The notes under the pieces are model-generated. The model searched no databases. It was given only the letters and a program-made list of their open reading frames with translations, and was not told the origin of the DNA. Of a stretch of DNA of 64,000 nucleotides, positions 1-64,000 are shown piece after piece; the stretch's first letter is position 1; every line of letters begins with the position of its first letter. Origin of the DNA: a virus; the IMG/VR virus record IMGVR_UViG_3300045988_135716, positions 32,001 to 96,000 of that record; one strand, 5' to 3'. The translations under genes were made by a program, and so were the position numbers.

Positions 1-163
1 TTTCTGCAATTCTGGATTGTTTTTGATTATTTCCTCTTGACATAATGAAATCCGCATTGTTTAACCAACCACTATATCCTCTATGTAATTCTTCTCTGCT
101 TGGCATAGCATAATATTTGTTATAGCTGCATTCATGGTTTCTTCTGTTTTCTGTTTCTGTCAT
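1..163 (-). CDS. hypothetical protein (N-terminal part; ORF runs off window start)
   Basis: Minus-strand ATG at 163-161 preceded by AAAGGAG; open to window edge (MTETENRRNHECSYNKYY...). Confidence 0.4.
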   Translation of the reverse strand, partial: MTETENRRNHECSYNKYYAMPSREELHRGYSGWLNNADFIMSRGNNQKQSRIAE

Positions 164-301
164 ATTTAATGTTCTCCTTTGATTTAAAATTCATAATTGC
201 ATCACTCCTTTTTGTGATACTGGTTAATAGTTATATATGTATATTCTCTTTTTTATTTATTCAATCATGTGTATCATCAACGTCCTTTCTATCCGTCAAA
301 T

Positions 302-1462
302 TTATTTCACATCCTTACCTGTTAATTCTCCAAATGAATCTACATTATATACTTCTAGCATCTTTAAAATAGCCCATTCAATTTCTTGTTCATATCCTTC
401 TTTATTAAGTACATAGATATTTGGAACATTTTGTGGTGGCTTTTTAGGATCTGGTTGTATACTACCTACTTCTCTTTTTATCAAAAGAGGTTTTTGGTTT
501 TCACTAGAAGAAGTTAAACATTGAATACATTGATTTAATGTATCTTTTGAAATTGCCAATTCTTTTGCCATACTTTCCATGCTGCGAAAAAATGCTTCTG
601 GTTTAGATTTAGGATTACTTATTGTTTCTTCATTATTTTTATTTTTTGGACGAATAAAAATATAAGAATTGATGTAAAGGAATGCCATTAATATATTCTC
701 TTTGTTAATACTTGATTCACTCATCATTATGAAGTCAAGTTGCGAAGATGTAATTTTTGAAAATTTATCTGTTGCGTCAAAATTCTCTGGTATAATATCC
801 ATTTGAATACATTCATTATATCCAACACTATGAATATCAAAATCAGAAGTAATATTAATCATGTTACTTTCATGTAAAAACAATAAACATTTGATTATTT
901 CAAAAAATATTTTAGGTTTGTGTTTTGTTTGCTTATATTTACATAAATTGAATATCTCTGAAATCACAATATATGATTGATCTTCATAACTTCTATGTTT
1001 ATCAATTAAGATATATATAAGATAAAAAATTCTATGTAAATGATATTTCTTTTTAATGTCTACCTGAATAAAGCTATTTGGAACTCTGGCAAAATATTCT
1101 TTGTGTTTATTCTCAACATATGGATTGTTTATTGGAACAATATCATCAAAATCAAATTGAAACGCTATACCCAAATTAAAATTAGAATTATTATATCCTT
1201 TCAATACTGAATCATATTTTGATATATAAAACTTCTCTAAAGTTCTTGCTTCTTTGTAACTGATATTTTCTTTTATAATTTCATGTGAAAATCCATCATT
1301 CCATCCATATTTCTGAATATCTTTATAAAATTTTTTGTTTTCTCTATATCCATTACCATTACTCCATCTTTCTTTTTCTGCTTGTTGAGTAATCCCAATA
1401 TATTTTTTTCCATTAACTAAATTTGTATGTATATATACTTTGTAATTGTTTATAATATTCAC
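302..1462 (-). CDS. GIY-YIG-type nuclease (homing-endonuclease-like) with long unassigned C-terminal domain
   Basis: N-terminal ~90 aa follow the GIY-YIG layout (VYIHTNLVNGKKYIGIT...R...FSHEII...EARTLEKFYI...YN). Confidence 0.65.
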   Translation of the reverse strand: MNIINNYKVYIHTNLVNGKKYIGITQQAEKERWSNGNGYRENKKFYKDIQKYGWNDGFSHEIIKENISYKEARTLEKFYISKYDSVLKGYNNSNFNLGIAFQFDFDDIVPINNPYVENKHKEYFARVPNSFIQVDIKKKYHLHRIFYLIYILIDKHRSYEDQSYIVISEIFNLCKYKQTKHKPKIFFEIIKCLLFLHESNMINITSDFDIHSVGYNECIQMDIIPENFDATDKFSKITSSQLDFIMMSESSINKENILMAFLYINSYIFIRPKNKNNEETISNPKSKPEAFFRSMESMAKELAISKDTLNQCIQCLTSSSENQKPLLIKREVGSIQPDPKKPPQNVPNIYVLNKEGYEQEIEWAILKMLEVYNVDSFGELTGKDVK

Positions 1463-1674
1463 CTTCCTTTTGACTTGGGCATATTATGCGAGCGTTCAGT
1501 TTACAACACCTGGGTGCTGTATGATTTTCAATTTTAGAAATTAGACATCAACTGGATGTTCTAAACTGAACAGAAAGAAGATATACTACTTTTTAATAAG
1601 ACAGACAAAATATATTTTATTTATTCATTACATTCATAAATAAAATATATTTTAAAAACCACATCTTGTTTGTA

Positions 1675-1881
1675 TCATTGAGTTATTGAAATATCATCCT
1701 CATACATTCCATTTTGTATATTCTCTCTTTGCTGGATATAAGTCTTAATACATTTCTCAATCTCTGGTTTATCAACTTCTCTTAACAGAGAGCCGATAAT
1801 TGATAGTATTAGTAGATTCTCTGAATGAATTAAATCAGCATAATTGTAAATCTTGTTTAATTTCTTTTCTAAATCTGTCAT
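1675..1881 (-). CDS. hypothetical protein
   Basis: Intact ORF co-oriented with minus-strand module; no family recognised. Confidence 0.4.
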   Translation of the reverse strand: MTDLEKKLNKIYNYADLIHSENLLILSIIGSLLREVDKPEIEKCIKTYIQQRENIQNGMYEDDISITQ

Positions 1882-1886
1882 ATGTA

Positions 1887-2093
1887 TTATTTTTCTCTTC
1901 TTTCTTTTAAAATATCTTCACACACTTGAATAGCCATTATGAAATAGTCAGTGTTACATTTTGGATTTACTTTGCATTTCTTGAAATACGTTTTCCATTC
2001 CAGGATAGTATCAGTTGATTGGTTTGCTAAGTTTTTCAGTAATCTATTATATTTTGGGCTGTGATTTTCAATTGTAATGGTCTTAGTGGACAT
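1887..2093 (-). CDS. hypothetical protein
   Basis: Intact ORF, 5 nt from next minus-strand gene; no family recognised. Confidence 0.4.
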   Translation of the reverse strand: MSTKTITIENHSPKYNRLLKNLANQSTDTILEWKTYFKKCKVNPKCNTDYFIMAIQVCEDILKERREK

Positions 2094-2331
2094 TTATGTG
2101 TTTCTCCCTTCAAATTGATTTTTGGTATATTTTTTATAAAGGATAATTATTTTGTGTCAAAAATTGTTGACATTACAAGTTTCTCTTTATGAAGTACTAA
2201 ATCATATTTCTCCAAAAGATTATCTACTAACTGCTCAAACAATACTCTTACAGTTTTATCATGCTCTATTGCATCTAATGTGTAACAAGTTTCTAGTTTA
2301 TTCTCGTAGCAATAATCATCTACAATCTGGT

Positions 2332-3009
2332 TTAGCTCAATATCAGGATATATATCTGAAATTCTCTATATAGATTCTTATAGAGATCTTTCAGTTGGAT
2401 TTCAAAATATTCTGCTAATGCTTGATATTTAGGGAACATTTTTGATTGCCAATATGTAAATCTCTGTTTCTTTGATAATGCTTTTGGTATATTATTGTTT
2501 TCCAATGTAGATACTCTTGATTCTAATGAATCAAATTTACTATCAATCTTTTGTACAAGACTGGTTACACTCTGCGCTAAAGCTTGAATATCATCATTTC
2601 TTGCTTGTAATTTAGCAGTAGCAATTTTTAATCCTTGCTCACAAGCGATAAAATAATCTCTTGCTTGCTCATGTTTCTCAGTATTACCTGTCATTGAAAG
2701 TTTCTTTGCAAATTCTGATGTGAGTTTATAATCTGTCTTTGGTTTTGGATTTTTTGGTTTATCTCGTTCTTCTTGCATGATGAACGGGAAATAATCTTCA
2801 TTTTCAGTTACAAATTTATTATTTACGATATTTTTCTTACACCATCTAGCAAAATTACTTGGATTCAATTCTAAAAAAGCATATAATTTACTTGCTGTTG
2901 TCATTCCATCTTTATCAATCTGCAATGCAATCTCAATAGGTGTCTTATCAGATGTTGATGGTGTGATAGTAGTTGTTGTATTATTTTTGTCGTCTTTTAA
3001 TTTTCTCAT
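2332..3009 (-). CDS. AntA/AntB-like phage antirepressor
   Basis: TASKLYAFLELNPSNFARWCKKNIVNNKFVTENEDYF matches the AntA N-terminal pattern; coiled-coil C-terminus. Confidence 0.6.
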   Translation of the reverse strand: MRKLKDDKNNTTTTITPSTSDKTPIEIALQIDKDGMTTASKLYAFLELNPSNFARWCKKNIVNNKFVTENEDYFPFIMQEERDKPKNPKPKTDYKLTSEFAKKLSMTGNTEKHEQARDYFIACEQGLKIATAKLQARNDDIQALAQSVTSLVQKIDSKFDSLESRVSTLENNNIPKALSKKQRFTYWQSKMFPKYQALAEYFEIQLKDLYKNLYREFQIYILILS

Positions 3010-3028
3010 AGTAATTGATCTCCTTTAT

Positions 3029-3545
3029 TTATTTGTGAAATTTCTTATTTGTGTTGTTTCTATCGGCAATAAGTTTTAAGCAGCTCATTTCTTTCTGATT
3101 ATTACTTCTCTGTTTAGTAATAATATTTTGTGTTGTATATGAATTAAATATCTTCTTACAAATCTTTGCTTTATATAAATTCTCTATATCAGATTTATAA
3201 TTTTGTACTGTGTATTCTGGTGAATATGGATCATATGAAAATTGACTCTTTTCTGAATTTAATATTAGCTTTAGGAAATAACATAACTCTCTGATTGATT
3301 TACCGTTTCCTCTTGAGAGATGGTAGTATGATTGTGGTGTTATTTCTGATATGTATATTCTCTTATCGGCAAGATATTTATTTGTTATGGATTTGATTTT
3401 GTTTAATGTTGCCGATGAAAAATTCCATTTGTATATTGTAAGTGGTTGAAATATATTTGAAGTAATTAATAAGATTGATAGGATATAATCTTGTGCCATT
3501 AAAATATTTAGTCAAATATTCATTACTGTTAATTTTATTATTCAT
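3029..3545 (-). CDS. hypothetical protein, apparently frame-disrupted (55-codon ORF 3545-3378 with strong SD, then 156-codon ORF 3499-3029 lacking SD)
   Basis: AAGGAG 8 nt before ATG at 3545; that frame stops at 3380-3378 in an A-rich run while the overlapping frame continues to 3029. Confidence 0.4.
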
Positions 3546-6212
3546 TTGTGTAATCTCCTTTTTATTTTAATGATTTTTGATAATTATTATTTCTCTCTTT
3601 GCGGATTGAAATATTTAGTTTGCATGTTACTGGTTGTAGATTCTCTATTTGAAACAAAGATGATCTATTTTTGCTGGTGAAAATTTGAGGTTAGGTGGGA
3701 TATGAGAGTAGTGATTTTTGTGAATGTAAAAGTACCCCCACTTATCTTTCTATCTAATATTCTCTATTTGAGATTCTGCTTGAGATATTTGTTGTAGATT
3801 ATATGATGTAGATTTAATTTGAAAATTGTAACGTGCAAATGCTAAGTTGCTCAAGTGATGGTATTTGTGATGTTTATTCTAAGTTGTACATTAGAATAGT
3901 GAGCATAGAATTGATTTTAGAGTTGTAGATGATATGTGATTGATATGAAATTGAAATGATTGTATCTTGAAGTGTAACTTTAGCATTTCAAGATTTTTTA
4001 TAATGTATTTTTGAGTAAATTTTTGTGATTAGAATTGTGTGAAAGTTTGACACAATTTAGAGAGGTATTTCCTGATGATGTGAGATTATGGACTTCGAGA
4101 TAGGTGTTTTGGGTGATAATTTTGATTGAGATGGGAGAGTGATGTGTACTTTTAATAGGAAATGATTGCTGCGTTTTAGGTAGATGTGGCAAGGGAATAT
4201 GGGATATTGCAGGATGATAAAATTAAATTAAGTTTATGATCTTGAGATATATAATTAGGTATCACTTCGAGAAGACTTCGTAAATTGTTAGATTTTGCAA
4301 GGGATATTGTGATTTGGAGTAGGTAATTTTGGGTGAAAATTGGTGATTTAGAATTGTCAGAAAATTTATTTTGCGTTGATATGCAAGGGTGCGGTCGAAC
4401 TCAGTCTCGAACTCATTTTGATTATTTTGGTGAATTGTGTGTAGGTTTAGTGCAATTTGTGAGGTGGTATGAGGGTGAGAAATTTTTTGTTGCTGGTGGT
4501 GAGTGTAGAGTGATGGATTACCAGTTTTGATTTTTGGACGAGTAGTGTGAGTTGAACTCATCAGTGGATATGACAATATCATATTAAAATTACAAATGTA
4601 AACTATCCCCGTCCTACTGGTATACATTATAAAACAGGATCATAAAATCGGATTAAAATAGTGTAATATGCAATTCCCGAAAAGCCTTGCTATTGTTGAA
4701 TAAAACTAACTTTTGCACTTTTGTGGGAAGTGTAAAAAAGTCAAGTTTTGTTATTATTTGACATTTTTACTCCGGTCAAAAACATGGGGGTGGTACAGGA
4801 TATAAAAGTTAGTATGATAAAACTAAAATTTTATCGGGTATTCTGGATATGAGATCACGGGACGGTAGACTTTAATTGTATAGACAATTATAAATATTAT
4901 TATAGTATACTCGAAAAAAGGAAAAGTGAGAAAATGAAAGAAAACAAGAGAAAATGAGCGAAAAAACGTGAATAAATGACTATCGGTCAATTCTGTTCGT
5001 TATGTTGGATTTCCAACAAAAAATTTGATTACAAGATTGTAACACAAAATCATAACACAAACTTATATCACCACTTGCACCACAAAAACGTAACAAAATA
5101 GACTAATACACTCCACTTTATACCCAAAAACAGCGGTAAAAATGGGATAGCGCACCACTACAAAATAATACATAAATGTAACACAAAAATTGTATCACAC
5201 TCATATAACACAAAAATCTGGACGAAATAAAACCATCTGGACGCACAACAGTAGACTCTACCAGATAGCAAGATCACACCCCAAACCATCCCCCAAAATA
5301 CAATATAAAATCATATTAACATAACACAATATACTCATACAATAACATCAAATAACCATACATAAACTCACAATAATATACAATATAATATACATTATAT
5401 ATCACATAATACATCACATATAACTTACAATATACATCTATCTATATTCAACTATATACCTACAATATACCACATAATATTACTATTATAATACCTCTGA
5501 TATATCATACAATATACTACAATACATACTCATACAATCAACCATAATGCCACATAATATAACGCATAATATACTCACACTAACCACACCACATTATACA
5601 ATCTGCATCCTATAAAACCATTGCAAATACTACATTCTAACACCATCCAGGGATTAAAATATAACATCAGATCACGATAAAATTATCTTAAAACAGGACG
5701 CAAAACACCACATAAAAACAGATAAAATTATACTCCAAACAAGATAAAAACCACACGCCAAACAGATAAAAATACCTCACATTTCAATCATAAATCAGAC
5801 AAAATACTCACACTTTACCGCAATATTTTACCCATTCGCACACAAAAAACAACGCTATTCTATACAAAATTTTGCATAAAAATACATCAATCAAACTGTA
5901 TAAATATACAATATTCTTGCATAAAATAGCGCACATTTTGACGTAAAAATACACCTAAAAACATATTAAAATGATACAAAAATATCATCATGCTGCACGT
6001 TTCAAACAGTCCAGATATACGATTGTAAATATATCATACTTACAAAATGACCTTGTAAAACGCTCTATAAACGACTTTAAGCGCATAACCCTATATAATT
6101 ATCATATCTAATATAAAAGCCCTTAAAACGTCAAATACACGCTTATAAGGCTATCTGTACATTTTGAACATGATAACAATAGGTTGTTTGTGTTACTTCC
6201 TATTATATGTGG
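3546..6212. other. 2.7-kb ORF-free region with mirrored strand composition (C-poor arm ~3600-4560, mixed core ~4620-4990, G-poor arm ~5040-6000)
   Basis: Hand counts: 69 C in 3601-4560 (about 7%); 56 G in 5041-6000 (about 6%); no G at all 5273-5498; only low-complexity ORFs. Confidence 0.8.
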
Positions 6213-6692
6213 CTAATACAACTGTTTTATCTTTGACAACATAGTATCTATATAACTATCTAATTCATTGTAATTTCTTCCATACCATAATAAATGTGCA
6301 ACAAAATCTATTTCTATATCTGCACATCTTCCGTTATTTAAGGCGTTGTATATATCTTCTTTATTGACTCTATATCTTCCATTTGATAACTTTTGATTAT
6401 ACTGTATATTATTATATCTAAGCATATCTAAACATCTTGACACGTTACCAGATACAATAAAAAATTTATATATTATATCTGTTATGCTGTCAGTGTCAGT
6501 TATAAATAAACATTTCCTTATTATATGGCGTATATACTCTATAAATAAATCATCATATAAATAATGTATATTTCCATTATCAAACAACTTTAAAGCATCA
6601 TAATAGTTTATGTCTCTTAAATGTTCTATGTGCTCTTTTGTTATTTTATCGTCTATCATATATTTATTTATAACCTTTTCTGTCAAGATCAT
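6213..6692 (-). CDS. hypothetical protein (downstream partner of RHH gene)
   Basis: 159-aa ORF overlapping the upstream RHH gene by 29 nt; no family recognised. Confidence 0.5.
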   Translation of the reverse strand: MILTEKVINKYMIDDKITKEHIEHLRDINYYDALKLFDNGNIHYLYDDLFIEYIRHIIRKCLFITDTDSITDIIYKFFIVSGNVSRCLDMLRYNNIQYNQKLSNGRYRVNKEDIYNALNNGRCADIEIDFVAHLLWYGRNYNELDSYIDTMLSKIKQLY

Positions 6693-6852
6693 CCTGTATT
6701 AGCTTCTTGATATATACGCTCATTGGTATGTTATTATCTTTTGCATACCGTTTCATTCTTGCACATTCTTCCGTTTCTTCTGGTGTATATTTAAGTTTTA
6801 CAACTGTACATCTATCATTATAATCTTTTTGTGATTTTGGGCTATATGCCAT
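6664..6852 (-). CDS. ribbon-helix-helix (CopG/Arc-like) DNA-binding protein
   Basis: 62 aa; beta-strand then two helices pattern (CTVVKLKYTPEETEECARMKRYAKDNNIPMSVYIKKLI); paralog of 26390-26575; sits next to palindromic operators. Confidence 0.6.
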   Translation of the reverse strand: MAYSPKSQKDYNDRCTVVKLKYTPEETEECARMKRYAKDNNIPMSVYIKKLIQDDLDRKGYK

Positions 6853-6924
6853 AATTCTTACACCTTTCTTTATTTATTATATGTAATAATTCTCTTTTTC
6901 TTTTTGGTGTAAGAGTAGTATTAC

Positions 6925-6953
6925 ATATTAACATTATAGCTTTATCCTGTCAA
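6925..6953 (-). promoter_or_regulatory. candidate leftward sigma-A-type promoter
   Basis: Minus strand TTGACA (6953-6948), 17 nt, TAATAT (6930-6925), upstream of RHH gene. Confidence 0.45.
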
Positions 6954-6985
6954 CTTTTCTATTGACATTTGTGTATATTGTACTA

Positions 6986-7075
6986 ATAGGGTACCCTATG
7001 CAAATATGTAAATTATACACAATTCACAAACATAAAAAATCATAGGGTAACCTATTGACTAATAGGGTACCCTAT
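6986..7075. promoter_or_regulatory. three copies of a 14-bp palindromic operator ATAGGGTACCCTAT
   Basis: Perfect copies at 6986-6999 and 7062-7075; one-mismatch copy at 7042-7055; located between divergent promoters. Confidence 0.7.
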
Positions 7076-7083
7076 GGTATAGT
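7055..7083 (+). promoter_or_regulatory. candidate rightward sigma-A-type promoter
   Basis: TTGACT (7055-7060), 17 nt (spacer is the operator copy), TATAGT (7078-7083). Confidence 0.6.
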
Positions 7084-7158
7084 AATACCATCAACAGAGG
7101 GGCAGAGATAAAATCAAAGTTCTAAAGTTGATAAAACTAAATAAAGGAGGTGACTCCA

Positions 7159-7266
7159 ATGACATATCCAATCGGATATCGTGGTCACTGTTTTCTTGCA
7201 ATAGTCAATGGCAAGTTGATGCAATTTGCAAGTGATACAGAATACTACGAATACATAACGGATTAA
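7159..7266 (+). CDS. 35-aa micro-ORF (MTYPIGYRGHCFLAIVNGKLMQFASDTEYYEYITD)
   Basis: AAAGGAGG 7 nt upstream of ATG; first ORF after rightward promoter. Confidence 0.5.
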   Translation: MTYPIGYRGHCFLAIVNGKLMQFASDTEYYEYITD

Positions 7267-8046
7267 TCATTGATGAGGGCATAGCCACAAGGCTTATAAG
7301 TCCCTCAAAATCACTTCCTTAAATGGTATTATACCATATTTAGTTTTTAACTACAAGTTAATCTAATAAGTCCCAAACAAGATTGAAACGGGCACACACT
7401 GAACCTTGCAGTTGAATAAAGGGTTGACTACTCGACAGCGAAAACTGTTATATGAGAGTCCTGGGTATCTGCCTCGAAAGAGATATTAGCGCATTCTGAA
7501 TTGCTGAAAGTATAGTAACAAAATCAGACGTTTGTAGAAAAGGTTTTTAACGTGAAAAAACTTGACCGTCAATGTGATCAACAGGGAATCACACAAAAAT
7601 AATAAGTTAGGGACGGGATAATAAATCAGAATTTAGTTTTACATAAAAGCAACTTATTAACAATAACATACTTGTAATAAGTGGCAAGTTACTTTTTTAC
7701 GGAATATCTAAAGCAACAAAAAATGGAGTCAAAACCATTTCAAAAAAAGAATGTGATGACCAAACTAAATAGTGGACGGTTTGTCTGGTATGAGTACCAC
7801 TTTAAAAGATAGGAAATCAGTCAAAAGCATGAGACAGCTTAATCATTCAAAAAATACGGTTGTCCGTATCCGATCAAAAAACGGGGAAAGATGCAAAACA
7901 AAGACCTAAGATTTGTTTAGACTGAAATAGTTTACTTGTTATCTATCAATGATACATAAAAATAAGTCGTTATCATAAAACGTTAAAAGCGTTCTGATTT
8001 ACGAAAAATCATTGCAAGCGGTTAATCATTAATCACTTGCTTTTTT
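7267..8046 (+). ncRNA. candidate large structured non-coding RNA / long structured 3' UTR
   Basis: About 780 nt with no credible ORF in any frame in an otherwise gap-free genome; visibly higher GC than flanks; many local hairpins (7274-7307, 7435-7448, 7473-7482 CTC-GAAA-GAG, 7652-7682, 7854-7869); ends at a terminator. Confidence 0.4.
8014..8046 (+). terminator. rho-independent terminator
   Basis: GCAAG...CTTGC stem with inner TTAAT/ATTAA pairing followed by TTTTTT. Confidence 0.55.
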
Positions 8047-8224
8047 GTTTTACTTAGGTTGCAAGGCATTATCAACAAGCAAAGTTATTTGAAAGACGGG
8101 CAAAAGCGTAAGACCCGTGGCGGTGAGTAGTAGTCAAGTATAAATAATTTCTAATGTTGAATTATAATGGCTTGCAAAAATGAGAACAAAAAGAGAATAC
8201 ATAAACATACAGGAGGGAAATACG

Positions 8225-8551
8225 ATGACAACATATGTAGACGTAATTGCAAGAAAAGATACTATCACAATTGATGGTTATACATCAAACAAAACAGAAC
8301 GTGGCATTATTAAAGATGTTGCAAGAGTAGTTTCAAAATACGATCAGAGTGAAGCCAACACTCTTCTTGATTACTTAAAAATGGGGTTGAACAAGTACAA
8401 TACTCCATTTGCTAAAGCATCTGAAAGTGAAGGCGGTTATTTCTTTGAATATGAAGAAGTGCCATGTGCTACAAGATACAATGAAGAAACTGACGAGATG
8501 AAATATAAAGAAGGTTATTACAACTACTTTTGTATTAGAATTGTTAAATAA
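8225..8551 (+). CDS. hypothetical protein
   Basis: ORF; AGGAGGG SD before ATG 8225 (upstream in-frame ATG 8180 has no SD). Confidence 0.5.
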   Translation: MTTYVDVIARKDTITIDGYTSNKTERGIIKDVARVVSKYDQSEANTLLDYLKMGLNKYNTPFAKASESEGGYFFEYEEVPCATRYNEETDEMKYKEGYYNYFCIRIVK

Positions 8552-8568
8552 ACAGGAGGTCAAAAGCT

Positions 8569-8772
8569 ATGCCAAAAGTTAAAATTACAGCTCATACATA
8601 TGTATGTGAGTTGCCCGAAACAATTCAGTCACAGATTTTCCAGGAGTGTGAAGCTACATTTAAAAGCCTTGCATTTCCTGTAGATATCAATGAGCAACTT
8701 GAAAACGTAAAAGGTTGCAAGATGTGTGATCTTGAAGATACGATAAACGTACAGAAATATTACACAAAATGA
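8569..8772 (+). CDS. hypothetical protein
   Basis: ORF with AGGAGG SD; plus-strand gene train. Confidence 0.5.
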   Translation: MPKVKITAHTYVCELPETIQSQIFQECEATFKSLAFPVDINEQLENVKGCKMCDLEDTINVQKYYTK

Positions 8773-8798
8773 AATCCATGTTTTAAGGAGGTTTTACA

Positions 8799-9008
8799 AT
8801 GAAAGAATGGCATATTATCCATGAATGTGATACAGAGAACGGAATACCAACGCAATGGGCAAAAGAGATTGACCATCCTAAATATGGTCGGTATGTATGG
8901 ATTGAACTTACATATAATAACACTTATGACGTAGTTGCAAATGATACAGTTTTAAAGAATTGTAAATCACTTGCAAGTGCGAAACGTTGGGTATCAACAA
9001 ATTTATAG
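8799..9008 (+). CDS. hypothetical protein
   Basis: ORF with AAGGAGG SD. Confidence 0.5.
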   Translation: MKEWHIIHECDTENGIPTQWAKEIDHPKYGRYVWIELTYNNTYDVVANDTVLKNCKSLASAKRWVSTNL

Positions 9009-9020
9009 GCAGTAACATAG

Positions 9021-9051
9021 CACACAAGTAAATGACGCTTGTGTGTTTTTT
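9021..9051 (+). terminator. rho-independent terminator
   Basis: CACACAAG / CTTGTGTG 8-bp stem followed by TTTTTT. Confidence 0.7.
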
Positions 9052-9092
9052 AGTACCTATAAACAGAGAACTATAGAAGGGAAGGTGCAACA

Positions 9093-9242
9093 ATGTTCAA
9101 AAAGTTATTCCGTCGTAATTCATATACGACAGCTATCAAGAAAGACATTACCGACATTAAAGCAATGTCAAAACAGTATGAGGAAACACGTAAACAGGTT
9201 TTAAAGAACGTTGAAACAATCAACGCTTTAATGGGGAGGTGA
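9093..9242 (+). CDS. hypothetical 49-aa protein
   Basis: ATG after GGGAAGG SD; fills gap between terminator and next gene. Confidence 0.4.
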   Translation: MFKKLFRRNSYTTAIKKDITDIKAMSKQYEETRKQVLKNVETINALMGR

Positions 9243-9246
9243 AAAC

Positions 9247-9687
9247 ATGGAGTTTACAACACTTGCAAAAATGAAAAAGTCTTTTCCGTGGTGTAAAACA
9301 TCAGACGGAAAACAGACTGTACTTTTCGATCTGTCGGATTTAGACAGAACATGGTTCAAAGAATCTGTTATCAATCAGATCATGCCATCCTTAGAAAAGT
9401 ATATAGGAATAAACAGCATAGAGGAATTTGTTTTTGCGATTCCTGTTAGTACAGATAATGCAGAACTGTCGATAGACATTGAATTTAACAGAACGCACGT
9501 ATATAGCGAAAAAACAGGAAAGAAACTTTATACATTGAAAAGTGTATCGGGTTTCCGTATTGCGGAATACAAGCGTAACATTTACGGAGTTGTGCCTTAT
9601 AACTCTATTCCAGTTAGCGTTATTACATATGGAACGTTGGATAATCCTAAATGGATTAAAGCATATAACAGGGACGTGGAAATTTAA
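9247..9687 (+). CDS. hypothetical protein
   Basis: ORF with GGGGAGG SD. Confidence 0.5.
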   Translation: MEFTTLAKMKKSFPWCKTSDGKQTVLFDLSDLDRTWFKESVINQIMPSLEKYIGINSIEEFVFAIPVSTDNAELSIDIEFNRTHVYSEKTGKKLYTLKSVSGFRIAEYKRNIYGVVPYNSIPVSVITYGTLDNPKWIKAYNRDVEI

Positions 9688-9694
9688 TCAAGAG

Positions 9695-9725
9695 TCTTAC
9701 AAACAACACTAATACATAGAAAGAA
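9695..9725 (+). repeat. conserved ~30-nt element copy A (TCTTACAAACAACACTAATACATAGAAAGAA)
   Basis: Near-identical to 23761-23790; core shared with 34467-34490. Confidence 0.7.
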
Positions 9726-9739
9726 TGAGGGAAAGAATT

Positions 9740-10126
9740 ATGATGAATTATAATTATTTAGAAGCAATTACAGAGGATGTAAAAGAATATATTAAGAATG
9801 AGATTAATTTCTCTGAATATGAGGATATGGACGAATTAAAAGAATTTTTAAATGACGATTTATGGACGGAAGATAGCGTAACAGGAAACGGAAGTGGAAG
9901 TTATACATTTAATCGTGCAACTGCTAAAGAATATGTTGACGAAAATAAAGATCTTGTTAATGAAATGATGGAAGAATTTGATTGCAAAGAAAAGGTGGCT
10001 AATTGGTGGATAGAAGATAACTATGAAGCTATTGACGTTTCAATCAGATGCTATCTTTTAGGACAGGCAATAGATAAAGCATTAGATGATTTTACAGAAG
10101 AATTTGAGAAAGCACATGAAGCGTAA
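9740..10126 (+). CDS. hypothetical acidic protein
   Basis: ORF; GAGGGAAAG SD before ATG 9740. Confidence 0.5.
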   Translation: MMNYNYLEAITEDVKEYIKNEINFSEYEDMDELKEFLNDDLWTEDSVTGNGSGSYTFNRATAKEYVDENKDLVNEMMEEFDCKEKVANWWIEDNYEAIDVSIRCYLLGQAIDKALDDFTEEFEKAHEA

Positions 10127-10150
10127 ACACACTTTATAATCACTAAATAG

Positions 10151-10185
10151 GGCATGAATGGAAATTATATCATTCGTGCCTTTTA
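10151..10185 (+). terminator. rho-independent terminator
   Basis: GGCATGAATG / CATTCGTGCC stem (one G:U) then TTTTA. Confidence 0.6.
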
Positions 10186-10232
10186 TAGTGCTTATAATGG
10201 CAAATAACACAACAAGAAAGAGGGAAACTACT

Positions 10233-10388
10233 ATGGAAAAGATTTATGGAACAAGAGCCTACTGGAAAGCAGTATTTAAACAGGAAAGAAAGCAGAAAAT
10301 CAAGAAAGTACTTACATATATTTGCGCATTCTTCTTATTTACAATGCCTGTTTGGATGTTTTTAGACTACATTGCAAAAGGATATTAA
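10233..10388 (+). CDS. small membrane protein
   Basis: Start moved downstream of terminator; AGAGGGA SD; hydrophobic C-terminal helix (YICAFFLFTMPVWMFL). Confidence 0.4.
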   Translation: MEKIYGTRAYWKAVFKQERKQKIKKVLTYICAFFLFTMPVWMFLDYIAKGY

Positions 10389-10419
10389 TTATATATATAT
10401 AAGAAAGGTGAAAACAATT

Positions 10420-10815
10420 ATGAAGAACAGAGTTAAAAAGATATTACTTGCTACACTTGCAACCTTAACAGTTATTGGAAACACAACAAGCGCACCTGTA
10501 CAGGCTACAGAATATACGGAAGTGGTAAAAGCTGTACCTATCACAAAAGTTATTGATTGTAATGACTTAACAGAGGAAATGCTTACAACAAGAGCAGAGC
10601 GCAACGTTATGTATATAGAACGCATTATCGGAAAAGTAACTGATAATGCTAAGAATGGAAAAGTACTCAATCCGCCTGTCGATGGTGGCTACTACATCTC
10701 ATACGCAAGCGTAGAGGATGCAAGAAAAGGAGATACAATCATTACTTATTGCGTTTATAATCCCTATTCAAATTGGGATGATGATGTTATAGAACGTTGG
10801 GACTTTATACAGTGA
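10420..10815 (+). CDS. secreted protein with signal peptide
   Basis: MKNRVKKILLATLATLTVIGNTTSAPVQA signal-like N-terminus; AAAGGTG SD. Confidence 0.5.
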   Translation: MKNRVKKILLATLATLTVIGNTTSAPVQATEYTEVVKAVPITKVIDCNDLTEEMLTTRAERNVMYIERIIGKVTDNAKNGKVLNPPVDGGYYISYASVEDARKGDTIITYCVYNPYSNWDDDVIERWDFIQ

Positions 10816-10828
10816 GGAAGGTGGAAAC

Positions 10829-11014
10829 ATGAAAGAAGTAAAATACAACTACCATCACACGGCAAGCGACAGGGGATATATTCCAGTAGGGAAAGAAATT
10901 AAAGAACCTTACAAGGGCAGATATGGAAGAGGGTACATCATAAAGCGTAACAACCCACGCTCAAATAGGTTTTATCTCAAAGATTATTATATCAGACAGG
11001 AGGTGGAAAGATGA
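10829..11014 (+). CDS. hypothetical basic protein
   Basis: ORF with GGAAGGTGG SD. Confidence 0.45.
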   Translation: MKEVKYNYHHTASDRGYIPVGKEIKEPYKGRYGRGYIIKRNNPRSNRFYLKDYYIRQEVER

Positions 11015-11157
11015 AGAAATATTATGTAATGTTCTATAACGGAAATGAAAAAGTATGTGGAACGTGGAAACAAGCTTGCTTATTTGCGGAAATTACATTG
11101 ATATGTAAATATCCGAATGTAAGATATACAAGTTGTAATGTGGTAAATGTGGCATAA
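11011..11157 (+). CDS. hypothetical 48-aa protein
   Basis: ATG overlapping previous stop (ATGA); AGGAGGTGG SD. Confidence 0.4.
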   Translation: MKKYYVMFYNGNEKVCGTWKQACLFAEITLICKYPNVRYTSCNVVNVA

Positions 11158-11195
11158 AGAATAGATAAAAGTACAATTTCATGGAGGGAAACAGA

Positions 11196-11437
11196 ATGGA
11201 TATATTATTTAGAAAAGACAGAAAAACAAATGAAGTGGTAGCATTTATTCCAGAATCAACAGTATGCATATCGGACAGCATAGCGAAGCAAGTTTACAGT
11301 ATTATTGGGAAACGGTAAAAGCTACAGAGGAAGAATATAAACCACTGTTAAAGGAATTAAAAAGCATTTATGCTGATGAAGCACTTGTTATTAAGAAGCG
11401 TTTAAACATGGATAAATTAAGAAGTATATGGAGATAA
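11196..11437 (+). CDS. hypothetical protein, apparently frame-disrupted (11196-11318 plus 11264-11437)
   Basis: SD (GGAGGG) only before 11196; second, overlapping frame reads MHIGQHSEASLQYYWETVKATEEEYKPLLKEL...; one missing nt near 11262 would fuse them. Confidence 0.4.
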
Positions 11438-11450
11438 AGGGGAAAATATT

Positions 11451-11693
11451 ATGTTTATAATTAAAGATAAGAAAAACAAAACTATTACATATGATGAAGG
11501 GGATGCATACGCATATAAAAAAGTTGTGTATGGATGTTATTCATCAGAAGCAGATGCAACCTTTATCATGGCGGATATAATTGAAAAGGAAACAGGTTCT
11601 TGTATAAGTACAGAAGTAACAGGCTTTTATTTTGGTGAGCCTGACTTTGAATATACCGAAAAATATCAGAACACACGAAAAACGGAATTTTAG
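11451..11693 (+). CDS. hypothetical protein
   Basis: ORF with AAGGGGA SD. Confidence 0.5.
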   Translation: MFIIKDKKNKTITYDEGDAYAYKKVVYGCYSSEADATFIMADIIEKETGSCISTEVTGFYFGEPDFEYTEKYQNTRKTEF

Positions 11694-11705
11694 GAAATAA
11701 AAACC

Positions 11706-11948
11706 ATGACAAATACAGAGAAAGTAAAAGCGGAAAAGATTCTTGATGAAGCTATCAGAAAACACAAGAACGCAATTGACGATTGGAAAGCATATGAGCG
11801 TTGCAAGAAAGAAAATGATCTGGTATCAGCAGAAACATATTTGCGGAAATTTCAGGACGGAATAAGTTATGCGGAAGGCATTTATAACGCATTGGTTACT
11901 ATTGGTTTTACACATCCCAAAATGAAAGAATTTTCGGATATGTTATAA
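11706..11948 (+). CDS. hypothetical protein
   Basis: ORF in plus-strand train. Confidence 0.5.
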   Translation: MTNTEKVKAEKILDEAIRKHKNAIDDWKAYERCKKENDLVSAETYLRKFQDGISYAEGIYNALVTIGFTHPKMKEFSDML

Positions 11949-11983
11949 ATGAAATTCACATTTCAGACAGGAGGTAAACTGGT

Positions 11984-12340
11984 ATGGATAAGTTTGTAGA
12001 ATTAAAAATTTGTAACTATATTGATGATACTTTGGATGTAGAAAGAGAAGTAAGATTTAAAATTACAAAAGAATGTTTACAAGATTATTTAATAGAAACA
12101 GAAGACGGCAGAACAATTAATAAATTTTTGGAAACATACAATAGTGATGAATCAAGTATTATTTATGAATATGCGAGTGATGATGGGAGAATTGTATCAG
12201 AAGAAATTACATATTGTGATGATTTTAATGAACAGTACAAAGATTTTATTAGAAGAACACAAATGTTTAATCCTGATATGACTCCAGAAGAAATAGCAAC
12301 AAAAGAAGATTATTATTGGCAATGTTGGAAAGTTCATTAA
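11984..12340 (+). CDS. hypothetical acidic protein
   Basis: ORF with AGGAGG SD preceded by TGAAA-N6-TTTCA element. Confidence 0.5.
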   Translation: MDKFVELKICNYIDDTLDVEREVRFKITKECLQDYLIETEDGRTINKFLETYNSDESSIIYEYASDDGRIVSEEITYCDDFNEQYKDFIRRTQMFNPDMTPEEIATKEDYYWQCWKVH

Positions 12341-12361
12341 ACCACAAGGGAGGAAATAAAC

Positions 12362-12544
12362 ATGAATAGTTCAGAATTAGCAAGAAAGATTATCGACTGT
12401 CTTTCCGATGGCTATGACGATGAAGAAAACAGAGAAGAAGCGGAAACAGAACTATACAATGAGTTATCACAACTTAACGGAAATAGTGTGGTGAAAGCTG
12501 CTCTTTTAAGATTGTGCGAAACAATAGAAGAATTAATAGAATGA
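12362..12544 (+). CDS. hypothetical acidic protein
   Basis: ORF with GGGAGG SD. Confidence 0.5.
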   Translation: MNSSELARKIIDCLSDGYDDEENREEAETELYNELSQLNGNSVVKAALLRLCETIEELIE

Positions 12545-12560
12545 ACAGGAGAAAAGAAAA

Positions 12561-12770
12561 ATGGAATGGATCAACAAATTTAATGAAATGTTAGAAGAAA
12601 ATCCGTATACAAACGGAAACAGAGTAACAGTGACATATTCAGAAGAATCGGAAAGCGTGTTTGTTACCGTAAACGGAAAGACTTCTATTGTTATGTGGGA
12701 AGGTTTAACAGAATATGGTTTGATGATGAAGATCATGAGAACAATTGACCGCTTATACAACAATGTTTGA
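12561..12770 (+). CDS. hypothetical protein
   Basis: ORF with AGGAG SD. Confidence 0.5.
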   Translation: MEWINKFNEMLEENPYTNGNRVTVTYSEESESVFVTVNGKTSIVMWEGLTEYGLMMKIMRTIDRLYNNV

Positions 12771-12822
12771 CCGTTGATAGGCATACGGAAAATAGTTCTG
12801 TATGCCGATTGAACGGTCAAAC
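12765..12822 (+). other. two-tier hairpin (terminator-like, no U-tract)
   Basis: Outer 11-bp stem GTTTGACCGTT/AACGGTCAAAC (12765-12775 / 12812-12822), inner 7-bp stem GGCATAC/GTATGCC (12780-12786 / 12800-12806). Confidence 0.6.
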
Positions 12823-12855
12823 AGAACACTATATAATAAGGAAGGAATTGATAAC

Positions 12856-13092
12856 ATGAAATTAATTGCAATGGCGGTAAAAGGAAAAGAATACTTGCAT
12901 TCCAGACAGAATGCTTTCTTTGTGTCTGATAGAAGTGCAAAGAAAATTTGTGAAGTAATGAATAATGTAAAATTTAGAATCAAAAATGATTCGGAAACAT
13001 GGTACATTTATGACTATGATTTTACGCAAGAAAGTTATGTCACTGGAAAATTAACTATTTACAAGGGCATTGTAAAGTTAAAAGCATTATAG
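12856..13092 (+). CDS. hypothetical protein
   Basis: AAGGAAGG SD before ATG 12856; upstream part of track ORF lies inside the hairpin. Confidence 0.5.
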   Translation: MKLIAMAVKGKEYLHSRQNAFFVSDRSAKKICEVMNNVKFRIKNDSETWYIYDYDFTQESYVTGKLTIYKGIVKLKAL

Positions 13093-13119
13093 AGAAGAAT
13101 ATACGGAGGTATACAGAAC

Positions 13120-13374
13120 ATGGAAAATTTAATAATAAGAGTTAAGGCAAATAAAGATGGACATTATAAAACAATTGATTTAATGGAGTGTATAAAGAAA
13201 AATTTTAATGATGTTATATTCCCTAACAAACCATTATACGAAACTTGTTTAGCTGATTTGTCATTAGACAATGGGAAAATGTGTACATATTCATTTTCTA
13301 GTGGTGTAATAGGAACATGGGATAATGATTTAGGAGAATACATGGAAAGAGATTTTGTTTTGTGCTTTTCATAA
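13120..13374 (+). CDS. hypothetical protein
   Basis: ORF with GGAGG SD. Confidence 0.5.
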   Translation: MENLIIRVKANKDGHYKTIDLMECIKKNFNDVIFPNKPLYETCLADLSLDNGKMCTYSFSSGVIGTWDNDLGEYMERDFVLCFS

Positions 13375-13401
13375 AATGTAACAGAATAACAGAGAATACC
13401 A

Positions 13402-13435
13402 AAAGGAAACTAATTCAATTTAGTTTCCTTTTTTA
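13402..13435 (+). terminator. rho-independent terminator
   Basis: Perfect 11-bp stem AAAGGAAACTA/TAGTTTCCTTT followed by T-run. Confidence 0.8.
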
Positions 13436-13462
13436 ATTGGAAAATTTTGGAGGTATAAGAAC

Positions 13463-13972
13463 ATGATTAACAGAGAATGGTTAGAACTGATTGAACAGAA
13501 TAAAGAAAGAATTATCAGCAAAGGAATCGAAGCATATAAAGAATCTTTAGAAAATAAAAACTTGCGTTACATTGTGGAAATGGACGAAAACGGAATTATA
13601 ACAATGTGGTATGACGTAGCCGGTGGAAACAGTTTCCATATGTCTACATATAACGGAAAGTCGATAGAACTAATTCACTTCTGTATGCGGAATTGGATTG
13701 ACGATCCTATCCCTGATAGCGATATAGAACAGAAATTACAGGAACGTGGTTTATACAAGTGTTACCTTAAAGAAAGAGAATCGCAAGAAGTAGAGGACTG
13801 GGAAACAGCGGAAATTGTTATTATTAACAGTACAGATGAACAATTACATAATATTCTTGAAGAATGCCGACAGGAAAGAAAACAGTTCTACGTGGACGAA
13901 TACGCAAGAACAGAAGCAGAGAATCAGTTGGAAAATTTAAAGAACGTATTAGACAGCTTCACTTGTTTATAA
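13463..13972 (+). CDS. hypothetical protein
   Basis: ORF with GGAGG SD. Confidence 0.5.
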   Translation: MINREWLELIEQNKERIISKGIEAYKESLENKNLRYIVEMDENGIITMWYDVAGGNSFHMSTYNGKSIELIHFCMRNWIDDPIPDSDIEQKLQERGLYKCYLKERESQEVEDWETAEIVIINSTDEQLHNILEECRQERKQFYVDEYARTEAENQLENLKNVLDSFTCL

Positions 13973-14023
13973 ATAAAGAAAATCAATACATATAATAAAA
14001 CATACATAAAGGAGATTAAAACA

Positions 14024-15202
14024 ATGATGGAATTTAAAATTACTATGAAGGAAATGAAAGATGTTGTTAAAAAGATTGAAAAGTCAGTAATGAAGAAAGC
14101 TGCACTTTCAATCCTGGAAACGGTACTTGTTAAACAGGAAAATGGTCAACTTGCATTTATCGCAAGTAACACGGAAGAAGAATTACATATTTATAAAAAT
14201 GTTCTTGTTACTGGAAATGATTCTTTCTGTATTGCGCTAGATAACTTAAAAAAGATCGTAAAACTTAAAGCTGATGTTATCACTATTACATACGATTCAG
14301 AAGATAAGAAAATATTAGTTAGCACTGGAAAGAAGATCGTATCATTTGTTTCAGAATGGGATATAACATCTTTTCCGTTGATGTATATTAAAGAACCAGA
14401 AGAAACATGGTTTATTTCAAGGTATACAAGTTTTTATGAAATGATGGAAAAATTATCAGTATATCTTGAAGATGCAGACGAGAATTACAAAGCAATGACT
14501 TGTTATAATTTCAATATTGCAAAGAATAGAATTGTTGCACTTGATGGTCATAGAATGGGAGTGTGTAACCCGTCCGAAAATATCGGAAAATTTAATAACG
14601 ATTCAGAATTGAAAGAAATCAATTTAAAGCGTACTTTCTGGATTAAATTAAAAAATTGTATTGCGAAAGAAGTTAATGGTGAACAGAACACTATATCTAT
14701 GGCAAGTGCGGAAAATAAAACATATATCACTGGAAATGATTTTATGATGATTGTTAGAAATGTTGATGTAATGTATTTTAACGTTGATGGAATGATTTTG
14801 AATGAGTTAGATTTAATGATGGTTAATGTAAGTACAAAAGAACTCAAAGAATCAGCAGAATATAATGTTACTTTATATGATAAGGATCATAGAAAGCCAA
14901 TGTATATGGAGTTTATCGGAAATTATGTAATGTCTTATATGAAGTCACAGACAGAAGAATCATTTGATAGAATTACATTAATGGAAAATGGTGTAAATGA
15001 TGGCTTTATGATCGGATTTAATCCACGATTTATAAAAGATTTATGCAATGGAATTGATACAGAATTTGCGAGAATGGGTTTTCGTAATGCTAAATCTCCT
15101 GTTATGGCATACGATGGAGATTTTACCTATCTTGTATTACCTGTTAATATCAACGAATGTGATGTATCAGAAAGAATTGATAAATTGATGAAAGCTGCAT
15201 AA
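14024..15202 (+). CDS. DNA polymerase III beta sliding-clamp-like protein
   Basis: 392 aa; N-terminus aligns to DnaN pattern (F.I....L...V..V......ILE.VL......L.F.A....E....); C-terminal YLVLPV like the DnaN tail. Confidence 0.6.
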   Translation: MMEFKITMKEMKDVVKKIEKSVMKKAALSILETVLVKQENGQLAFIASNTEEELHIYKNVLVTGNDSFCIALDNLKKIVKLKADVITITYDSEDKKILVSTGKKIVSFVSEWDITSFPLMYIKEPEETWFISRYTSFYEMMEKLSVYLEDADENYKAMTCYNFNIAKNRIVALDGHRMGVCNPSENIGKFNNDSELKEINLKRTFWIKLKNCIAKEVNGEQNTISMASAENKTYITGNDFMMIVRNVDVMYFNVDGMILNELDLMMVNVSTKELKESAEYNVTLYDKDHRKPMYMEFIGNYVMSYMKSQTEESFDRITLMENGVNDGFMIGFNPRFIKDLCNGIDTEFARMGFRNAKSPVMAYDGDFTYLVLPVNINECDVSERIDKLMKAA

Positions 15203-15224
15203 TGGAAGAATGGAGGAAATAGTT

Positions 15225-15575
15225 ATGATTAAATTAAGTAATACAATAGCGGAAATTTTAGAAGATAATGGATTTAGCTATGATGAGGTTAAAGAACAGG
15301 ATGGAAAATATTACATAGAACTGAATAATGACACACCAGAGGGAGAAGATTGGTGGTTGACTGTATGGTTTGATGGAACGGATAAAAGTTTTGTTGATGC
15401 CGTAGAAGAAATTATAACTGATTTTGATGTAGATGAAGAAGTGGAAATATTGATACCATCAAGAGGGCAAAATGGTGTACCGTCCAGTATTTCAGCATTG
15501 GTACACGATGCAGAATGGAAATTAGAACAATTAGAATCATTGTTATCTGATTTACAAAGAGGGAAAGTCGCATAA
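15225..15575 (+). CDS. hypothetical acidic protein
   Basis: GGAGG SD before ATG 15225. Confidence 0.5.
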   Translation: MIKLSNTIAEILEDNGFSYDEVKEQDGKYYIELNNDTPEGEDWWLTVWFDGTDKSFVDAVEEIITDFDVDEEVEILIPSRGQNGVPSSISALVHDAEWKLEQLESLLSDLQRGKVA

Positions 15576-15598
15576 TTAACGATGAAATGTATCTTTTA

Positions 15599-15636
15599 TA
15601 GCCTTGTAGAGAATAAATCTATAAGGCTAATTTTAT
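15599..15636 (+). terminator. rho-independent terminator
   Basis: TAGCCTT/AAGGCTA stem followed by ATTTTAT. Confidence 0.55.
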
Positions 15637-15750
15637 ACTTAGAACAGGATTAAAGGAGAAGATTAAAATGTACGAGTTAGGTTATTGTTTGGGAATTGGA
15701 CTTACAATACTTATTATAGTAGCAATACTGAGTTGATGGAGGATATACAT

Positions 15751-16011
15751 ATGCAGAATTTAGCAAGCTTCATAGAGTATACAGATGGAAATAAACAGAA
15801 TACACACGTTTTTATGAGAATGCAGATGGATAACGGAAAAATAGAAGAGATTGATCTGTTTGCGAATGATAAAGTAAGAAAATACAAAACACGCCTGGAT
15901 GATAGTATAAGAGAAGGCGGAAAAGGTTCAGTTGCTAAAAAGAAAATGAGGATAGAATTGATAAACGCATTTGAAGCATTATTGAAAGCATCAGGATTAC
16001 ATATAGCATGA
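15751..16011 (+). CDS. hypothetical protein
   Basis: GGAGGA SD before ATG 15751. Confidence 0.45.
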   Translation: MQNLASFIEYTDGNKQNTHVFMRMQMDNGKIEEIDLFANDKVRKYKTRLDDSIREGGKGSVAKKKMRIELINAFEALLKASGLHIA

Positions 16012-16095
16012 TTCGTTTGTAGTTAGTAGTTGCTAGAATGGAAATTTTAGTAACTACGATAGTGCTTATGAACATAAAAATAATGAAAATAGATG

Positions 16096-16124
16096 TTGAC
16101 AAGTACCTGTTAAAATGATAATAT
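16096..16124 (+). promoter_or_regulatory. sigma-A-type promoter
   Basis: TTGACA (16096-16101), 17 nt, TAATAT (16119-16124), then TATAAT overlap; 24 nt upstream of RHH gene. Confidence 0.65.
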
Positions 16125-16147
16125 AATAGACGTAAGGAGGAAATCCA

Positions 16148-16303
16148 ATGGCGAAACCTAAGCAGAATGGAATAAGAAAGTCTGTTTATATTTCAAAAGA
16201 ATTGGAGGAATCATTGGAAAGAGAAGCACAAGAAAAGGGGACAAATTTTTCTAATCTCATAAGAATGATTCTTGTAGAACGGGAGAAAGATAAGCAGAAA
16301 TAG
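16148..16303 (+). CDS. ribbon-helix-helix (CopG-like) regulator, 51 aa
   Basis: MAKPKQNGIRKSVYISKELEESLEREAQEKGTNFSNLIRMILVE: beta-strand/helix/helix RHH pattern; AAGGAGG SD. Confidence 0.6.
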   Translation: MAKPKQNGIRKSVYISKELEESLEREAQEKGTNFSNLIRMILVEREKDKQK

Positions 16304-16488
16304 AAATGGTGGTTCACAGCCTGAGAAACTAGAAACCACCATTAACCGCCATCAGCATGGAAAACCATTAACTGATTGACTTATCTATTATATATCATTT
16401 CAACACGATTAGTCAATCAGAAAATTTCCAATATTTTACAAATGCACATTGAGAACTAAATAATATGCAAGTACAGGAGGAATCAATT

Positions 16489-17226
16489 ATGGTAGAAACA
16501 AAGAAAATTCCATTTGAAGGTAGTGAACTGTTAGGAATCAAAGATGATTCTGGAAAATTATGGTTGGCAATCAGAAATGTTTGTTATGACTTAGGGTTTT
16601 CGGATGGTCAGACTAGGAGACAGGTTGAAAATGCAAGAAAAGATATCGTGCTTTCAAAAGGAATCGCAATTTTGCGTTACCCTTCCAAAGGTGGAGAACA
16701 GGAAACATTATGTGTCGTTGAAGATTATGTTACACTATGGCTTGCTAAAATTTCTCTTACTCCTACTATGAGAAGGAATAATCCAGAAGGTGTACAAAAA
16801 CTTGTTTTATATCAGTTAAAAGCTGCTAAAACACTTCACGAGGCATTTTTCGGAACAGAAGAACAGAAACAAGAATTTTTTAATGATTTAGGACTTACAG
16901 GACGTATTGAAGGAATGCAAGTTCAAATTAACGCAATGGAAGATCTTCTCGGAGAACAGACAGAAATGCTCAACAAGATGGTGGAAAATATGACGTTATC
17001 CACTAGACAGCAACAGAAGTTATATAAAGCAGCGAAAGACAGAATCAATAAACTTCTGGATGGAGCGCATGGGACTAAATACAAATGCTATTCCAAAAGC
17101 TATTTTATCAATATGTGGAATGAATTAAAGGAAAGGTTTGGATGTAGTTCTTATAAGGATTTAAACCCTATGTATTACAATGAAGCGTTTGACTTTATCG
17201 CAGAATGGGAATATACAGAACGATAA
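16489..17226 (+). CDS. phage antirepressor-like protein (Bro-N / P22 Ant N-terminal-like)
   Basis: IPFEGSELLGIKDDSGKLWLAIRNVCYDLGFS... resembles antirepressor N-domains; AGGAGG SD before ATG 16489. Confidence 0.5.
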   Translation: MVETKKIPFEGSELLGIKDDSGKLWLAIRNVCYDLGFSDGQTRRQVENARKDIVLSKGIAILRYPSKGGEQETLCVVEDYVTLWLAKISLTPTMRRNNPEGVQKLVLYQLKAAKTLHEAFFGTEEQKQEFFNDLGLTGRIEGMQVQINAMEDLLGEQTEMLNKMVENMTLSTRQQQKLYKAAKDRINKLLDGAHGTKYKCYSKSYFINMWNELKERFGCSSYKDLNPMYYNEAFDFIAEWEYTER

Positions 17227-17238
17227 TATTACATACTT

Positions 17239-17274
17239 ACAGGTGGTACTTGATATAGAGTGCCACCTGTTTTA
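17239..17274 (+). terminator. rho-independent terminator
   Basis: ACAGGTGG/CCACCTGT stem then TTT. Confidence 0.6.
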
Positions 17275-17323
17275 ATTAACAGAGAATTAACAGATGAAAG
17301 AGATATTTCAGAGAGGTGAAACT

Positions 17324-17629
17324 ATGATTATTAATAAGATGGAAAATGGAGTATGGACGAGTATTGATACAGAAAGAAATGAAGTGTTATGTACCATAGA
17401 ATCACTTGGAAATCATATCTATAAAGCTACAAATAGTTTTTTAAAAATAACCGCAGAAGTATTTCCTATTGATGAATATACAACTTCTGTTAAATGTATC
17501 GAAAATAAAAACAGAACTAAGAATGGGATATATAGAAAATCAAGGAAATTATTGGATTCTAATATGAAATGGTTGGTTTATATGTTAGAAGAATGTGGAT
17601 TTATTAGAAAACCAAAAACTATATCATAA
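17324..17629 (+). CDS. hypothetical protein
   Basis: GAGAGGTG SD before ATG 17324. Confidence 0.45.
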   Translation: MIINKMENGVWTSIDTERNEVLCTIESLGNHIYKATNSFLKITAEVFPIDEYTTSVKCIENKNRTKNGIYRKSRKLLDSNMKWLVYMLEECGFIRKPKTIS

Positions 17630-17664
17630 AAGAAGAGTTTTAGGTTAAAAATGGAGGAAGTAAT

Positions 17665-17892
17665 ATGAAAGAATTTAAGGAATTTGTATTAGATAAATGT
17701 AAAGAGTTGAATATTTCAGATACGGAAAACATTTATTTTTCTCAGACAAGAGATATGTATTATGCTAATTATAAATCGAATTATCCAGAAAAAACAAATG
17801 GGGACTTTACAATTTCACAGGAAGTTATATCTGGTAAAAGAAAAATGTATGGAAATTTTAATGCTTTGATTCCAACAATAATAGAATTGTAG
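17665..17892 (+). CDS. hypothetical protein
   Basis: ORF with GGAGG SD. Confidence 0.5.
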   Translation: MKEFKEFVLDKCKELNISDTENIYFSQTRDMYYANYKSNYPEKTNGDFTISQEVISGKRKMYGNFNALIPTIIEL

Positions 17893-17929
17893 CAATGAAA
17901 CAAGAGTTTCTTTAGATAAGGAGAAGATT

Positions 17930-18214
17930 ATGAAAATAAATTTTGATATTACTAAAATTGTGTTTACACCATACTGCAATAATTATGACTTTACATTAGG
18001 TATTACGAGAGATAATGAAGGTGATGAATGCTATTTAGGAATAGATATTCCATGCAAAGACGATGCAGAATGGAGATTTTGGTTGTTATTTGAAGATGAC
18101 AATGTTGCTTGGAATATTTCTAATGAAGATAAAGAGTACGTTAAGCAAGAAGCAATAAAGCATTGTTTATCTAATGGATATTCATACAATGGAAAATATT
18201 TTGAACAGAGATGA
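17930..18214 (+). CDS. hypothetical protein
   Basis: ORF with AAGGAG SD after TGAAAC-N4-GTTTC element. Confidence 0.5.
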   Translation: MKINFDITKIVFTPYCNNYDFTLGITRDNEGDECYLGIDIPCKDDAEWRFWLLFEDDNVAWNISNEDKEYVKQEAIKHCLSNGYSYNGKYFEQR

Positions 18215-18254
18215 TGAAACGATGATTTACTGACAGAAAGTGAGGAAAAATATT

Positions 18255-18464
18255 ATGAAGACGAATACATTAATGCCTGTTATTAAAGCAATATTAAATG
18301 ATGAAGAATTTTTATGTGGTGGAATTTTTACTAAAGAAAAACAATATGCGAAAAAATATGATTTGACAATGGAAGAAATAGGAAATATTCAGACCTGTTT
18401 ATATTATGCATTACATATCAAAGATGAATGTTATAACGAGAGAATTAATCATTTGTGTGATTGA
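18255..18464 (+). CDS. hypothetical protein
   Basis: GTGAGGA SD before ATG 18255. Confidence 0.45.
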   Translation: MKTNTLMPVIKAILNDEEFLCGGIFTKEKQYAKKYDLTMEEIGNIQTCLYYALHIKDECYNERINHLCD

Positions 18465-18477
18465 GAGGTGGGAAAAA

Positions 18478-18696
18478 ATGAAAGTATATATGTTGGATGA
18501 TTTTTGGATCGGAAGTTATTGTGTAACCTGTGTTGCAGAAACGAAAGAGAAATGTATTGAAGTTGCATGGAAGAAAATCGGAGAGATGTTTCCAGGATAT
18601 GTTGAACAGTACAAGAATTGTTCTGAATGGGTGGAAGATAATTGGATTGAAAATAAGGTTGAAAAAATTACATTAGGAGAATGTATTGTTAGATAA
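18478..18696 (+). CDS. hypothetical protein
   Basis: GAGAGGTGGG SD before ATG 18478. Confidence 0.45.
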   Translation: MKVYMLDDFWIGSYCVTCVAETKEKCIEVAWKKIGEMFPGYVEQYKNCSEWVEDNWIENKVEKITLGECIVR

Positions 18697-18710
18697 GGAA
18701 AGGATATGAT

Positions 18711-18863
18711 ATGAGAAGTATTTCAAGCGCAATAATTAGTTTGACTTGTTGGTATATACTTACAAATTACAATGACGAAAGAGATGGCGAGAGAGTATTT
18801 TTAGCTTTGATGTCATTTGTAATGTTAGTAGTAGCAATTATATTGATGATTTTAGGATTTTAA
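18711..18863 (+). CDS. small membrane protein (50 aa)
   Basis: AAGGAAAGGA SD; two hydrophobic segments. Confidence 0.4.
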   Translation: MRSISSAIISLTCWYILTNYNDERDGERVFLALMSFVMLVVAIILMILGF

Positions 18864-19054
18864 TGAAATAAAATTTTATAAAGGAAGTGTAAATAAGTTG
18901 TATGGATTTTTAGAAGAGAAATGGATTAAAGATGGCTGTCATATTGATGAAATGCCAGATTATGAAATGGAAGATAAAGAAAGATTAAAAGATGCGTTAC
19001 GTGCATTAGATAGAACACTTGACAATTTCAAAAATGGAAAGTGAGGAAAGAGAC

Positions 19055-19247
19055 ATGAAAGTAGCAGTAACATGGGAGATGTGCGGGGTACATTGATATT
19101 GAAGCTAACAACATGGAAGAAGCTATGAAAAAATTCCACAGTGAATCGGATCATATTAAGCTTCCTGAAGATGGTGTCTATGTCGATGGCAGCTTTCAGT
19201 TAACATCTGATGATGTAGAGGAAATGGAAGCTATGTCTGAATGGTAG
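19055..19247 (+). CDS. hypothetical protein, frame-disrupted at G4 run 19085-19088
   Basis: SD+ATG frame stops after 13 codons; the +1 frame continues IDIEANNMEEAMKKFHSESDHIKLPEDGVYVDGSFQL...; span is 193 nt (3n+1); GGGG->GGG restores one ORF. Confidence 0.5.
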
Positions 19248-19257
19248 GAGGAGACTT

Positions 19258-20100
19258 ATGAAAGTATATTTAGTATGTACATTGGATGATGAACATTATA
19301 GAGAACCATATTTTTACTTTTTCAAAACTGCTTTTGCGGCTCATAAATGGGTTATAAACAACTTAGTCAGTATTACAGAGGAAAGCCGAGAAGAAGTAAT
19401 AAGTGAGCTTGAATATAAAAATGTAGACGGATCCGACGACCAGATCATGCGAATTGATTATTCATACGGAGATGGAGAATTCTATGTTAACACTATTCAT
19501 GAAATTGAAATAAAAGATGGAGATTATCTTTGTATTTATCATCATGCTTACGAAGGTGTTGGATTCTATGTAGAGAAGATTGGCACTTTGGAAGAATGTA
19601 AAAATCATATGTTAGATTCTACAGCTAAAATGGCTAATGATCATGACATTGACATAACCAATGATGATATATTCGAAGTTAATTCATTTGATTCGTGTAT
19701 TGATGATGACTATCAGTGGCATATGAACAATATTATTCTGTTCAAGGCAGATGAAATTATTCAAGACGAAAAAAAAGAGTCTAAAGAAACTGAACCAGAA
19801 GAAATTGGAGCAACAATATTAACATCAGAGGAATCAAATAATAACGGTCATAAATACAGTGATGAAATTTATGAAGAGCTAAAAGATTATATGTATGGAC
19901 CTATTCCTGGATATGGTGTTACTTCTGATTATGTTGAAACTTCGTTAGAAGAAATAATTGAAGATATTGATGCCAGACCAAAATATGAAGTATTTAAAGA
20001 ATTGTGTAACTATCATGGAATTGCACCTAGTACGGTAGAGTATCTGTACGAATCTATTTGGGGAAAGCCAAAGGATAAAACAGTTGGATATTTCTTATAA
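19258..20100 (+). CDS. hypothetical acidic protein
   Basis: 280-aa ORF with AGGAGGAG SD. Confidence 0.55.
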   Translation: MKVYLVCTLDDEHYREPYFYFFKTAFAAHKWVINNLVSITEESREEVISELEYKNVDGSDDQIMRIDYSYGDGEFYVNTIHEIEIKDGDYLCIYHHAYEGVGFYVEKIGTLEECKNHMLDSTAKMANDHDIDITNDDIFEVNSFDSCIDDDYQWHMNNIILFKADEIIQDEKKESKETEPEEIGATILTSEESNNNGHKYSDEIYEELKDYMYGPIPGYGVTSDYVETSLEEIIEDIDARPKYEVFKELCNYHGIAPSTVEYLYESIWGKPKDKTVGYFL

Positions 20101-20198
20101 TACAAATAAAAATAAGGGGATAAAATTGCAGTATTTTTTAATAGGAGTTATAGCAAGAGTTATTATTGAATGGATATTTAAATGAAAGAAGGTGAAAC

Positions 20199-20387
20199 AT
20201 GAAAACTTATAACAGAAGAGAAGTTGAGAGAATTATTCTAAAGAATGGCTGGGAACTAGACCATTGTACTGGAGGACATTCGATTTATAAGAAAGAAGGT
20301 GTAAAGAAAACATTGTCTATTGCTTATAAGAAATGTAACCGGATGGTTGTGCAGAGACTTATTAAAGAGTTTGGGTTGGTTACGTAG
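20199..20387 (+). CDS. hicA: HicA-family toxin (mRNA interferase)
   Basis: 62 aa; ...ILKNGWELDHCTGGHSIYKKEG..KTLSIAY...V.RLIKEFGL matches HicA/YcfA pattern with conserved GxH. Confidence 0.65.
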   Translation: MKTYNRREVERIILKNGWELDHCTGGHSIYKKEGVKKTLSIAYKKCNRMVVQRLIKEFGLVT

Positions 20388-20609
20388 GTGCAAAATATGA
20401 GTATCATTAAAGCAAACAAGTTACATAAGGATATTAAAATAAAATCTTGCCCGTTTTGTGGAGAATCAGATGATATTGTTTTAGAAGAATATGAACATAC
20501 ATCTGGTAAAAGATGGAAAATCTATTGTTGCAACTGTATGTCTGGAATTGATAGAGGGTACGATCAGTCACCGTATGGATTAATTGATGCATGGAATAAG
20601 AGAGTATAA
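20388..20609 (+). CDS. lar: Lar-family restriction-alleviation protein
   Basis: CPFCG...x...CCNC...AWNKR signature of Lar family zinc-ribbon proteins. Confidence 0.6.
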   Translation: MQNMSIIKANKLHKDIKIKSCPFCGESDDIVLEEYEHTSGKRWKIYCCNCMSGIDRGYDQSPYGLIDAWNKRV

Positions 20610-20640
20610 GGAGAATGCATTATCAAATAAGGAGCGAAAT

Positions 20641-20874
20641 ATGAAGGTAAAAGATTTATTGGAAAATTATCAGGGAGATAATCATATAGAGATTTACGAT
20701 TGTTTTTCATGGGACACAAAAAGATTTAATAATAAAGCAATCGCAATCAAAAATTTTGGTTATTTCCCAGTGTTATCGTGGACAGTATTAACCACTCAAA
20801 ACAAAATTAAAAATTACAATAAAAAGTCAAATGTAACTGATGAAATGATGATTTCAGGATTGGAGAAAATATGA
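20641..20874 (+). CDS. hypothetical protein
   Basis: AAGGAG SD before ATG 20641. Confidence 0.45.
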   Translation: MKVKDLLENYQGDNHIEIYDCFSWDTKRFNNKAIAIKNFGYFPVLSWTVLTTQNKIKNYNKKSNVTDEMMISGLEKI

Positions 20875-21077
20875 ACAATAACGGGAAAATCAAATTGGAA
20901 CTTACACCAAAGGAAATAAGTATTTTATCAAATGGTTTAATTTGTTTAATTGACAATGCTTACAGAGCAGAAAAATTAACATGTGAAACATCTGTAATTA
21001 AAGCGTTAGATGAATCAGCGGAGATATATCAGAAACTTAATCAGAAAATTTGTAATTCAGTATCAAGAATGGAGTGA
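20871..21077 (+). CDS. hypothetical protein
   Basis: ORF overlapping previous stop by 4 nt. Confidence 0.45.
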   Translation: MNNNGKIKLELTPKEISILSNGLICLIDNAYRAEKLTCETSVIKALDESAEIYQKLNQKICNSVSRME

Positions 21078-21081
21078 TAAT

Positions 21082-21225
21082 ATGATTTATTGTTATGTAT
21101 GCGGACAGAAAAGCAGAAAACAGTATTTTGATTTTGTTAATGGGAAATTTGTGTTAGTGGATAGATGTTTTAATCCTTTTTGTAAATCATACAACAAATT
21201 CATAAATTATGGGAGAACTATATGA
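21082..21225 (+). CDS. small zinc-ribbon protein (47 aa)
   Basis: CYVCG...x...CFNPFC; GGAGTG SD before ATG 21082. Confidence 0.4.
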   Translation: MIYCYVCGQKSRKQYFDFVNGKFVLVDRCFNPFCKSYNKFINYGRTI

Positions 21226-21440
21226 AAGAAAAAGAATTAACGCTACAAGATGTAATTGATAAAAATATAGAAATTTTATGGAAAGAATTTCAGAACGTTC
21301 CTGTAGATTGTAATGGAAATCTTAAAGCTGCATGGTATGCATTTCCAAAAGGAACTAATAAGAATGCTGTATATGATTGGTTCAATCGTCACTATAGTAA
21401 GGGATTATCATATCTTATGGAAGAGGTGAAGAAAGAATGA
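21222..21440 (+). CDS. hypothetical protein
   Basis: ORF overlapping previous stop (ATGA). Confidence 0.45.
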   Translation: MKEKELTLQDVIDKNIEILWKEFQNVPVDCNGNLKAAWYAFPKGTNKNAVYDWFNRHYSKGLSYLMEEVKKE

Positions 21441-21592
21441 AAGGAACAAATAAATATGTAGAACATTGGGATAAAGACAAGCGTGATTCTGGAAACTGTT
21501 TCCGTAATTATAATGGAAATTATACAGAAAGAGAAGAAAATATGGAAAATTTTAACTTTGATGTGTGGTTGAGAGAAATGTTGCATAGATGA
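21437..21592 (+). CDS. hypothetical 51-aa protein
   Basis: ATGA overlap with previous gene; fills gap. Confidence 0.4.
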   Translation: MKGTNKYVEHWDKDKRDSGNCFRNYNGNYTEREENMENFNFDVWLREMLHR

Positions 21593-21616
21593 ATCAGAGA
21601 ATTTAAGAGGTAGTGT

Positions 21617-22177
21617 ATGGGAAGAAGAGAATGGACAAAAGATGAAGAAACTTATATGTATAGAAGGTATTTGAATCAATCAGTTGAAACTACGGCAAAT
21701 TTTCTGGATAGAAGTGTATCATCTGTAAAGCATAAAGCAAGTAAAATGGGATTGAATCATTATTACGGGGAAAGAATTAGTGCGAAAACACTTGCAAAAT
21801 GCTTTCATTCAGATATAAGCGTAATAGTGAGATGGATTGATAAATATGATCTTCCTTGTAAAAAGGTCAAATTGAAAAATCAGACACGATATTTAATTGA
21901 CGCAGCAGAGTTTTGGAAATGGGCTGAAAATCATAAAGAGATAATTAACTGGAAGAAATACGAAAGAGAAACATTATTTCCAGAGCCATCATGGATTAAC
22001 TATGAATGGAAGAAAGATAACGGTAAACCAGAGCGACATGGAAATAAAATAACAGACTTTGAGAAGCTATCAATTAAAAACATGTTGAGAAAAGGCATGA
22101 GCAATAAGGAGATTGCAAAAGAAATACATAGAACTTATGAAGCTACGAAACATATCACAAAGACAGTATTTTGCTGA
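21617..22177 (+). CDS. DNA-binding protein (SANT/Myb-like N-terminus, C-terminal HTH)
   Basis: REWTKDEETYMYRRY... and C-terminal MSNKEIAKEIHRTYEATKHI HTH-like segment. Confidence 0.4.
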   Translation: MGRREWTKDEETYMYRRYLNQSVETTANFLDRSVSSVKHKASKMGLNHYYGERISAKTLAKCFHSDISVIVRWIDKYDLPCKKVKLKNQTRYLIDAAEFWKWAENHKEIINWKKYERETLFPEPSWINYEWKKDNGKPERHGNKITDFEKLSIKNMLRKGMSNKEIAKEIHRTYEATKHITKTVFC

Positions 22178-22193
22178 GAAAGAGGAAAAATAA

Positions 22194-22289
22194 ATGATAA
22201 CAGGTATTATAATTGGAATAATTATTGGTGGGCTTACAGGAATGATGTGCACTTGCTTATGTGTAGCAAGTGGAAAGGAGAAGAGATAA
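22194..22289 (+). CDS. 31-aa membrane peptide
   Basis: MITGIIIGIIIGGLTGMMCTCLCVASGKEKR; AGAGGAAAA SD. Confidence 0.35.
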   Translation: MITGIIIGIIIGGLTGMMCTCLCVASGKEKR

Positions 22290-22360
22290 TGTATACATTA
22301 GGATGTATTGCTTGTTTTGGATTTGTAGTGGTAATTATAGCAGCGTTACTTGATTTATAG
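22289..22360 (+). CDS. 23-aa membrane peptide
   Basis: MYTLGCIACFGFVVVIIAALLDL; TAATG overlap; AAGGAGAAG SD. Confidence 0.3.
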   Translation: MYTLGCIACFGFVVVIIAALLDL

Positions 22361-22372
22361 GAGAAATTTATT

Positions 22373-22771
22373 ATGGACGAATTAAAAGAATTTCAATTAT
22401 ATGTATCGCAATTGGAAGAAGAAAATTTTAGACTGAAAAATTCTATTAAAGCATTAAGAAACAATAATAAATCCATGTTACAAGGATTAACAAAACTTCA
22501 AAGTTATGTACATAAGTTAAAACGAGATTTACATTACAATAATTATTGGGTGTCACTATTAATTCAGGACGATGAAAAGAGCAAACCATATCTTATTTCA
22601 ATGACAGATAGCGCACCACATTTAAAAGATGCAATGAAAATTATTGAAAGAGGAAGAAATAATTATAGAGTATTATCTGCGTGGGTTGATGTGTTTGACA
22701 AGAATAATGCAAAGATAACGATATTTCATGAATGCTATGTAAATGTAGTTGGAAAAGTGGAAAGGAAATAA
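22373..22771 (+). CDS. hypothetical protein (N-terminal coiled coil)
   Basis: ORF with AGGAG SD. Confidence 0.5.
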   Translation: MDELKEFQLYVSQLEEENFRLKNSIKALRNNNKSMLQGLTKLQSYVHKLKRDLHYNNYWVSLLIQDDEKSKPYLISMTDSAPHLKDAMKIIERGRNNYRVLSAWVDVFDKNNAKITIFHECYVNVVGKVERK

Positions 22772-22773
22772 AC

Positions 22774-22950
22774 ATGATAAAAGAAATAGCAATATGTGAT
22801 AAATGCGGAAAAGAAATGAATCCGTATACTGAAAGTAATGATATTACAATCAAATGGGATGATAAATATTTTACAAATACAACAGCCATTCATTTGTGCG
22901 ATGAATGTTATAAAGAATTTATGAGGATATATTTGCACGAGAATGTCTGA
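22774..22950 (+). CDS. small zinc-ribbon protein
   Basis: CDKCG...x...CDEC; GGAAAGGA SD before ATG 22774. Confidence 0.45.
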   Translation: MIKEIAICDKCGKEMNPYTESNDITIKWDDKYFTNTTAIHLCDECYKEFMRIYLHENV

Positions 22951-22977
22951 AACGAGAATTTCATGGAGGAAAGAAAT

Positions 22978-23349
22978 ATGGAAAATAAAAAGAGCTATGA
23001 ACGTATGAAAGCATTTCAAAAATCTTTAATGGAATTATCCAACGAAGTGGAAGATCAGTATTTAAAGATGCATAAAGAATGTATAGAAGAAATTGTCTTA
23101 AAAGAGGAAGAAAAAATAGTTCAGAAAAACGATATGCATGATTTATATGAGAGATTGACAGAATGTCATTCCTTGCGAATAACATACATAAAAAATCATC
23201 TTCCTTGGTATCTGAAACTATTTAAAGTTAATAGCACAGAAATGAAACTTTATGGAAATAGCCTTTTTATTGGTGTAAACTTATGGAAATCTAATAAAAC
23301 AAATTTCTTTATAGAAGTAAGACCTGTAGATATAGGATGGAAGAACTAA
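22978..23349 (+). CDS. hypothetical protein
   Basis: GGAGGA SD (after TGAAA-N6-TTTCA element) before ATG 22978. Confidence 0.5.
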   Translation: MENKKSYERMKAFQKSLMELSNEVEDQYLKMHKECIEEIVLKEEEKIVQKNDMHDLYERLTECHSLRITYIKNHLPWYLKLFKVNSTEMKLYGNSLFIGVNLWKSNKTNFFIEVRPVDIGWKN

Positions 23350-23350
23350 T

Positions 23351-23539
23351 ATGATTAAAGGGCAAATGACAGGATGGGGATTACAAACTCAAAAAGAATT
23401 AGAACATGCGAGAAATTGGTTGGTTGAAAGGGGACTTCTTGCTCATATAGATTATGAGAAAATGGTAGTTGTTGTTAGTGGAACAGTAAATGGTAAATGG
23501 GTAACTGATTCTAATGGAGATTTAATACGAATTGATTAG
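23351..23539 (+). CDS. hypothetical protein
   Basis: ORF 1 nt after previous stop. Confidence 0.45.
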   Translation: MIKGQMTGWGLQTQKELEHARNWLVERGLLAHIDYEKMVVVVSGTVNGKWVTDSNGDLIRID

Positions 23540-23570
23540 ATGAAAACCAGTTTTTAAGGAAGGAAGTAAA

Positions 23571-23738
23571 ATGAAAGAAAGCATTAAAATTGAGCCACTG
23601 ATTAGGAAATTCGAAGATATGGCAAAAAGAGAATCATTGTTGGCTAGAGGAAATATAACACAGAATGATTTGTTAATTCAAATTATTGGAACAATTGTTC
23701 ATGTTGCAATGGAAGAACAGGATGCAATAAGTAAATGA
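23571..23738 (+). CDS. hypothetical 55-aa protein
   Basis: AAGGAAGGAAG SD; fills gap. Confidence 0.4.
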   Translation: MKESIKIEPLIRKFEDMAKRESLLARGNITQNDLLIQIIGTIVHVAMEEQDAISK

Positions 23739-23760
23739 AAACCAATTTTTAGAATAAAGA

Positions 23761-23790
23761 TCTTACAAACAACACAATACATATAAAGAA
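23761..23790 (+). repeat. conserved ~30-nt element copy B (TCTTACAAACAACACAATACATATAAAGAA)
   Basis: Near-identical to 9695-9725. Confidence 0.7.
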
Positions 23791-23884
23791 CAGGAGATAA
23801 TTGATGGTGAGTGACAGATTGATTGATGTGTGGTAAAATAATAGATAATAAGCAGATGAAAGAATAGATTCATGGGGTGAAAAT

Positions 23885-24100
23885 ATGAATGAATGGATTG
23901 TTGCAAGAATAAATTCTTTGAAAGAAGATTTATCTAAGAAACAGGAATATTTCAAAATAAATATACAAAACATGGATTCTCCCACCTATGAGGATAATAC
24001 AATTAACGATTTGTTGGTAATGAAAAAGTTGAAAACGGAAATTGAGCAGCTTGAATTAATGTTACAGATGAATGAAATTTTTCACAGAGAAAATACATGA
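23885..24100 (+). CDS. hypothetical protein
   Basis: ORF with GGGGTGA SD. Confidence 0.45.
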   Translation: MNEWIVARINSLKEDLSKKQEYFKINIQNMDSPTYEDNTINDLLVMKKLKTEIEQLELMLQMNEIFHRENT

Positions 24101-24134
24101 AAGATATAGAAAATAATGTTAAGAGGTAAATATT

Positions 24135-24425
24135 ATGGGAATGGACATAGAAGTAATTGGGATGACATGGTATACAGTTCATCTTTCGGACGAAGATGTA
24201 GAGAAAGTGAAACAATGGCTTGAAAATCATAAAGATGATTTACCGTCATTTGATCCAAAAGAGAATATTTCAAAAGCGGTATGGAATTTATATAGTAAGG
24301 GAGAAATCTCTTTATTTGATGATGATAAATGTACAGAAAGTGATTTTAATACAGAAGAAATCAGATGGTCAGAGTTTGAGGAACGAGAACCAGAAGAAAT
24401 ATTTGGAGAAAAAGTATTTAGATGA
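24135..24425 (+). CDS. hypothetical acidic protein
   Basis: ORF with AAGAGG SD. Confidence 0.5.
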   Translation: MGMDIEVIGMTWYTVHLSDEDVEKVKQWLENHKDDLPSFDPKENISKAVWNLYSKGEISLFDDDKCTESDFNTEEIRWSEFEEREPEEIFGEKVFR

Positions 24426-24441
24426 TGAAACCTAAGTTTCA
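24426..24441 (+). promoter_or_regulatory. intercistronic TGAAA-N6-TTTCA element (TGAAACCTAAGTTTCA)
   Basis: 6-bp stem/4-nt loop directly between stop (24423-24425) and AGGAGG SD; one of at least 10 strong copies. Confidence 0.6.
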
Positions 24442-24453
24442 GGAGGTGTTTTT

Positions 24454-25098
24454 ATGTTTGAGTGGAAAATAGAAGAATTAAAATTATACCACCAAAAAGG
24501 TGTAATTTATGATTGTGAACATACAGTATCGAGAGAAGATAAAATTGCATTCGTTGATGGTTTACAAGATGGGAAATTGAGTTATATATTAAATCTTTTT
24601 GAGAAATTTAAAGAAGATGAAGAAAATTTACCAAAAGACAAATGGGGAGATGTAAAAACTGTTTCGCTAAAATCCTGGATAAAAAGAAACGATACAAGAA
24701 AATTAATTGATGATACTTATACTTATGGAAAAATAAGATTTATTGGTGGACGATCAATTAAATCGGTCAATATAAAAAGTGCATATGATACATACGATGA
24801 TTATGTTGATGAAGTTTTTCATAGACAACTAAAAGAATGTGAAAATAAAGAAAGGGAATATTTCTTAGAACATGATGAATATTCAATCTTGAAAAGAGAG
24901 TTTTTGAATAAAAAATATAACACTACTTTTGGAGTAAACATCACATCATGGAGTAGTGGGAAAGTATGTATTTGTGATGATGTAACTAAAGAAGAAAGAG
25001 AAATAACTATCGAAGAATTAAAATATTTATTGAGTAGATATAAAGAATTGGATGAACTTGTTGAGAAAATAACAAAAGAAACACATATTACTTATTGA
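24454..25098 (+). CDS. hypothetical protein
   Basis: 214-aa ORF with AGGAGG SD. Confidence 0.55.
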   Translation: MFEWKIEELKLYHQKGVIYDCEHTVSREDKIAFVDGLQDGKLSYILNLFEKFKEDEENLPKDKWGDVKTVSLKSWIKRNDTRKLIDDTYTYGKIRFIGGRSIKSVNIKSAYDTYDDYVDEVFHRQLKECENKEREYFLEHDEYSILKREFLNKKYNTTFGVNITSWSSGKVCICDDVTKEEREITIEELKYLLSRYKELDELVEKITKETHITY

Positions 25099-25129
25099 TG
25101 AAATTTAACTTTCAAGTCACTTTTATATG

Positions 25130-25138
25130 TGATATAAT
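25130..25138 (+). promoter_or_regulatory. extended -10 promoter element (TGATATAAT)
   Basis: TGnTATAAT consensus in a 145-nt intergenic gap; weak -35. Confidence 0.4.
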
Positions 25139-25244
25139 ATAGTAGAGTTTAGTAGTCCCATATTGGAATGTAAAAAGTATTATAAAATTTTACATTATTT
25201 AAAGTAGAACCATATTGGAACATAAAAATAAGGAGGATTACATT

Positions 25245-25529
25245 ATGTTAGAAAGTACATTAAAGTATGCAGAAAGTATGGGCTATAAACTTACAACTGT
25301 TAATAACTGTATTTATGGTATTGACACTTATCTTGTAAAAGATCATCATAGAATATTCTGTAGTAAAGTTGCTGCATTTGAAAAATATTCTATTCCTGAT
25401 GAGGAAATTCTGAATCAATTAACAGAAGAAGAATATCAATGGCAGAAAACTACCGAAGAATTATTGAATAATTATAGTGACGATTTATATAATAAAGCGA
25501 TGGGAGCGTTACAAGATGGATGTGAATAA
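25245..25529 (+). CDS. hypothetical protein
   Basis: AAGGAGG SD before ATG 25245. Confidence 0.5.
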   Translation: MLESTLKYAESMGYKLTTVNNCIYGIDTYLVKDHHRIFCSKVAAFEKYSIPDEEILNQLTEEEYQWQKTTEELLNNYSDDLYNKAMGALQDGCE

Positions 25530-25791
25530 GTGGTTTTGTTTTAAACAGGGTGAAGAATTTGGCAAGTTAGCAAAAAAGAAAACGATTTTAAAATATAAAA
25601 TGCAAGAAATATTAAACTTGTCAGAAGCTAAAAAACAAAGTGATACATTACAAAGTATATTAGATTTAGCTTTACAATATGAGTCAAATGCCAGTTCTAT
25701 TGGAGAAGTTTTGGTTGACGGGAATGAGGAAGATTGTAGAACAGCTAGATTATATTTTGTACAAGGGTTTATACGTGGAAGAACAAGTTAA
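25516..25791 (+). CDS. hypothetical protein
   Basis: ORF overlapping previous gene; start choice uncertain. Confidence 0.4.
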   Translation: MDVNKWFCFKQGEEFGKLAKKKTILKYKMQEILNLSEAKKQSDTLQSILDLALQYESNASSIGEVLVDGNEEDCRTARLYFVQGFIRGRTS

Positions 25792-25816
25792 GGGTGATAG
25801 AAATATCACCCATTTT
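25792..25816 (+). terminator. rho-independent terminator
   Basis: GGGTGATA/TATCACCC stem then ATTTT. Confidence 0.6.
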
Positions 25817-25864
25817 CTATAAAATGACTGTTTCGAGTTTTACAATGTTGTGAGGAGAAATTTT

Positions 25865-26017
25865 ATGTATGATCGTAATGAAATCAAGCAAATAATTGAC
25901 GAAATTGTGTTTCTGAAAAAATATGCATTATTTGATAAGCAGGGATATGATGAAAAAGCAAAAGTTATAGAAGAATTAAAGTCGGATTTATACAATGCGT
26001 TTGGAATAGATGAATAA
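25865..26017 (+). CDS. hypothetical 50-aa protein
   Basis: GAGGAG SD; fills gap. Confidence 0.4.
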   Translation: MYDRNEIKQIIDEIVFLKKYALFDKQGYDEKAKVIEELKSDLYNAFGIDE

Positions 26018-26052
26018 ACAACATAAAATGACGGTTTTAAAGAGGTGATATT

Positions 26053-26313
26053 ATGCATAGACATGCTGTGAGAAATGGAATAAGAAGACAGGTATATAAT
26101 AGACAAAATGGAAAATGTTCTATGTGTGGTGATAAGATTAGTTATTTGAATTTTACTGTAGATCATATTATTCCAATATCAAAGGGTGGTTCTAATACTT
26201 TAGAAAATATGGAAGCAATGTGTGAAGTATGTAATCAAATGAAAAGAGATCATATGAAAAATGATTTTCTTAGGCACATAGAGAAAATTTATAAATTAAA
26301 TTTTTGTGGTTAA
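26053..26313 (+). CDS. HNH endonuclease (86 aa)
   Basis: CSMCG...VDHIIPISKGGSNTLENMEAMCEVCNQMK. Confidence 0.8.
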   Translation: MHRHAVRNGIRRQVYNRQNGKCSMCGDKISYLNFTVDHIIPISKGGSNTLENMEAMCEVCNQMKRDHMKNDFLRHIEKIYKLNFCG

Positions 26314-26389
26314 AACTGATAAAATAATTACTTGCTACGTGAGCAGATTTCCTTTATAATAAGAAGAGATATGATGGGAGGCGGTTAAG

Positions 26390-26575
26390 ATAACAGTATC
26401 AAAAGCAAAAAAAGAAGCCAATGAGCGTTATTTTAAAAAGGCATATGCACAAGTTAAACTGTCTATGCCAAAAGAAGAAGCTGCTACTCTTGCGACTTAT
26501 TGTGAAGAAAAGGGATATACAAAAGCAGGTTTTATAAGGCAAGCTATTAAAGAAAAAATGGAAAGAGACAATTAG
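26390..26575 (+). CDS. ribbon-helix-helix regulator (paralog of 6664-6852); start codon unresolved (ATA at 26390?)
   Basis: ...RYFKKAYAQVKLSMPKEEAATLATYCEEKGYTKAGFIRQAIKE; GGGAGG 8 nt upstream of ATA; no ATG/GTG/TTG in frame. Confidence 0.45.
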   Translation: MTVSKAKKEANERYFKKAYAQVKLSMPKEEAATLATYCEEKGYTKAGFIRQAIKEKMERDN

Positions 26576-26577
26576 AA

Positions 26578-26608
26578 ATAAGACATCTTAATAGGTGTCT
26601 TATTTTTG
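26578..26608 (+). terminator. rho-independent terminator
   Basis: 8-bp stem ATAAGACA/TGTCTTAT followed by TTTTT. Confidence 0.7.
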
Positions 26609-26616
26609 TACAAGAA

Positions 26617-26708
26617 ATACAATGGTACTATTGTATAAATATCACAAATAATAACTATGAATATTGGTACTAATGCCTATTGAAATACAATGGTACTAAT
26701 GCTATAAT
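26617..26708 (+). promoter_or_regulatory. promoter with repeated operator boxes
   Basis: ATACAATGGTACTA at 26617-26630 and 26685-26698; TGGTACTAATGC twice; TTGAAA (26680-26685), 17 nt, TATAAT (26703-26708). Confidence 0.6.
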
Positions 26709-26740
26709 ATAATCAAGTTAAGAGAGAGGAGAAAAATCAA

Positions 26741-27136
26741 ATGACAAGTAAACATTATATGCACTTTAATCCGAATGATAAAGACAAAAAAGATGAACAA
26801 AGTGATTGTGTTATTCGTGCATTATGCAAGGTAATGAGCAAAACATGGTTAGAAGTATTTGATGAATTGATTCCGATTGCAAGAGATATACAGTGTAATC
26901 CTAACAGTAAGCCTTGTTACAAGCGATATTTAGAGGAACATGGATTTGAATATGTGGGGATTAGTAACAAAAAAGGATCTAAACGTCCTACAGTAGAAAG
27001 CTTTACAAAAGATCATAAAGAAGGTACATACTTTTTAAGTGTAGCAAATCACGCAGTTGCATCCGTTGATGGATATTTCTACGACAAATGGGATTCTGGC
27101 GATTGCTGCTTATATGGATATTGGAAAATAAAATAA
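26741..27136 (+). CDS. hypothetical protein, possible papain-fold Cys/His protein
   Basis: SDCVIRAL (Cys) ... ANHAVAS (His) spacing reminiscent of cysteine-peptidase folds; weak. Confidence 0.3.
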   Translation: MTSKHYMHFNPNDKDKKDEQSDCVIRALCKVMSKTWLEVFDELIPIARDIQCNPNSKPCYKRYLEEHGFEYVGISNKKGSKRPTVESFTKDHKEGTYFLSVANHAVASVDGYFYDKWDSGDCCLYGYWKIK

Positions 27137-27384
27137 AATAGTGTAGGTTCTCAACCGACCAAAGCGATAACCTACACTACTAAAGATAGGGATAATGCAT
27201 AAATGACACATATCCAGAACATATTATAGCTTATTTTCTGGACTATTTCAAGTCGTAATTCCCATATATAAACTGAACATTGATAATTAAATATGAAATT
27301 ATCACTGAAATTAATAAGACTTACTCAGAAATGAGATAGGTCTATTAAGTATACAAAAAAATTACATAAAGGAGAGAAAGCATT

Positions 27385-28290
27385 ATGAGCGCAGTTATTA
27401 AAATGAATGAAGAAGAAAGAAGAATTGAGCAGTTTAATGATGTAATGGCAAATGCGAAGCCGATGATTACAGAAGGTAAAGGACGATCATTGAGGACTAT
27501 TACAGCAAGTGCATGTGTACCTCTCAGTATTTGTTTTGTAGATCCACGTTATCAGGGTATGAGAAGTCATAAAAGACTTAATCGACTGGATCTGCATTTT
27601 GACAAACGTAAACTTGCTCCAATTACTCTTGTACCCCATTACGAAGAATATAGATTTGCTGTAGTAGATGGACAGGGAAGAACAATAGTTGCACCAAGAA
27701 AAGGAATGGATAGATTGTTTGCTACAATTCTCATGGATGCACCAGAAGATCCTGTAGAAAGACTGAAATTTGAAGCTGAATATTTTATTGGACAGGATTC
27801 AGAGATTGAGCCAGTAAGCTCTCTGGAAAAGCATCCAGCAAGAGTTATTATTGGTGATCCAACAGCAACAACGCTTGATAAGTTGCTTAAAAGATATGAT
27901 ATAAAATTTACTCAGAGTCCAGGTAACAGAAAAGAATCTGTATTAGGAAGTTATCCAACTACATATGAAATTGCTAAACGTGGAGAAAAATGTTTGGATT
28001 TTATTTTTTCTATTATTAAAAATGCAGGATGGAATCATGAGAAAAATGGATATGGAACATTTGTAATGATTCCATTAGAAAGAATGTGGGTTGAACATTC
28101 AGAGGATAGAGATAGAATTGACAACTTCTTATCTGATTATTTACGTCAGATTAATCCATCCATTTTTAATACAGAAGCAAAGGTTACATATCCAAAGAGA
28201 GATAATCGAGCAGCTTGTACATTACACTTAGAAGATATTCTTTGTGAATCATTAGGTATTGAGCGAAAGGTTTATCCCGTAAGTAAATAG
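27385..28290 (+). CDS. ParB/Srx-fold protein (DGQHR/DndB-like motif)
   Basis: ...LAPITLVPHYEEYRFAVVDGQGRTIV... ParB N-terminal-domain pattern. Confidence 0.55.
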   Translation: MSAVIKMNEEERRIEQFNDVMANAKPMITEGKGRSLRTITASACVPLSICFVDPRYQGMRSHKRLNRLDLHFDKRKLAPITLVPHYEEYRFAVVDGQGRTIVAPRKGMDRLFATILMDAPEDPVERLKFEAEYFIGQDSEIEPVSSLEKHPARVIIGDPTATTLDKLLKRYDIKFTQSPGNRKESVLGSYPTTYEIAKRGEKCLDFIFSIIKNAGWNHEKNGYGTFVMIPLERMWVEHSEDRDRIDNFLSDYLRQINPSIFNTEAKVTYPKRDNRAACTLHLEDILCESLGIERKVYPVSK

Positions 28291-28313
28291 GGATTATATA
28301 AGGAGGAATTGAA

Positions 28314-29363
28314 ATGTTACAGATTTTAGGCAAAACAGATAAGTTAAGAGATGAATGGACGGTTAGAAAGATTGTAAATAATTATAAAAGTGGTGTTAGC
28401 GTATTTGATAATGCGGTTCAGAGAGGACTTGTCTGGAAGAATGATAAGAAATCAAGACTTATTCGTTCTACTATTCTTAATAGACCAATTCCTCCTATTT
28501 ACGCTTCAAAACATGATGAGATTTATAATAATCTGGATGGAAAACAGAGAAGTTATACATATGTGGAGTTCCTTAATGATGAATTTTCGTTAGAAGGACT
28601 TGATCCCGTCACTGTTAAGAATACAGAAACAGGTGAAATTGAGGATGTGGAATTGAATGGTAAGTGTTTTTCAGAGTTGCCGGAGGAATTACAGAACGCT
28701 ATCACGGATGCAACTTTAACTGTCATTATAATTAACAATGTGACAGAAGATGAAGAATGTGAGATTTTTTATGACATTAATAATGGACAGCCATTAAATG
28801 CTATTACCATTGCAAGAGCAACAGCAAAATCACGTAAAGATATTACTCAGTTGGGACTGCATAAATTATTCCAGAATGCTTTAACTAAGAAAGCATTAGA
28901 GAAATATACAAATGAGGATATTGTTGTTAAGAGTTGGGCTATTTTGCATCAGGAAAATCCATCTCTGGAATCAAAGAATATTAAAAAATTAATGTCAGAA
29001 GTAGAATTAACAGGGGATGATATGATTCAACTTGAAAAATGCTTCGATAGAGTTCTGGCTACATATAACGCCATTGATGATAGAAAGATAGCAAAAAGGA
29101 TTTTAACCAGAACACATATGATTAGTATTATGCGAGTTGTATGGAAATCTATTGAATGTGGGAAATCAGAGGAAGAATTTGCAAATTGGTTTACAAAGTT
29201 TTATTGTGGTAAACAATCTCCTACAAAAGACGAAGTGTATAACAGTTTATGTAGAGCAGGAACTAATAGAACATCTGCGGTATGTAAGAGACTTGAAATT
29301 CTTGAGAATAACTATAATAAATTTTTCAACATATCATCAACAAGTGAAAAGGAGAACGATTAA
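28314..29363 (+). CDS. DUF262-family (ParB/GmrS-like NTPase fold) protein, no nuclease domain seen
   Basis: NAVQRGLVWKNDKKSRLIRSTILNRPIPPIY...LDGKQRS; no DUF1524/HNH motif in C-terminus. Confidence 0.65.
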   Translation: MLQILGKTDKLRDEWTVRKIVNNYKSGVSVFDNAVQRGLVWKNDKKSRLIRSTILNRPIPPIYASKHDEIYNNLDGKQRSYTYVEFLNDEFSLEGLDPVTVKNTETGEIEDVELNGKCFSELPEELQNAITDATLTVIIINNVTEDEECEIFYDINNGQPLNAITIARATAKSRKDITQLGLHKLFQNALTKKALEKYTNEDIVVKSWAILHQENPSLESKNIKKLMSEVELTGDDMIQLEKCFDRVLATYNAIDDRKIAKRILTRTHMISIMRVVWKSIECGKSEEEFANWFTKFYCGKQSPTKDEVYNSLCRAGTNRTSAVCKRLEILENNYNKFFNISSTSEKEND

Positions 29364-29365
29364 AT

Positions 29366-29551
29366 ATGGCGAAAGACAGAGAAACACCTTGCCTGTACTA
29401 TATCTGTATGGGTGAATGTAAGAAAGGTAGAGATGCAAACCATTGGCATTATTGCCAGAAATGTGATAAGTACAGACCAAAGTTAAGAGTGCGACATCTT
29501 AACAAGAAGAAAGAGAAATTAGAGAAGATAAGGAAGAATGAAAAATATTAG
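29366..29551 (+). CDS. small Cys/His-rich basic protein
   Basis: CLYYICMGEC...HWHYCQKC then Lys/Arg-rich tail; directly upstream of recombinase. Confidence 0.45.
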   Translation: MAKDRETPCLYYICMGECKKGRDANHWHYCQKCDKYRPKLRVRHLNKKKEKLEKIRKNEKY

Positions 29552-29563
29552 GAGGTGGGGGTT

Positions 29564-30388
29564 ATGCCAACTTTAGCAATCCAACAGCCGTGTTATATCA
29601 ATCAAAAACAGAAAGCAACGATATACAACTTCCCAAAACAGAAAACATTACGGCGTGGGAAGTCAACAGAGATGGAATGCTTGTATACTAAGGATGAAAT
29701 TTTATCTGTATACAATATGTTTAAAACAGATGTTGATAATGCAACTACTGTTAATAAAGAAAAGAACGCTATGCGAAATCTTACAATGTTCATATGTGCG
29801 ATCAATATTGGATTACGTGGTGGGGATTTTTGCAAACTCACATGGAAAGATGTATATGAAGATGGATGGAGAATTAAAAAGTCACAGAAGTTTGTTCCAG
29901 AAAAAACAGAGCGTAGAGATAGATGTGGAAATGTAATTAAAAGAAAATATGTCAAGTTAAGATATGACAGTGATTTTAAAATGGCTATTCAGAATTGGCA
30001 TAAGTGGTTAGAAGATCATAATGAAACACCTGAGTTGACTGATTATATCTTTTCTTCTAATAAAGGTGAACATATTGGAGAAATGACATGGTATAGAACT
30101 GTTGAGAGGAATAGAATAAAAGCAGGTATTAAACAGTCTATTGGTACTCATGGACTTCGTAAGACTTTTGGACATAGCTATTATTTAGCAGCACCAGATA
30201 AACAACAAGCTCTTATACAGCTTATGACTATTTTTGGACATGCTGATATGCGTATTACTCTAAGATATATTTGTATTACCGATGAAGAAATATTTAAAAA
30301 CCAGGAAAGAATGTGCATTTTCTCGAATGAAGAAGAAACACCAGAAGATTATTTATGTCCACAAGATGATCCAGATATGATAGAATAG
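29564..30388 (+). CDS. tyrosine recombinase / integrase family protein
   Basis: GLRGGDFCKLTW (Arg), THGLRKTFG (HxxR), GHADMRITLRYI (His...Tyr); GGAGGTGGGG SD before ATG 29564. Confidence 0.8.
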   Translation: MPTLAIQQPCYINQKQKATIYNFPKQKTLRRGKSTEMECLYTKDEILSVYNMFKTDVDNATTVNKEKNAMRNLTMFICAINIGLRGGDFCKLTWKDVYEDGWRIKKSQKFVPEKTERRDRCGNVIKRKYVKLRYDSDFKMAIQNWHKWLEDHNETPELTDYIFSSNKGEHIGEMTWYRTVERNRIKAGIKQSIGTHGLRKTFGHSYYLAAPDKQQALIQLMTIFGHADMRITLRYICITDEEIFKNQERMCIFSNEEETPEDYLCPQDDPDMIE

Positions 30389-30446
30389 GAGTAATAAGTG
30401 AGATTAACAGAGAAGTATATTATAGAAAGATTTTGGAGGTATATAG

Positions 30447-30603
30447 ATGATGGATAGCTTTATGAATAAAACCAGTTGAGAAAGAATTTACATATGATGA
30501 TATTGTGAATACTTATAATAGAAGTGGAGACAAGAAAGACGTTGCCAAAAGATTTTGTATAAGTGTTGGCGAAGTGACTAAGATTTTGAAGAAGAATAAA
30601 TAG
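30447..30603 (+). CDS. small HTH protein, frame-disrupted at A4 run 30468-30471
   Basis: GGAGG+ATG frame stops after 10 codons; shifted frame reads ...[43 protein letters not shown]. Confidence 0.4.
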
Positions 30604-30616
30604 AGAGGTATTAATT

Positions 30617-31153
30617 ATGAATTTAACAAATTTGAGCAAATATATGAGTCTTATTTTAAGACACAAACCCGAAGCAATTGGGATTTCTTTAGATGAACAC
30701 GGATGGGCGAGTGTAAACGATTTGATTTGTGGTATTGAAAAGAATAATCCAGGATTCAATATGGATATTTTAGAACAAATTGTGAGAACTGATAGTAAGC
30801 ATCGTTATTCTTTCAATGAAGATAAATCGCTTATTCGTGCAAATCAAGGACATTCCGTTAACGTAGATGTAGAATTAAAAGAAAAAGAACCTCCAGAATA
30901 TTTATATCATGGAACAGGAGAAAAGTATGTAAAATCTATTAATCAGGATGGTTTAATTCCTAAGAGTAGATTATATGTACATTTGTCTAAAGATATAAAA
31001 ACTGCTGAAAATGTTGGGAAAAGGCATGGAAAAGAAGTTGTATATCGTATTAATAGTGGACAAATGTATCGAGATGGATATAAATTTTATCTATCTGAGA
31101 ATGGAATTTGGTTAACGAAAGAAGTTCCTGTAAAGTATTTAGAAATAATGTAA
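30617..31153 (+). CDS. kptA: Tpt1/KptA RNA 2'-phosphotransferase
   Basis: [14 protein letters not shown]...[11 protein letters not shown]...IRANQGHSV...LYHGT...VHLS: full KptA/Tpt1 motif set. Confidence 0.85.
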
Positions 31154-31188
31154 TAATGCAAAATAAAATAATAAATGGAGTTTAGTTT

Positions 31189-31374
31189 ATGAAGCATAAA
31201 AAGAAAAGTGAAATCAAATTAGGAAGAAGTGAAGCGTTCACGGAAGATTTATATAGCAATCCAGAAGCAGGAAAATGCCCTGAATGTGGTGGTATTTTAG
31301 TTACAAATTATGGCGAAGGAATAAGTTGTACTTTTTGTGTAGATTGTGATTATAATGAATATGATTATGATTAG
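31189..31374 (+). CDS. small zinc-ribbon protein
   Basis: CPECG...x...CTFCVDC. Confidence 0.45.
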   Translation: MKHKKKSEIKLGRSEAFTEDLYSNPEAGKCPECGGILVTNYGEGISCTFCVDCDYNEYDYD

Positions 31375-31411
31375 ATGAAAGACTGAATTTATTAAAATGG
31401 AGGTATGATAT

Positions 31412-31633
31412 ATGGGACACGTTAATATTTTTAAAACAAAATCAAAAGAAGAATTAATAAAATTGTATGGTGAATTTCTTAAAGTAGAAGAAACTGGATT
31501 TTTTGATCCTGAGACAGATTTGGGTGGAATCAGAGAAATTTACAGCTGTGATTTTGGAGCAAATACGACATGGATGTTGCAAATAGAATTAACTCATGCA
31601 ATTTCTGATTTGTGGTACGAAGAAAATAAATGA
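31412..31633 (+). CDS. hypothetical protein
   Basis: ORF with GGAGG SD. Confidence 0.5.
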   Translation: MGHVNIFKTKSKEELIKLYGEFLKVEETGFFDPETDLGGIREIYSCDFGANTTWMLQIELTHAISDLWYEENK

Positions 31634-31659
31634 ATTTCGACTTTCATTTTGTGAGAAAG

Positions 31660-31857
31660 ATGGTGTTACAAATGGCAAAAGTAAAAGACACGGGGTATAG
31701 AATGATTATAGAAAATCATGGTGGAAGATGGATGTTTGTTAATGATGATATTTACAGTTTTATGGAATGTTCAGGTTGTAAAGAGCAGATTTTAATTAAA
31801 GATGTTGAAAAGTATTGTCCTAATTGCGGAGCAAAATTAGAAGGTGTGGGAGATTAA
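31660..31857 (+). CDS. small zinc-ribbon protein
   Basis: CSGC...x...CPNCG; start placed after TGAA-N-TTTCA element. Confidence 0.4.
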   Translation: MVLQMAKVKDTGYRMIIENHGGRWMFVNDDIYSFMECSGCKEQILIKDVEKYCPNCGAKLEGVGD

Positions 31858-31858
31858 T

Positions 31859-32143
31859 ATGGAAAAAATTAAAGCAAGGCGTGTAGATATAGAATCTGGA
31901 CGTATGGATCAGGATGAGTTTTTAGAGCAAGTTACATCTGCATACGTAGATGCAGAGAAACGTGGCTTCAATAGTATTGTTGTGGCAATTGATACAGATT
32001 TAGATACTACATATTATATTAATGACACACCAGATGGATTCCAGTGTGACTTATGGGATTATTATTTTGATGACTTAGAAACTATTGCTTCTCAGTTATA
32101 TGACGAAATGCATGGTAGTGTGACGGAAATTAGAATTGAGTGA
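31859..32143 (+). CDS. hypothetical acidic protein
   Basis: GGGAG SD before ATG 31859. Confidence 0.45.
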   Translation: MEKIKARRVDIESGRMDQDEFLEQVTSAYVDAEKRGFNSIVVAIDTDLDTTYYINDTPDGFQCDLWDYYFDDLETIASQLYDEMHGSVTEIRIE

Positions 32144-32180
32144 TACAATGCTGAAATCAAACTTTCATGGAGATGATGAA

Positions 32181-32474
32181 ATGCTAGAAAAATTAATTAC
32201 TGACAATAAAGAAAACTTTAAAGGTTATTATGTATTTGCAATCTGTATGTGGAAAGATAAATTATGCTTAGTGCCATGTGATGATGCAATGTCTGGGTAT
32301 TATCCTGTATATGATAAAGCAATTAATATATCCGATATGCCAATCGTGAATTTTCCAAATAAAATCAATGGACAAAATATTGATGCAATAATTTTAAAAT
32401 TATATAAAGGATCTATAGAATTTGATTTTGCAGAAGATACATGGGATGGATTTCAGCCATTAGGAGATTTATAG
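32181..32474 (+). CDS. hypothetical protein
   Basis: TGAAATCAAACTTTCA element (32152-32167), GGAG, ATG 32181. Confidence 0.45.
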   Translation: MLEKLITDNKENFKGYYVFAICMWKDKLCLVPCDDAMSGYYPVYDKAINISDMPIVNFPNKINGQNIDAIILKLYKGSIEFDFAEDTWDGFQPLGDL

Positions 32475-32512
32475 TAACTATGAAATCCAGCTTTCAAAGA
32501 AAGGATTATTTT

Positions 32513-33058
32513 ATGAAGTATACAAAGTTTAGTGATATACCACAGTTTACAAGAGATGCAAGTTATCACGTTAATATGGATATTCGTAGAGTATCTATAT
32601 GGATTGAAGAAAACATTAAAGAATATAATTTGCAACTTAATCCAGACTTCCAGAGAGGACATGTGTGGACAGAAGAACAACAGATTGCATGGTTGGAGTT
32701 CTTTCTCAAAGGTGGTAAATCTGGTAATGATGTCTATTTTAATGATCCATTTTGGATGGACTGGAACATGAATAACACAAAACCGGATATATATAAAGAT
32801 TTTGTTTGTGTAGATGGTTTACAGAGATTAACTTCCATTCAGAGATTTATAAATAATGAGATTAAAGTGTTTAATTCTTATTATAGAGAATATGAAGATC
32901 CAAGGCATCTGAATACAAATACATTAATCATTCATGTAAATAATCTGAAAACAGAGAAAGAAGTATTGCAATGGTATATTGACATGAATGCAGGTGGAAC
33001 ACCACATGCAAAAGAAGAGATTGAACGTGTCAAGGAACTTATTGATAATTTGGAATGA
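32513..33058 (+). CDS. DUF262-family (ParB/Srx-fold) protein
   Basis: PDFQRGHVWTEEQQIAWLEFFLKGG...VDGLQRLTSIQRF; TGAAATCCAGCTTTCA element (32481-32496) then SD and ATG 32513. Confidence 0.65.
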   Translation: MKYTKFSDIPQFTRDASYHVNMDIRRVSIWIEENIKEYNLQLNPDFQRGHVWTEEQQIAWLEFFLKGGKSGNDVYFNDPFWMDWNMNNTKPDIYKDFVCVDGLQRLTSIQRFINNEIKVFNSYYREYEDPRHLNTNTLIIHVNNLKTEKEVLQWYIDMNAGGTPHAKEEIERVKELIDNLE

Positions 33059-33110
33059 TTAGATGAAAAGTTGTTTTTTAAATTTTATGTTGCGTATGTA
33101 TGGGCGATGA

Positions 33111-33512
33111 TTATTTATCATCGTCCTTCTTGTTTGAGTTTAATACATCTAACATTATATTATAGAATATTTGATTTATATTTGGCGTTGCTTTGTCTAT
33201 TGCCTTTTTGAGTTCATTATTAGAGTCAGATACATAAGCGTCAGTATTATTTTTATTATTTTTCTGATTTTGTGAATGATAAACCCTAATTATATTCTTT
33301 TTCTTTTGCGGTTGCTTAGTTGAAATTAATAAATCATTTGGGGTACAATTAAATAATTCGCACATTTTTTCAAGTGTATCAAATGCGATTTTTGTAGTTT
33401 CGCCATTGTAGATTTTACAAGCTGCTTGGTATCCTATTCCAAGTGCGACAGCAAATTGATTAATGTTTTTATAATTCTCATCTACATACCTTTTAACCTC
33501 AAGTTTCATCAT
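33111..33512 (-). CDS. XRE-family (Cro/CI-type) HTH repressor
   Basis: INQFAVALGIGYQAACKIYNGETTKIAFDTLEKMCELFNCTPNDLL; only minus-strand gene in the 8-64 kb block; GGAGGG SD. Confidence 0.75.
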   Translation of the reverse strand: MMKLEVKRYVDENYKNINQFAVALGIGYQAACKIYNGETTKIAFDTLEKMCELFNCTPNDLLISTKQPQKKKNIIRVYHSQNQKNNKNNTDAYVSDSNNELKKAIDKATPNINQIFYNIMLDVLNSNKKDDDK

Positions 33513-33583
33513 AATACATCCCTCCGTATATAAATTGTATTATAGCATAGAACTTGAGATAAATAAATTGATTTTTAGATTAA

Positions 33584-33628
33584 ATCTTTAGATTATATCT
33601 TGACATCTAATCTAAAGAGTAATATAAT
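33584..33628 (+). promoter_or_regulatory. sigma-A promoter flanked by inverted-repeat operator
   Basis: TTGACA (33600-33605), 17 nt, TATAAT (33623-33628); TCTTTAGATTA / TAATCTAAAGA inverted repeat brackets the -35. Confidence 0.7.
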
Positions 33629-33665
33629 AGGCTCATAAGATAAAGAAAGGAGCTACACACACGAT

Positions 33666-34055
33666 ATGATGGAGTTTAATATATTTGATATTCTTTATGT
33701 CAAAACAAATGTTAATACATCAGCTAAATCACACGTTCAGCAGATCGAAAGACCTGTTGTTGTAATCCAGAATGATTCTGGAAATAAGTTTGCTCCTACT
33801 TTGATTGTCATGTGCTTAACCAGTAAAATCAAAAAGGTTGAGCAGCCCACTCACGAAGTAATTAAAGCTAGTAAATCTAATGGTTTAAAATGTGACTCAA
33901 TGGTTTTAGGAGAACAGATTTTTACTATTGATAAGCGTGATGTAGTTGAAAAATGGGGAAACATTGACAATGAAGAGGATAGACTTTTAGTAGAAAAATG
34001 TTTTCTTGCAAACTTATATGGTAAAAAGAAAATCAGAGTGGAGGAATTAGCATGA
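33666..34055 (+). CDS. MazF/PemK-family endoribonuclease toxin
   Basis: ...RPVVVIQNDSGNKFAPTLIVMCLTSK...PTHEVI...DSMVLGEQIFTIDKRDV. Confidence 0.75.
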   Translation: MMEFNIFDILYVKTNVNTSAKSHVQQIERPVVVIQNDSGNKFAPTLIVMCLTSKIKKVEQPTHEVIKASKSNGLKCDSMVLGEQIFTIDKRDVVEKWGNIDNEEDRLLVEKCFLANLYGKKKIRVEELA

Positions 34056-34330
34056 GTGGAAGAATTGTGTCCGTAGATGAAGCTATAAGATTGTTAACTG
34101 AGTATAAGAAAAACGGTGGAGAGAATGTGTTATTTTCCTCATTTGATTTAGATACAAGATCACCTGATTGTGAAGCAATTCCAATTAGTATTACTTGTGG
34201 AATTAAAGCAATTACAACAGGTCTTCCGATAACATATAATAGAAACTTTATAATGTCCACATTAAAAACACAAGATAAAAACAAAGAGAAGACGATATTA
34301 TTTGCTGAGAAGGGACATATGAAAATATAA
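34052..34330 (+). CDS. hypothetical protein (overlaps MazF-like stop by 4 nt)
   Basis: 92-aa ORF translationally coupled to toxin gene; no family recognised. Confidence 0.45.
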   Translation: MSGRIVSVDEAIRLLTEYKKNGGENVLFSSFDLDTRSPDCEAIPISITCGIKAITTGLPITYNRNFIMSTLKTQDKNKEKTILFAEKGHMKI

Positions 34331-34365
34331 AATCGAAAAAATACAAACAAATGTTCTGGAAAGTA

Positions 34366-34394
34366 TTGACACAAACAAATGTTTGGTATATGAT
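34366..34394 (+). promoter_or_regulatory. sigma-A-type promoter with flanking direct repeat
   Basis: TTGACA (34366-34371), 17 nt, TATGAT (34389-34394); ACAAACAAATGTT present on both sides of the -35. Confidence 0.6.
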
Positions 34395-34422
34395 ATGAAC
34401 ATCTTCACAAGATAATAAAAAA

Positions 34423-34472
34423 GTAAGGATCTTATCTCGGTGCGGGAACACCATATGAGATAAGAACCTTAC
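34423..34472 (+). other. long hairpin in 5' leader
   Basis: GTAAGGATCTTATCTC (34423-34438) pairs with GAGATAAGAACCTTAC (34457-34472), 16 bp with one mismatch. Confidence 0.7.
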
Positions 34473-34490
34473 AAACAACACATATAACAG
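34467..34490 (+). repeat. conserved element copy C (CCTTACAAACAACACATATAACAG)
   Basis: Shares CTTACAAACAACAC core with 9695 and 23761 copies. Confidence 0.6.
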
Positions 34491-34641
34491 AGATTGGTAC
34501 AACCTCTTGCTATACATTTTTAGTTTAAGTCTTTTTAGTTTAAAAGTCAAGATAAAAGTCTAGCAATTCTGCGATTGTTCCAATTAATTACAACTAAATA
34601 TAGGAAATATTACAAATGAAAGTCGGCTTTCATCGTAGTTT

Positions 34642-35592
34642 TTGTACGCATTTTTTGGAAGGGGGTCTGATTATATAAATAATTATGTAGATTGTGGTTC
34701 TTATTATATTGGGACTACTAAAACAGGATTAAAATTTTATTTTGATAAGAAATATTATAATATAGTATCTTTATATCATTGGAAAATGAATAGTGATCAT
34801 ATTCCAGTAACATGCGTTGATAATAAATATGTTTCAATTAAGAAAATATTATTTGGAAATATATCATTAAAACATATTAACGGGAATAAATCGGACATAA
34901 GAGAAGAAAATTTAATACCAACAAGAGGATTAAATCATGATGGTAAAACTTTTTTGAATGGTTATATTTCTATCTACATGCCAGAACATAAACGAGCATT
35001 TGATAATGGGTGTGTATATGAACATGTGTTAGTTGCAGAAAAAATGTTAAATAGAGAATTAAAAGAAACAGAATGCGTACATCATATAAATCATATTAGA
35101 ACAGATAATCGTCCAGAAAATTTGATGGTATTTCGTACAAACAAAGACCATATTTTGTTTCATGCAGGAAATTATGCAATTTTATTGGATGATGGCTCGT
35201 ATGTCGTTGATGATAAAAAGATAGAATATTTATATAAATATAATAATAGAACTGCGGAAGAAATTAAAAATAACGTTGAGGATAAAGGTTCAGTTACAGT
35301 AATTACATATAAAAGACAGATAGGAAAAGATTTATGTCCAGTCTGTTTAAAACATATGAAATCAATAAAAGCAAAAATGTGTAAAGAATGTTGGGACAAA
35401 GAAAAAAGTACAAATATACCTACAAAGGAAGAACTTGAAAAATATATTTATGATTTTTCATTTGAAAAAATCGGAAAAATGTATGGTGTAACAGGTAAGA
35501 ATATAACGAAATGGTGTAAAAAATATAATTTACCATATAGAAAAAAGGATATGGATAAAAATGAAAGGGGCGATGTAAATTGGATTGCTTAA
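34642..35592 (+). CDS. HNH homing endonuclease (two HNH_3-like motifs, C-terminal HTH)
   Basis: KHINGNKSDIREENL and VHHINHIRTDNRPENLMVF...H; TTG start in track, true start uncertain. Confidence 0.7.
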   Translation: MYAFFGRGSDYINNYVDCGSYYIGTTKTGLKFYFDKKYYNIVSLYHWKMNSDHIPVTCVDNKYVSIKKILFGNISLKHINGNKSDIREENLIPTRGLNHDGKTFLNGYISIYMPEHKRAFDNGCVYEHVLVAEKMLNRELKETECVHHINHIRTDNRPENLMVFRTNKDHILFHAGNYAILLDDGSYVVDDKKIEYLYKYNNRTAEEIKNNVEDKGSVTVITYKRQIGKDLCPVCLKHMKSIKAKMCKECWDKEKSTNIPTKEELEKYIYDFSFEKIGKMYGVTGKNITKWCKKYNLPYRKKDMDKNERGDVNWIA

Positions 35593-36311
35593 TTACAAAC
35601 GGCAAGCAATATATCCGTTTAGATTCAAATGGTAGTCCTCAAACATGCGGTCAGGTACTTGCAGAAAGATTTTCAGAAGATAAAGCAAAAAACATTATCA
35701 AGAATCTTCCTAAACCATTGAGAAAATTTCACTTTAATGTTCAGCTAGTCTCTGAAATCGCTGCTCAACCTAAATCAATTGAAGAAGAAAAACTACCAGA
35801 AGATATTAACGGTATCTTAGCGGAACTTGACGATTACTATGAAGATTATCAGCGAAATTCAAAGTATGATAATCCTTATACATATCATGGAGAAACTGCT
35901 TTAGAGAAAGAACTTTCTATGAATGATATAGGAATCGGCAATTTCTTTAAGATGGTAATTGATTGTGTTTCTGATAGAGAGAAATACATTGAGAATATGG
36001 AATATCTTATTAAAGAATATGATCTGAAAATTCTTGACGTAAGACATTTTATCCGAGATGAAGAAACAAAATTGGGAACAGTGCCAATGAGTAGAATCAG
36101 TTACTTATTACAATATTATGAACGTCAACGTGCTATATGCAAGAGAAATAGAAATTGTGCAAAACTTTTCCAATATCATGTAGAGAGATTTAAAAACAGG
36201 AAATACATGAAAGTGATTGATAGGATTACAAATTCTAAATATAAATACAGACGTTTATCTAAAGAATATCTCGAAGATTATGCAAAAGGTATAACGAAAG
36301 AGAGAAAATAA
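35580..36311 (+). CDS. hypothetical protein
   Basis: 243-aa ORF (TTG start). Confidence 0.45.
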   Translation: MDCLITNGKQYIRLDSNGSPQTCGQVLAERFSEDKAKNIIKNLPKPLRKFHFNVQLVSEIAAQPKSIEEEKLPEDINGILAELDDYYEDYQRNSKYDNPYTYHGETALEKELSMNDIGIGNFFKMVIDCVSDREKYIENMEYLIKEYDLKILDVRHFIRDEETKLGTVPMSRISYLLQYYERQRAICKRNRNCAKLFQYHVERFKNRKYMKVIDRITNSKYKYRRLSKEYLEDYAKGITKERK

Positions 36312-36345
36312 TTATTACATAGTTACATATCAACAGAGAGGATCG

Positions 36346-38610
36346 GTGATACGAATGCACTACAAAGACATTCTGGAATCTTATTACAAAGTTAATGAGA
36401 ACAATCCAGAAAACTCAGCAAAGAAATTACATAATGTTGTAGATAAAATTCTAAAACAGTTTGGTGGTATCACCGATATTGACAGGGATGAATGTTATTC
36501 TATAGCAAATTTAGAGATTACAAAATATATCAAAAGTCAATTAGATAAAGGAATTGAAGATTTTGATGAAGATAAATTCAATGGATTTATATATTTTGCA
36601 ATTTCCAGAAAAGTTAAGATGCATATTACAAGAAAAAACAGACAAAAGCGTTGTAAAATCGTAACAAAGATAGAAGATGGAAAGGAAATTAAGGAATATA
36701 TTTATCCAACATCATTAGATAATCTCATGTCTGACGATGGAAAAACAAAGATGATTGATATAATTCCTTCTGATTTTGATATAGAAAGCAGTATTGATGC
36801 AGGAGAACTATTAAATCTTGGAGAAAATGTAGTCAAATATATTGCTTCTCTTGGGTGTATAGAGCGCAAAATTGCAGATTTAATAATGCAAGGATGTAAT
36901 TCTACGGAGATCAAAAGCATATTAAAGCTTTCGGACAAAGAATATAATACATATCTTTCGGATATGAAAGAATATGAAAAAAGAAAACTTCTAAAGATGG
37001 AAGAATGTGAAAATGCAAATATTGAGGAGGAATTACCAATGGAAACAAAAACAACAACATCAGAAAGAACAAAATCTACCAGTTATTCAATAGAATCTCT
37101 TAGCAAACAGTTGAGACAGCACAGATTAAGAGACAACCATCCATTACAAAGAACTTCTGGACAATGGAGTCTACTTACAAAAAGCGAATTAATTTCTGAT
37201 ATTTTACAAGGTAATTCACTTTTACAGATTGTAATTTCAGAAGAAATTAAAGCCGGAATTATAATGCATTGGTTAATTGATGGAAAGCAGCGTTCTACAA
37301 ATTTAAAAGATTATCTTGAAGATGGATTTGCAATTTCCAAAAATGTACAGAGATATATGATTGAATATCAGAGCGACAAAACAGATGAAGATGGGAATGT
37401 AATTTTAAATGAAGATGGGTTTCCAATGCCAGAAAGTAAAGTATTTGATATTCGTGGAAAAAAATTTTCTCAATTGCCAGAAGAATTACAAGACAAATTT
37501 AAAGATTATCAAGTTCCTGTAATGCTCAATTTGAATTGTACAAAGAAAGATATTGCTTATGATATTGCACGATTCAACAGATGTAGACCAATGAATGTTT
37601 CTCAGTCAGGATGGCTAGGATTAGAAGAATCCTATGCTGAATATGTAGATAAGATTTTAAAGATGGATTTCTTTAAGGTTGATTGTGATAAGTCAAGTTA
37701 TTCAAATACGAATATTAAGAACGGATCACTTAGAAGAATTATTATTGAAGCAATAATGACATCTAAATATCTTAGTCATTTTGATAAAGACTTTGGTAAA
37801 ATGTGTGCTTACTTAACTGAAAATGCAAATGAATCAGTATTTATTGATTTTTATTTGACATTGGAGAAGTTATCTAATGTGTTAAGAGGTAATACATCAG
37901 ATATTTTTAATAACAAAAATTCATTTTTATGGTTTGCTTTATTTGATAAATTTTTAGAATATAACATTGAAGATGATAAATTTAATGGATTTATTCAGGA
38001 ATTTAAAGAGACATTACATAATAAAGAAATTGATGGTATTACATACGATTGCTTAAACGGTCAGAAAGGGACAAAGGATCGTTCTTCCGTAACAAAAAGA
38101 TTCAATCATTTGCTTACTCTGATGAAAGAATACTTACATATCGAAGATTCTGTTGAGGAAATCACAGAAGAACCAGAAACCATTGAAAATGATTTGTTTG
38201 ATACAGAAACAATTGAAGAATCATCTGAGAAACCTGCTATCGCAGAAGTAACAGAGTATTCAGCAATTGGAAATGTGGAAATTGAACACGTTGAAGGAGA
38301 AGTAGTAGATAACGATACATTAGATTTTGTGAAAGAATGTGTTGATAAGAACGTAACAGACATTGATGTTTCTTATTATGAAGACGACTTAAATACCATT
38401 ACAAAAGATGTACAGTCTAAGTTACTTGATGATGTAAACAGAAAATCTTTAATTGCAGTTATCGCATATGCGTATATGCAGGATGAAAATTACGAAGAAT
38501 GGTTTGAGAATTATTTTAAAAGAGTTGATACATATGATATTGATCAAAAAAAGAACTATCTCAATATGAGAAACGATTTGATTACTTTTAATAAAGGAGC
38601 AGTTGCATAA
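36346..38610 (+). CDS. fusion protein: sigma-70/ECF-like N-terminal region + DUF262 (ParB/Srx-fold) core + acidic C-terminal region
   Basis: HTH like sigma region 4 (LGCIERKIADLIMQGCNSTEIKSILKLSDKEY) at aa ~170-205; DUF262 motifs PLQRTSGQWS...LIDGKQRS at aa ~265-320. Confidence 0.55.
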   Translation: MIRMHYKDILESYYKVNENNPENSAKKLHNVVDKILKQFGGITDIDRDECYSIANLEITKYIKSQLDKGIEDFDEDKFNGFIYFAISRKVKMHITRKNRQKRCKIVTKIEDGKEIKEYIYPTSLDNLMSDDGKTKMIDIIPSDFDIESSIDAGELLNLGENVVKYIASLGCIERKIADLIMQGCNSTEIKSILKLSDKEYNTYLSDMKEYEKRKLLKMEECENANIEEELPMETKTTTSERTKSTSYSIESLSKQLRQHRLRDNHPLQRTSGQWSLLTKSELISDILQGNSLLQIVISEEIKAGIIMHWLIDGKQRSTNLKDYLEDGFAISKNVQRYMIEYQSDKTDEDGNVILNEDGFPMPESKVFDIRGKKFSQLPEELQDKFKDYQVPVMLNLNCTKKDIAYDIARFNRCRPMNVSQSGWLGLEESYAEYVDKILKMDFFKVDCDKSSYSNTNIKNGSLRRIIIEAIMTSKYLSHFDKDFGKMCAYLTENANESVFIDFYLTLEKLSNVLRGNTSDIFNNKNSFLWFALFDKFLEYNIEDDKFNGFIQEFKETLHNKEIDGITYDCLNGQKGTKDRSSVTKRFNHLLTLMKEYLHIEDSVEEITEEPETIENDLFDTETIEESSEKPAIAEVTEYSAIGNVEIEHVEGEVVDNDTLDFVKECVDKNVTDIDVSYYEDDLNTITKDVQSKLLDDVNRKSLIAVIAYAYMQDENYEEWFENYFKRVDTYDIDQKKNYLNMRNDLITFNKGAVA

Positions 38611-39056
38611 TGAAAGATACAGTAAATGAAGTAAAGAAAAACTTATCAGAACTCGATTATCTTCTTGGAGAAAATAATGTTGAAGATATTAAGAAACGTA
38701 TTGGAGATTTGATTGTGGACAGAATAGCATCAGATTTACGTGCATATGACTATTATCTGTTTTATCCAGAAGATTATACCGAAACAATCAATAGTGCATT
38801 TGAGAAAATAGAGAAGAAAATAACAAAAATGTATTCCGATGCGTTATTGGAAACGGCAACAGAATCAGTTACACGATTTAAAGATATTGCATTATCACAT
38901 ATAAACGAAACACAGGGGCTACAATTGAGGTCGTGTCATAAATGTGAACATTGTAATTTTAATAGATGTAAATTCTATGAAGATTACTATTGGAAAGCAC
39001 ATGACGGAATTTGTGCAGAAGAAGGATTTATCAATTTTAAAGAGAAAGTAGATTAA
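38610..39056 (+). CDS. hypothetical protein with C-terminal Cys cluster
   Basis: CHKCEHCNFNRCKF...C; ATGA overlap with upstream gene. Confidence 0.45.
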   Translation: MKDTVNEVKKNLSELDYLLGENNVEDIKKRIGDLIVDRIASDLRAYDYYLFYPEDYTETINSAFEKIEKKITKMYSDALLETATESVTRFKDIALSHINETQGLQLRSCHKCEHCNFNRCKFYEDYYWKAHDGICAEEGFINFKEKVD

Positions 39057-39071
39057 TAAGGGAGATTACAT

Positions 39072-39659
39072 ATGAACATGAGACTTTCAGAAATTAAAAT
39101 TTCTGCGGATTTTGAAAGCAGTATTCCAAATACATATAAATATAATAAATGTGAAAATTACTATAACAAAACAGGAAATCAGGATAGGTACATAGTAGTA
39201 GATGAGAAGAATGTTTTAGTAGATGGTTATATAATGTATTTAGTATTGAAAAATCATGATGTGGAATATGGTAATGTAAAACGTTTGACATTAAGAAAAC
39301 ATACTTATACTGATAAGCAACGTAAAAAGTATGGACGATTGATTTCACCTAAACACGTTGTTACATACAAGGAAAAACCAACTGCTTATGTATACGGAAA
39401 ACATCCTAATAGTAAAGACAATAAAGAATACGTTTGGAGATTACCGCAAGCATGGGGATATATGAGTCTTATGTTACAAAAAGGTGATGTAATCTATTGT
39501 GGTACAAGATTTGGAGTTGCACCTGTTGTTGTAACTAAAGTGGAATTAAAATCTAATTTTGATACCAGTTTATGTATTAAAAAAGTATGCTCACAGAAGA
39601 TTTATAGGAATGGAGAATTATTAAAATATGATAGTAAGGATGGATCAACTAATGTGTAA
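39072..39659 (+). CDS. possible ParB N-terminal-domain-like protein
   Basis: LSEIKISADFESSIP...RYIVVDEKNVLVDGYIMYLVLKNHDVEYGNV resembles ParB/Srx N-domain; weak. Confidence 0.35.
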   Translation: MNMRLSEIKISADFESSIPNTYKYNKCENYYNKTGNQDRYIVVDEKNVLVDGYIMYLVLKNHDVEYGNVKRLTLRKHTYTDKQRKKYGRLISPKHVVTYKEKPTAYVYGKHPNSKDNKEYVWRLPQAWGYMSLMLQKGDVIYCGTRFGVAPVVVTKVELKSNFDTSLCIKKVCSQKIYRNGELLKYDSKDGSTNV

Positions 39660-39819
39660 TCATAACTGGGTATTAATCGAAAAGCCACGACATTTAAAGT
39701 ATAATTATAGTGGGTTAGAAGTTGTGATTGGTAAATGTCGATGCACGAAATGTAAGAAGATAAAGGATAGAAAGATGATTGGTCACCAGATTGGAAATAT
39801 ATTTGAGGAGACAGGATAA
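39652..39819 (+). CDS. small zinc-ribbon protein
   Basis: MCNHNW...CRCTKC; AAGGATGGA SD before ATG 39652. Confidence 0.4.
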   Translation: MCNHNWVLIEKPRHLKYNYSGLEVVIGKCRCTKCKKIKDRKMIGHQIGNIFEETG

Positions 39820-39838
39820 AAGCGTGGTTTCATTGCCA

Positions 39839-40010
39839 GTTTTTAGAAGAGCTTAAATTTATAGAGTTCTAAAACTAATGAGGTACATTGGTTAAGTGTA
39901 GTGCACACGTTTTAGAAGAGTGTAAATTTATAGGGTTCTAAAGCTCCTTGCCCGTCATGCCGATAGCACAGCCAGTTTTAGAAGAGTGTAAATTTATAAG
40001 GTTCTAAAGC
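39839..40010 (+). CRISPR. mini-CRISPR array: 3 repeats (36-37 nt), 2 spacers (33 and 30 nt)
   Basis: R1 39839-39875, R2 39909-39944, R3 39975-40010 (R2/R3 differ at 1 nt; R1 degenerate); unique spacers 39876-39908 and 39945-39974; repeats partly palindromic (TTTAGAA...TTCTAAA). Confidence 0.75.
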
Positions 40011-40288
40011 CTCAAATTTACAAGAACCTTATAAATTATGAAATGTACGTATGTACATACGTTGTCAACTAAAAATAGAATAAGTGATACATAAGTTGAA
40101 CTACATTATTATAAGAGAATATGTTATTGTGTCGCTCTAGCAATAATTATATCGTGAAAAGCTAAACATCCATTACATAATTCTGTAAAACACTCTTAAT
40201 GGAAGTGCTTGAACATCAAAGACTTATAATAATATTTTCGAAGAGCATTACCAGTTTTATACTGAGATTATATTTAAGGACAAAGAAA
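40011..40288 (+). ncRNA. anti-repeat plus omega-RNA/tracrRNA-like scaffold leader of the IscB gene
   Basis: 40024-40037 GAACCTTATAAATT is the perfect complement of 39991-40004 in R3; ~250 nt ORF-free, contains 16-nt palindrome 40047-40062; abuts SD/ATG of IscB. Confidence 0.55.
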
Positions 40289-41842
40289 ATGAATTACTTA
40301 GATTTTGCATTTGTAATAGATAAAAATAATAATCCTTGTATGCCTATTTATGAAGGATATGCAGGTAAATTATTGAGAAGTAAAAAAGCAGTTATTGTAA
40401 ATCATGATCCATTAGTTGTACAAAGACACGATGAATATAATGCAGATTTAGAGTTTAGAGATAGAATTACATTAAAAGTAGATACTGGATATGAAAATAT
40501 AGGATTTTCAGTCAGTGATAGTAAACATGAATATTTATCAGGTCAAGTTAAATTGCTTAATGGAATATCTAAGAGGTTATTGGCTAGAAAAGAACATAGA
40601 GGTTGTCGTAGACAAAGATTAAGATATAGAAAAAACAAAGCCATAGACTATAAAACAGTTAATAATCCAACATATAAAAATGGGAATCAAGATGGTTGGT
40701 TAGCACCTTCAATTTTACATAGAATTAATTCGCATTTGAGATTAGTTGATAAAATTGCTTCTTGGATTCCAATTGATAAAGTGATTATTGAAACTGCGAA
40801 CTTTGATATACAGAAAATAAAAGCTATATTAAACGACAAAGAAATTGAAGGAGTCGAATATCAGTTAGGAGAAATGTATGGATTTGAAAATGTTAAACAG
40901 TATGTAAGAGAACGAGACAATTATACTTGTCAAATATGCGAAGCTGGACAAGATAAAGATAAGAAAAATGTTCCTATAGAAGTACATCATATTATTCCAC
41001 GTTCAAAAGGAGGTTCTAATAAGCCAGATAATTTAATTTCGTTATGTAAAACCTGTCATAAAAAAGTTCATATGAATAATAATGACAATGATTTATTTAG
41101 AAAATTGCAACATGATGGAGTGAAAAATACATACAAAGATGCTTCATTTATGAACATCATGAGATGGACGCTATATAATCAGTTAAAAGAAAAATATGAC
41201 GTATCTATATCATATGGTTATATAACAAAATTAAATAGACGAATGGCAAATCTGAAAAAGTACCATTATATTGATGCGTTGTGCATTTCAGATTATCATG
41301 AAATTACACTTACTAAAAATATTTATTTAGTTGAACAAAAACGATGTAATGATAGATGTATGGAATCGTTTTTTGATGCCAAATATATTGATAGTAGAGA
41401 TAATAAAATAAAGGAAGGAACTGAATTATGTAAAGTCAGAAAATCATATGCATCGAGAAGATCTACAAGAAAAGAAGATATTGAAAACAATCGTATTTTT
41501 AGAAAAGAAAAAGTTGAAAAAGGAAGAAGACAATATAGATGTCATTCATATTGTTTAAAAGCAGGAGATTTAGTATATATAAATTATGGAAAACATAAAG
41601 GCAAAATAGCAGAATTTTCAACAATGAAAAAAACTCCAACTGGTTCATATCAAATAAAATTTATTTATGATGGACAAGAATGTAAATGTCCATCAATATC
41701 TATCAAACCAGAAGAGTATATTCAATTAACAACAAATCAATGTGACAAAGTAAAAATTGTACGTACTCGTAGAGGTATGATTTGGCGAAAAACTGATAGA
41801 TTAGAATATGAGTCAAACACACCTGAACAGTATAGACCTTAA
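40289..41842 (+). CDS. iscB: IscB-family RNA-guided nuclease (PLMP-RuvC-bridge helix-HNH-RuvC), 517 aa
   Basis: FVIDKNNNPCMPI (PLMP-like); KVDTG (RuvC-I); RGCRRQRLRYRKN (bridge helix); IIETANFD (RuvC-II); CQIC...HHIIPRSKGGSNKPDNLISLCKTCH (HNH); HYIDA (RuvC-III); AAGGA SD 8 nt before ATG 40289. Confidence 0.85.
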   Translation: MNYLDFAFVIDKNNNPCMPIYEGYAGKLLRSKKAVIVNHDPLVVQRHDEYNADLEFRDRITLKVDTGYENIGFSVSDSKHEYLSGQVKLLNGISKRLLARKEHRGCRRQRLRYRKNKAIDYKTVNNPTYKNGNQDGWLAPSILHRINSHLRLVDKIASWIPIDKVIIETANFDIQKIKAILNDKEIEGVEYQLGEMYGFENVKQYVRERDNYTCQICEAGQDKDKKNVPIEVHHIIPRSKGGSNKPDNLISLCKTCHKKVHMNNNDNDLFRKLQHDGVKNTYKDASFMNIMRWTLYNQLKEKYDVSISYGYITKLNRRMANLKKYHYIDALCISDYHEITLTKNIYLVEQKRCNDRCMESFFDAKYIDSRDNKIKEGTELCKVRKSYASRRSTRKEDIENNRIFRKEKVEKGRRQYRCHSYCLKAGDLVYINYGKHKGKIAEFSTMKKTPTGSYQIKFIYDGQECKCPSISIKPEEYIQLTTNQCDKVKIVRTRRGMIWRKTDRLEYESNTPEQYRP

Positions 41843-41919
41843 TACATATCATATCTAAAACATTCTTATAAAAGATCCCAATTTTATCATAATTGAATAT
41901 ATAGAAAGAGGTGATAACC

Positions 41920-42066
41920 ATGATCCTAGTAATGCGAATAATCCTTGTACCATTATGTATCGCAAATGCGATTGTTCAGAAACGAAACACACAAAAAGTC
42001 CTCTGGTCTTGCATGGCATTATGTTGGCTTGGATTGTGTGTAGATGAAATTATGAAAATTTGGTAA
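41920..42066 (+). CDS. small membrane protein (48 aa)
   Basis: AGAGGTGA SD; hydrophobic (MILVMRIILVPLCIANAIV...). Confidence 0.4.
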   Translation: MILVMRIILVPLCIANAIVQKRNTQKVLWSCMALCWLGLCVDEIMKIW

Positions 42067-42080
42067 AGAAAAGGAGAAAA

Positions 42081-42482
42081 ATGAGAGACAGAAGTGAATT
42101 TGGAAGAATGTATGGAATTATTTTCACCAATGATGATTATGTTGGTATGAAAAAGCTTGATGAAATTTTAAGAGAAAAGTTGGCACAAGGAATTAAGTGT
42201 GTAAGACATGACCGACTTGGATATTATTGTAATTACATTATGAAATTTTCGGATGATGATGTATGGAGAATTATTTCACCACATGACAAATCTGTGAGGT
42301 GCTTAAAATGGAATTTAGCATATATAGACGCTTATAATACTACTTTGGATGATTACATGAATATTATTATTCCTTCTGGTGATACAACAATGGTTGAAGA
42401 ACCAAAATATTTTAATTGGGATAATGAATATTTTAAAGATTTAGTTATTGGCAAACGGCAAGAATTTAAGTGGATAGAATAA
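42081..42482 (+). CDS. hypothetical protein
   Basis: AAAGGAG SD before ATG 42081. Confidence 0.5.
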   Translation: MRDRSEFGRMYGIIFTNDDYVGMKKLDEILREKLAQGIKCVRHDRLGYYCNYIMKFSDDDVWRIISPHDKSVRCLKWNLAYIDAYNTTLDDYMNIIIPSGDTTMVEEPKYFNWDNEYFKDLVIGKRQEFKWIE

Positions 42483-42608
42483 TACGATGAAATGTGAGTT
42501 TTAGGAGTAATTAAGAATGATAGAATTGATTTATAATATTATGTTAATTATGATACCTGTAATATATTTAACAAATGTTATTTACAATTGGGTTTTTAAG
42601 GAGAAGAA

Positions 42609-42851
42609 ATGAAAGAGAGTCAGTGTGATAAATTATTTAACAGATTTGTAGATAGTTATAACAGTTCTAACTGGCATCCAAATGACATTAGAAGATTTCA
42701 TGAATATGTAGAATACTGTTATATGAATAATATAGATTGTTATGCTATGATTGAAAAAATTAAAAGATGCACATTTACAAAAGAAACAAAAGATATACTT
42801 ATAAGAAATGCATTAGACGTATATGAGTATTTACGAATAAAAGATATTTAA
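42609..42851 (+). CDS. hypothetical protein
   Basis: ORF with AAGGAG SD. Confidence 0.5.
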   Translation: MKESQCDKLFNRFVDSYNSSNWHPNDIRRFHEYVEYCYMNNIDCYAMIEKIKRCTFTKETKDILIRNALDVYEYLRIKDI

Positions 42852-42954
42852 AACTTAGATGAATGACTTGTTTTATTAAAACTTGAGTTTCAAAGAAAGG
42901 AAGTGAGATACAATAAGTAAAGAATTTGAAAATGAATTTTATAAATTAGATTAT

Positions 42955-43212
42955 ATGCATAATTATATTTTGAATACTATGAATCACATACCAAGATATG
43001 TCTATGGTAAACCAAAACAATCAAAACGACTCATTAAAGAATATATGCTGAAAAATGAATATGATGAATATTTTACAGAAGAAATTAATAATGATTTTTG
43101 TGAAGGTTTTGGATGCGCAGTTGATTTAATATTTAATGAATTTTTAGATGATATTCATGAAAAATATGATCTATTAAAAAAAGGAAGATATGGAGAGAAT
43201 TATAATGGATAA
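42955..43212 (+). CDS. hypothetical protein (possible upstream ATA start at 42913)
   Basis: No SD before ATG 42955; frame is open back to 42907 with AAGGAAG upstream. Confidence 0.4.
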   Translation: MHNYILNTMNHIPRYVYGKPKQSKRLIKEYMLKNEYDEYFTEEINNDFCEGFGCAVDLIFNEFLDDIHEKYDLLKKGRYGENYNG

Positions 43213-43615
43213 GGAGAAAGAAAAATTATCTAAAGAGATATTTCTTATTTGTAAGGGAAGATACAATTACGAAAAGTATGGTTCAGTGTTTGATGCAATG
43301 AATAAATATTATCATAAACATTATTGTGATGATATTGACATTACATATAAACTTGCCAATCAGATATTTTTATTTCCTATGGTTGAATGGATATTGGAGA
43401 ATCATAGAGATAATAAGTTGCATTCGTTTTTGTATCACATATTTAATAATAACTTATTTTGGAACGGAGAATGTAATTACGATGAGAACTTATTTAAAAA
43501 GATTTTGAGTTGGGTTGTTATAATAAATGTAAAACATTATAACGAAGAAACGGATGAATACGAATGGGTTATTGATTTATCTGATTTTGACGGAAAGGAT
43601 GTTGATTTAGAATGA
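43190..43615 (+). CDS. hypothetical protein
   Basis: 141-aa ORF. Confidence 0.5.
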   Translation: MERIIMDKEKEKLSKEIFLICKGRYNYEKYGSVFDAMNKYYHKHYCDDIDITYKLANQIFLFPMVEWILENHRDNKLHSFLYHIFNNNLFWNGECNYDENLFKKILSWVVIINVKHYNEETDEYEWVIDLSDFDGKDVDLE

Positions 43616-43641
43616 TTAATAGTATCAAATAAGGAGAAAAT

Positions 43642-43791
43642 ATAGGTGTAGCAACACAGGTACAAGGTGCAGTTGTAGATGTATATCAACATCCAAAATT
43701 TAAAGGCATGTATGGATTTGTATATAGAGGTGAGAAGTGGACTTGTAGTGATTATGCTTTTGATAAGGAGTACAAGAGTGAAATGGATTAA
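43642..43791 (+). CDS. hypothetical 49-aa protein with apparent ATA start
   Basis: AAGGAG 5 nt upstream of ATA 43642; open frame IGVATQVQGAVVDVYQHPKFKGMYGFVYRGEKWTCSDYAF...; no canonical start near SD. Confidence 0.35.
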   Translation: MGVATQVQGAVVDVYQHPKFKGMYGFVYRGEKWTCSDYAFDKEYKSEMD

Positions 43792-43948
43792 GAGAAAAAT
43801 AATTATGTGGTTATTTGGATATGATTTTCCTCGATATGTGAGACAGTTCTATAAGGAACAGGATCAAGTGAGAAAATTGTACTCTGATATGCTACATGAA
43901 GAAGAAAGATTGTTAAGATGGATAAAGCTAGCAGAAGAAAAGAGGTGA
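43778..43948 (+). CDS. hypothetical protein
   Basis: GTG 43778 after AAGGAG; upstream part of track ORF 43679 overlaps the better-supported 43642 frame. Confidence 0.4.
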   Translation: MKWIKRKIIMWLFGYDFPRYVRQFYKEQDQVRKLYSDMLHEEERLLRWIKLAEEKR

Positions 43949-43954
43949 GAATAA

Positions 43955-44560
43955 TTGAGTTACATAGGGAGTAGGGTTAAGTATATAGGCAATGTTTATG
44001 GTATGTCTTGTAAAGAAGGTATAATTATTGAAGAAAATACAGGCACTGTACAGGTTGAATTTGACAATGGGGTAATTCTTGATTTATGTAAAAAATATAT
44101 TGTAATAAACGAAAGTGAGGATAATAACATGGCAAAATTAGAAGGATATTATGCAGTAGCAGTAACAGAAGAAGGAATTGGGTATAATAAAAGAAATTAT
44201 TATTATGCGATTTTTGATGATGGTAACATATATAAAGTCGGAGATCAGGTTATAGTAAGTGGTTCAAATAATGACGTTTTGGAAATTAAAGATATTATCA
44301 CATTAGAAGAAGCAAAAGAAAAAGGAAGAAAAGATATTACTGCGGAAGTTATTTGTAAGGTTGATACATTAGCGTATGATAAACGTGTGGAAGAACGTAA
44401 AGAGAAAGTTGAACGTAAGAAAGAAGCTGATAAAATTAAGAAACAGATGGATAAAATGATTGCAGAAATGGATCAGACAAAGCGTTATGAGATGTATGCA
44501 AGTGATAATCCTGAGCTAGCAGAGAAATTAAAAGCATATAAGGAGCTGATTGGAGAGTAA
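43955..44560 (+). CDS. hypothetical protein with C-terminal coiled coil
   Basis: 201-aa ORF (TTG start in track). Confidence 0.5.
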   Translation: MSYIGSRVKYIGNVYGMSCKEGIIIEENTGTVQVEFDNGVILDLCKKYIVINESEDNNMAKLEGYYAVAVTEEGIGYNKRNYYYAIFDDGNIYKVGDQVIVSGSNNDVLEIKDIITLEEAKEKGRKDITAEVICKVDTLAYDKRVEERKEKVERKKEADKIKKQMDKMIAEMDQTKRYEMYASDNPELAEKLKAYKELIGE

Positions 44561-44561
44561 T

Positions 44562-44813
44562 ATGGAAGTCATGATAGCGATTTTAATTATAACATCTATT
44601 ATGTTGAGTATATTTTTTGTGTACAATGCTGTTGAAAGTGATGATTTGCCACATGAAACATACTTAATTATTTACAAAGATAAAAATTTGTTTGGGATAA
44701 TTACCACTACTTTATATTTGATTTTTTCAATTCCTGCACAGATAATTATATATTTATCTTATGTAATCATGGAGTTTATTGATTTGATTTATCGTTTAGG
44801 AGTAAAAAAGTAA
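44562..44813 (+). CDS. membrane protein (2 TM)
   Basis: GGAGAG SD before ATG 44562; two long hydrophobic segments. Confidence 0.5.
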   Translation: MEVMIAILIITSIMLSIFFVYNAVESDDLPHETYLIIYKDKNLFGIITTTLYLIFSIPAQIIIYLSYVIMEFIDLIYRLGVKK

Positions 44814-45073
44814 TGAACAAAGAAAAGATACATAAATTTCGTAGGAAGTTAGGTTGGGTTGTTTTTCTTGGTGGGATGGTGGCAAACGTGATAATTTCAT
44901 GGGGATTTTTATTCATGAAACCCGTCTTTCATCTGTTATTTTCCATTGCAGCAGGGGTATTTTCAGTTAAATTATTGGGAATTTCACTATTAAAATGCTT
45001 TTTAGCTCCTATTGTATGGTATACATTATTATGGATTATAGAAGTAATTTTAGAATATTTGGGAGATTATTGA
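44813..45073 (+). CDS. membrane protein (multi-TM)
   Basis: TAATG overlap; three hydrophobic segments. Confidence 0.5.
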   Translation: MNKEKIHKFRRKLGWVVFLGGMVANVIISWGFLFMKPVFHLLFSIAAGVFSVKLLGISLLKCFLAPIVWYTLLWIIEVILEYLGDY

Positions 45074-45184
45074 TAAATAAAGAGAAAGAATTAAAAGAAC
45101 ATATTGAAAAACGTATTCAGAATTATGTTTGGAAAGCTTTGACAGGAAAGAAATTAACTATTGAAGATTTAGGAGGATATAGCG

Positions 45185-45514
45185 GTGGCGGTTTTAAGAA
45201 CAGAAGATGGTAAAGAGTTGATTTTAACTTGTAGATGTGGATGTGATGATGGAATCCACTTTAAGATTGATAAGGATTTTGAAGATTATATGTATATGAC
45301 ATATACGAATGGTAATTTTTACCGTGATCAGGACAATGGATTCTTTAGAACATTAGGAAGAAAGTTACGAAAAGTTTTTGCAATCTTATTCAATCAAGAT
45401 TACTATTATGCAGAAGCAGTATTCTCTAAAGAAGATTTTGAAGAGTTTAGAGAATATATTAATAGTTTTGCAGTACATAAAGAAAACTCCACTGACGTTG
45501 TGGACAATCAGTAG
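45185..45514 (+). CDS. hypothetical protein
   Basis: AGGAGG 8 nt before GTG 45185. Confidence 0.5.
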   Translation: MAVLRTEDGKELILTCRCGCDDGIHFKIDKDFEDYMYMTYTNGNFYRDQDNGFFRTLGRKLRKVFAILFNQDYYYAEAVFSKEDFEEFREYINSFAVHKENSTDVVDNQ

Positions 45515-45642
45515 AGTTATTGGAATAGATCAAGACCAGTGATCTATGTAGAAAATCATATCATGTTTCTATGACTTGTTCAAGTCGATATTTCCAAGAT
45601 AATAATTAAAAATCAATATTAAATATATAGGAAGGATTATTT

Positions 45643-45817
45643 TATGAACTCAGCATTTAGACAAATTTTAGAAAACCAGATGACAATTATGGAAGAATTA
45701 GGAGATATTAAATTTTGTGTATTAGGATTATTAAAAGGACATATCCCTGATGAATATAACAAGGCATTACTTGAAAGAATTGGGAGTACTGAAAAATTAT
45801 TAAAACAGAGAATATAG
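45643..45817 (+). CDS. hypothetical protein, frame-disrupted near 45660
   Basis: AGGAAGGA+ATG frame stops after 22 codons; adjacent frame continues QILENQMTIMEELGDIKFCVLGLLKGHIPDEYNKALLERIG...; span 175 nt (3n+1). Confidence 0.4.
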
Positions 45818-45854
45818 TGATACATTGAATCTTGCTTTCAGGAGGTGCGATAAA

Positions 45855-46040
45855 GTGACAACAGTTGAATTTAGAAATGAATTAATAGACAGGTTGAATA
45901 ATAATGCAAGTCGTTATCACGGTGGAATTTGTAACGGAAAATATTTTCCAGAAGTAGAAACATTTGATGTTGATGAAGTTTATGAGATTATCGACAGAAT
46001 TTACTTCAATCAACCAGAAGATAATAACGAAAGTGAGTGA
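45855..46040 (+). CDS. hypothetical protein
   Basis: TGAATCTTGCTTTCA element, GGAGG, GTG 45855. Confidence 0.45.
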   Translation: MTTVEFRNELIDRLNNNASRYHGGICNGKYFPEVETFDVDEVYEIIDRIYFNQPEDNNESE

Positions 46041-46693
46041 TTATAATGTCATATTGGACTTACATAACAGGAACGATAACAGTATCTCCCATAGGGTGTA
46101 CACAAGCTCAGAAAAGGTACATTCTCGATACCGTCCTGGCACATCTACCGATAGTTTCTGGTTCAGAGAAAGATATGGATGTATATGTGATTCAGAAAAA
46201 TGGTCATAATAGTTCCTGTTCTTGTGATGAATTTGGTGAAAGAACTAATAATTTAACTGATTGGTATGGTGATAGAACAAGAAGTAGAGGAATGTTGTGT
46301 ACACAAGATGAATACATCTTAGTCGTAGACGCTGCATTAAGAGATAGAGAATTTGATCAGACATACAGAGAATTTATGAAATGGATTGTAAGATTAGGTA
46401 AAAGAGTCATGATTGATAATATTCTTGTAAAAATTAGTGGATATGATAAGTCTACAATCATCAAAGATTATTGTGTGAAAAATGAAAAATATTCATATCA
46501 GAATGTTTTCTTGAATCTATTTGAAGGTACAAGCTGGGTTAAAGAAGATGGAGAAGTTAATTGGTGTGAATATATGCTATATCCAAGAGCTAAAGATTCT
46601 GATTATCCCATGATGTTAGCTTATAAGTATTTCAATGATAAGGAAAATGATGAAGAAGTAGAGAGAAGAATGAAGTATGAGAGGGGTAAATGA
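46037..46693 (+). CDS. hypothetical protein
   Basis: 218-aa ORF, 4-nt overlap with previous gene. Confidence 0.5.
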   Translation: MIIMSYWTYITGTITVSPIGCTQAQKRYILDTVLAHLPIVSGSEKDMDVYVIQKNGHNSSCSCDEFGERTNNLTDWYGDRTRSRGMLCTQDEYILVVDAALRDREFDQTYREFMKWIVRLGKRVMIDNILVKISGYDKSTIIKDYCVKNEKYSYQNVFLNLFEGTSWVKEDGEVNWCEYMLYPRAKDSDYPMMLAYKYFNDKENDEEVERRMKYERGK

Positions 46694-47075
46694 AAAGTAT
46701 AAAGAGAAATATAAAACAGGAATGATATTCAGAAGTAAAAAATATCCATGGACTGATTTGGTAATTGATTTTGTTTCGTACATGAGAGGATCGGAAACAG
46801 CTTATACATTCAATATGAACTCAATTATAGACTGGGTAAGAATTAATGAAGAAGCATTCAATAAACATATCAGTGTAGCAAAAGGTATTAATTATAACAA
46901 AGTTAAAAATCATGAAGTGAGTACATTTCCATATCCATTTTTCGGTGAGATGCATCAGAAATCTATGGATAATTATATCAGAAAATATGAAATGGAATTT
47001 TGTGGTATGAGTGATAAAGAAGTTATTGTATTCAATGATGATGTTTTTGAGTATAGTTCTGGATTTAAAAAGTAA
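46677..47075 (+). CDS. hypothetical protein
   Basis: 132-aa ORF; start uncertain. Confidence 0.45.
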   Translation: MRGVNEKYKEKYKTGMIFRSKKYPWTDLVIDFVSYMRGSETAYTFNMNSIIDWVRINEEAFNKHISVAKGINYNKVKNHEVSTFPYPFFGEMHQKSMDNYIRKYEMEFCGMSDKEVIVFNDDVFEYSSGFKK

Positions 47076-47110
47076 CATCATGATAAAAATTAAAATATGG
47101 AGTACATAAA

Positions 47111-47271
47111 ATGAGCTACTGTGACGGAACCTGTAAGTATCTGAATACAAGAAAACACAAATGTGAATTGACAGGAGAAAACTCACATACATGAAATGGA
47201 GTTATGGAATCGAGTATTCAGTGCATGAACACAGAGGATTCTGTGAGAAAGATAAGGAGGACACAAAATGA
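47111..47271 (+). CDS. small Cys-rich protein, frame-disrupted at A4 run (~47177-47180)
   Basis: MSYCDGTCKYLNTRKHKCELTGE... stops; adjacent frame gives ...LTYMKWSYGIEYSVHEHRGFCEKDKEDTK; span 161 nt (3n+2); one extra A restores it. Confidence 0.45.
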
Positions 47272-47567
47272 AATTATTTAAAACAGTAGATGAGAAATTA
47301 GCAGAAATTGGATTTACAAAAGAAAAAGAAGACAAGTATGGGTGTGTATATAAAAGAAAAGATAAGAAATATAATTTTACACAAAAAGTTGTCATTGAAC
47401 ACAAAAAATCTGGTAGACATATTTTACAGTCATATGATCCAGATTTAGGAGATGATAAAGGAATTGGAAATACTTGTGTAGGACTTACAGGATACGAAAT
47501 GAAACTATTTCTTAAAAAGATGAAGCGGATGAAAATGTATTCTGGAAAGAAAGTAAGCATCGAATGA
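47268..47567 (+). CDS. hypothetical protein
   Basis: ORF with AAGGAGG SD. Confidence 0.5.
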   Translation: MKLFKTVDEKLAEIGFTKEKEDKYGCVYKRKDKKYNFTQKVVIEHKKSGRHILQSYDPDLGDDKGIGNTCVGLTGYEMKLFLKKMKRMKMYSGKKVSIE

Positions 47568-47600
47568 AATAATGAAATTGGCATTTCAAAGGAGCGGAAT

Positions 47601-47837
47601 ATGTTAATTAGAAGTCAGGATAAAGAAATTTTAATCAATTTTAATAACTCACCGGCAATCAAAATCATGGAAACTAAGGGAGATGCAATAATTATCTGTT
47701 CAGATACATATGAGACGTTTGTTATTGGGAATTATTCCACCAAAGCAAAATCCCTGAAAGTATTAGATATGATTCAGGAATCCTATATAAATGGACATAT
47801 TGATTATCAGATGCCAGAAGATAGTGAGGTGGTATAA
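47601..47837 (+). CDS. hypothetical protein
   Basis: TGAAATTGGCATTTCA element, AGGAG, ATG. Confidence 0.5.
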   Translation: MLIRSQDKEILINFNNSPAIKIMETKGDAIIICSDTYETFVIGNYSTKAKSLKVLDMIQESYINGHIDYQMPEDSEVV

Positions 47838-48278
47838 ATGAAAAATAGAGAAAAATTCGCTAAAGAAATTTTGGATATTGCTTGTAAAGGAAACCATTTT
47901 GGAGTAACAAAAGCAGGTGAAATTATTAGTTGTCATGAGACCGATTGTGAAAAATGTTTATTTAATGGTGATATTGATTGTGATATTAGTTTGGAGCAAT
48001 GGTCAGAATCAGAATATGTAGAGAAACATACAATTACATCAAAAGAAAAGGCATTTCTTGATACACTTGTACCTGACTGCAAATATATTGCAAGAGATGG
48101 TAATAATCGACTTTATATTTATGGTAAGAAACCAATACGTGAAGATAAAAGTGAATCTTGGGTATCTGATAATTCTAATTATTACTGTGCAACAAGAGAT
48201 ATGTTTGACTTTATTAAATGGGGAGACGTGGAACCTTGGAGAATTGAAGATTTAAAGAAATTAGAGGTGAGAGAATGA
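47838..48278 (+). CDS. hypothetical protein
   Basis: ORF abutting previous stop. Confidence 0.5.
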   Translation: MKNREKFAKEILDIACKGNHFGVTKAGEIISCHETDCEKCLFNGDIDCDISLEQWSESEYVEKHTITSKEKAFLDTLVPDCKYIARDGNNRLYIYGKKPIREDKSESWVSDNSNYYCATRDMFDFIKWGDVEPWRIEDLKKLEVRE

Positions 48279-48676
48279 GTGGAGAAATGATGCAGTTTCC
48301 AAATAATATGAAACAATTTTTAAACAAATATTCATTTTTAGACAGAGAAAGAATATATACAAATGGAAGTTTATTGATTCCTACATTCAGAGCAGAACAA
48401 GCTCTTGAGTATTATGTTCCAAAATGGAATTCGATTAATAATGGTTTACCATGTATGGAATTAGTACATAAATCATCATTTAACAATACCTATGAATCAA
48501 AAAATGTTCTCATTCAAACAAAACGAGATGAAATATATTCGGCTTATTGTGTAAAAAGAGTATATAAAGACATGAAATTTAAGGAAGATATAAATTGGTA
48601 CACGCATGGAACAATGAAAGTGATGAGTAAAGTTGTTGCATGGATGCCATTACCAGAATTATATACAGGTGAGTAA
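48275..48676 (+). CDS. hypothetical protein
   Basis: ATGA overlap with previous gene. Confidence 0.5.
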   Translation: MSGEMMQFPNNMKQFLNKYSFLDRERIYTNGSLLIPTFRAEQALEYYVPKWNSINNGLPCMELVHKSSFNNTYESKNVLIQTKRDEIYSAYCVKRVYKDMKFKEDINWYTHGTMKVMSKVVAWMPLPELYTGE

Positions 48677-48678
48677 TT

Positions 48679-48822
48679 ATGTGTGATGATTATGAAGAAG
48701 ATCCATACGACTACTGTTATGAATGTGGTGGTTATGGTGACAATTATTATCTGGACGAAGATGGAGAATTAATCTGTAGATGTCCTGAGTGTCTGATGAA
48801 TCCTAATTCGTGGGATGATTAA
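48679..48822 (+). CDS. small zinc-ribbon protein (47 aa)
   Basis: CYECGG...x...CRCPEC. Confidence 0.4.
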   Translation: MCDDYEEDPYDYCYECGGYGDNYYLDEDGELICRCPECLMNPNSWDD

Positions 48823-49000
48823 TACATATCAAGTAAATTTCTATGGGTGGTCACCCAATTATTTCCAAAAACAAAGAAATATTATTTTTATCGGATAGTC
48901 ATGAATGTCCGATTTACGCAGCATTACAAAGTTTATAGAAAGGAATTTAGGTAAATTCTAGGATAAAGTAGTTGTACAACTCCCTATAAAATAAGGGAAT

Positions 49001-49984
49001 TTGAGTCATTTAGTTGAAAATAATAATTCATCTGAGAATGGATTAAGAGTATTAAGTCTATTCGATGGTATATCTTGTGGCAGAATTGCATTGGATAGAG
49101 CTGGATTTAAGGTTAAAGATTATTACGCTTATGAGATTGAACAGAATGCAATCAAGATAAGCAGATATAATTATCCGTCCATTTATCAATGTGGTGATGT
49201 TTTTGATGAAGATTTTAGTAAATATGATGGTATTGATTTGTTAATTGGTGGCAGTCCCTGTACTGAATTTTCAGTAGCAAAGTGTTCTAAAACTGCAAAA
49301 CATAAAAGAGAAGTCGTGCCTGGTGGAGATGGTTGGAAATTGTTTATGCAATATGTAAGAGCGTTACATGAATCGAAACCAAAATATTTTCTATATGAGA
49401 ACAATTATGGCATTGCAGATTCTATACGTGATGCTATCACAAAAGAACTTGGTGTTGAACATGTGCTTTTAGACAGCCAATTAGTTTCAGCTCAAAGACG
49501 TAAGAGATTATATTGGACGAATATTCCAATAAAAGGAGAACCAGAAGATAGAGGAATTTTAGTAAAGGATGTGATTGTAAATGATTCTGAACTAATTAAG
49601 CAGTTTGATGATCGTATTAGAAACACATTAGTCAAATGTGAGAATTACATAAAATATGATTTAAGTGGCAAAGGACATTTTTCTCAGCAAGATAGGATGT
49701 ATTTTCTTAATAATAAAGCACCAACAGTTCCAAGATGTAGAACTGAAACTAAATTTAATGTTTGGTTAGGTGGAGAAACATATAAGAAAACTTGTCCTGT
49801 TGAGATAGAAAGACTTCAAACATTACCAGATGGATATACGGAGTTTGGGTTGAATGAAGATGGAAGCATTGTGAAAATGCCGAAAACAAGAAGATTTGAA
49901 GCTATTGGTAACGGTTGGACTGTTGACATTATAGCTTGGATATTTAGTTTTATGAAGGAGAAACAAGATGCAAATAACAGCTAA
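49001..49984 (+). CDS. DNA (cytosine-5)-methyltransferase
   Basis: LFDGISCG (I), GGSPCTEFS (IV), ENNYG (VI), QRRKRLYW (VIII), GNGWTV (X); TTG start. Confidence 0.85.
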   Translation: MSHLVENNNSSENGLRVLSLFDGISCGRIALDRAGFKVKDYYAYEIEQNAIKISRYNYPSIYQCGDVFDEDFSKYDGIDLLIGGSPCTEFSVAKCSKTAKHKREVVPGGDGWKLFMQYVRALHESKPKYFLYENNYGIADSIRDAITKELGVEHVLLDSQLVSAQRRKRLYWTNIPIKGEPEDRGILVKDVIVNDSELIKQFDDRIRNTLVKCENYIKYDLSGKGHFSQQDRMYFLNNKAPTVPRCRTETKFNVWLGGETYKKTCPVEIERLQTLPDGYTEFGLNEDGSIVKMPKTRRFEAIGNGWTVDIIAWIFSFMKEKQDANNS

Positions 49985-50834
49985 AAGCTATTTTAGTGGA
50001 GCAGGAGGAATGGATTTAGGAATAGAGGAATCTGGAATTAACATAATTGAATCGTATGAGATAGATAAAAAGTGTTGCGACACTTTGAGAAAGAATTTCA
50101 AACATCATGTAAATGAGTCAGATATTACACAGATTACAGTTCTCGATCAGAATGATGCGGATGTTTATATTGGTACATTTCCATGTACACGATATTCAAC
50201 CATTGCTGATATTTCAGGTATAAGAACAGGTGATGATTTATTTTTACATTTCTTTAGGCATATTGCTTTAGCACAACCAGAAATGTATGTAGTAGAAAAC
50301 GTTCCTGGAATGCTTAAATTCAAAGTAGTTATGGAAGCATTGACAAAATTACCTGATTATTACGTGAGAGTTGAATGTCCTATTAACGCAAATATGTGGT
50401 TGCCACAAGAAAGAAAACGATTGATTCTAATTGGAAGTAAGAAACCATTTACCAATTTTGATTATCCTGATTCTCAACCATTAAAACTGAAAGATATTAT
50501 CGAAAATGATGCTTCGATTGATATTCCACAATATGTATATAATCGCATTAATGGAAAATATAGAGATAAACCAATTGTTTCAGATCCAGATAATGATGAT
50601 CTTGCTCCAACATGTGTAGCGCATTACGCAAAAGATAAAGGAACAAGATTAATCAAAGATGGAAAGAGAATTAGACCATATACAGTAAGGGAATATGCTA
50701 GACTGCAAGGTTTTCCAGATTGGTTTGAGTTCTGTGGAACAGATAATGATGCTTATAGACAGATTGGTAATGCTGTTGCTGTTCCAATGGGACGTTGGAT
50801 TGGCAAACAGATTGTAAAATATTTTAATTCATAA
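49968..50834 (+). CDS. DNA (cytosine-5)-methyltransferase (second, overlapping by 17 nt)
   Basis: FSGAGGMDLG (I), GTFPCTRYS (IV), VVENVPG (VI), QERKRLILIG (VIII), RQIGNAVAVP (X). Confidence 0.85.
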   Translation: MQITAKSYFSGAGGMDLGIEESGINIIESYEIDKKCCDTLRKNFKHHVNESDITQITVLDQNDADVYIGTFPCTRYSTIADISGIRTGDDLFLHFFRHIALAQPEMYVVENVPGMLKFKVVMEALTKLPDYYVRVECPINANMWLPQERKRLILIGSKKPFTNFDYPDSQPLKLKDIIENDASIDIPQYVYNRINGKYRDKPIVSDPDNDDLAPTCVAHYAKDKGTRLIKDGKRIRPYTVREYARLQGFPDWFEFCGTDNDAYRQIGNAVAVPMGRWIGKQIVKYFNS

Positions 50835-50855
50835 TAAGAAAAGGAGAAAAACACT

Positions 50856-50981
50856 ATGGGAATTACAAGCAAACAGACAGGGAAATTTAGAGGAATGATG
50901 AGAAAAATTGAAAATGAACAGCTTAAAATTAAAGCTGATTCCGTGAAACGTAAGAAGAAAGAAGATAAGAAAAATGCCTGA
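50856..50981 (+). CDS. hypothetical basic 41-aa protein
   Basis: AAAGGAG SD. Confidence 0.35.
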   Translation: MGITSKQTGKFRGMMRKIENEQLKIKADSVKRKKKEDKKNA

Positions 50982-51168
50982 CATTACAATGTGTTGTAGT
51001 AGTGACTGCCCTAAACGTAGTCATTGCTACAGGGCGCAAGCCAAACCAGACAAATTACAGAGTTATTCAGACTTTTCTGCTGAGTGTTTTCAATACAATT
51101 TCTTGCGATATTGGAGCATGAGTAGGGAATCTGACGAGATGAAAGGGAATAGCGATGAACGACATTAG
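50974..51168 (+). CDS. small Cys-rich protein
   Basis: MCCSSDCPKRSHC... Confidence 0.4.
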   Translation: MPDITMCCSSDCPKRSHCYRAQAKPDKLQSYSDFSAECFQYNFLRYWSMSRESDEMKGNSDERH

Positions 51169-51316
51169 TCATTGTATAATGGGTGCGTTGATTATTCTAA
51201 ATATGATTGCGGCAAAACGGTACGCTAATCGAAATAAATTAGAATATGTCATTATTTTATGTACAACTTCGATAATTATAACAATATTGATGTGTTGTTT
51301 AGTAATGAATGGTTGA
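51155..51316 (+). CDS. small membrane protein (53 aa)
   Basis: Two hydrophobic segments; overlaps previous gene end. Confidence 0.4.
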   Translation: MNDISHCIMGALIILNMIAAKRYANRNKLEYVIILCTTSIIITILMCCLVMNG

Positions 51317-51322
51317 TTTCAA

Positions 51323-51505
51323 ATGAGATGGTTAATTAATTATATACGAAGTTGTTTTTGTAAACATGACTGGGAATTAATTTTTGATACTCAAGTACAT
51401 GGTGAAAAATTAGATGGAAGTCCTTATGAATATCCATTATATCGTGTAAAAACATATCGTTGTAAAAAATGTGGAATGGAGAAGAAATATAAAAGTGTTA
51501 AATAA
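51323..51505 (+). CDS. small zinc-ribbon protein
   Basis: CFCKH...x...CKKCG. Confidence 0.4.
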   Translation: MRWLINYIRSCFCKHDWELIFDTQVHGEKLDGSPYEYPLYRVKTYRCKKCGMEKKYKSVK

Positions 51506-51803
51506 ATTTCCAATAATGCATTTGATTGGTAGTACGAAAATAGAAAATGAACAACAATTCATAGATGCTGAGAAATATTATACTAAAAATGGTTATATAG
51601 TATTTAAACCTGTATTTTTCGGGTTAGATAAAAATGATAAGAGGTTATCTATGTATACCGATATGTGTACACAAAAATTAAATATGTGTGATGTAGTTTG
51701 TGTCGTCACTGAACACATTGGAGAATCTACGAGAAAAAGAATAGAACAAGCAATGGAATCTGGTAAAGAAATTATATATTTTAATTTGGAAAGGAATAAA
51801 TAA
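51471..51803 (+). CDS. hypothetical protein
   Basis: ORF; start uncertain. Confidence 0.4.
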   Translation: MEWRRNIKVLNKFPIMHLIGSTKIENEQQFIDAEKYYTKNGYIVFKPVFFGLDKNDKRLSMYTDMCTQKLNMCDVVCVVTEHIGESTRKRIEQAMESGKEIIYFNLERNK

Positions 51804-51892
51804 TATGATTAAAATTGTTTGTATTGTGAGCTTTGTTTTACTTACATGTGTTGCTATTGGTGCATCGTTTGAATAAAATAACGAGGTGAAGA

Positions 51893-52207
51893 ATGAAGAA
51901 TTATATTCCTTTAAGATCGTCAAAATTATCAAAATACAAACAATATATGTATGTTGATTGTAAGAATTATCTTGCTGATGATTTATTCATAAAAAATAAA
52001 ATCACGGTGAATTTTGAAGGTGATTTCACAAAGGATGACTCTGATTATATTTTTGTATATTGTAAAATAAAAAAGAAAAATCAGGATAAATTCATTAAGG
52101 CTCTTGAAGAATTGAAAAATAAGATGTTAATTATGGGACATTCTGATTATGAATCATTTTGTGAAGAACATATTAACAGAATTTTAAATGATGCAAACAA
52201 TATATAA
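51893..52207 (+). CDS. hypothetical protein
   Basis: ORF with GAGGTGA SD. Confidence 0.5.
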   Translation: MKNYIPLRSSKLSKYKQYMYVDCKNYLADDLFIKNKITVNFEGDFTKDDSDYIFVYCKIKKKNQDKFIKALEELKNKMLIMGHSDYESFCEEHINRILNDANNI

Positions 52208-52245
52208 GTTGAAAGAAATCTTTTATTGTATCAAAGGTTACAAAA

Positions 52246-52794
52246 ATGAAAAGACAAAAAGCAAATAAAAAGATCCAAAATATTGTTGGAAATATTTGTT
52301 GCAATTGCGGAAAAACAGATCATATAGAATATCATCATATAGTTCCGTTGTCATTGGGAGGAAATGATATTGAATCAAATATTGTTCCAATATGTCATGT
52401 TTGCCATATGGCAGCTCATCATGGTAGGAATATCAATCATTACTTTGGTTCATTCAATAAAGGTGGAAGACCTTCAATCGCTAATATTGAAGACGATTAT
52501 AATATTTTTGATATGTATATAAATGGTGAAATTGGAAATAGAATGGTAAAACAAATGCTTGGATATTCTGATTCAACACAAATCAAAGATAGATCTGTTT
52601 TTAAAAAATACATAAAATCTAAAGGTATAAGTAGTATAAAAAATATCATAGATGTAGCAGCAACAAATAGATCCGATGGATTAAAAAATGGAGATGTAGT
52701 TGGAGAAATTATATATGAAGATGGTAGGCATGAAGATATTATTTATAAAGATACAGGATATAATCTTGTAGAATACCATCATCGTTGTAGTTGA
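52246..52794 (+). CDS. HNH endonuclease with C-terminal extension
   Basis: CCNCG...IEYHHIVPLSLGGNDIESNIVPICHVCH..AH. Confidence 0.8.
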   Translation: MKRQKANKKIQNIVGNICCNCGKTDHIEYHHIVPLSLGGNDIESNIVPICHVCHMAAHHGRNINHYFGSFNKGGRPSIANIEDDYNIFDMYINGEIGNRMVKQMLGYSDSTQIKDRSVFKKYIKSKGISSIKNIIDVAATNRSDGLKNGDVVGEIIYEDGRHEDIIYKDTGYNLVEYHHRCS

Positions 52795-52821
52795 AAAATT
52801 TATTTCATTTTAGAAGGTGAT

Positions 52822-53256
52822 TTGATGATTAATATTCAAGATGTTTCATTATTAAAGATAACGAAAGTGAGAGATTGGTCTATTCTTTTTGACTATGATG
52901 GAAAACATTATTTATTGCATGGAACTGGCGAAAGTGGAGAACCTGATCGACAAGAATTGTACGAGAGAAATCTAAATCAAAATGGAAAATATGATTTAGA
53001 GTATAAAAATGTTTGCTATGGAACTGAATATGTATCAAGAGATTACATTAAAAGTAAGAGCAACAAAACTATTGTTTATAATCAAATTGATAAAGATTTT
53101 TTCGCTTATAAATTGACTAAACGAGGATTTGCGGAAGGTATTATGGAAGATAAAGTACAATATGAAAACGATAGAATAGATAAGATTCAGAAGAAAATTA
53201 GAATATTTGAATATAAAATTTCTGAACTGAGAAGAACAATACAAGATTATATTTAA
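52822..53256 (+). CDS. hypothetical protein
   Basis: ORF with AAGGTGA SD. Confidence 0.5.
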   Translation: MMINIQDVSLLKITKVRDWSILFDYDGKHYLLHGTGESGEPDRQELYERNLNQNGKYDLEYKNVCYGTEYVSRDYIKSKSNKTIVYNQIDKDFFAYKLTKRGFAEGIMEDKVQYENDRIDKIQKKIRIFEYKISELRRTIQDYI

Positions 53257-53281
53257 AATATTTCAAGGAGAGAAATAATAC

Positions 53282-53506
53282 ATGATTAAATATATTTGTG
53301 ACTTATGTGGCAAAGAATCAGGGTATTTAGACAAATATTATATTCCAATGATGTATTCAAATGGCAAATTCAAATCAGTACAATTACATTTATGTGATGA
53401 TTGCTGTAATAGAATTGATTTATTCATACGTGATATAGCATCTAAGAATATAGGGAAAAGACTGGATCAGATGATGAACACAAACGATAAGGATGATCTT
53501 TGGTAG
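53282..53506 (+). CDS. small zinc-ribbon protein
   Basis: CDLCG...x...CDDCC. Confidence 0.45.
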   Translation: MIKYICDLCGKESGYLDKYYIPMMYSNGKFKSVQLHLCDDCCNRIDLFIRDIASKNIGKRLDQMMNTNDKDDLW

Positions 53507-53520
53507 GAGAAATAAATAAT

Positions 53521-53733
53521 ATGTGGAAAGTAGATTATTACACTTTAGCGGTATGTGAAGATGGCTCTGTAGGAAATGTAAAACAATATAGTGACGTTTG
53601 GTACACAGAATATGGACCTCCAATTTTATTTGATAAATTACAAGAAATTACAGACAAAAGAAAAGGCAAAAATCAATATAAACCTGTAATTTTAAAAATT
53701 GAGTCTGTAGGAGGACATGGTGATATATGTTAG
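53521..53733 (+). CDS. hypothetical protein
   Basis: TAGGAG SD before ATG 53521. Confidence 0.45.
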   Translation: MWKVDYYTLAVCEDGSVGNVKQYSDVWYTEYGPPILFDKLQEITDKRKGKNQYKPVILKIESVGGHGDIC

Positions 53734-54098
53734 ATCATTATGAATGGGAAAGTCAGATATACTTATATCCACCAGATAAAATGAATGATTTGTATTATAA
53801 AGTTTGTTGCTATTGGAATGCAAAAACTGAAATGTATGATTCTATTTTAGCTGACAGTTATCTATATGACTCAGCATATATTTCAAATCCTAAACTTCGT
53901 GGCTATTCTGCCGAATATTCCCGTCAAATATTTTTGTTTTGTCAACACGTACTTATTTGTGAATACAATAAGCCGTTTGATGAAAACTTATGGAAGAATA
54001 TAAATAACAATAGATATACTGCTCGTCAGTGGATGAAAGAATATGAAAGATTAAAGTCTAATGGAGAATTAGATTTTATAGAAAGATATAAACAATAA
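53727..54098 (+). CDS. hypothetical protein
   Basis: 123-aa ORF overlapping previous by 7 nt. Confidence 0.5.
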   Translation: MLDHYEWESQIYLYPPDKMNDLYYKVCCYWNAKTEMYDSILADSYLYDSAYISNPKLRGYSAEYSRQIFLFCQHVLICEYNKPFDENLWKNINNNRYTARQWMKEYERLKSNGELDFIERYKQ

Positions 54099-54116
54099 TA
54101 AATAAAAGGAGATTGA

Positions 54117-55480
54117 ATGAACTACGAAGATTTTCTAAAACAAAAGGATTATGTTCTGGAAAGTAGTGGATTTAATATTGATAAAGATAAATTAAATCCC
54201 ATGCTATTTGACTTTCAGAAAGACGTAGTAAGATGGGCATTAGCAAAAGGTAGAGCTTGTATTTTTGCAGAGTGTGGGCTTGGTAAAACGCCAATGCAAT
54301 TATCATGGGCGCATCAAGTACATCTACATACGGGCGGTAAAGTTTTAATTCTTGCACCTCTATCGGTTGCGGATCAGACAAAGAGAGAATCTGAAAAATT
54401 CCATTACAATGCAAAAGTATGTGAGAAACAGGAAGATTGTATTGATGGAATCAACATTACAAACTATGAGAAATTAGACAAATTCGTAGCAAATGAATTT
54501 GTTGGAGTAGTCTTAGACGAGAGTTCAATTCTTAAATCCTACACTGGTAAAGTGAGGACTTCTATTATCGAGAATTTCCAAAATGTTCCCTATAAATTAG
54601 CTTGTACTGCGAACCTGCCCCAAATGATTATATGGAGTTGGGAAATCATTCGGAATTTTGTGGAGTTATGACACGTTCAGAGATGTTATCAATGTTCTTT
54701 GTTCATGATGGTGGTCAAACATCTAAGTGGAGATTAAAAGGTCATGCAAAAGATGTATTTTGGCAATGGATGGCAAGTTGGTCTGTATTTATTGATAATC
54801 CATCAAATTTAGGATATGACGGTACAGATTATGAATTACCTAATTTGAATATTCATGAAATTATAGTTGATGGAGATGAACCAATCACTGAATCACTCAC
54901 ATTAACAGAGCGTAGAAATGCAAGAAAAGATACTCTTGAATTAAGATGTCAAAAAGCAGCAGATTTAGTAAATAATTCAGATGAACAATGGTTAGTCTGG
55001 TGTGATCTTAATGCAGAAGGCGATAGATTGAATGAACTGATTGAAGAAAGTAAAAACGTTCAAGGAAGTGATAAGAATAAATACAAGAGTGAAACAATGC
55101 TATCATTTTCTGATGAAAAATTAAAATGTCTTATCAGCAAGCCACAGCTCGCAGGATATGGCATGAATTGGCAGAATTGCCACAATGTTATTTTTACTGG
55201 ACTTTCTGATAGTTTTGAGCAATATTATCAGGCTGTAAGAAGATGTTGGCGTTTTGGTCAGACAAAAGAAGTCAATGTATACATAATCATTTCAGCAAAA
55301 GAAGGTTGTGTAAAAGAGAATATTGAAAGAAAGCAATTAGATTTCATTACTATGAGAGATGCAATGATTAATCTGACTAAAGAAATTACTAAGAAAGAGC
55401 TTAAATCAACGTGTAGGCTTACTACACCATATGAAGCAAATACAACAATGAAATTACCAAATTGGGAGGAATTCAAATAA
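54117..55480 (+). CDS. SNF2/DEAD-like helicase, split by a 1-nt frame shift at ~54612-54614
   Basis: ECGLGKTPMQ (motif I), VVLDESSILK (II), ...KLACTA | PAPNDYMELGNHSEF... continues in next frame; QAVRRCWRFGQTKEV (VI); two track ORFs 54117-54671 and 54602-55480. Confidence 0.75.
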
Positions 55481-56388
55481 TGATGAACGTAATTGATCAA
55501 GCAGTAGCAAATAGATATGCACTTTATCATGGAGACAGTGTAGAAATTACTAAGGAGATTCCAGATAATAGCATTCACTACACTATCTTTTCACCACCAT
55601 TTTCACAGTTATATGTGTACTCTAATTCAGATAGAGATATGGGTAATTGTAAAGGTGATGAAGAATTCTATAATCATTTCAAATATCTTGCAAAAGAATT
55701 ATATAGAATTACAATGCCTGGACGACTTCTGAGTTTTCATTGTATGGATTTACCTCTTATGAAATCAAGAGATGGTGTAATTGGATTAAAAGATTTTCCT
55801 GCGCTCATGCTTAAAATCTTTCAGGATTGTGGATTTATCTATCATAGTAAAGTAACTATTTGGAAGAATCCTGTTACAGAAATGCAAAGAACAAAAGCAC
55901 TTGGGCTTTTACATAAACAGATTAAGAAAGATAGTAGTATGAGTCGTCAAGGACTTCCAGATTATGTGATCACGGTTAGGAAGCCTGGTGATAATCCAGA
56001 ACGAGTTGAACACACAAATGAATCATTTCCTGTTAATGTATGGCAAAATTACGCTTCACCTGTATGGATGGACATTAGGCAGAGTGATACATTACAGAGA
56101 AAATCAGCAAGATCTGAACAGGATGAGAAACATATTTGTCCATTACAGCTTGAAGTAATTCAGAGATGTATTGAATTATGGACGAATCCAAACGATATTG
56201 TGTTTGATCCGTTTGGTGGAATTGGTTCTACTCCATATGTTGCACTTAAATTAGGAAGAAGAGGAATTGCAAGTGAATTAAAAGATAGTTATTTTGAGCA
56301 GTTGAAGAAAAATGTAGAGTCTGTGGCTGCCGAAGAACCAGAATTATTTCCAGTTGGAGAAAAGAGTATTGAGGATGTAGTCGCATAA
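55480..56388 (+). CDS. beta-class DNA amino-methyltransferase (N6-adenine or N4-cytosine)
   Basis: IFSPPF (motif IV) precedes FDPFGGIGST (motif I); GGGAGG SD; TAATG overlap with helicase stop. Confidence 0.8.
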   Translation: MMNVIDQAVANRYALYHGDSVEITKEIPDNSIHYTIFSPPFSQLYVYSNSDRDMGNCKGDEEFYNHFKYLAKELYRITMPGRLLSFHCMDLPLMKSRDGVIGLKDFPALMLKIFQDCGFIYHSKVTIWKNPVTEMQRTKALGLLHKQIKKDSSMSRQGLPDYVITVRKPGDNPERVEHTNESFPVNVWQNYASPVWMDIRQSDTLQRKSARSEQDEKHICPLQLEVIQRCIELWTNPNDIVFDPFGGIGSTPYVALKLGRRGIASELKDSYFEQLKKNVESVAAEEPELFPVGEKSIEDVVA

Positions 56389-56435
56389 GCGGCTATATTC
56401 CTTATACAAAATATAATTTAAAGGAGAACAACACT

Positions 56436-56579
56436 ATGAAAGATTCAGTAAAAGAAACATTAAAAAGACTTGGGATTTCACTAACAAAAGAAACAGATAA
56501 AGGAACTTGTGTGAAAACTTCATATGAATTATTGGAAGAATTAGCAGAAAAGTGGGAAACACAGTTATTAAAAGATTGA
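56436..56579 (+). CDS. hypothetical 47-aa protein
   Basis: AAAGGAG SD. Confidence 0.4.
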   Translation: MKDSVKETLKRLGISLTKETDKGTCVKTSYELLEELAEKWETQLLKD

Positions 56580-56599
56580 TAGTTTGAAAGGGTGAGAAC

Positions 56600-56809
56600 A
56601 TGAAAACAAGTACCAGATATCAGTGTGAATTTTGTGGAACAGAATATTCAGATAAAAATAAATGTAAACAGTGTGAAGAAAATCATAAAACAAATTTAAA
56701 AATTATAGGAAAAAAATATGTCTCATTCAAAGGAGATAATACTGGATATCCTACAAGAATTGAAGTGGAGTTTGAGAATGGAGAATTTGTGACATATAAA
56801 CGCTATTAG
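56600..56809 (+). CDS. small zinc-ribbon protein
   Basis: CEFCG...x...CKQC. Confidence 0.45.
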   Translation: MKTSTRYQCEFCGTEYSDKNKCKQCEENHKTNLKIIGKKYVSFKGDNTGYPTRIEVEFENGEFVTYKRY

Positions 56810-56810
56810 T

Positions 56811-56826
56811 TGAAACACGAGTTTCA
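56811..56826 (+). promoter_or_regulatory. intercistronic TGAAA-N6-TTTCA element (TGAAACACGAGTTTCA)
   Basis: 6-bp stem, 4-nt loop, 1 nt after stop, followed by AGGAG. Confidence 0.6.
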
Positions 56827-56841
56827 CAGGAGAAATAATTT

Positions 56842-57435
56842 ATGAGTTATATTATTAAATCACCAGATGAACTAAAAGATCCATTCTTATGTTATTGTGT
56901 ATTCCATAGATTTATGGAAGAAGCTGGCGAAGATTATATTGATTACAATGAATGTATTGTAAACGGGACACCATTATTGTTCTGGATGCTTGGCAAAGGA
57001 TATATTTCAGATAAAGAAACAGAAGAAGTATTAAAGAGAAGTAATGGGAGATATATTTATGTTTCAGATATTTTAAAAGACGATGCGATTTTTAAAAAGA
57101 GTTACGGTGACACATCAATTGGATCAGCAAAATCATATAGCATTTTAGCGGAATATATGTGTCAGATTTCAGAATTTAGACAAAGATTATATGATAGTGT
57201 ATATGACAAAGCAACAGGATTTGAGAATTATAAATTTTATAAAGATGAAAATGAAATTAGTCTTGCTTGTATTATCAGTGATGAAAATATGATTGAAAGT
57301 AAATTGTATTCTTTAGAAGAATTAAAAAATATGACAGTATATGAATTTGATGATTTATCATATAAAGATCAGTTTAATGCAGTAAGAAATCTTACTATTA
57401 AAGAAGCCGATGGTATAGAAGAAAAATATAGTTAG
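56842..57435 (+). CDS. hypothetical protein
   Basis: 197-aa ORF. Confidence 0.5.
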   Translation: MSYIIKSPDELKDPFLCYCVFHRFMEEAGEDYIDYNECIVNGTPLLFWMLGKGYISDKETEEVLKRSNGRYIYVSDILKDDAIFKKSYGDTSIGSAKSYSILAEYMCQISEFRQRLYDSVYDKATGFENYKFYKDENEISLACIISDENMIESKLYSLEELKNMTVYEFDDLSYKDQFNAVRNLTIKEADGIEEKYS

Positions 57436-57471
57436 TTTAAACACGGTTTTCAAAATTTGTAGGAGAAAAAC

Positions 57472-57780
57472 ATGGTTTTAAAAGATAAATATAATAATAA
57501 ATCATATTATTGCAAACTCACAGAAGACTTAGACCATTGCGCAGGATTTGATAAAAAAGCTTATAAGTATTATGAGCATTATTTACTTGATTATCGAAAT
57601 GTTGATGGGTTTTATAATTTTCCAATTCGTGTTCCTGGTGGTACAGTTGGTGGAATTTGGGTAGACGATCATAATATAATTGTTAATATAAAGATTGATC
57701 GTAATTATGTTGTGAAAACATATTCTGATGAATTGGATGCAATTATAGAGAAATACATTGGTAAGAAGATTGAGCTTTAA
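57472..57780 (+). CDS. hypothetical protein
   Basis: ORF with TAGGAG SD. Confidence 0.5.
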   Translation: MVLKDKYNNKSYYCKLTEDLDHCAGFDKKAYKYYEHYLLDYRNVDGFYNFPIRVPGGTVGGIWVDDHNIIVNIKIDRNYVVKTYSDELDAIIEKYIGKKIEL

Positions 57781-57792
57781 GAGGTGAAGTAG

Positions 57793-58233
57793 ATGGAGAG
57801 ATTAACAAAATGGGAAGATGATAGTATCACATATAACGAAAAACGAGAGTTTGAGTGTGGTGAATATTGCGATAGCTGCTCACAGGGTGCAGGAAATTGC
57901 AAAACAGTAGAGAATATGATTAAAAAGCTTGCCACTTATGAAGACTTAGAAGAACAGGGATTGCTTGTGAGATTGCCGTGTAAACTTAAAGATAAACTAT
58001 ATCATTTTTACGGAATAGATCTTGAAGATAATTTTGCAGATGTAATATCAGACGAAATCATAATGGAAGTTGTAGCAACGGAATTTATAATTGATAGTTA
58101 TGAAACCGCAATTAAGTGTATCACTGATTGGAATAGTCCATATGAATATTTGCCAGTGGTAGAGTTTGGTAAAACAGTATTCCTCAATCGTGAAGATGCT
58201 GAAAGAAAATTAAAGGAGTTAGAAAATGAATAA
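57793..58233 (+). CDS. hypothetical protein
   Basis: ORF with GAGGTGA SD. Confidence 0.5.
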   Translation: MERLTKWEDDSITYNEKREFECGEYCDSCSQGAGNCKTVENMIKKLATYEDLEEQGLLVRLPCKLKDKLYHFYGIDLEDNFADVISDEIIMEVVATEFIIDSYETAIKCITDWNSPYEYLPVVEFGKTVFLNREDAERKLKELENE

Positions 58234-58435
58234 TGTGTATCTAGTGATGAGAGAAAAAGATAATGTATTGGTTTCGATTATGCGAAATAAATTAGATGGT
58301 ACATATTCTTTTGTAAATTTAACAAAAGGACACATATGTACTTGTAAATTTAATAGTATTGAAGAAGCGATAAACGATATTCAAACTAAAAAAGAAAATG
58401 ATGAAGTTGTAGATTATTTTAAAGTAGGTGAGTAA
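58226..58435 (+). CDS. hypothetical protein
   Basis: ORF overlapping previous by 8 nt. Confidence 0.45.
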   Translation: MNNVYLVMREKDNVLVSIMRNKLDGTYSFVNLTKGHICTCKFNSIEEAINDIQTKKENDEVVDYFKVGE

Positions 58436-58438
58436 ATA

Positions 58439-58702
58439 GTGGATCGAAGAAATAGAAAGTATTATTTAGTGGAATTATCATATTGTCATAATGCATGTGT
58501 GAAAAAATTAAAAGAAATTAGAACTGTAAAAATTTCAAATCCTTATGATTTTGATAAAGATAAGGAATATGGATATGCAAATTGTTTAATTGGATTCTCC
58601 AATGATGTAGAAAATTCTGTTCTTACAGTTTTAAATTCAAAATGGGAATATGGTTATAAAGCAGAATATAAAGAAATTACTAAAGAAATGATTGGACATT
58701 AG
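58439..58702 (+). CDS. hypothetical protein
   Basis: ORF (GTG start). Confidence 0.45.
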   Translation: MDRRNRKYYLVELSYCHNACVKKLKEIRTVKISNPYDFDKDKEYGYANCLIGFSNDVENSVLTVLNSKWEYGYKAEYKEITKEMIGH

Positions 58703-58720
58703 GAAAGGTATAAATAAAAA

Positions 58721-59224
58721 ATGGGAAAATCATTGAAATTTATAAAAGAGAGAATCCAATCAGGTGGAACAAACGGTATGGAAAATAATAAATATGACTG
58801 GATGGAAGAACAAACACCGTTTGAAGTTCTCAAAGAACCATTAAAATTAGTAATTAAAGATTCTATCTTATGTAACCAGACATTTGAATATAACATTCTA
58901 AATAAAGGTATATTTAATGTAAAACTTATTTATAATCCAGATGCCGAATATGATTATTTTACAATGCAACGTTGTTCATCTGATGGCACTTATGCACATC
59001 TTTATGAACTAATGGAAATATGTGTAGAAAACATCATTAATCTTAAAACTTATTTTAAGAATGTAACGCTTCCAAAAGATTTATCAGGGCATACTTTAAT
59101 TTATACTATAGGTAATTTTGTTTTAACTTCCGAAACGGATAAGGAAAAATTTAAAACAGAGGATAAGCCTTGGTTGGATTGTAGATTTACAGCAATGTTA
59201 CCTATTAAATTTGAGATTGAATAA
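58721..59224 (+). CDS. hypothetical protein
   Basis: 167-aa ORF. Confidence 0.5.
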   Translation: MGKSLKFIKERIQSGGTNGMENNKYDWMEEQTPFEVLKEPLKLVIKDSILCNQTFEYNILNKGIFNVKLIYNPDAEYDYFTMQRCSSDGTYAHLYELMEICVENIINLKTYFKNVTLPKDLSGHTLIYTIGNFVLTSETDKEKFKTEDKPWLDCRFTAMLPIKFEIE

Positions 59225-59264
59225 TATTTTAAATCGGACAGAAATTTAATTGGGAGTGATATCA

Positions 59265-59555
59265 ATGTGTAAAACAAGTACAAATATTAAACATAATCCA
59301 AAAACAAAAGTAACCGATATAGAACAGATTCTCGAGATTATAGATGATAGACCTTATTATTCATTAAAATATAAAAAAGTTGGAGAAGACTATTATCATA
59401 TAGGATATAGTTCATATGATTTCCATAATGTTCTTCAATGGGAGCAAGAATGTTTTGAGCTGGCTAATTGTATTGAATGTAAGTATGAACAGAAAAATGT
59501 TGTAGGGAGAAAGTGTCAAGCGTGTATAGGTAAAAATATGTTTGAGAAAATATGA
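59265..59555 (+). CDS. hypothetical Cys-containing protein
   Basis: GGGAGTG SD before ATG 59265. Confidence 0.45.
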   Translation: MCKTSTNIKHNPKTKVTDIEQILEIIDDRPYYSLKYKKVGEDYYHIGYSSYDFHNVLQWEQECFELANCIECKYEQKNVVGRKCQACIGKNMFEKI

Positions 59556-59565
59556 GGAATAGAAA

Positions 59566-59751
59566 ATGATTAGTTTAGCAGGAAGTAGATTTAGAGTAGA
59601 GTATGATTTTGATAACGATGAATATAAAGTATTCACTAGGGATCATAGTGGACAAAAAGAAGTCACGGAATCTTTGAGTGCAGAGGACAAGGAAGAACTA
59701 ATAGATGATTTAATTTATGCTATTACAAAACTGGTCACAAAGGAAGCCTGA
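59566..59751 (+). CDS. hypothetical acidic protein
   Basis: ORF; stop TGA is first 3 nt of TGAAACGGCAGTTTCA element. Confidence 0.45.
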   Translation: MISLAGSRFRVEYDFDNDEYKVFTRDHSGQKEVTESLSAEDKEELIDDLIYAITKLVTKEA

Positions 59752-59820
59752 AACGGCAGTTTCATTTGGAGAAATAAAGCACATAACAATAAATAATATA
59801 TAAAATAGGAGGAATAAAGA

Positions 59821-60429
59821 ATGATGAACAATTTTTTAAACGGGATGTTTGGGAAAATTGGAAGTGGAATGTGTAGGCTTTCAATGAATGGAGGAATTGC
59901 AGTAAAAACATCAAACGGTTACAAAAGCTACAATGTTAAAACAGGTAAACTTACTAATTGTAGCAATTTTGTGTTTGATATTGGAGAAGAATTTTTCTTT
60001 GTAATTCCAACAAATAAAGTAGAAAAAGGTGATATTATTTTAGTTAATAATAAACCAAAATGTGTCATTGAATCTGATAAAACTAAAATTACTGTAATCA
60101 ATTATGAAGATTCAACAGTAGAAACTATTTTACCTGAGAGACATGTATTTATGGGTAATACATATTTTTATGGGAAAATTGTTTCAATGTTTGGATGTGA
60201 TATTTTAAAAGGAAAGAAAGGCACAAACAATATTTTTAAATATATGATGCTTTCACAAATGATGAAAGGTGAAAACAATTCTTCTGGAATGCTAAATGGA
60301 AATAGTGGAGGAATGAGTGCTATGTTACCATTTATGATGATGGGTGGAAATATGGGAGAAATGTTTGATGGAATGTTTGATTTTGATACAGACAATGATA
60401 CAAATGTAGAAGAAGAGGAGGAAGCATAA
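59821..60429 (+). CDS. hypothetical protein with Met/Gly-rich region and acidic tail
   Basis: 202-aa ORF, TAGGAGG SD; no family recognised. Confidence 0.5.
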   Translation: MMNNFLNGMFGKIGSGMCRLSMNGGIAVKTSNGYKSYNVKTGKLTNCSNFVFDIGEEFFFVIPTNKVEKGDIILVNNKPKCVIESDKTKITVINYEDSTVETILPERHVFMGNTYFYGKIVSMFGCDILKGKKGTNNIFKYMMLSQMMKGENNSSGMLNGNSGGMSAMLPFMMMGGNMGEMFDGMFDFDTDNDTNVEEEEEA

Positions 60430-60430
60430 T

Positions 60431-61309
60431 ATGGGATGTGGATCATGGACAAGAGCTAGTTATACAAGTTATTCAAAATCAGTAGGAAGAAGTGTTTCAA
60501 AAGATGGAACAATTAGTGGTTCTTATTCTAATCAGGATATGTTCAAAGCTACAAATATTGATCCTGCACTGAATCCCAAAAATGTAATCAGAGAATGTTG
60601 CGACACAGAAGAACATCCAAATACAGTTCCAGTTATTTTAGCATTAGATGTTACTGGATCTATGGGACAAGCTGCCGTTGAAGTAGCAAAGAAACTCAAT
60701 GTAATTATGACTAAATTATATGAGAAAGTAACAGATGTTGAATTTCTCATTATGGGGATTGGAGATTTAGCATGTGACTTTTATCCTATTCAAGCTTCTC
60801 AGTTTGAATCAGATATTCGTATTGCTGAACAGCTTGATAAAATTTATTTTGAATTTGGTGGTGGTGGAAATAATTACGAGTCTTATACCGCAGCATGGTA
60901 TTTTGGTTCTCGTCATACAAAGCTTGATTGTTTAAATCGTGGAAGAAAAGGAATTATCATCACTATGGGAGATGAACAGCTTAATCCATATCTTCCGTTA
61001 AGAGGTCGTTATAGCGGATTGATTGAAGCAACAGGGGATAATCTTCAAGATGATGTAGAAACAAAAGATTTATATAATGAAGTTTCTAAAAAATTTAATA
61101 TTTATCATTTAGATGTAAATCATGGTCGTAGATGGGACGAAGATGAGATTGAAACATCTTATAGAAAATATCTTGACGATGTTCATTTTAGAAAAGTGAC
61201 TATGGATAGTATTACGAATGAAATTGTAGACATTATCATTAATGAAGCAGAAAATAATGTAGTAAATTCAGTTACAAAATCTTCTGGTTCAGAAGAAATT
61301 ACATGGTAG
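60431..61309 (+). CDS. von Willebrand factor A (vWA)-domain protein
   Basis: VILALDVTGSMG MIDAS-like DxTGS motif followed by alternating beta/alpha pattern. Confidence 0.6.
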   Translation: MGCGSWTRASYTSYSKSVGRSVSKDGTISGSYSNQDMFKATNIDPALNPKNVIRECCDTEEHPNTVPVILALDVTGSMGQAAVEVAKKLNVIMTKLYEKVTDVEFLIMGIGDLACDFYPIQASQFESDIRIAEQLDKIYFEFGGGGNNYESYTAAWYFGSRHTKLDCLNRGRKGIIITMGDEQLNPYLPLRGRYSGLIEATGDNLQDDVETKDLYNEVSKKFNIYHLDVNHGRRWDEDEIETSYRKYLDDVHFRKVTMDSITNEIVDIIINEAENNVVNSVTKSSGSEEITW

Positions 61310-61326
61310 AATAGGAGAATTAAAAG

Positions 61327-62427
61327 ATGAAAGACATTAAGATTGTAATTGGAGCAAATTTTGGGGATGAAGGAAAGGGCTTGATGACAGATTATTTTTC
61401 GCAAAAATCCAATAGCATTGTTGTGTGTTCAAATGGTGGAGCGCAAAGAGGACATACTGTAACAACGCCAACTGCAATTAGACATGTCTTTCATCATTTT
61501 GGATCAGGTACATTTAATAACGCAAGTACATATTTATCTGAGGATTTTATTCTTAATCCAATTATTTTTAAACAAGAATATGATGAGTTAGTAAAACTTA
61601 ATCATAATCCAAATGTATATATTAATCAAAATTGCATGATAACAACTCCATTTGATATGATAGCTAATCAAATCGTTGAGGAAAGCCGTGGTAAAAATAA
61701 ACATGGTAGTTGTGGATTAGGGGTTTTTGAGACAATTAAAAGATATAGAGCTGGTGTAACTGATTTAGATTACAATATTAAAGAATACTATTTGGAACAA
61801 CTTAAAAAGGAGGACATTGAATTATCAGGCGAATGGTTGAAAATCTTTTTTGATAATGGTATATTTGAACATTTCTTAGAAGACTTGGATTTTATGAATA
61901 GCCATTCATTGTGTATTTCAGATGAATATTTCTTAAATCAGTATGACAATATTATTTTTGAAGCAGCACAAGGGCTTTTACTTGATCAAAATAATATTGA
62001 TTATTTTCCACATCTTACCCCATCTAACACTGGAATTAAAAATCCCAAGAAAATAATTGAAAATATTGAATGGAATGATGATATAAATATTGAAACTTGT
62101 TATGCATCTCGTACTTATTTAACAAGACATGGCGCAGGGAAATTTCCATCAGAATGCAATAAAAATTTTATTAACGAATATATGTATGATAAAACAAATG
62201 TTCCAAATCCTTTTCAAGATAGATTAAGATATGGATATCTTAATCTAAGAGAACTATATAATAGATGTTCTGATGATATTGGAGATTTTGGAAACACAAA
62301 ATCAATTGCAATTACCCATTGTAACGAATATGACAAATGGGATAATGATTTGCTTATAAATTTATTTAATGATTGGAATATTTATTATTCTGATGGAGAA
62401 ACCCGAAATGATGTAGATTTAAGATAA
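61327..62427 (+). CDS. adenylosuccinate-synthetase-family (PurA/PurZ-like) enzyme, short divergent form
   Basis: IVIGANFGDEGKGLMTD (P-loop GDEGKG with catalytic Asp) and NGGAQRGHTV (GHT His); 366 aa, shorter than bacterial PurA. Confidence 0.6.
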   Translation: MKDIKIVIGANFGDEGKGLMTDYFSQKSNSIVVCSNGGAQRGHTVTTPTAIRHVFHHFGSGTFNNASTYLSEDFILNPIIFKQEYDELVKLNHNPNVYINQNCMITTPFDMIANQIVEESRGKNKHGSCGLGVFETIKRYRAGVTDLDYNIKEYYLEQLKKEDIELSGEWLKIFFDNGIFEHFLEDLDFMNSHSLCISDEYFLNQYDNIIFEAAQGLLLDQNNIDYFPHLTPSNTGIKNPKKIIENIEWNDDINIETCYASRTYLTRHGAGKFPSECNKNFINEYMYDKTNVPNPFQDRLRYGYLNLRELYNRCSDDIGDFGNTKSIAITHCNEYDKWDNDLLINLFNDWNIYYSDGETRNDVDLR

Positions 62428-62456
62428 ATAAAATGTTGTTTTCAAAGGAGGATAAG

Positions 62457-63041
62457 ATGAAAAGACAGATAAGAAAATTAGTTTTTGAGACAAATTCATC
62501 AAGCACACACGCTATTTGCATTACAAAAAAGAAAGATAATTATAAACTTCCAAATCATATTGATTTTGAATTTGGTGAGTTTGGGTGGGAATATGGTGAA
62601 TATAGTGATACACGTAATAAAGCATCATATTTAATTACTGCAATTTTTAGTTTTAGCAAAAGTGAAGCAGATGAAAACCTTACACGATTAAAAAATATTT
62701 TGGATTCTCATAATATTACATATTCAATTCCAGAACCAAAAGTTGAATTAGATAGGTGGAGAGGAAAAGAATATTATTATTATGATATTGGTGATAATTA
62801 CATTGACCACGTAAGAGAAACGCAAGACTTTGTAGATGCGGTTTTATCAGATTCAGAAAAGTTATTTAGATATTTATTCGGAGATTCTTTTATTATTACT
62901 GGTAATGACAATGACGATAGCTACAGGGATAGAATGTGTATCTATGAAGGTGAAGAAGAAACAGATTATGGATGCTATCCGATTTACGGAGATTTAAAAC
63001 CTGAATTTAATGATTATGAAATTTATGAGAAAGGAAATTAA
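62457..63041 (+). CDS. hypothetical protein, paralog A with N-terminal KRQIRxxVFETNSSSxH motif
   Basis: MKRQIRKLVFETNSSSTHAICI; AAGGAGG SD before ATG 62457. Confidence 0.5.
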   Translation: MKRQIRKLVFETNSSSTHAICITKKKDNYKLPNHIDFEFGEFGWEYGEYSDTRNKASYLITAIFSFSKSEADENLTRLKNILDSHNITYSIPEPKVELDRWRGKEYYYYDIGDNYIDHVRETQDFVDAVLSDSEKLFRYLFGDSFIITGNDNDDSYRDRMCIYEGEEETDYGCYPIYGDLKPEFNDYEIYEKGN

Positions 63042-63044
63042 ATT

Positions 63045-63341
63045 ATGAAGAGACAAATTAGACGAGGTGTATTTGAAACTAATTCATCAAGCGTACATAG
63101 CTTAACAATGTGTACACAATCAGATTATGATAGATGGAAAAATGGAGAACTTATTTATGATTATTGGGATGGTAAGTTAATTTCAACTGACGAATTAGAT
63201 GATGATTATGAAGAAGGAAGATATTATACATATGAGAATTTTAATGATTATGAACAATTTGATTTTGAAACATATGAATATGACTTTACGACAGAAAATG
63301 GTGATACGGTAGTTGCATTTGGATATTACGGTCACGATTGA
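63045..63341 (+). CDS. hypothetical protein, paralog B with the same N-terminal motif
   Basis: MKRQIRRGVFETNSSSVHSLTM; acidic Tyr/Asp-rich remainder. Confidence 0.5.
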   Translation: MKRQIRRGVFETNSSSVHSLTMCTQSDYDRWKNGELIYDYWDGKLISTDELDDDYEEGRYYTYENFNDYEQFDFETYEYDFTTENGDTVVAFGYYGHD

Positions 63342-63356
63342 TTAGGAGGATTAAGA

Positions 63357-64000
63357 ATGGGATTATTAGGAAGATATAAAAACGGTAACTTTGTGACAAC
63401 TATTTTAAGTGACGGAACAAAAATTAGAGAAACAGAAGATGATGAATTTATTCCTTCATTTGCTGAAAATATGGATATAAAAATTTGCAACTATTGTGAT
63501 ATGGGATGTAAATTTTGTCATGAGGGTAGCACAATAAATGGCAAGTTTGGTAATATTTTAAATGAAAAATTTGTTGATACTTTACATCCATATCAAGAAG
63601 TTGCGATTGGCGGTGGTGATGCAACCAGTCATCCTGATTTAATTCCATTCTTACAAAAACTAAAAGAACGAAAAGTTATTGCAAATATGACTGTTAATCA
63701 GATCCATTTTGAAAAGAAGCATGAATTAATAAAGAGATTAGTCAATGAGAAATTAATCTATGGTCTTGGCGTTTCGTTAGTAAATCCCACAAAACATTTT
63801 ATTGAACTTATAAAACAATATCCAAATGCAGTTATTCATGTAATTAATGGTGTATTAAAACCATCTGATATAAAAGCATTAGAGAATAATAATTTAAAGA
63901 TGTTAATTCTTGGGTATAAACATTTGCGTAGAGGTAATGAGTATTTTGAAGAAGAACAGAATGATATTGAGACTAAGCAGCAATGGTTATATGAAAATCT
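63357..64000 (+). CDS. radical SAM enzyme (N-terminal 214 codons; runs off window end)
   Basis: Not in track (no stop in window). TAGGAGG SD, ATG 63357; CDMGCKFC = CxxxCxxC cluster motif; GGGDATSHPDL glycine-rich SAM motif. Confidence 0.7.
   Translation, partial: MGLLGRYKNGNFVTTILSDGTKIRETEDDEFIPSFAENMDIKICNYCDMGCKFCHEGSTINGKFGNILNEKFVDTLHPYQEVAIGGGDATSHPDLIPFLQKLKERKVIANMTVNQIHFEKKHELIKRLVNEKLIYGLGVSLVNPTKHFIELIKQYPNAVIHVINGVLKPSDIKALENNNLKMLILGYKHLRRGNEYFEEEQNDIETKQQWLYEN

What the first reader, a model, noticed from the sequence alone, without database searches (positions are those of the whole stretch)
59821..64000. Cluster of vWA protein, short PurA/PurZ-like enzyme, two 'FETNSSS' paralogs and a radical-SAM enzyme: possible nucleotide or DNA-modification module
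**Seen**
- The genes are tightly coupled: 59821-60429 (unknown, acidic tail), 60431-61309 (vWA, DVTGSMG), 61327-62427 (366 aa), 62457-63041, 63045-63341 and 63357->64000.
- The 366-aa protein carries GDEGKG and GGAQRGHTV, the adenylosuccinate-synthetase P-loop and catalytic His motifs. It is much shorter than bacterial PurA and diverges elsewhere (GSCGLG where PurA has GRGIGP).
- 62457-63041 and 63045-63341 are paralogs sharing MKRQIR+xVFETNSSSxH, a motif I cannot place in any family.
- 63357->64000 is a CxxxCxxC radical-SAM enzyme missing from the ORF track because it runs off the window.

**Established**
- Short PurA homologs in phages include PurZ, which makes 2-aminoadenine (Z) nucleotides from dGMP.
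- Phage radical-SAM enzymes occur in base-modification and nucleotide pathways.

**Inference**
- This may be a nucleotide-pool or DNA-hypermodification module, possibly of a new type.
- I do not see the DatZ, MazZ or DpoZ partners in the window, so a PurZ call is not justified.
Basis: partly seen in the sequence, partly recalled or inferred. Interest (0 to 1): 0.65.

Follow-up and report, generated by a model that had tools for sequence, protein, structure and literature searches.

The report
Two unrelated phage cassettes, one PurA-like
The six genes are two independent swappable phage cassettes: a divergent adenylosuccinate-synthetase-like enzyme always paired with a vWA protein (neither PurA nor PurZ), and a radical-SAM enzyme always paired with 'FETNSSS'-tagged proteins; both pairings are widespread and I found no description of either.

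Summary
In detail: all six ORFs, motifs and tight spacing are real.

The one-module interpretation is not supported. Close relatives of this gut phage carry either block without the other, and the DNA break lies at 62419-62444.

**Module A (59751-62444)** is a Met/Gly-rich protein, a vWA protein and a PurA-like enzyme.
- The vWA-to-PurA-like pair is obligate. It is found in 77 of 80 bacterial/MAG loci (the other 3 are cut by contig ends) and in Mycobacterium cluster C, Rhizobium and Vibrio phages.
- The enzyme forms a third clade, separate from PurA and PurZ in 100/100 bootstraps.
- It keeps the phosphotransfer residues (P-loop, Asp13, His41, Gln224).
- It has replaced the L-aspartate site in 81/81 members: T301 to Q, R303 deleted.
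- It is not PurZ, because Asp13 is kept and no DatZ/MazZ was seen. It is not an ordinary PurA either.
- My best guess is an NTP-dependent purine-nucleotide ligase that uses a different amine and works with its vWA partner as an accessory host-interaction function.

**Module B (62419 to beyond 64000)** is 1-4 proteins sharing an invariant N-terminal 'VFETNSSSxH' tag plus a small radical-SAM enzyme.
- The two are adjacent in 84 of 86 loci, including Lak megaphages and Microcystis phage Ma-LMM01.
- It is not NrdG-like.

Function is inferred in both cases, not shown.

The parts
59751..62444 (+). Module A cassette as a DNA block (Met/Gly-rich protein + vWA + PurA-like)
   Evidence: blastn: 98.8% identical over 2694 nt to MT835469 (L001 18425-21118), which lacks what follows. 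Absent from L006 and L007, which share the flanks.
59821..60429 (+). Met/Gly-rich 202-aa protein with an acidic C-terminal tail; alternative third partner of the vWA/PurA-like pair
   Evidence: Homologues sit upstream of the vWA gene in Vibrio phage Va1 (directly; L002 6252-6965, unannotated) and in Rhizobium phage RHph_TM30 (gp016, with gp017 in between). An HMM finds it in 23 of 80 genome-collection loci and never together with the J-domain pseudokinase. No Pfam, PHROG or PDB match.
60431..61309 (+). vWA-domain protein with intact MIDAS and a conserved N-terminus MG.G.W....Y.S; obligate partner of the PurA-like enzyme
   Evidence: AF2 model plus Foldseek give 205 PDB hits at E<=1e-3; every match in the top 50 listed is a vWA or I domain. 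MIDAS residues are invariant. The N-terminal MG motif is present in nearly all of about 85 homologues. Belongs to phrog_2971.
61327..62427 (+). PurA-family enzyme of a third clade that is always linked to the vWA gene (366 aa)
   Evidence: Pfam PF00709 2.4e-34. NCBIfam scores are far below the cut-offs for PurA (96 against 402) and PurZ (38.7 against 300). Clade-specific active-site pattern. Separate clade in 100/100 NJ bootstraps. Immediately downstream of the vWA gene in 77 of 80 loci.
62419..64000 (+). Module B cassette as a DNA block (FETNSSS proteins + radical SAM); continues beyond the window
   Evidence: blastn: 98.4-98.6% identical to L006 and L007, which lack module A.
62457..63041 (+). 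FETNSSS protein, long form (194 aa)
   Evidence: phrog_28997 8e-23. AF2 pLDDT 78.9, but residues 1-19, which hold the invariant tag, are below 50. No fold match in PDB. Homologues in Ma-LMM01 and Lak phages.
63045..63341 (+). FETNSSS protein, short form (98 aa)
   Evidence: Shares the invariant N-terminal Q4 R6 V9 F10 E11 T12 N13 S14 S15 S16 H18 with six divergent paralogues. An exact copy is found on 23 long contigs.
63357..64000 (+). Radical-SAM enzyme, first 214 of about 296 residues (phrog_16999)
   Evidence: CxxxCxxC motif. PF04055 30.8 bits. Full length is 295-298 aa. Only the three cluster cysteines are conserved. Adjacent to FETNSSS genes in 84 of 86 loci.

Best explanation
**Shown**
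- The region holds two independent accessory cassettes that sit side by side in a variable hotspot of a large gut phage, about 150-215 kb on the relatives' contigs.
- Module A (59751-62444) encodes a Met/Gly-rich protein, a vWA/MIDAS protein and a PurA-family enzyme.
- The vWA-to-PurA-like gene pair is an obligate unit in hundreds of bacterial and phage genomes.
- A third, non-catalytic partner sits upstream of it. This is either the Met-rich protein or a J-domain pseudokinase, never both.
- In bacteria an NrtR-type (Nudix-wHTH) regulator is usually nearby.
- The enzyme keeps the PurA phosphotransfer and purine-binding core: P-loop, Asp13, His41, Gln224, Thr239.
- It has a different, clade-invariant set of residues where PurA and PurZ bind L-aspartate and part of the IMP 5'-phosphate.

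**Inferred**
- The enzyme still uses an NTP to phosphorylate a lactam carbonyl of a purine nucleotide, which is the PurA chemistry.
- It then joins that nucleotide to an amine other than free aspartate.
- It does so in a complex with the vWA protein. The vWA protein would act either as a MIDAS-dependent adaptor for an acidic partner, or as the donor of its own invariant, flexible N-terminal glycine.
- The product would be an N6-substituted adenine nucleotide or a nucleotide-tagged protein.
- It would be used in host takeover, counter-defence or nucleotide signalling, not in replacing a base in phage DNA.

**Module B (62419 to beyond 64000)**
- Shown: a compact radical-SAM enzyme is always encoded next to 1-4 proteins that share an invariant N-terminal tag (VFETNSSSxH) on otherwise divergent bodies.
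- Inferred: the radical-SAM enzyme recognises and chemically modifies that tag, in a maturase-and-substrates arrangement.
For: **Independence of the two cassettes**
- MT835469 (L001) has module A at 98.8% identity but different genes after it. L006 and L007 have module B at 98.4-98.6% but a viperin-like radical SAM or a TnpB in place of module A.
- Only 9-10 of 80 viral FETNSSS loci carry vWA or PurA-like genes. Only 1 of 80 vWA loci carries FETNSSS/rSAM genes.

**Obligate vWA/PurA-like pair**
- tblastn hit sets for the two proteins in phage genomes coincide: Mycobacterium 201, Rhizobium 10, Vibrio 6.
- In 77 of 80 genome-collection loci the PurA-like ORF follows the vWA ORF on the same strand. 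The other 3 are cut by contig ends.
- The family has 2329 clusters at 50% identity with E<=1e-30.

**Enzyme is neither PurA nor PurZ**
- Three clades separate in 100/100 bootstraps.
- Mean identity is 23.5% to PurA and 18.8% to PurZ.
- Scores are below all NCBIfam cut-offs.
- Asp13 is kept, whereas all 147 phage PurZ/PurZ0 have Ser (PMC12884076).
- Across 81 clade members: D13, K16, H41, Q224 and T239 are kept. N38 becomes Q (79), T129 becomes C (76), V273 becomes H (81), T301 becomes Q (81), R303 is deleted (81), and R143 is not conserved.
- PurZ and canonical PurA both keep the TT...R aspartate motif.

**Partners**
- vWA fold and MIDAS confirmed.
- The N-terminal MG motif is conserved and residues 1-7 have low pLDDT.
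- The J-domain HPD motif is invariant, but the kinase-like domain lacks the HRD and DFG aspartates.
- Met-rich protein and J-pseudokinase are mutually exclusive. An NrtR-like gene is present in 49 of 80 loci.

**Module B**
- Adjacent in 84 of 86 loci, with 1-4 tandem paralogues.
- Same arrangement in Ma-LMM01 and Lak-B5.
- The tag is invariant while the protein bodies diverge.
- The tag region is disordered in the model.
Against: - No biochemical datum exists for any of these proteins. The substrate, the nucleophile and the physical complex are all inferences from residue conservation and gene order.
- Retention of Asp13, His41 and Gln224 is equally what one expects of a real adenylosuccinate synthetase with an unusual aspartate loop.
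- The vWA N-terminal glycine idea rests only on conservation and predicted disorder.
- No vWA-PurA fusion protein was seen among the top 150 representatives, so there is no Rosetta-stone support for a complex.
- Bacterial neighbourhoods other than NrtR and the J-pseudokinase are heterogeneous, so they give no pathway context.
- For module B, the long FETNSSS proteins also share internal motifs (GEFGW, YxDH, TGNDN). This would fit enzymes rather than substrates.
- The radical-SAM enzyme has no auxiliary cluster or recognisable peptide-recognition domain.
- Only 64 kb of the phage was available. DatZ, MazZ or DpoZ elsewhere in the genome were not excluded directly.
Confidence: 0.45

Rival explanations
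1. The 366-aa protein is a genuine adenylosuccinate synthetase (IMP + Asp + GTP gives adenylosuccinate). It would be an auxiliary metabolic gene that boosts AMP supply for the phage, with the vWA protein only regulating or stabilising it.
For: The Pfam Adenylsucc_synt match is clear. The best PDB hits are bacterial PurA at 3e-16. The P-loop, Asp13, His41, Gln224 and Thr239 are all kept in 79-81 of 81 clade members. Records annotate it as PurA-like.
Against: - The residues that hold L-aspartate in PurA are replaced in all 81 members: T300 becomes aromatic, T301 becomes Q, R303 is deleted. PurZ, which also uses aspartate, keeps them.
- It scores 96 bits against the 402-bit PurA equivalog cut-off.
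- The strict linkage to a vWA gene and to chaperone-like adaptors has no counterpart in purine biosynthesis.
- The bacteria that carry it would be expected to have an ordinary purA as well. That is a general expectation and was not checked here.
Confidence: 0.12
2. The enzyme is a PurZ-like synthetase, and the cluster (with or without the radical-SAM genes) changes the chemistry of the phage DNA. This would be 2-aminoadenine or another purine hypermodification.
For: PHROGs places it in phrog_1211, which is labelled '2-aminooxy adenylosuccinate synthetase'. It is short, like PurZ. It has Phe two residues before the catalytic Asp, as PurZ does (NFGD against QFGS; role of F12 from bioRxiv 10.1101/2025.10.22.683976).
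Against: - Asp13 is kept, while 100% of 147 phage PurZ/PurZ0 have Ser.
- NF038379 PurZ scores 38.7 against a 300-bit cut-off.
- There is no hit to PurZ structures at 1e-3, although the PDB holds them.
- It forms a separate clade in 100/100 bootstraps.
- No HD (DatZ) or MazG gene lies within 10 kb on six contigs or among the larger window ORFs.
- The cassette is present or absent among near-identical phages and occurs in bacterial chromosomes.
- The phage carries several DNA methyltransferases, including a Dam-type one in relatives, which implies ordinary adenine.
Confidence: 0.03
3. All six genes form one pathway. The radical-SAM enzyme and FETNSSS proteins would work on the product of the PurA-like enzyme.
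For: The genes share a strand and have short gaps of 1-29 nt. The arrangement is conserved in at least four long contigs (L003, L004, L005, L008) and in about 9 IMG/VR contigs.
Against: - Each half occurs without the other in close relatives, with a clean DNA junction at 62419-62444.
- 70 of 80 FETNSSS loci lack module A, and 79 of 80 vWA loci lack module B.
- Ma-LMM01 and Lak phages have module B only, within the roughly 5-kb flanks inspected. Mycobacterium, Rhizobium and Vibrio phages have module A only: these phage groups are absent from the phage-collection FETNSSS hits (Prevotella, Microcystis and Cyanophage only), and their fetched module-A loci carry no FETNSSS or rSAM gene.
Confidence: 0.04
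4. Module A is not a biosynthetic enzyme system. It would be an NTP-driven chaperone or targeting device. The PurA-like P-loop protein would act as a nucleotide switch, the Met-rich protein or J-domain pseudokinase would bind clients or recruit DnaK, and the vWA would dock them, by analogy with MoxR-vWA pairs and with the methionine-rich client grooves of SRP54 and Get3.
For: - All partners are non-catalytic adaptor types: vWA/MIDAS, J-domain with invariant HPD plus a pseudokinase, and a Met/Gly-rich tail.
- vWA proteins classically pair with NTPases (general knowledge; the jumbo-phage MoxR-vWA example is in PMC7824862).
Against: The clade keeps residues needed for transfer of the phosphoryl group to an acceptor and for holding a purine: Asp13, His41, Gln224, Thr239. 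It also has its own invariant pocket residues (Q38, C129, H273, N298, Q301). A mere switch would not need any of these.
Confidence: 0.12
5. The radical-SAM protein is an NrdG-like activase for an anaerobic ribonucleotide reductase or another glycyl-radical enzyme.
For: The weak best NCBIfam hit is NrdG2 (1.6e-5, 24 bits). The protein is small and has a single cluster, as activases do.
Against: - It scores 24 bits against a 131-bit cut-off.
- No nrdD lies in the window or within 10 kb downstream on six contigs.
- Its constant neighbour is the FETNSSS family (84 of 86 loci).
- The FETNSSS tag holds no invariant glycine.
Confidence: 0.03

Closest known systems
Adenylosuccinate synthetase PurA (EC 6.3.4.4; Pfam PF00709)
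   Same: Same fold family. The P-loop GDEGKG, catalytic Asp13 and His41, Gln224, Thr239 and the TRxGxG loop are kept. The best solved-structure matches are bacterial PurA.
   Different: - 366 aa against about 430 aa.
- The L-aspartate site is replaced (T300 to aromatic, T301 to Q, R303 deleted).
- N38 is Q, T129 is C, V273 is H, and R143 is not conserved.
- The guanine-recognition motif TKLD is THCN here.
- Scores are a quarter of the equivalog cut-off.
- It is always encoded after a vWA gene.
PurZ / PurZ0 (succino-amino-deoxyadenylate synthase of Z-genome phages)
   Same: Phage-encoded short PurA homologue placed in the same PHROG (phrog_1211). It has Phe two residues before the catalytic position.
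   Different: - Asp rather than Ser at the diagnostic position.
- 18.8% mean identity and a separate clade.
- No DatZ, MazZ or DpoZ nearby, whereas true PurZ loci show them next door.
- PurZ keeps the aspartate-binding TT...R motif, and this clade does not.
NTPase-vWA pairs (MoxR-vWA such as CbbQ/CbbO, NorQ/NorD, RavA/ViaA) and the TerY vWA-kinase-phosphatase triad
   Same: A MIDAS-bearing vWA protein is encoded as an obligate partner of a P-loop NTP-using protein. A kinase-like protein is adjacent in many loci.
   Different: The NTP-using partner is a PurA-family enzyme, not an AAA+ ATPase. The kinase-like protein is a J-domain pseudokinase, and there is no PP2C phosphatase. This comparison with MoxR and TerY systems rests on general knowledge, not on a test here.
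Radical-SAM maturases with tandem tagged substrates (RiPP maturases; protein-modifying enzymes such as QhpD/QhpC or anSME)
   Same: A radical-SAM gene is invariably next to 1-4 tandem paralogues. These share a conserved N-terminal segment and have variable remainders.
   Different: - The putative substrates are folded proteins of 97-240 aa, not short peptides.
- The enzyme has no SPASM or auxiliary-cluster cysteines.
- The tag sequence matches no known modification motif that I can name.

Membership tests
PurZ / PurZ0 | Ser replaces the catalytic Asp13 of PurA (100% of 147 phage PurZ/PurZ0, PMC12884076) | tested here: not met
   The window protein has GDEGKG. Asp is present in 79 of 81 clade members and the other two have gaps. 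The PurZ controls have GSTGKG.
PurZ / PurZ0 | Passes the NCBIfam PurZ model NF038379 (cut-off 300 bits) and groups with PurZ in a tree | tested here: not met
   38.7 bits. Separate clade in 100/100 NJ bootstraps. No hit to PDB PurZ chains at 1e-3.
PurZ / PurZ0 | Co-encoded DatZ (HD dATPase), MazZ (MazG-like) or DpoZ | tested here: not met
   None within 10 kb either side on six contigs (precomputed Pfam) or among window ORFs of at least 150 aa. The rest of the phage genome was not examined.
Canonical PurA | P-loop, Asp13, His41 and Gln224 catalytic core | tested here: met
   Conserved in the window protein and in 79-81 of 81 clade members.
Canonical PurA | L-aspartate site Thr300, Thr301 and Arg303 (E. 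coli numbering; roles from published PurA structures, recalled from general knowledge) | tested here: not met
   F/Y/W/H at 300, Q at 301 (81/81) and a deletion at 303 (81/81). The motif is present in E. coli PurA and in PurZ.
Canonical PurA | Reaches an equivalog HMM cut-off (NF002223 402 bits; TIGR00184 395 bits) | tested here: not met
   96 and 83 bits.
Canonical PurA | Catalyses IMP + Asp + GTP to adenylosuccinate | not testable with these tools
   Needs an enzyme assay or purA complementation.
vWA domain with MIDAS | Rossmann-like vWA fold | tested here: met
   Foldseek gives 205 PDB matches at E<=1e-3; the top 50 listed are all integrin I domains, collagen VI vWA, factor B, BatB, Rpn10 and similar. 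The model has pLDDT 69.7.
vWA domain with MIDAS | DxSxS...T...D metal site | tested here: met
   D73, T/S75, S77, T163 and D181 are invariant in four distant homologues.
Radical SAM superfamily | CxxxCxxC cluster motif and a PF04055 match | tested here: met
   CDMGCKFC. 30.8 bits against the 29.5 cut-off. The three Cys are conserved in 74 homologues.
NrdG-type activase | Passes the NrdG/NrdG2 model and has an adjacent nrdD | tested here: not met
   24.3 bits against 131. No nrdD in the window or downstream.
Radical-SAM maturase with tagged substrates | Conserved adjacency to tandem paralogues sharing a recognition segment | tested here: met
   84 of 86 loci, with 1-4 copies. Eleven tag positions are invariant.
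Radical-SAM maturase with tagged substrates | Auxiliary Fe-S (SPASM/twitch) domain or RRE recognition domain | tested here: not met
   No further conserved cysteines. No SPASM hit above cut-off. The RRE domain was not specifically tested.
Radical-SAM maturase with tagged substrates | Covalent change of the substrate | not testable with these tools
   Needs mass spectrometry of co-expressed proteins.

The most novel reading that the evidence does not exclude
The vWA + PurA-like pair may be an undescribed, widespread two-protein ligase. It would come with a Met-rich or J-domain-pseudokinase adaptor, and in bacteria with an NrtR-type nucleotide sensor. It would activate a purine nucleotide as PurA does, then attach it to something other than aspartate. 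The target could be a protein amine, such as the invariant N-terminal glycine of the vWA partner, which would be a new nucleotide-type protein modification. Alternatively the product could be a new N6-substituted adenine nucleotide used as a signal or antimetabolite in phage-host conflict. Separately, the FETNSSS/radical-SAM pair would be a new protein-level radical-SAM maturation system confined to large phages.
Probability: 0.2. Interest if true: 0.85.

Novelty: new variant of a known kind. Interest (0 to 1): 0.6.

Why it matters
- **Annotation.** Public phage annotation now labels this clade '2-aminooxy adenylosuccinate synthetase', which is the PurZ label, in RefSeq records of Mycobacterium, Rhizobium and Vibrio phages. 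These proteins fail the diagnostic PurZ residue, so the label wrongly suggests Z-genomes.
- **A large uncharacterised group.** A recent survey found 481 viral PF00709 homologues, of which only 147 are PurZ/PurZ0 (PMC12884076). On the phage-collection counts here, this vWA-linked clade probably accounts for much of the rest, and it has no assigned function.
- **An experimentally tractable question.** The strict pairing with a vWA protein, the rebuilt aspartate pocket and the chaperone-like adaptors point to new chemistry on a PurA scaffold. The proteins are small and soluble-looking, and cluster C mycobacteriophages are culturable and carry the pair.
- **Module B.** It defines a second phage-specific gene pair, present in Lak megaphages and in the Microcystis bloom phage Ma-LMM01. 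Its fold has no match among solved structures.

Tried and rejected
- **PurZ reading:** rejected on Asp13, HMM score, phylogeny and missing partners.
- **Ordinary PurA auxiliary gene:** disfavoured on the aspartate-site replacement and the strict vWA linkage.
- **Single six-gene pathway:** rejected on cassette swaps and distribution.
- **NrdG-like activase:** rejected.
- **Known defence systems:** PADLOC gave nothing for modules A or B. The only exception was a weak viperin hit for the radical SAM (E=0.0015).
- **Fold of the FETNSSS protein:** Foldseek against PDB gave nothing (best E=0.55). BFVD gave only a family member. A PDB profile search gave nothing.
- **Met-rich protein:** no Pfam, PHROG or PDB signal.
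- **Rosetta-stone fusions of PurA-like with vWA:** none among the 150 best representatives.
- **Two large protein searches** returned almost only close relatives and added little diversity. This limited the depth of the AlphaFold alignments.
- **Promoter and terminator scan of 59400-64000:** no more sites than shuffled sequence (25 against 30.6 expected), so it says nothing about transcription units.
- **First NJ tree:** invalid because saturated distances became NaN. It was redone with a Poisson correction.
- **NAD-salvage link:** NAMPT is adjacent in only 2 related Clostridium loci and an isochorismatase in 5. This is suggestive at best.
- **Literature searches** for the vWA/PurA-like pairing found nothing.

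Full report
**1. The observation**

- 59821-60429: 202 aa, Met/Gly-rich C-terminal half ending in an acidic tail.
- 60431-61309: 292 aa, DVTGSMG.
- 61327-62427: 366 aa, GDEGKG, GGAQRGHTV, GSCGLG.
- 62457-63041: 194 aa.
- 63045-63341: 98 aa.
- 63357 onwards: 214 codons with CDMGCKFC, open at the window end.

The gaps between genes are 1-29 nt. Pfam confirms Adenylsucc_synt for the 366-aa protein (2.4e-34). It gives a marginal Radical_SAM hit for the last ORF and nothing for the other four. PHROGs places them as follows:
- the 292-aa protein in phrog_2971 (unknown function);
- the enzyme in phrog_1211, which is labelled '2-aminooxy adenylosuccinate synthetase';
- both FETNSSS proteins in phrog_28997;
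- the radical SAM in phrog_16999.

The window as a whole is the accessory or early region of a large phage. It holds several DNA methyltransferases, HNH and GIY-YIG homing endonucleases, anti-repressors, a sliding clamp and no tRNA. A 98-99% relative is MT835469, a 176-kb 'Bacteriophage sp.' from human faeces. One near-identical vWA protein is filed under Anaerobutyricum hallii.

**2. Two cassettes, not one module**

Looking up the exact 98-aa protein gave long contigs of related phages. Four of them (L003, L004, L005, L008) have all six genes.
- L006 has a 317-aa viperin/MoaA-like radical SAM in place of the first three genes.
- L007 has a TnpB there.
- MT835469 has the first three genes at 98-99% identity, followed by unrelated small ORFs.

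blastn fixes the blocks.
- Window 59751-62444 matches MT835469 at 98.8% and then stops.
- Window 62419/62424-64000 matches L006 and L007 at 98.4-98.6% and starts there.
- The junction lies in the 29-nt spacer between the PurA-like stop codon and the first FETNSSS start codon.

Outside this phage lineage the two sets hardly meet. Of 80 viral loci found through the FETNSSS tag, 9-10 carry vWA or PurA-like genes. Of 80 genome-collection loci found through the vWA protein, one carries FETNSSS/radical-SAM genes.

**3. Module A: an obligate vWA/PurA-like pair**

In the phage collection the two proteins hit the same sets of records: Mycobacterium 201, Rhizobium 10, Vibrio 6, plus the gut phage.
- In Vibrio phage Va1 and Rhizobium phage RHph_TM30 the vWA homologue lies directly upstream of the 'adenylosuccinate synthase'. 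In Mycobacterium phage Pleione a small 88-aa gene (gp267) lies between them.
- The other phage 'hits' are short bacterial purA contaminants or true PurZ at E>=1e-3.

A scan of one genome per bacterial and archaeal species with a vWA alignment found at least 589 relatives. In the best 80 loci, the PurA-like ORF follows the vWA ORF on the same strand in 77. The other three are cut by contig ends. The loci come from Bacillota, Alpha-, Beta- and Gammaproteobacteria, Acidobacteria, Planctomycetota, Cyanobacteria and Patescibacteria. Some sit in megabase contigs among ordinary metabolic genes. The enzyme family has 2329 clusters (50% identity) at E<=1e-30, all of 360-430 aa among the top 150, with no fusions.

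**4. Module A: the partners**

The vWA call is now tested. The AlphaFold model (pLDDT 69.7, pTM 0.73) matches 205 PDB chains at E<=1e-3, and every match in the top 50 listed is a vWA or I domain. The MIDAS residues are invariant. Nearly every homologue begins MG.(G/A).(W/F)....(W/F/Y)..Y, and residues 1-7 are low-confidence in the model.

A third gene sits upstream of the vWA gene, in one of two forms.
- The first is the Met/Gly-rich protein, also present in Va1 as an unannotated ORF and in RHph_TM30 as gp016, where gp017 lies between it and the vWA gene.
- The second is a roughly 341-aa protein with a J domain and a kinase-like domain. The HPD motif is invariant. The kinase-like domain lacks both the HRD and DFG aspartates, so it is a pseudokinase. 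This is what Pleione annotates as a 'Ser/Thr kinase'.
- In the 80 loci the two forms never co-occur: 23 have the Met-rich protein and 39 the J-pseudokinase.
- A Nudix + NrtR-type winged-helix regulator lies nearby in 49 of 80 loci. By eye on one member its Nudix box looks degenerate.
- NAD-salvage genes (NAMPT, isochorismatase) are adjacent in a few loci. A Ter-type PRTase_3 plus a Nudix protein lies upstream in the Rhizobium phage.

**5. Module A: the enzyme**

I aligned 81 distinct clade members to E. coli PurA.
- **Kept:** G12, D13, E14, G15, K16, G17, G40, H41, T42, E221, Q224, T239, R272.
- **Changed, and invariant within the clade:**
  - N38 to Q (79 of 81)
  - T128 to S (80)
  - T129 to C (76)
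  - V273 to H (81)
  - G298 to N (79)
  - T300 to aromatic
  - T301 to Q (81)
  - R303 deleted (81)
  - R305 to hydrophobic
- **Also changed:** R143, the residue of the second subunit that binds the IMP phosphate in PurA, is not conserved. K331 is H or C. D333 is D (48) or N (33). The window protein has THCN where E. coli has TKLD.

Both canonical PurA and PurZ keep the TT...R aspartate motif. The phosphoryl-transfer machinery and part of the purine site are therefore retained. The aspartate site and the 5'-phosphate surroundings have been rebuilt and then frozen.

Placement:
- Mean identity is 41% within the clade, 23.5% to canonical PurA and 18.8% to PurZ.
- In an NJ tree of 89 sequences the three groups are each monophyletic in 100/100 bootstraps.

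NCBIfam scores are 96 bits against the 402 cut-off for PurA and 38.7 against 300 for PurZ. The published PurZ diagnostic is Ser instead of Asp13 in all 147 phage PurZ/PurZ0 (PMC12884076). [quoted passage not shown] That diagnostic is not met here. True PurZ loci show DatZ and MazZ next door. None is seen here.

**6. Module A: how it most likely works**

*Shown:*
- an obligate gene pair;
- conserved catalytic residues;
- a rebuilt nucleophile pocket;
- adaptor-type partners;
- accessory status in phages.

*Inferred:*
- The enzyme performs PurA-type chemistry: NTP-dependent phosphorylation of a purine C6 carbonyl, then displacement by an amine.
- The amine is something other than free aspartate.
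- The enzyme works in a complex with the vWA protein.

The vWA protein could fill one of three roles.
- It could take the place of the lost second-subunit contribution.
- It could dock an acidic partner on its MIDAS. The Met-rich proteins end in acidic residues.
- It could offer its own invariant N-terminal glycine.

The J-domain version implies recruitment of DnaK. The NrtR-type regulator implies control by a nucleotide ligand. For the phage I favour a host-takeover or counter-defence role over genome modification, because near-identical phages do without the cassette. I put 0.45 on this composite. About 0.9 applies to the architectural claims and much less to the chemistry.

**7. Module B**

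tblastn finds FETNSSS proteins in Lak megaphages and in Microcystis phage Ma-LMM01.
- In Ma-LMM01 the order is gp130 (FETNSSS), gp129, then gp128, a 'Fe-S oxidoreductase' of the same radical-SAM family.
- In Lak-B5 the radical SAM is followed by four FETNSSS paralogues.
- A scan of viral contigs found 347 relatives. In 84 of 86 loci examined, 1-4 tandem FETNSSS genes lie beside this radical-SAM family.

Eleven positions of the N-terminal tag are invariant in seven divergent paralogues: Q4, R6, V9, F10, E11, T12, N13, S14, S15, S16 and H18. The rest of each protein diverges or differs in length. The long forms also share GEFGW, YxDH and TGNDN.

The AlphaFold model of the 194-aa protein is good overall (pLDDT 78.9) but is below 50 for residues 1-19, which hold the tag. 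It has no structural neighbour in PDB. The enzyme conserves only the three cluster cysteines. It is far below the NrdG, MoaA and viperin cut-offs, and no nrdD is nearby.

My reading is that the enzyme recognises and modifies the shared tag, at perhaps 0.4. The alternative is that the FETNSSS proteins are enzyme partners.

**8. Comparison and novelty**

The closest known relatives are:
- for the enzyme, PurA (same core, different pocket, new partner) and PurZ (same PHROG, fails every defining test);
- for the architecture, NTPase-vWA pairs;
- for module B, radical-SAM maturase/substrate sets.

Eight full-text searches found no paper that links a PurA-like enzyme to a vWA partner. The 2026 PurZ survey leaves the non-PurZ viral homologues uncharacterised. 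I rate the finding a new variant of a known kind, with a 0.2 chance that it is a genuinely new nucleotide-ligase system.

**9. Verdict**

The region is not a DNA-modification module and not a PurZ system. It is two neighbouring accessory cassettes, each a robustly conserved gene pairing with no description that I could find. The interest score is 0.6.

Noticed in passing
L006 8434-9387 (relative of the window phage; same position as window 59751-62444): A 317-aa viperin/MoaA-like radical-SAM gene occupies the hotspot where the window has module A. It hits PADLOC pVip at 2.2e-15 and viperin_w_prok at 1.5e-11, both below cut-offs. This may be a phage-borne viperin-like enzyme.
   Followed up: partly
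L007 7553-8803: A TnpB/Cas12f-like gene (OrfB_IS605, 416 aa) sits in the same hotspot in another relative. An HNH/AP2 gene follows the radical SAM there. The site appears to be an insertion hotspot.
   Followed up: no
Public phage records (e.g. NC_023737 Pleione gp268, NC_070966 RHph_TM30 gp019, OR413349 Vibrio phage pv27): Members of the vWA-linked clade are annotated '2-aminooxy adenylosuccinate synthetase', which is the PHROG PurZ label. They keep Asp13 and lack Z-cluster partners, so this is probably a systematic mis-annotation.
   Followed up: yes
L002 9125-9769 and 11384-12892 (Vibrio phage Va1): An Rv2179c-like 3'-5' exoribonuclease directly follows the PurA-like gene. A TROVE-domain (Ro60-like) protein lies 2 kb downstream. 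Pleione has a polynucleotide kinase about 3 kb upstream of its PurA-like gene. This may be an RNA-related neighbourhood, or a coincidence.
   Followed up: partly
L010 579-1433 and 1682-2245 (Rhizobium phage RHph_TM30): A Ter-system-type PRTase_3 (ComF-like, 9e-46) and a Nudix protein lie 3-5 kb upstream of the Met-rich/vWA/PurA-like triad.
   Followed up: no
L071 7968-9960; L055 8954-10152: One alphaproteobacterial locus has two tandem vWA paralogues before the PurA-like gene. In one Bacillota MAG the PurA-like gene is split into two ORFs, which points to a frameshift or pseudogene.
   Followed up: no
window 28314-29363: A 349-aa ORF has a GmrSD_N (DUF262) domain (1.3e-15) of the kind found in type IV restriction enzymes. 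It belongs to phrog_2598. This is a phage-encoded nuclease-like gene.
   Followed up: no
window 36346-38610: The largest ORF in the window (754 aa) has no Pfam or PHROG match. The same is true of the ORFs at 27385-28290, 35580-36311 and 19258-20100.
   Followed up: no
window 49001-50834 and 54602-56388: Two adjacent DNA methyltransferase ORFs (phrog_116) are followed by helicase-like and methyltransferase-like ORFs. Relatives show an N6_N4 methyltransferase, an SNF2 helicase and a Dam-type methyltransferase in this region. The phage is heavily equipped for adenine methylation, which argues for ordinary adenine in its DNA.
   Followed up: partly
window 29555-30388: An integrase-like ORF (phrog_216, 1.1e-30) lies in what otherwise looks like a large lytic-type phage genome.
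   Followed up: no
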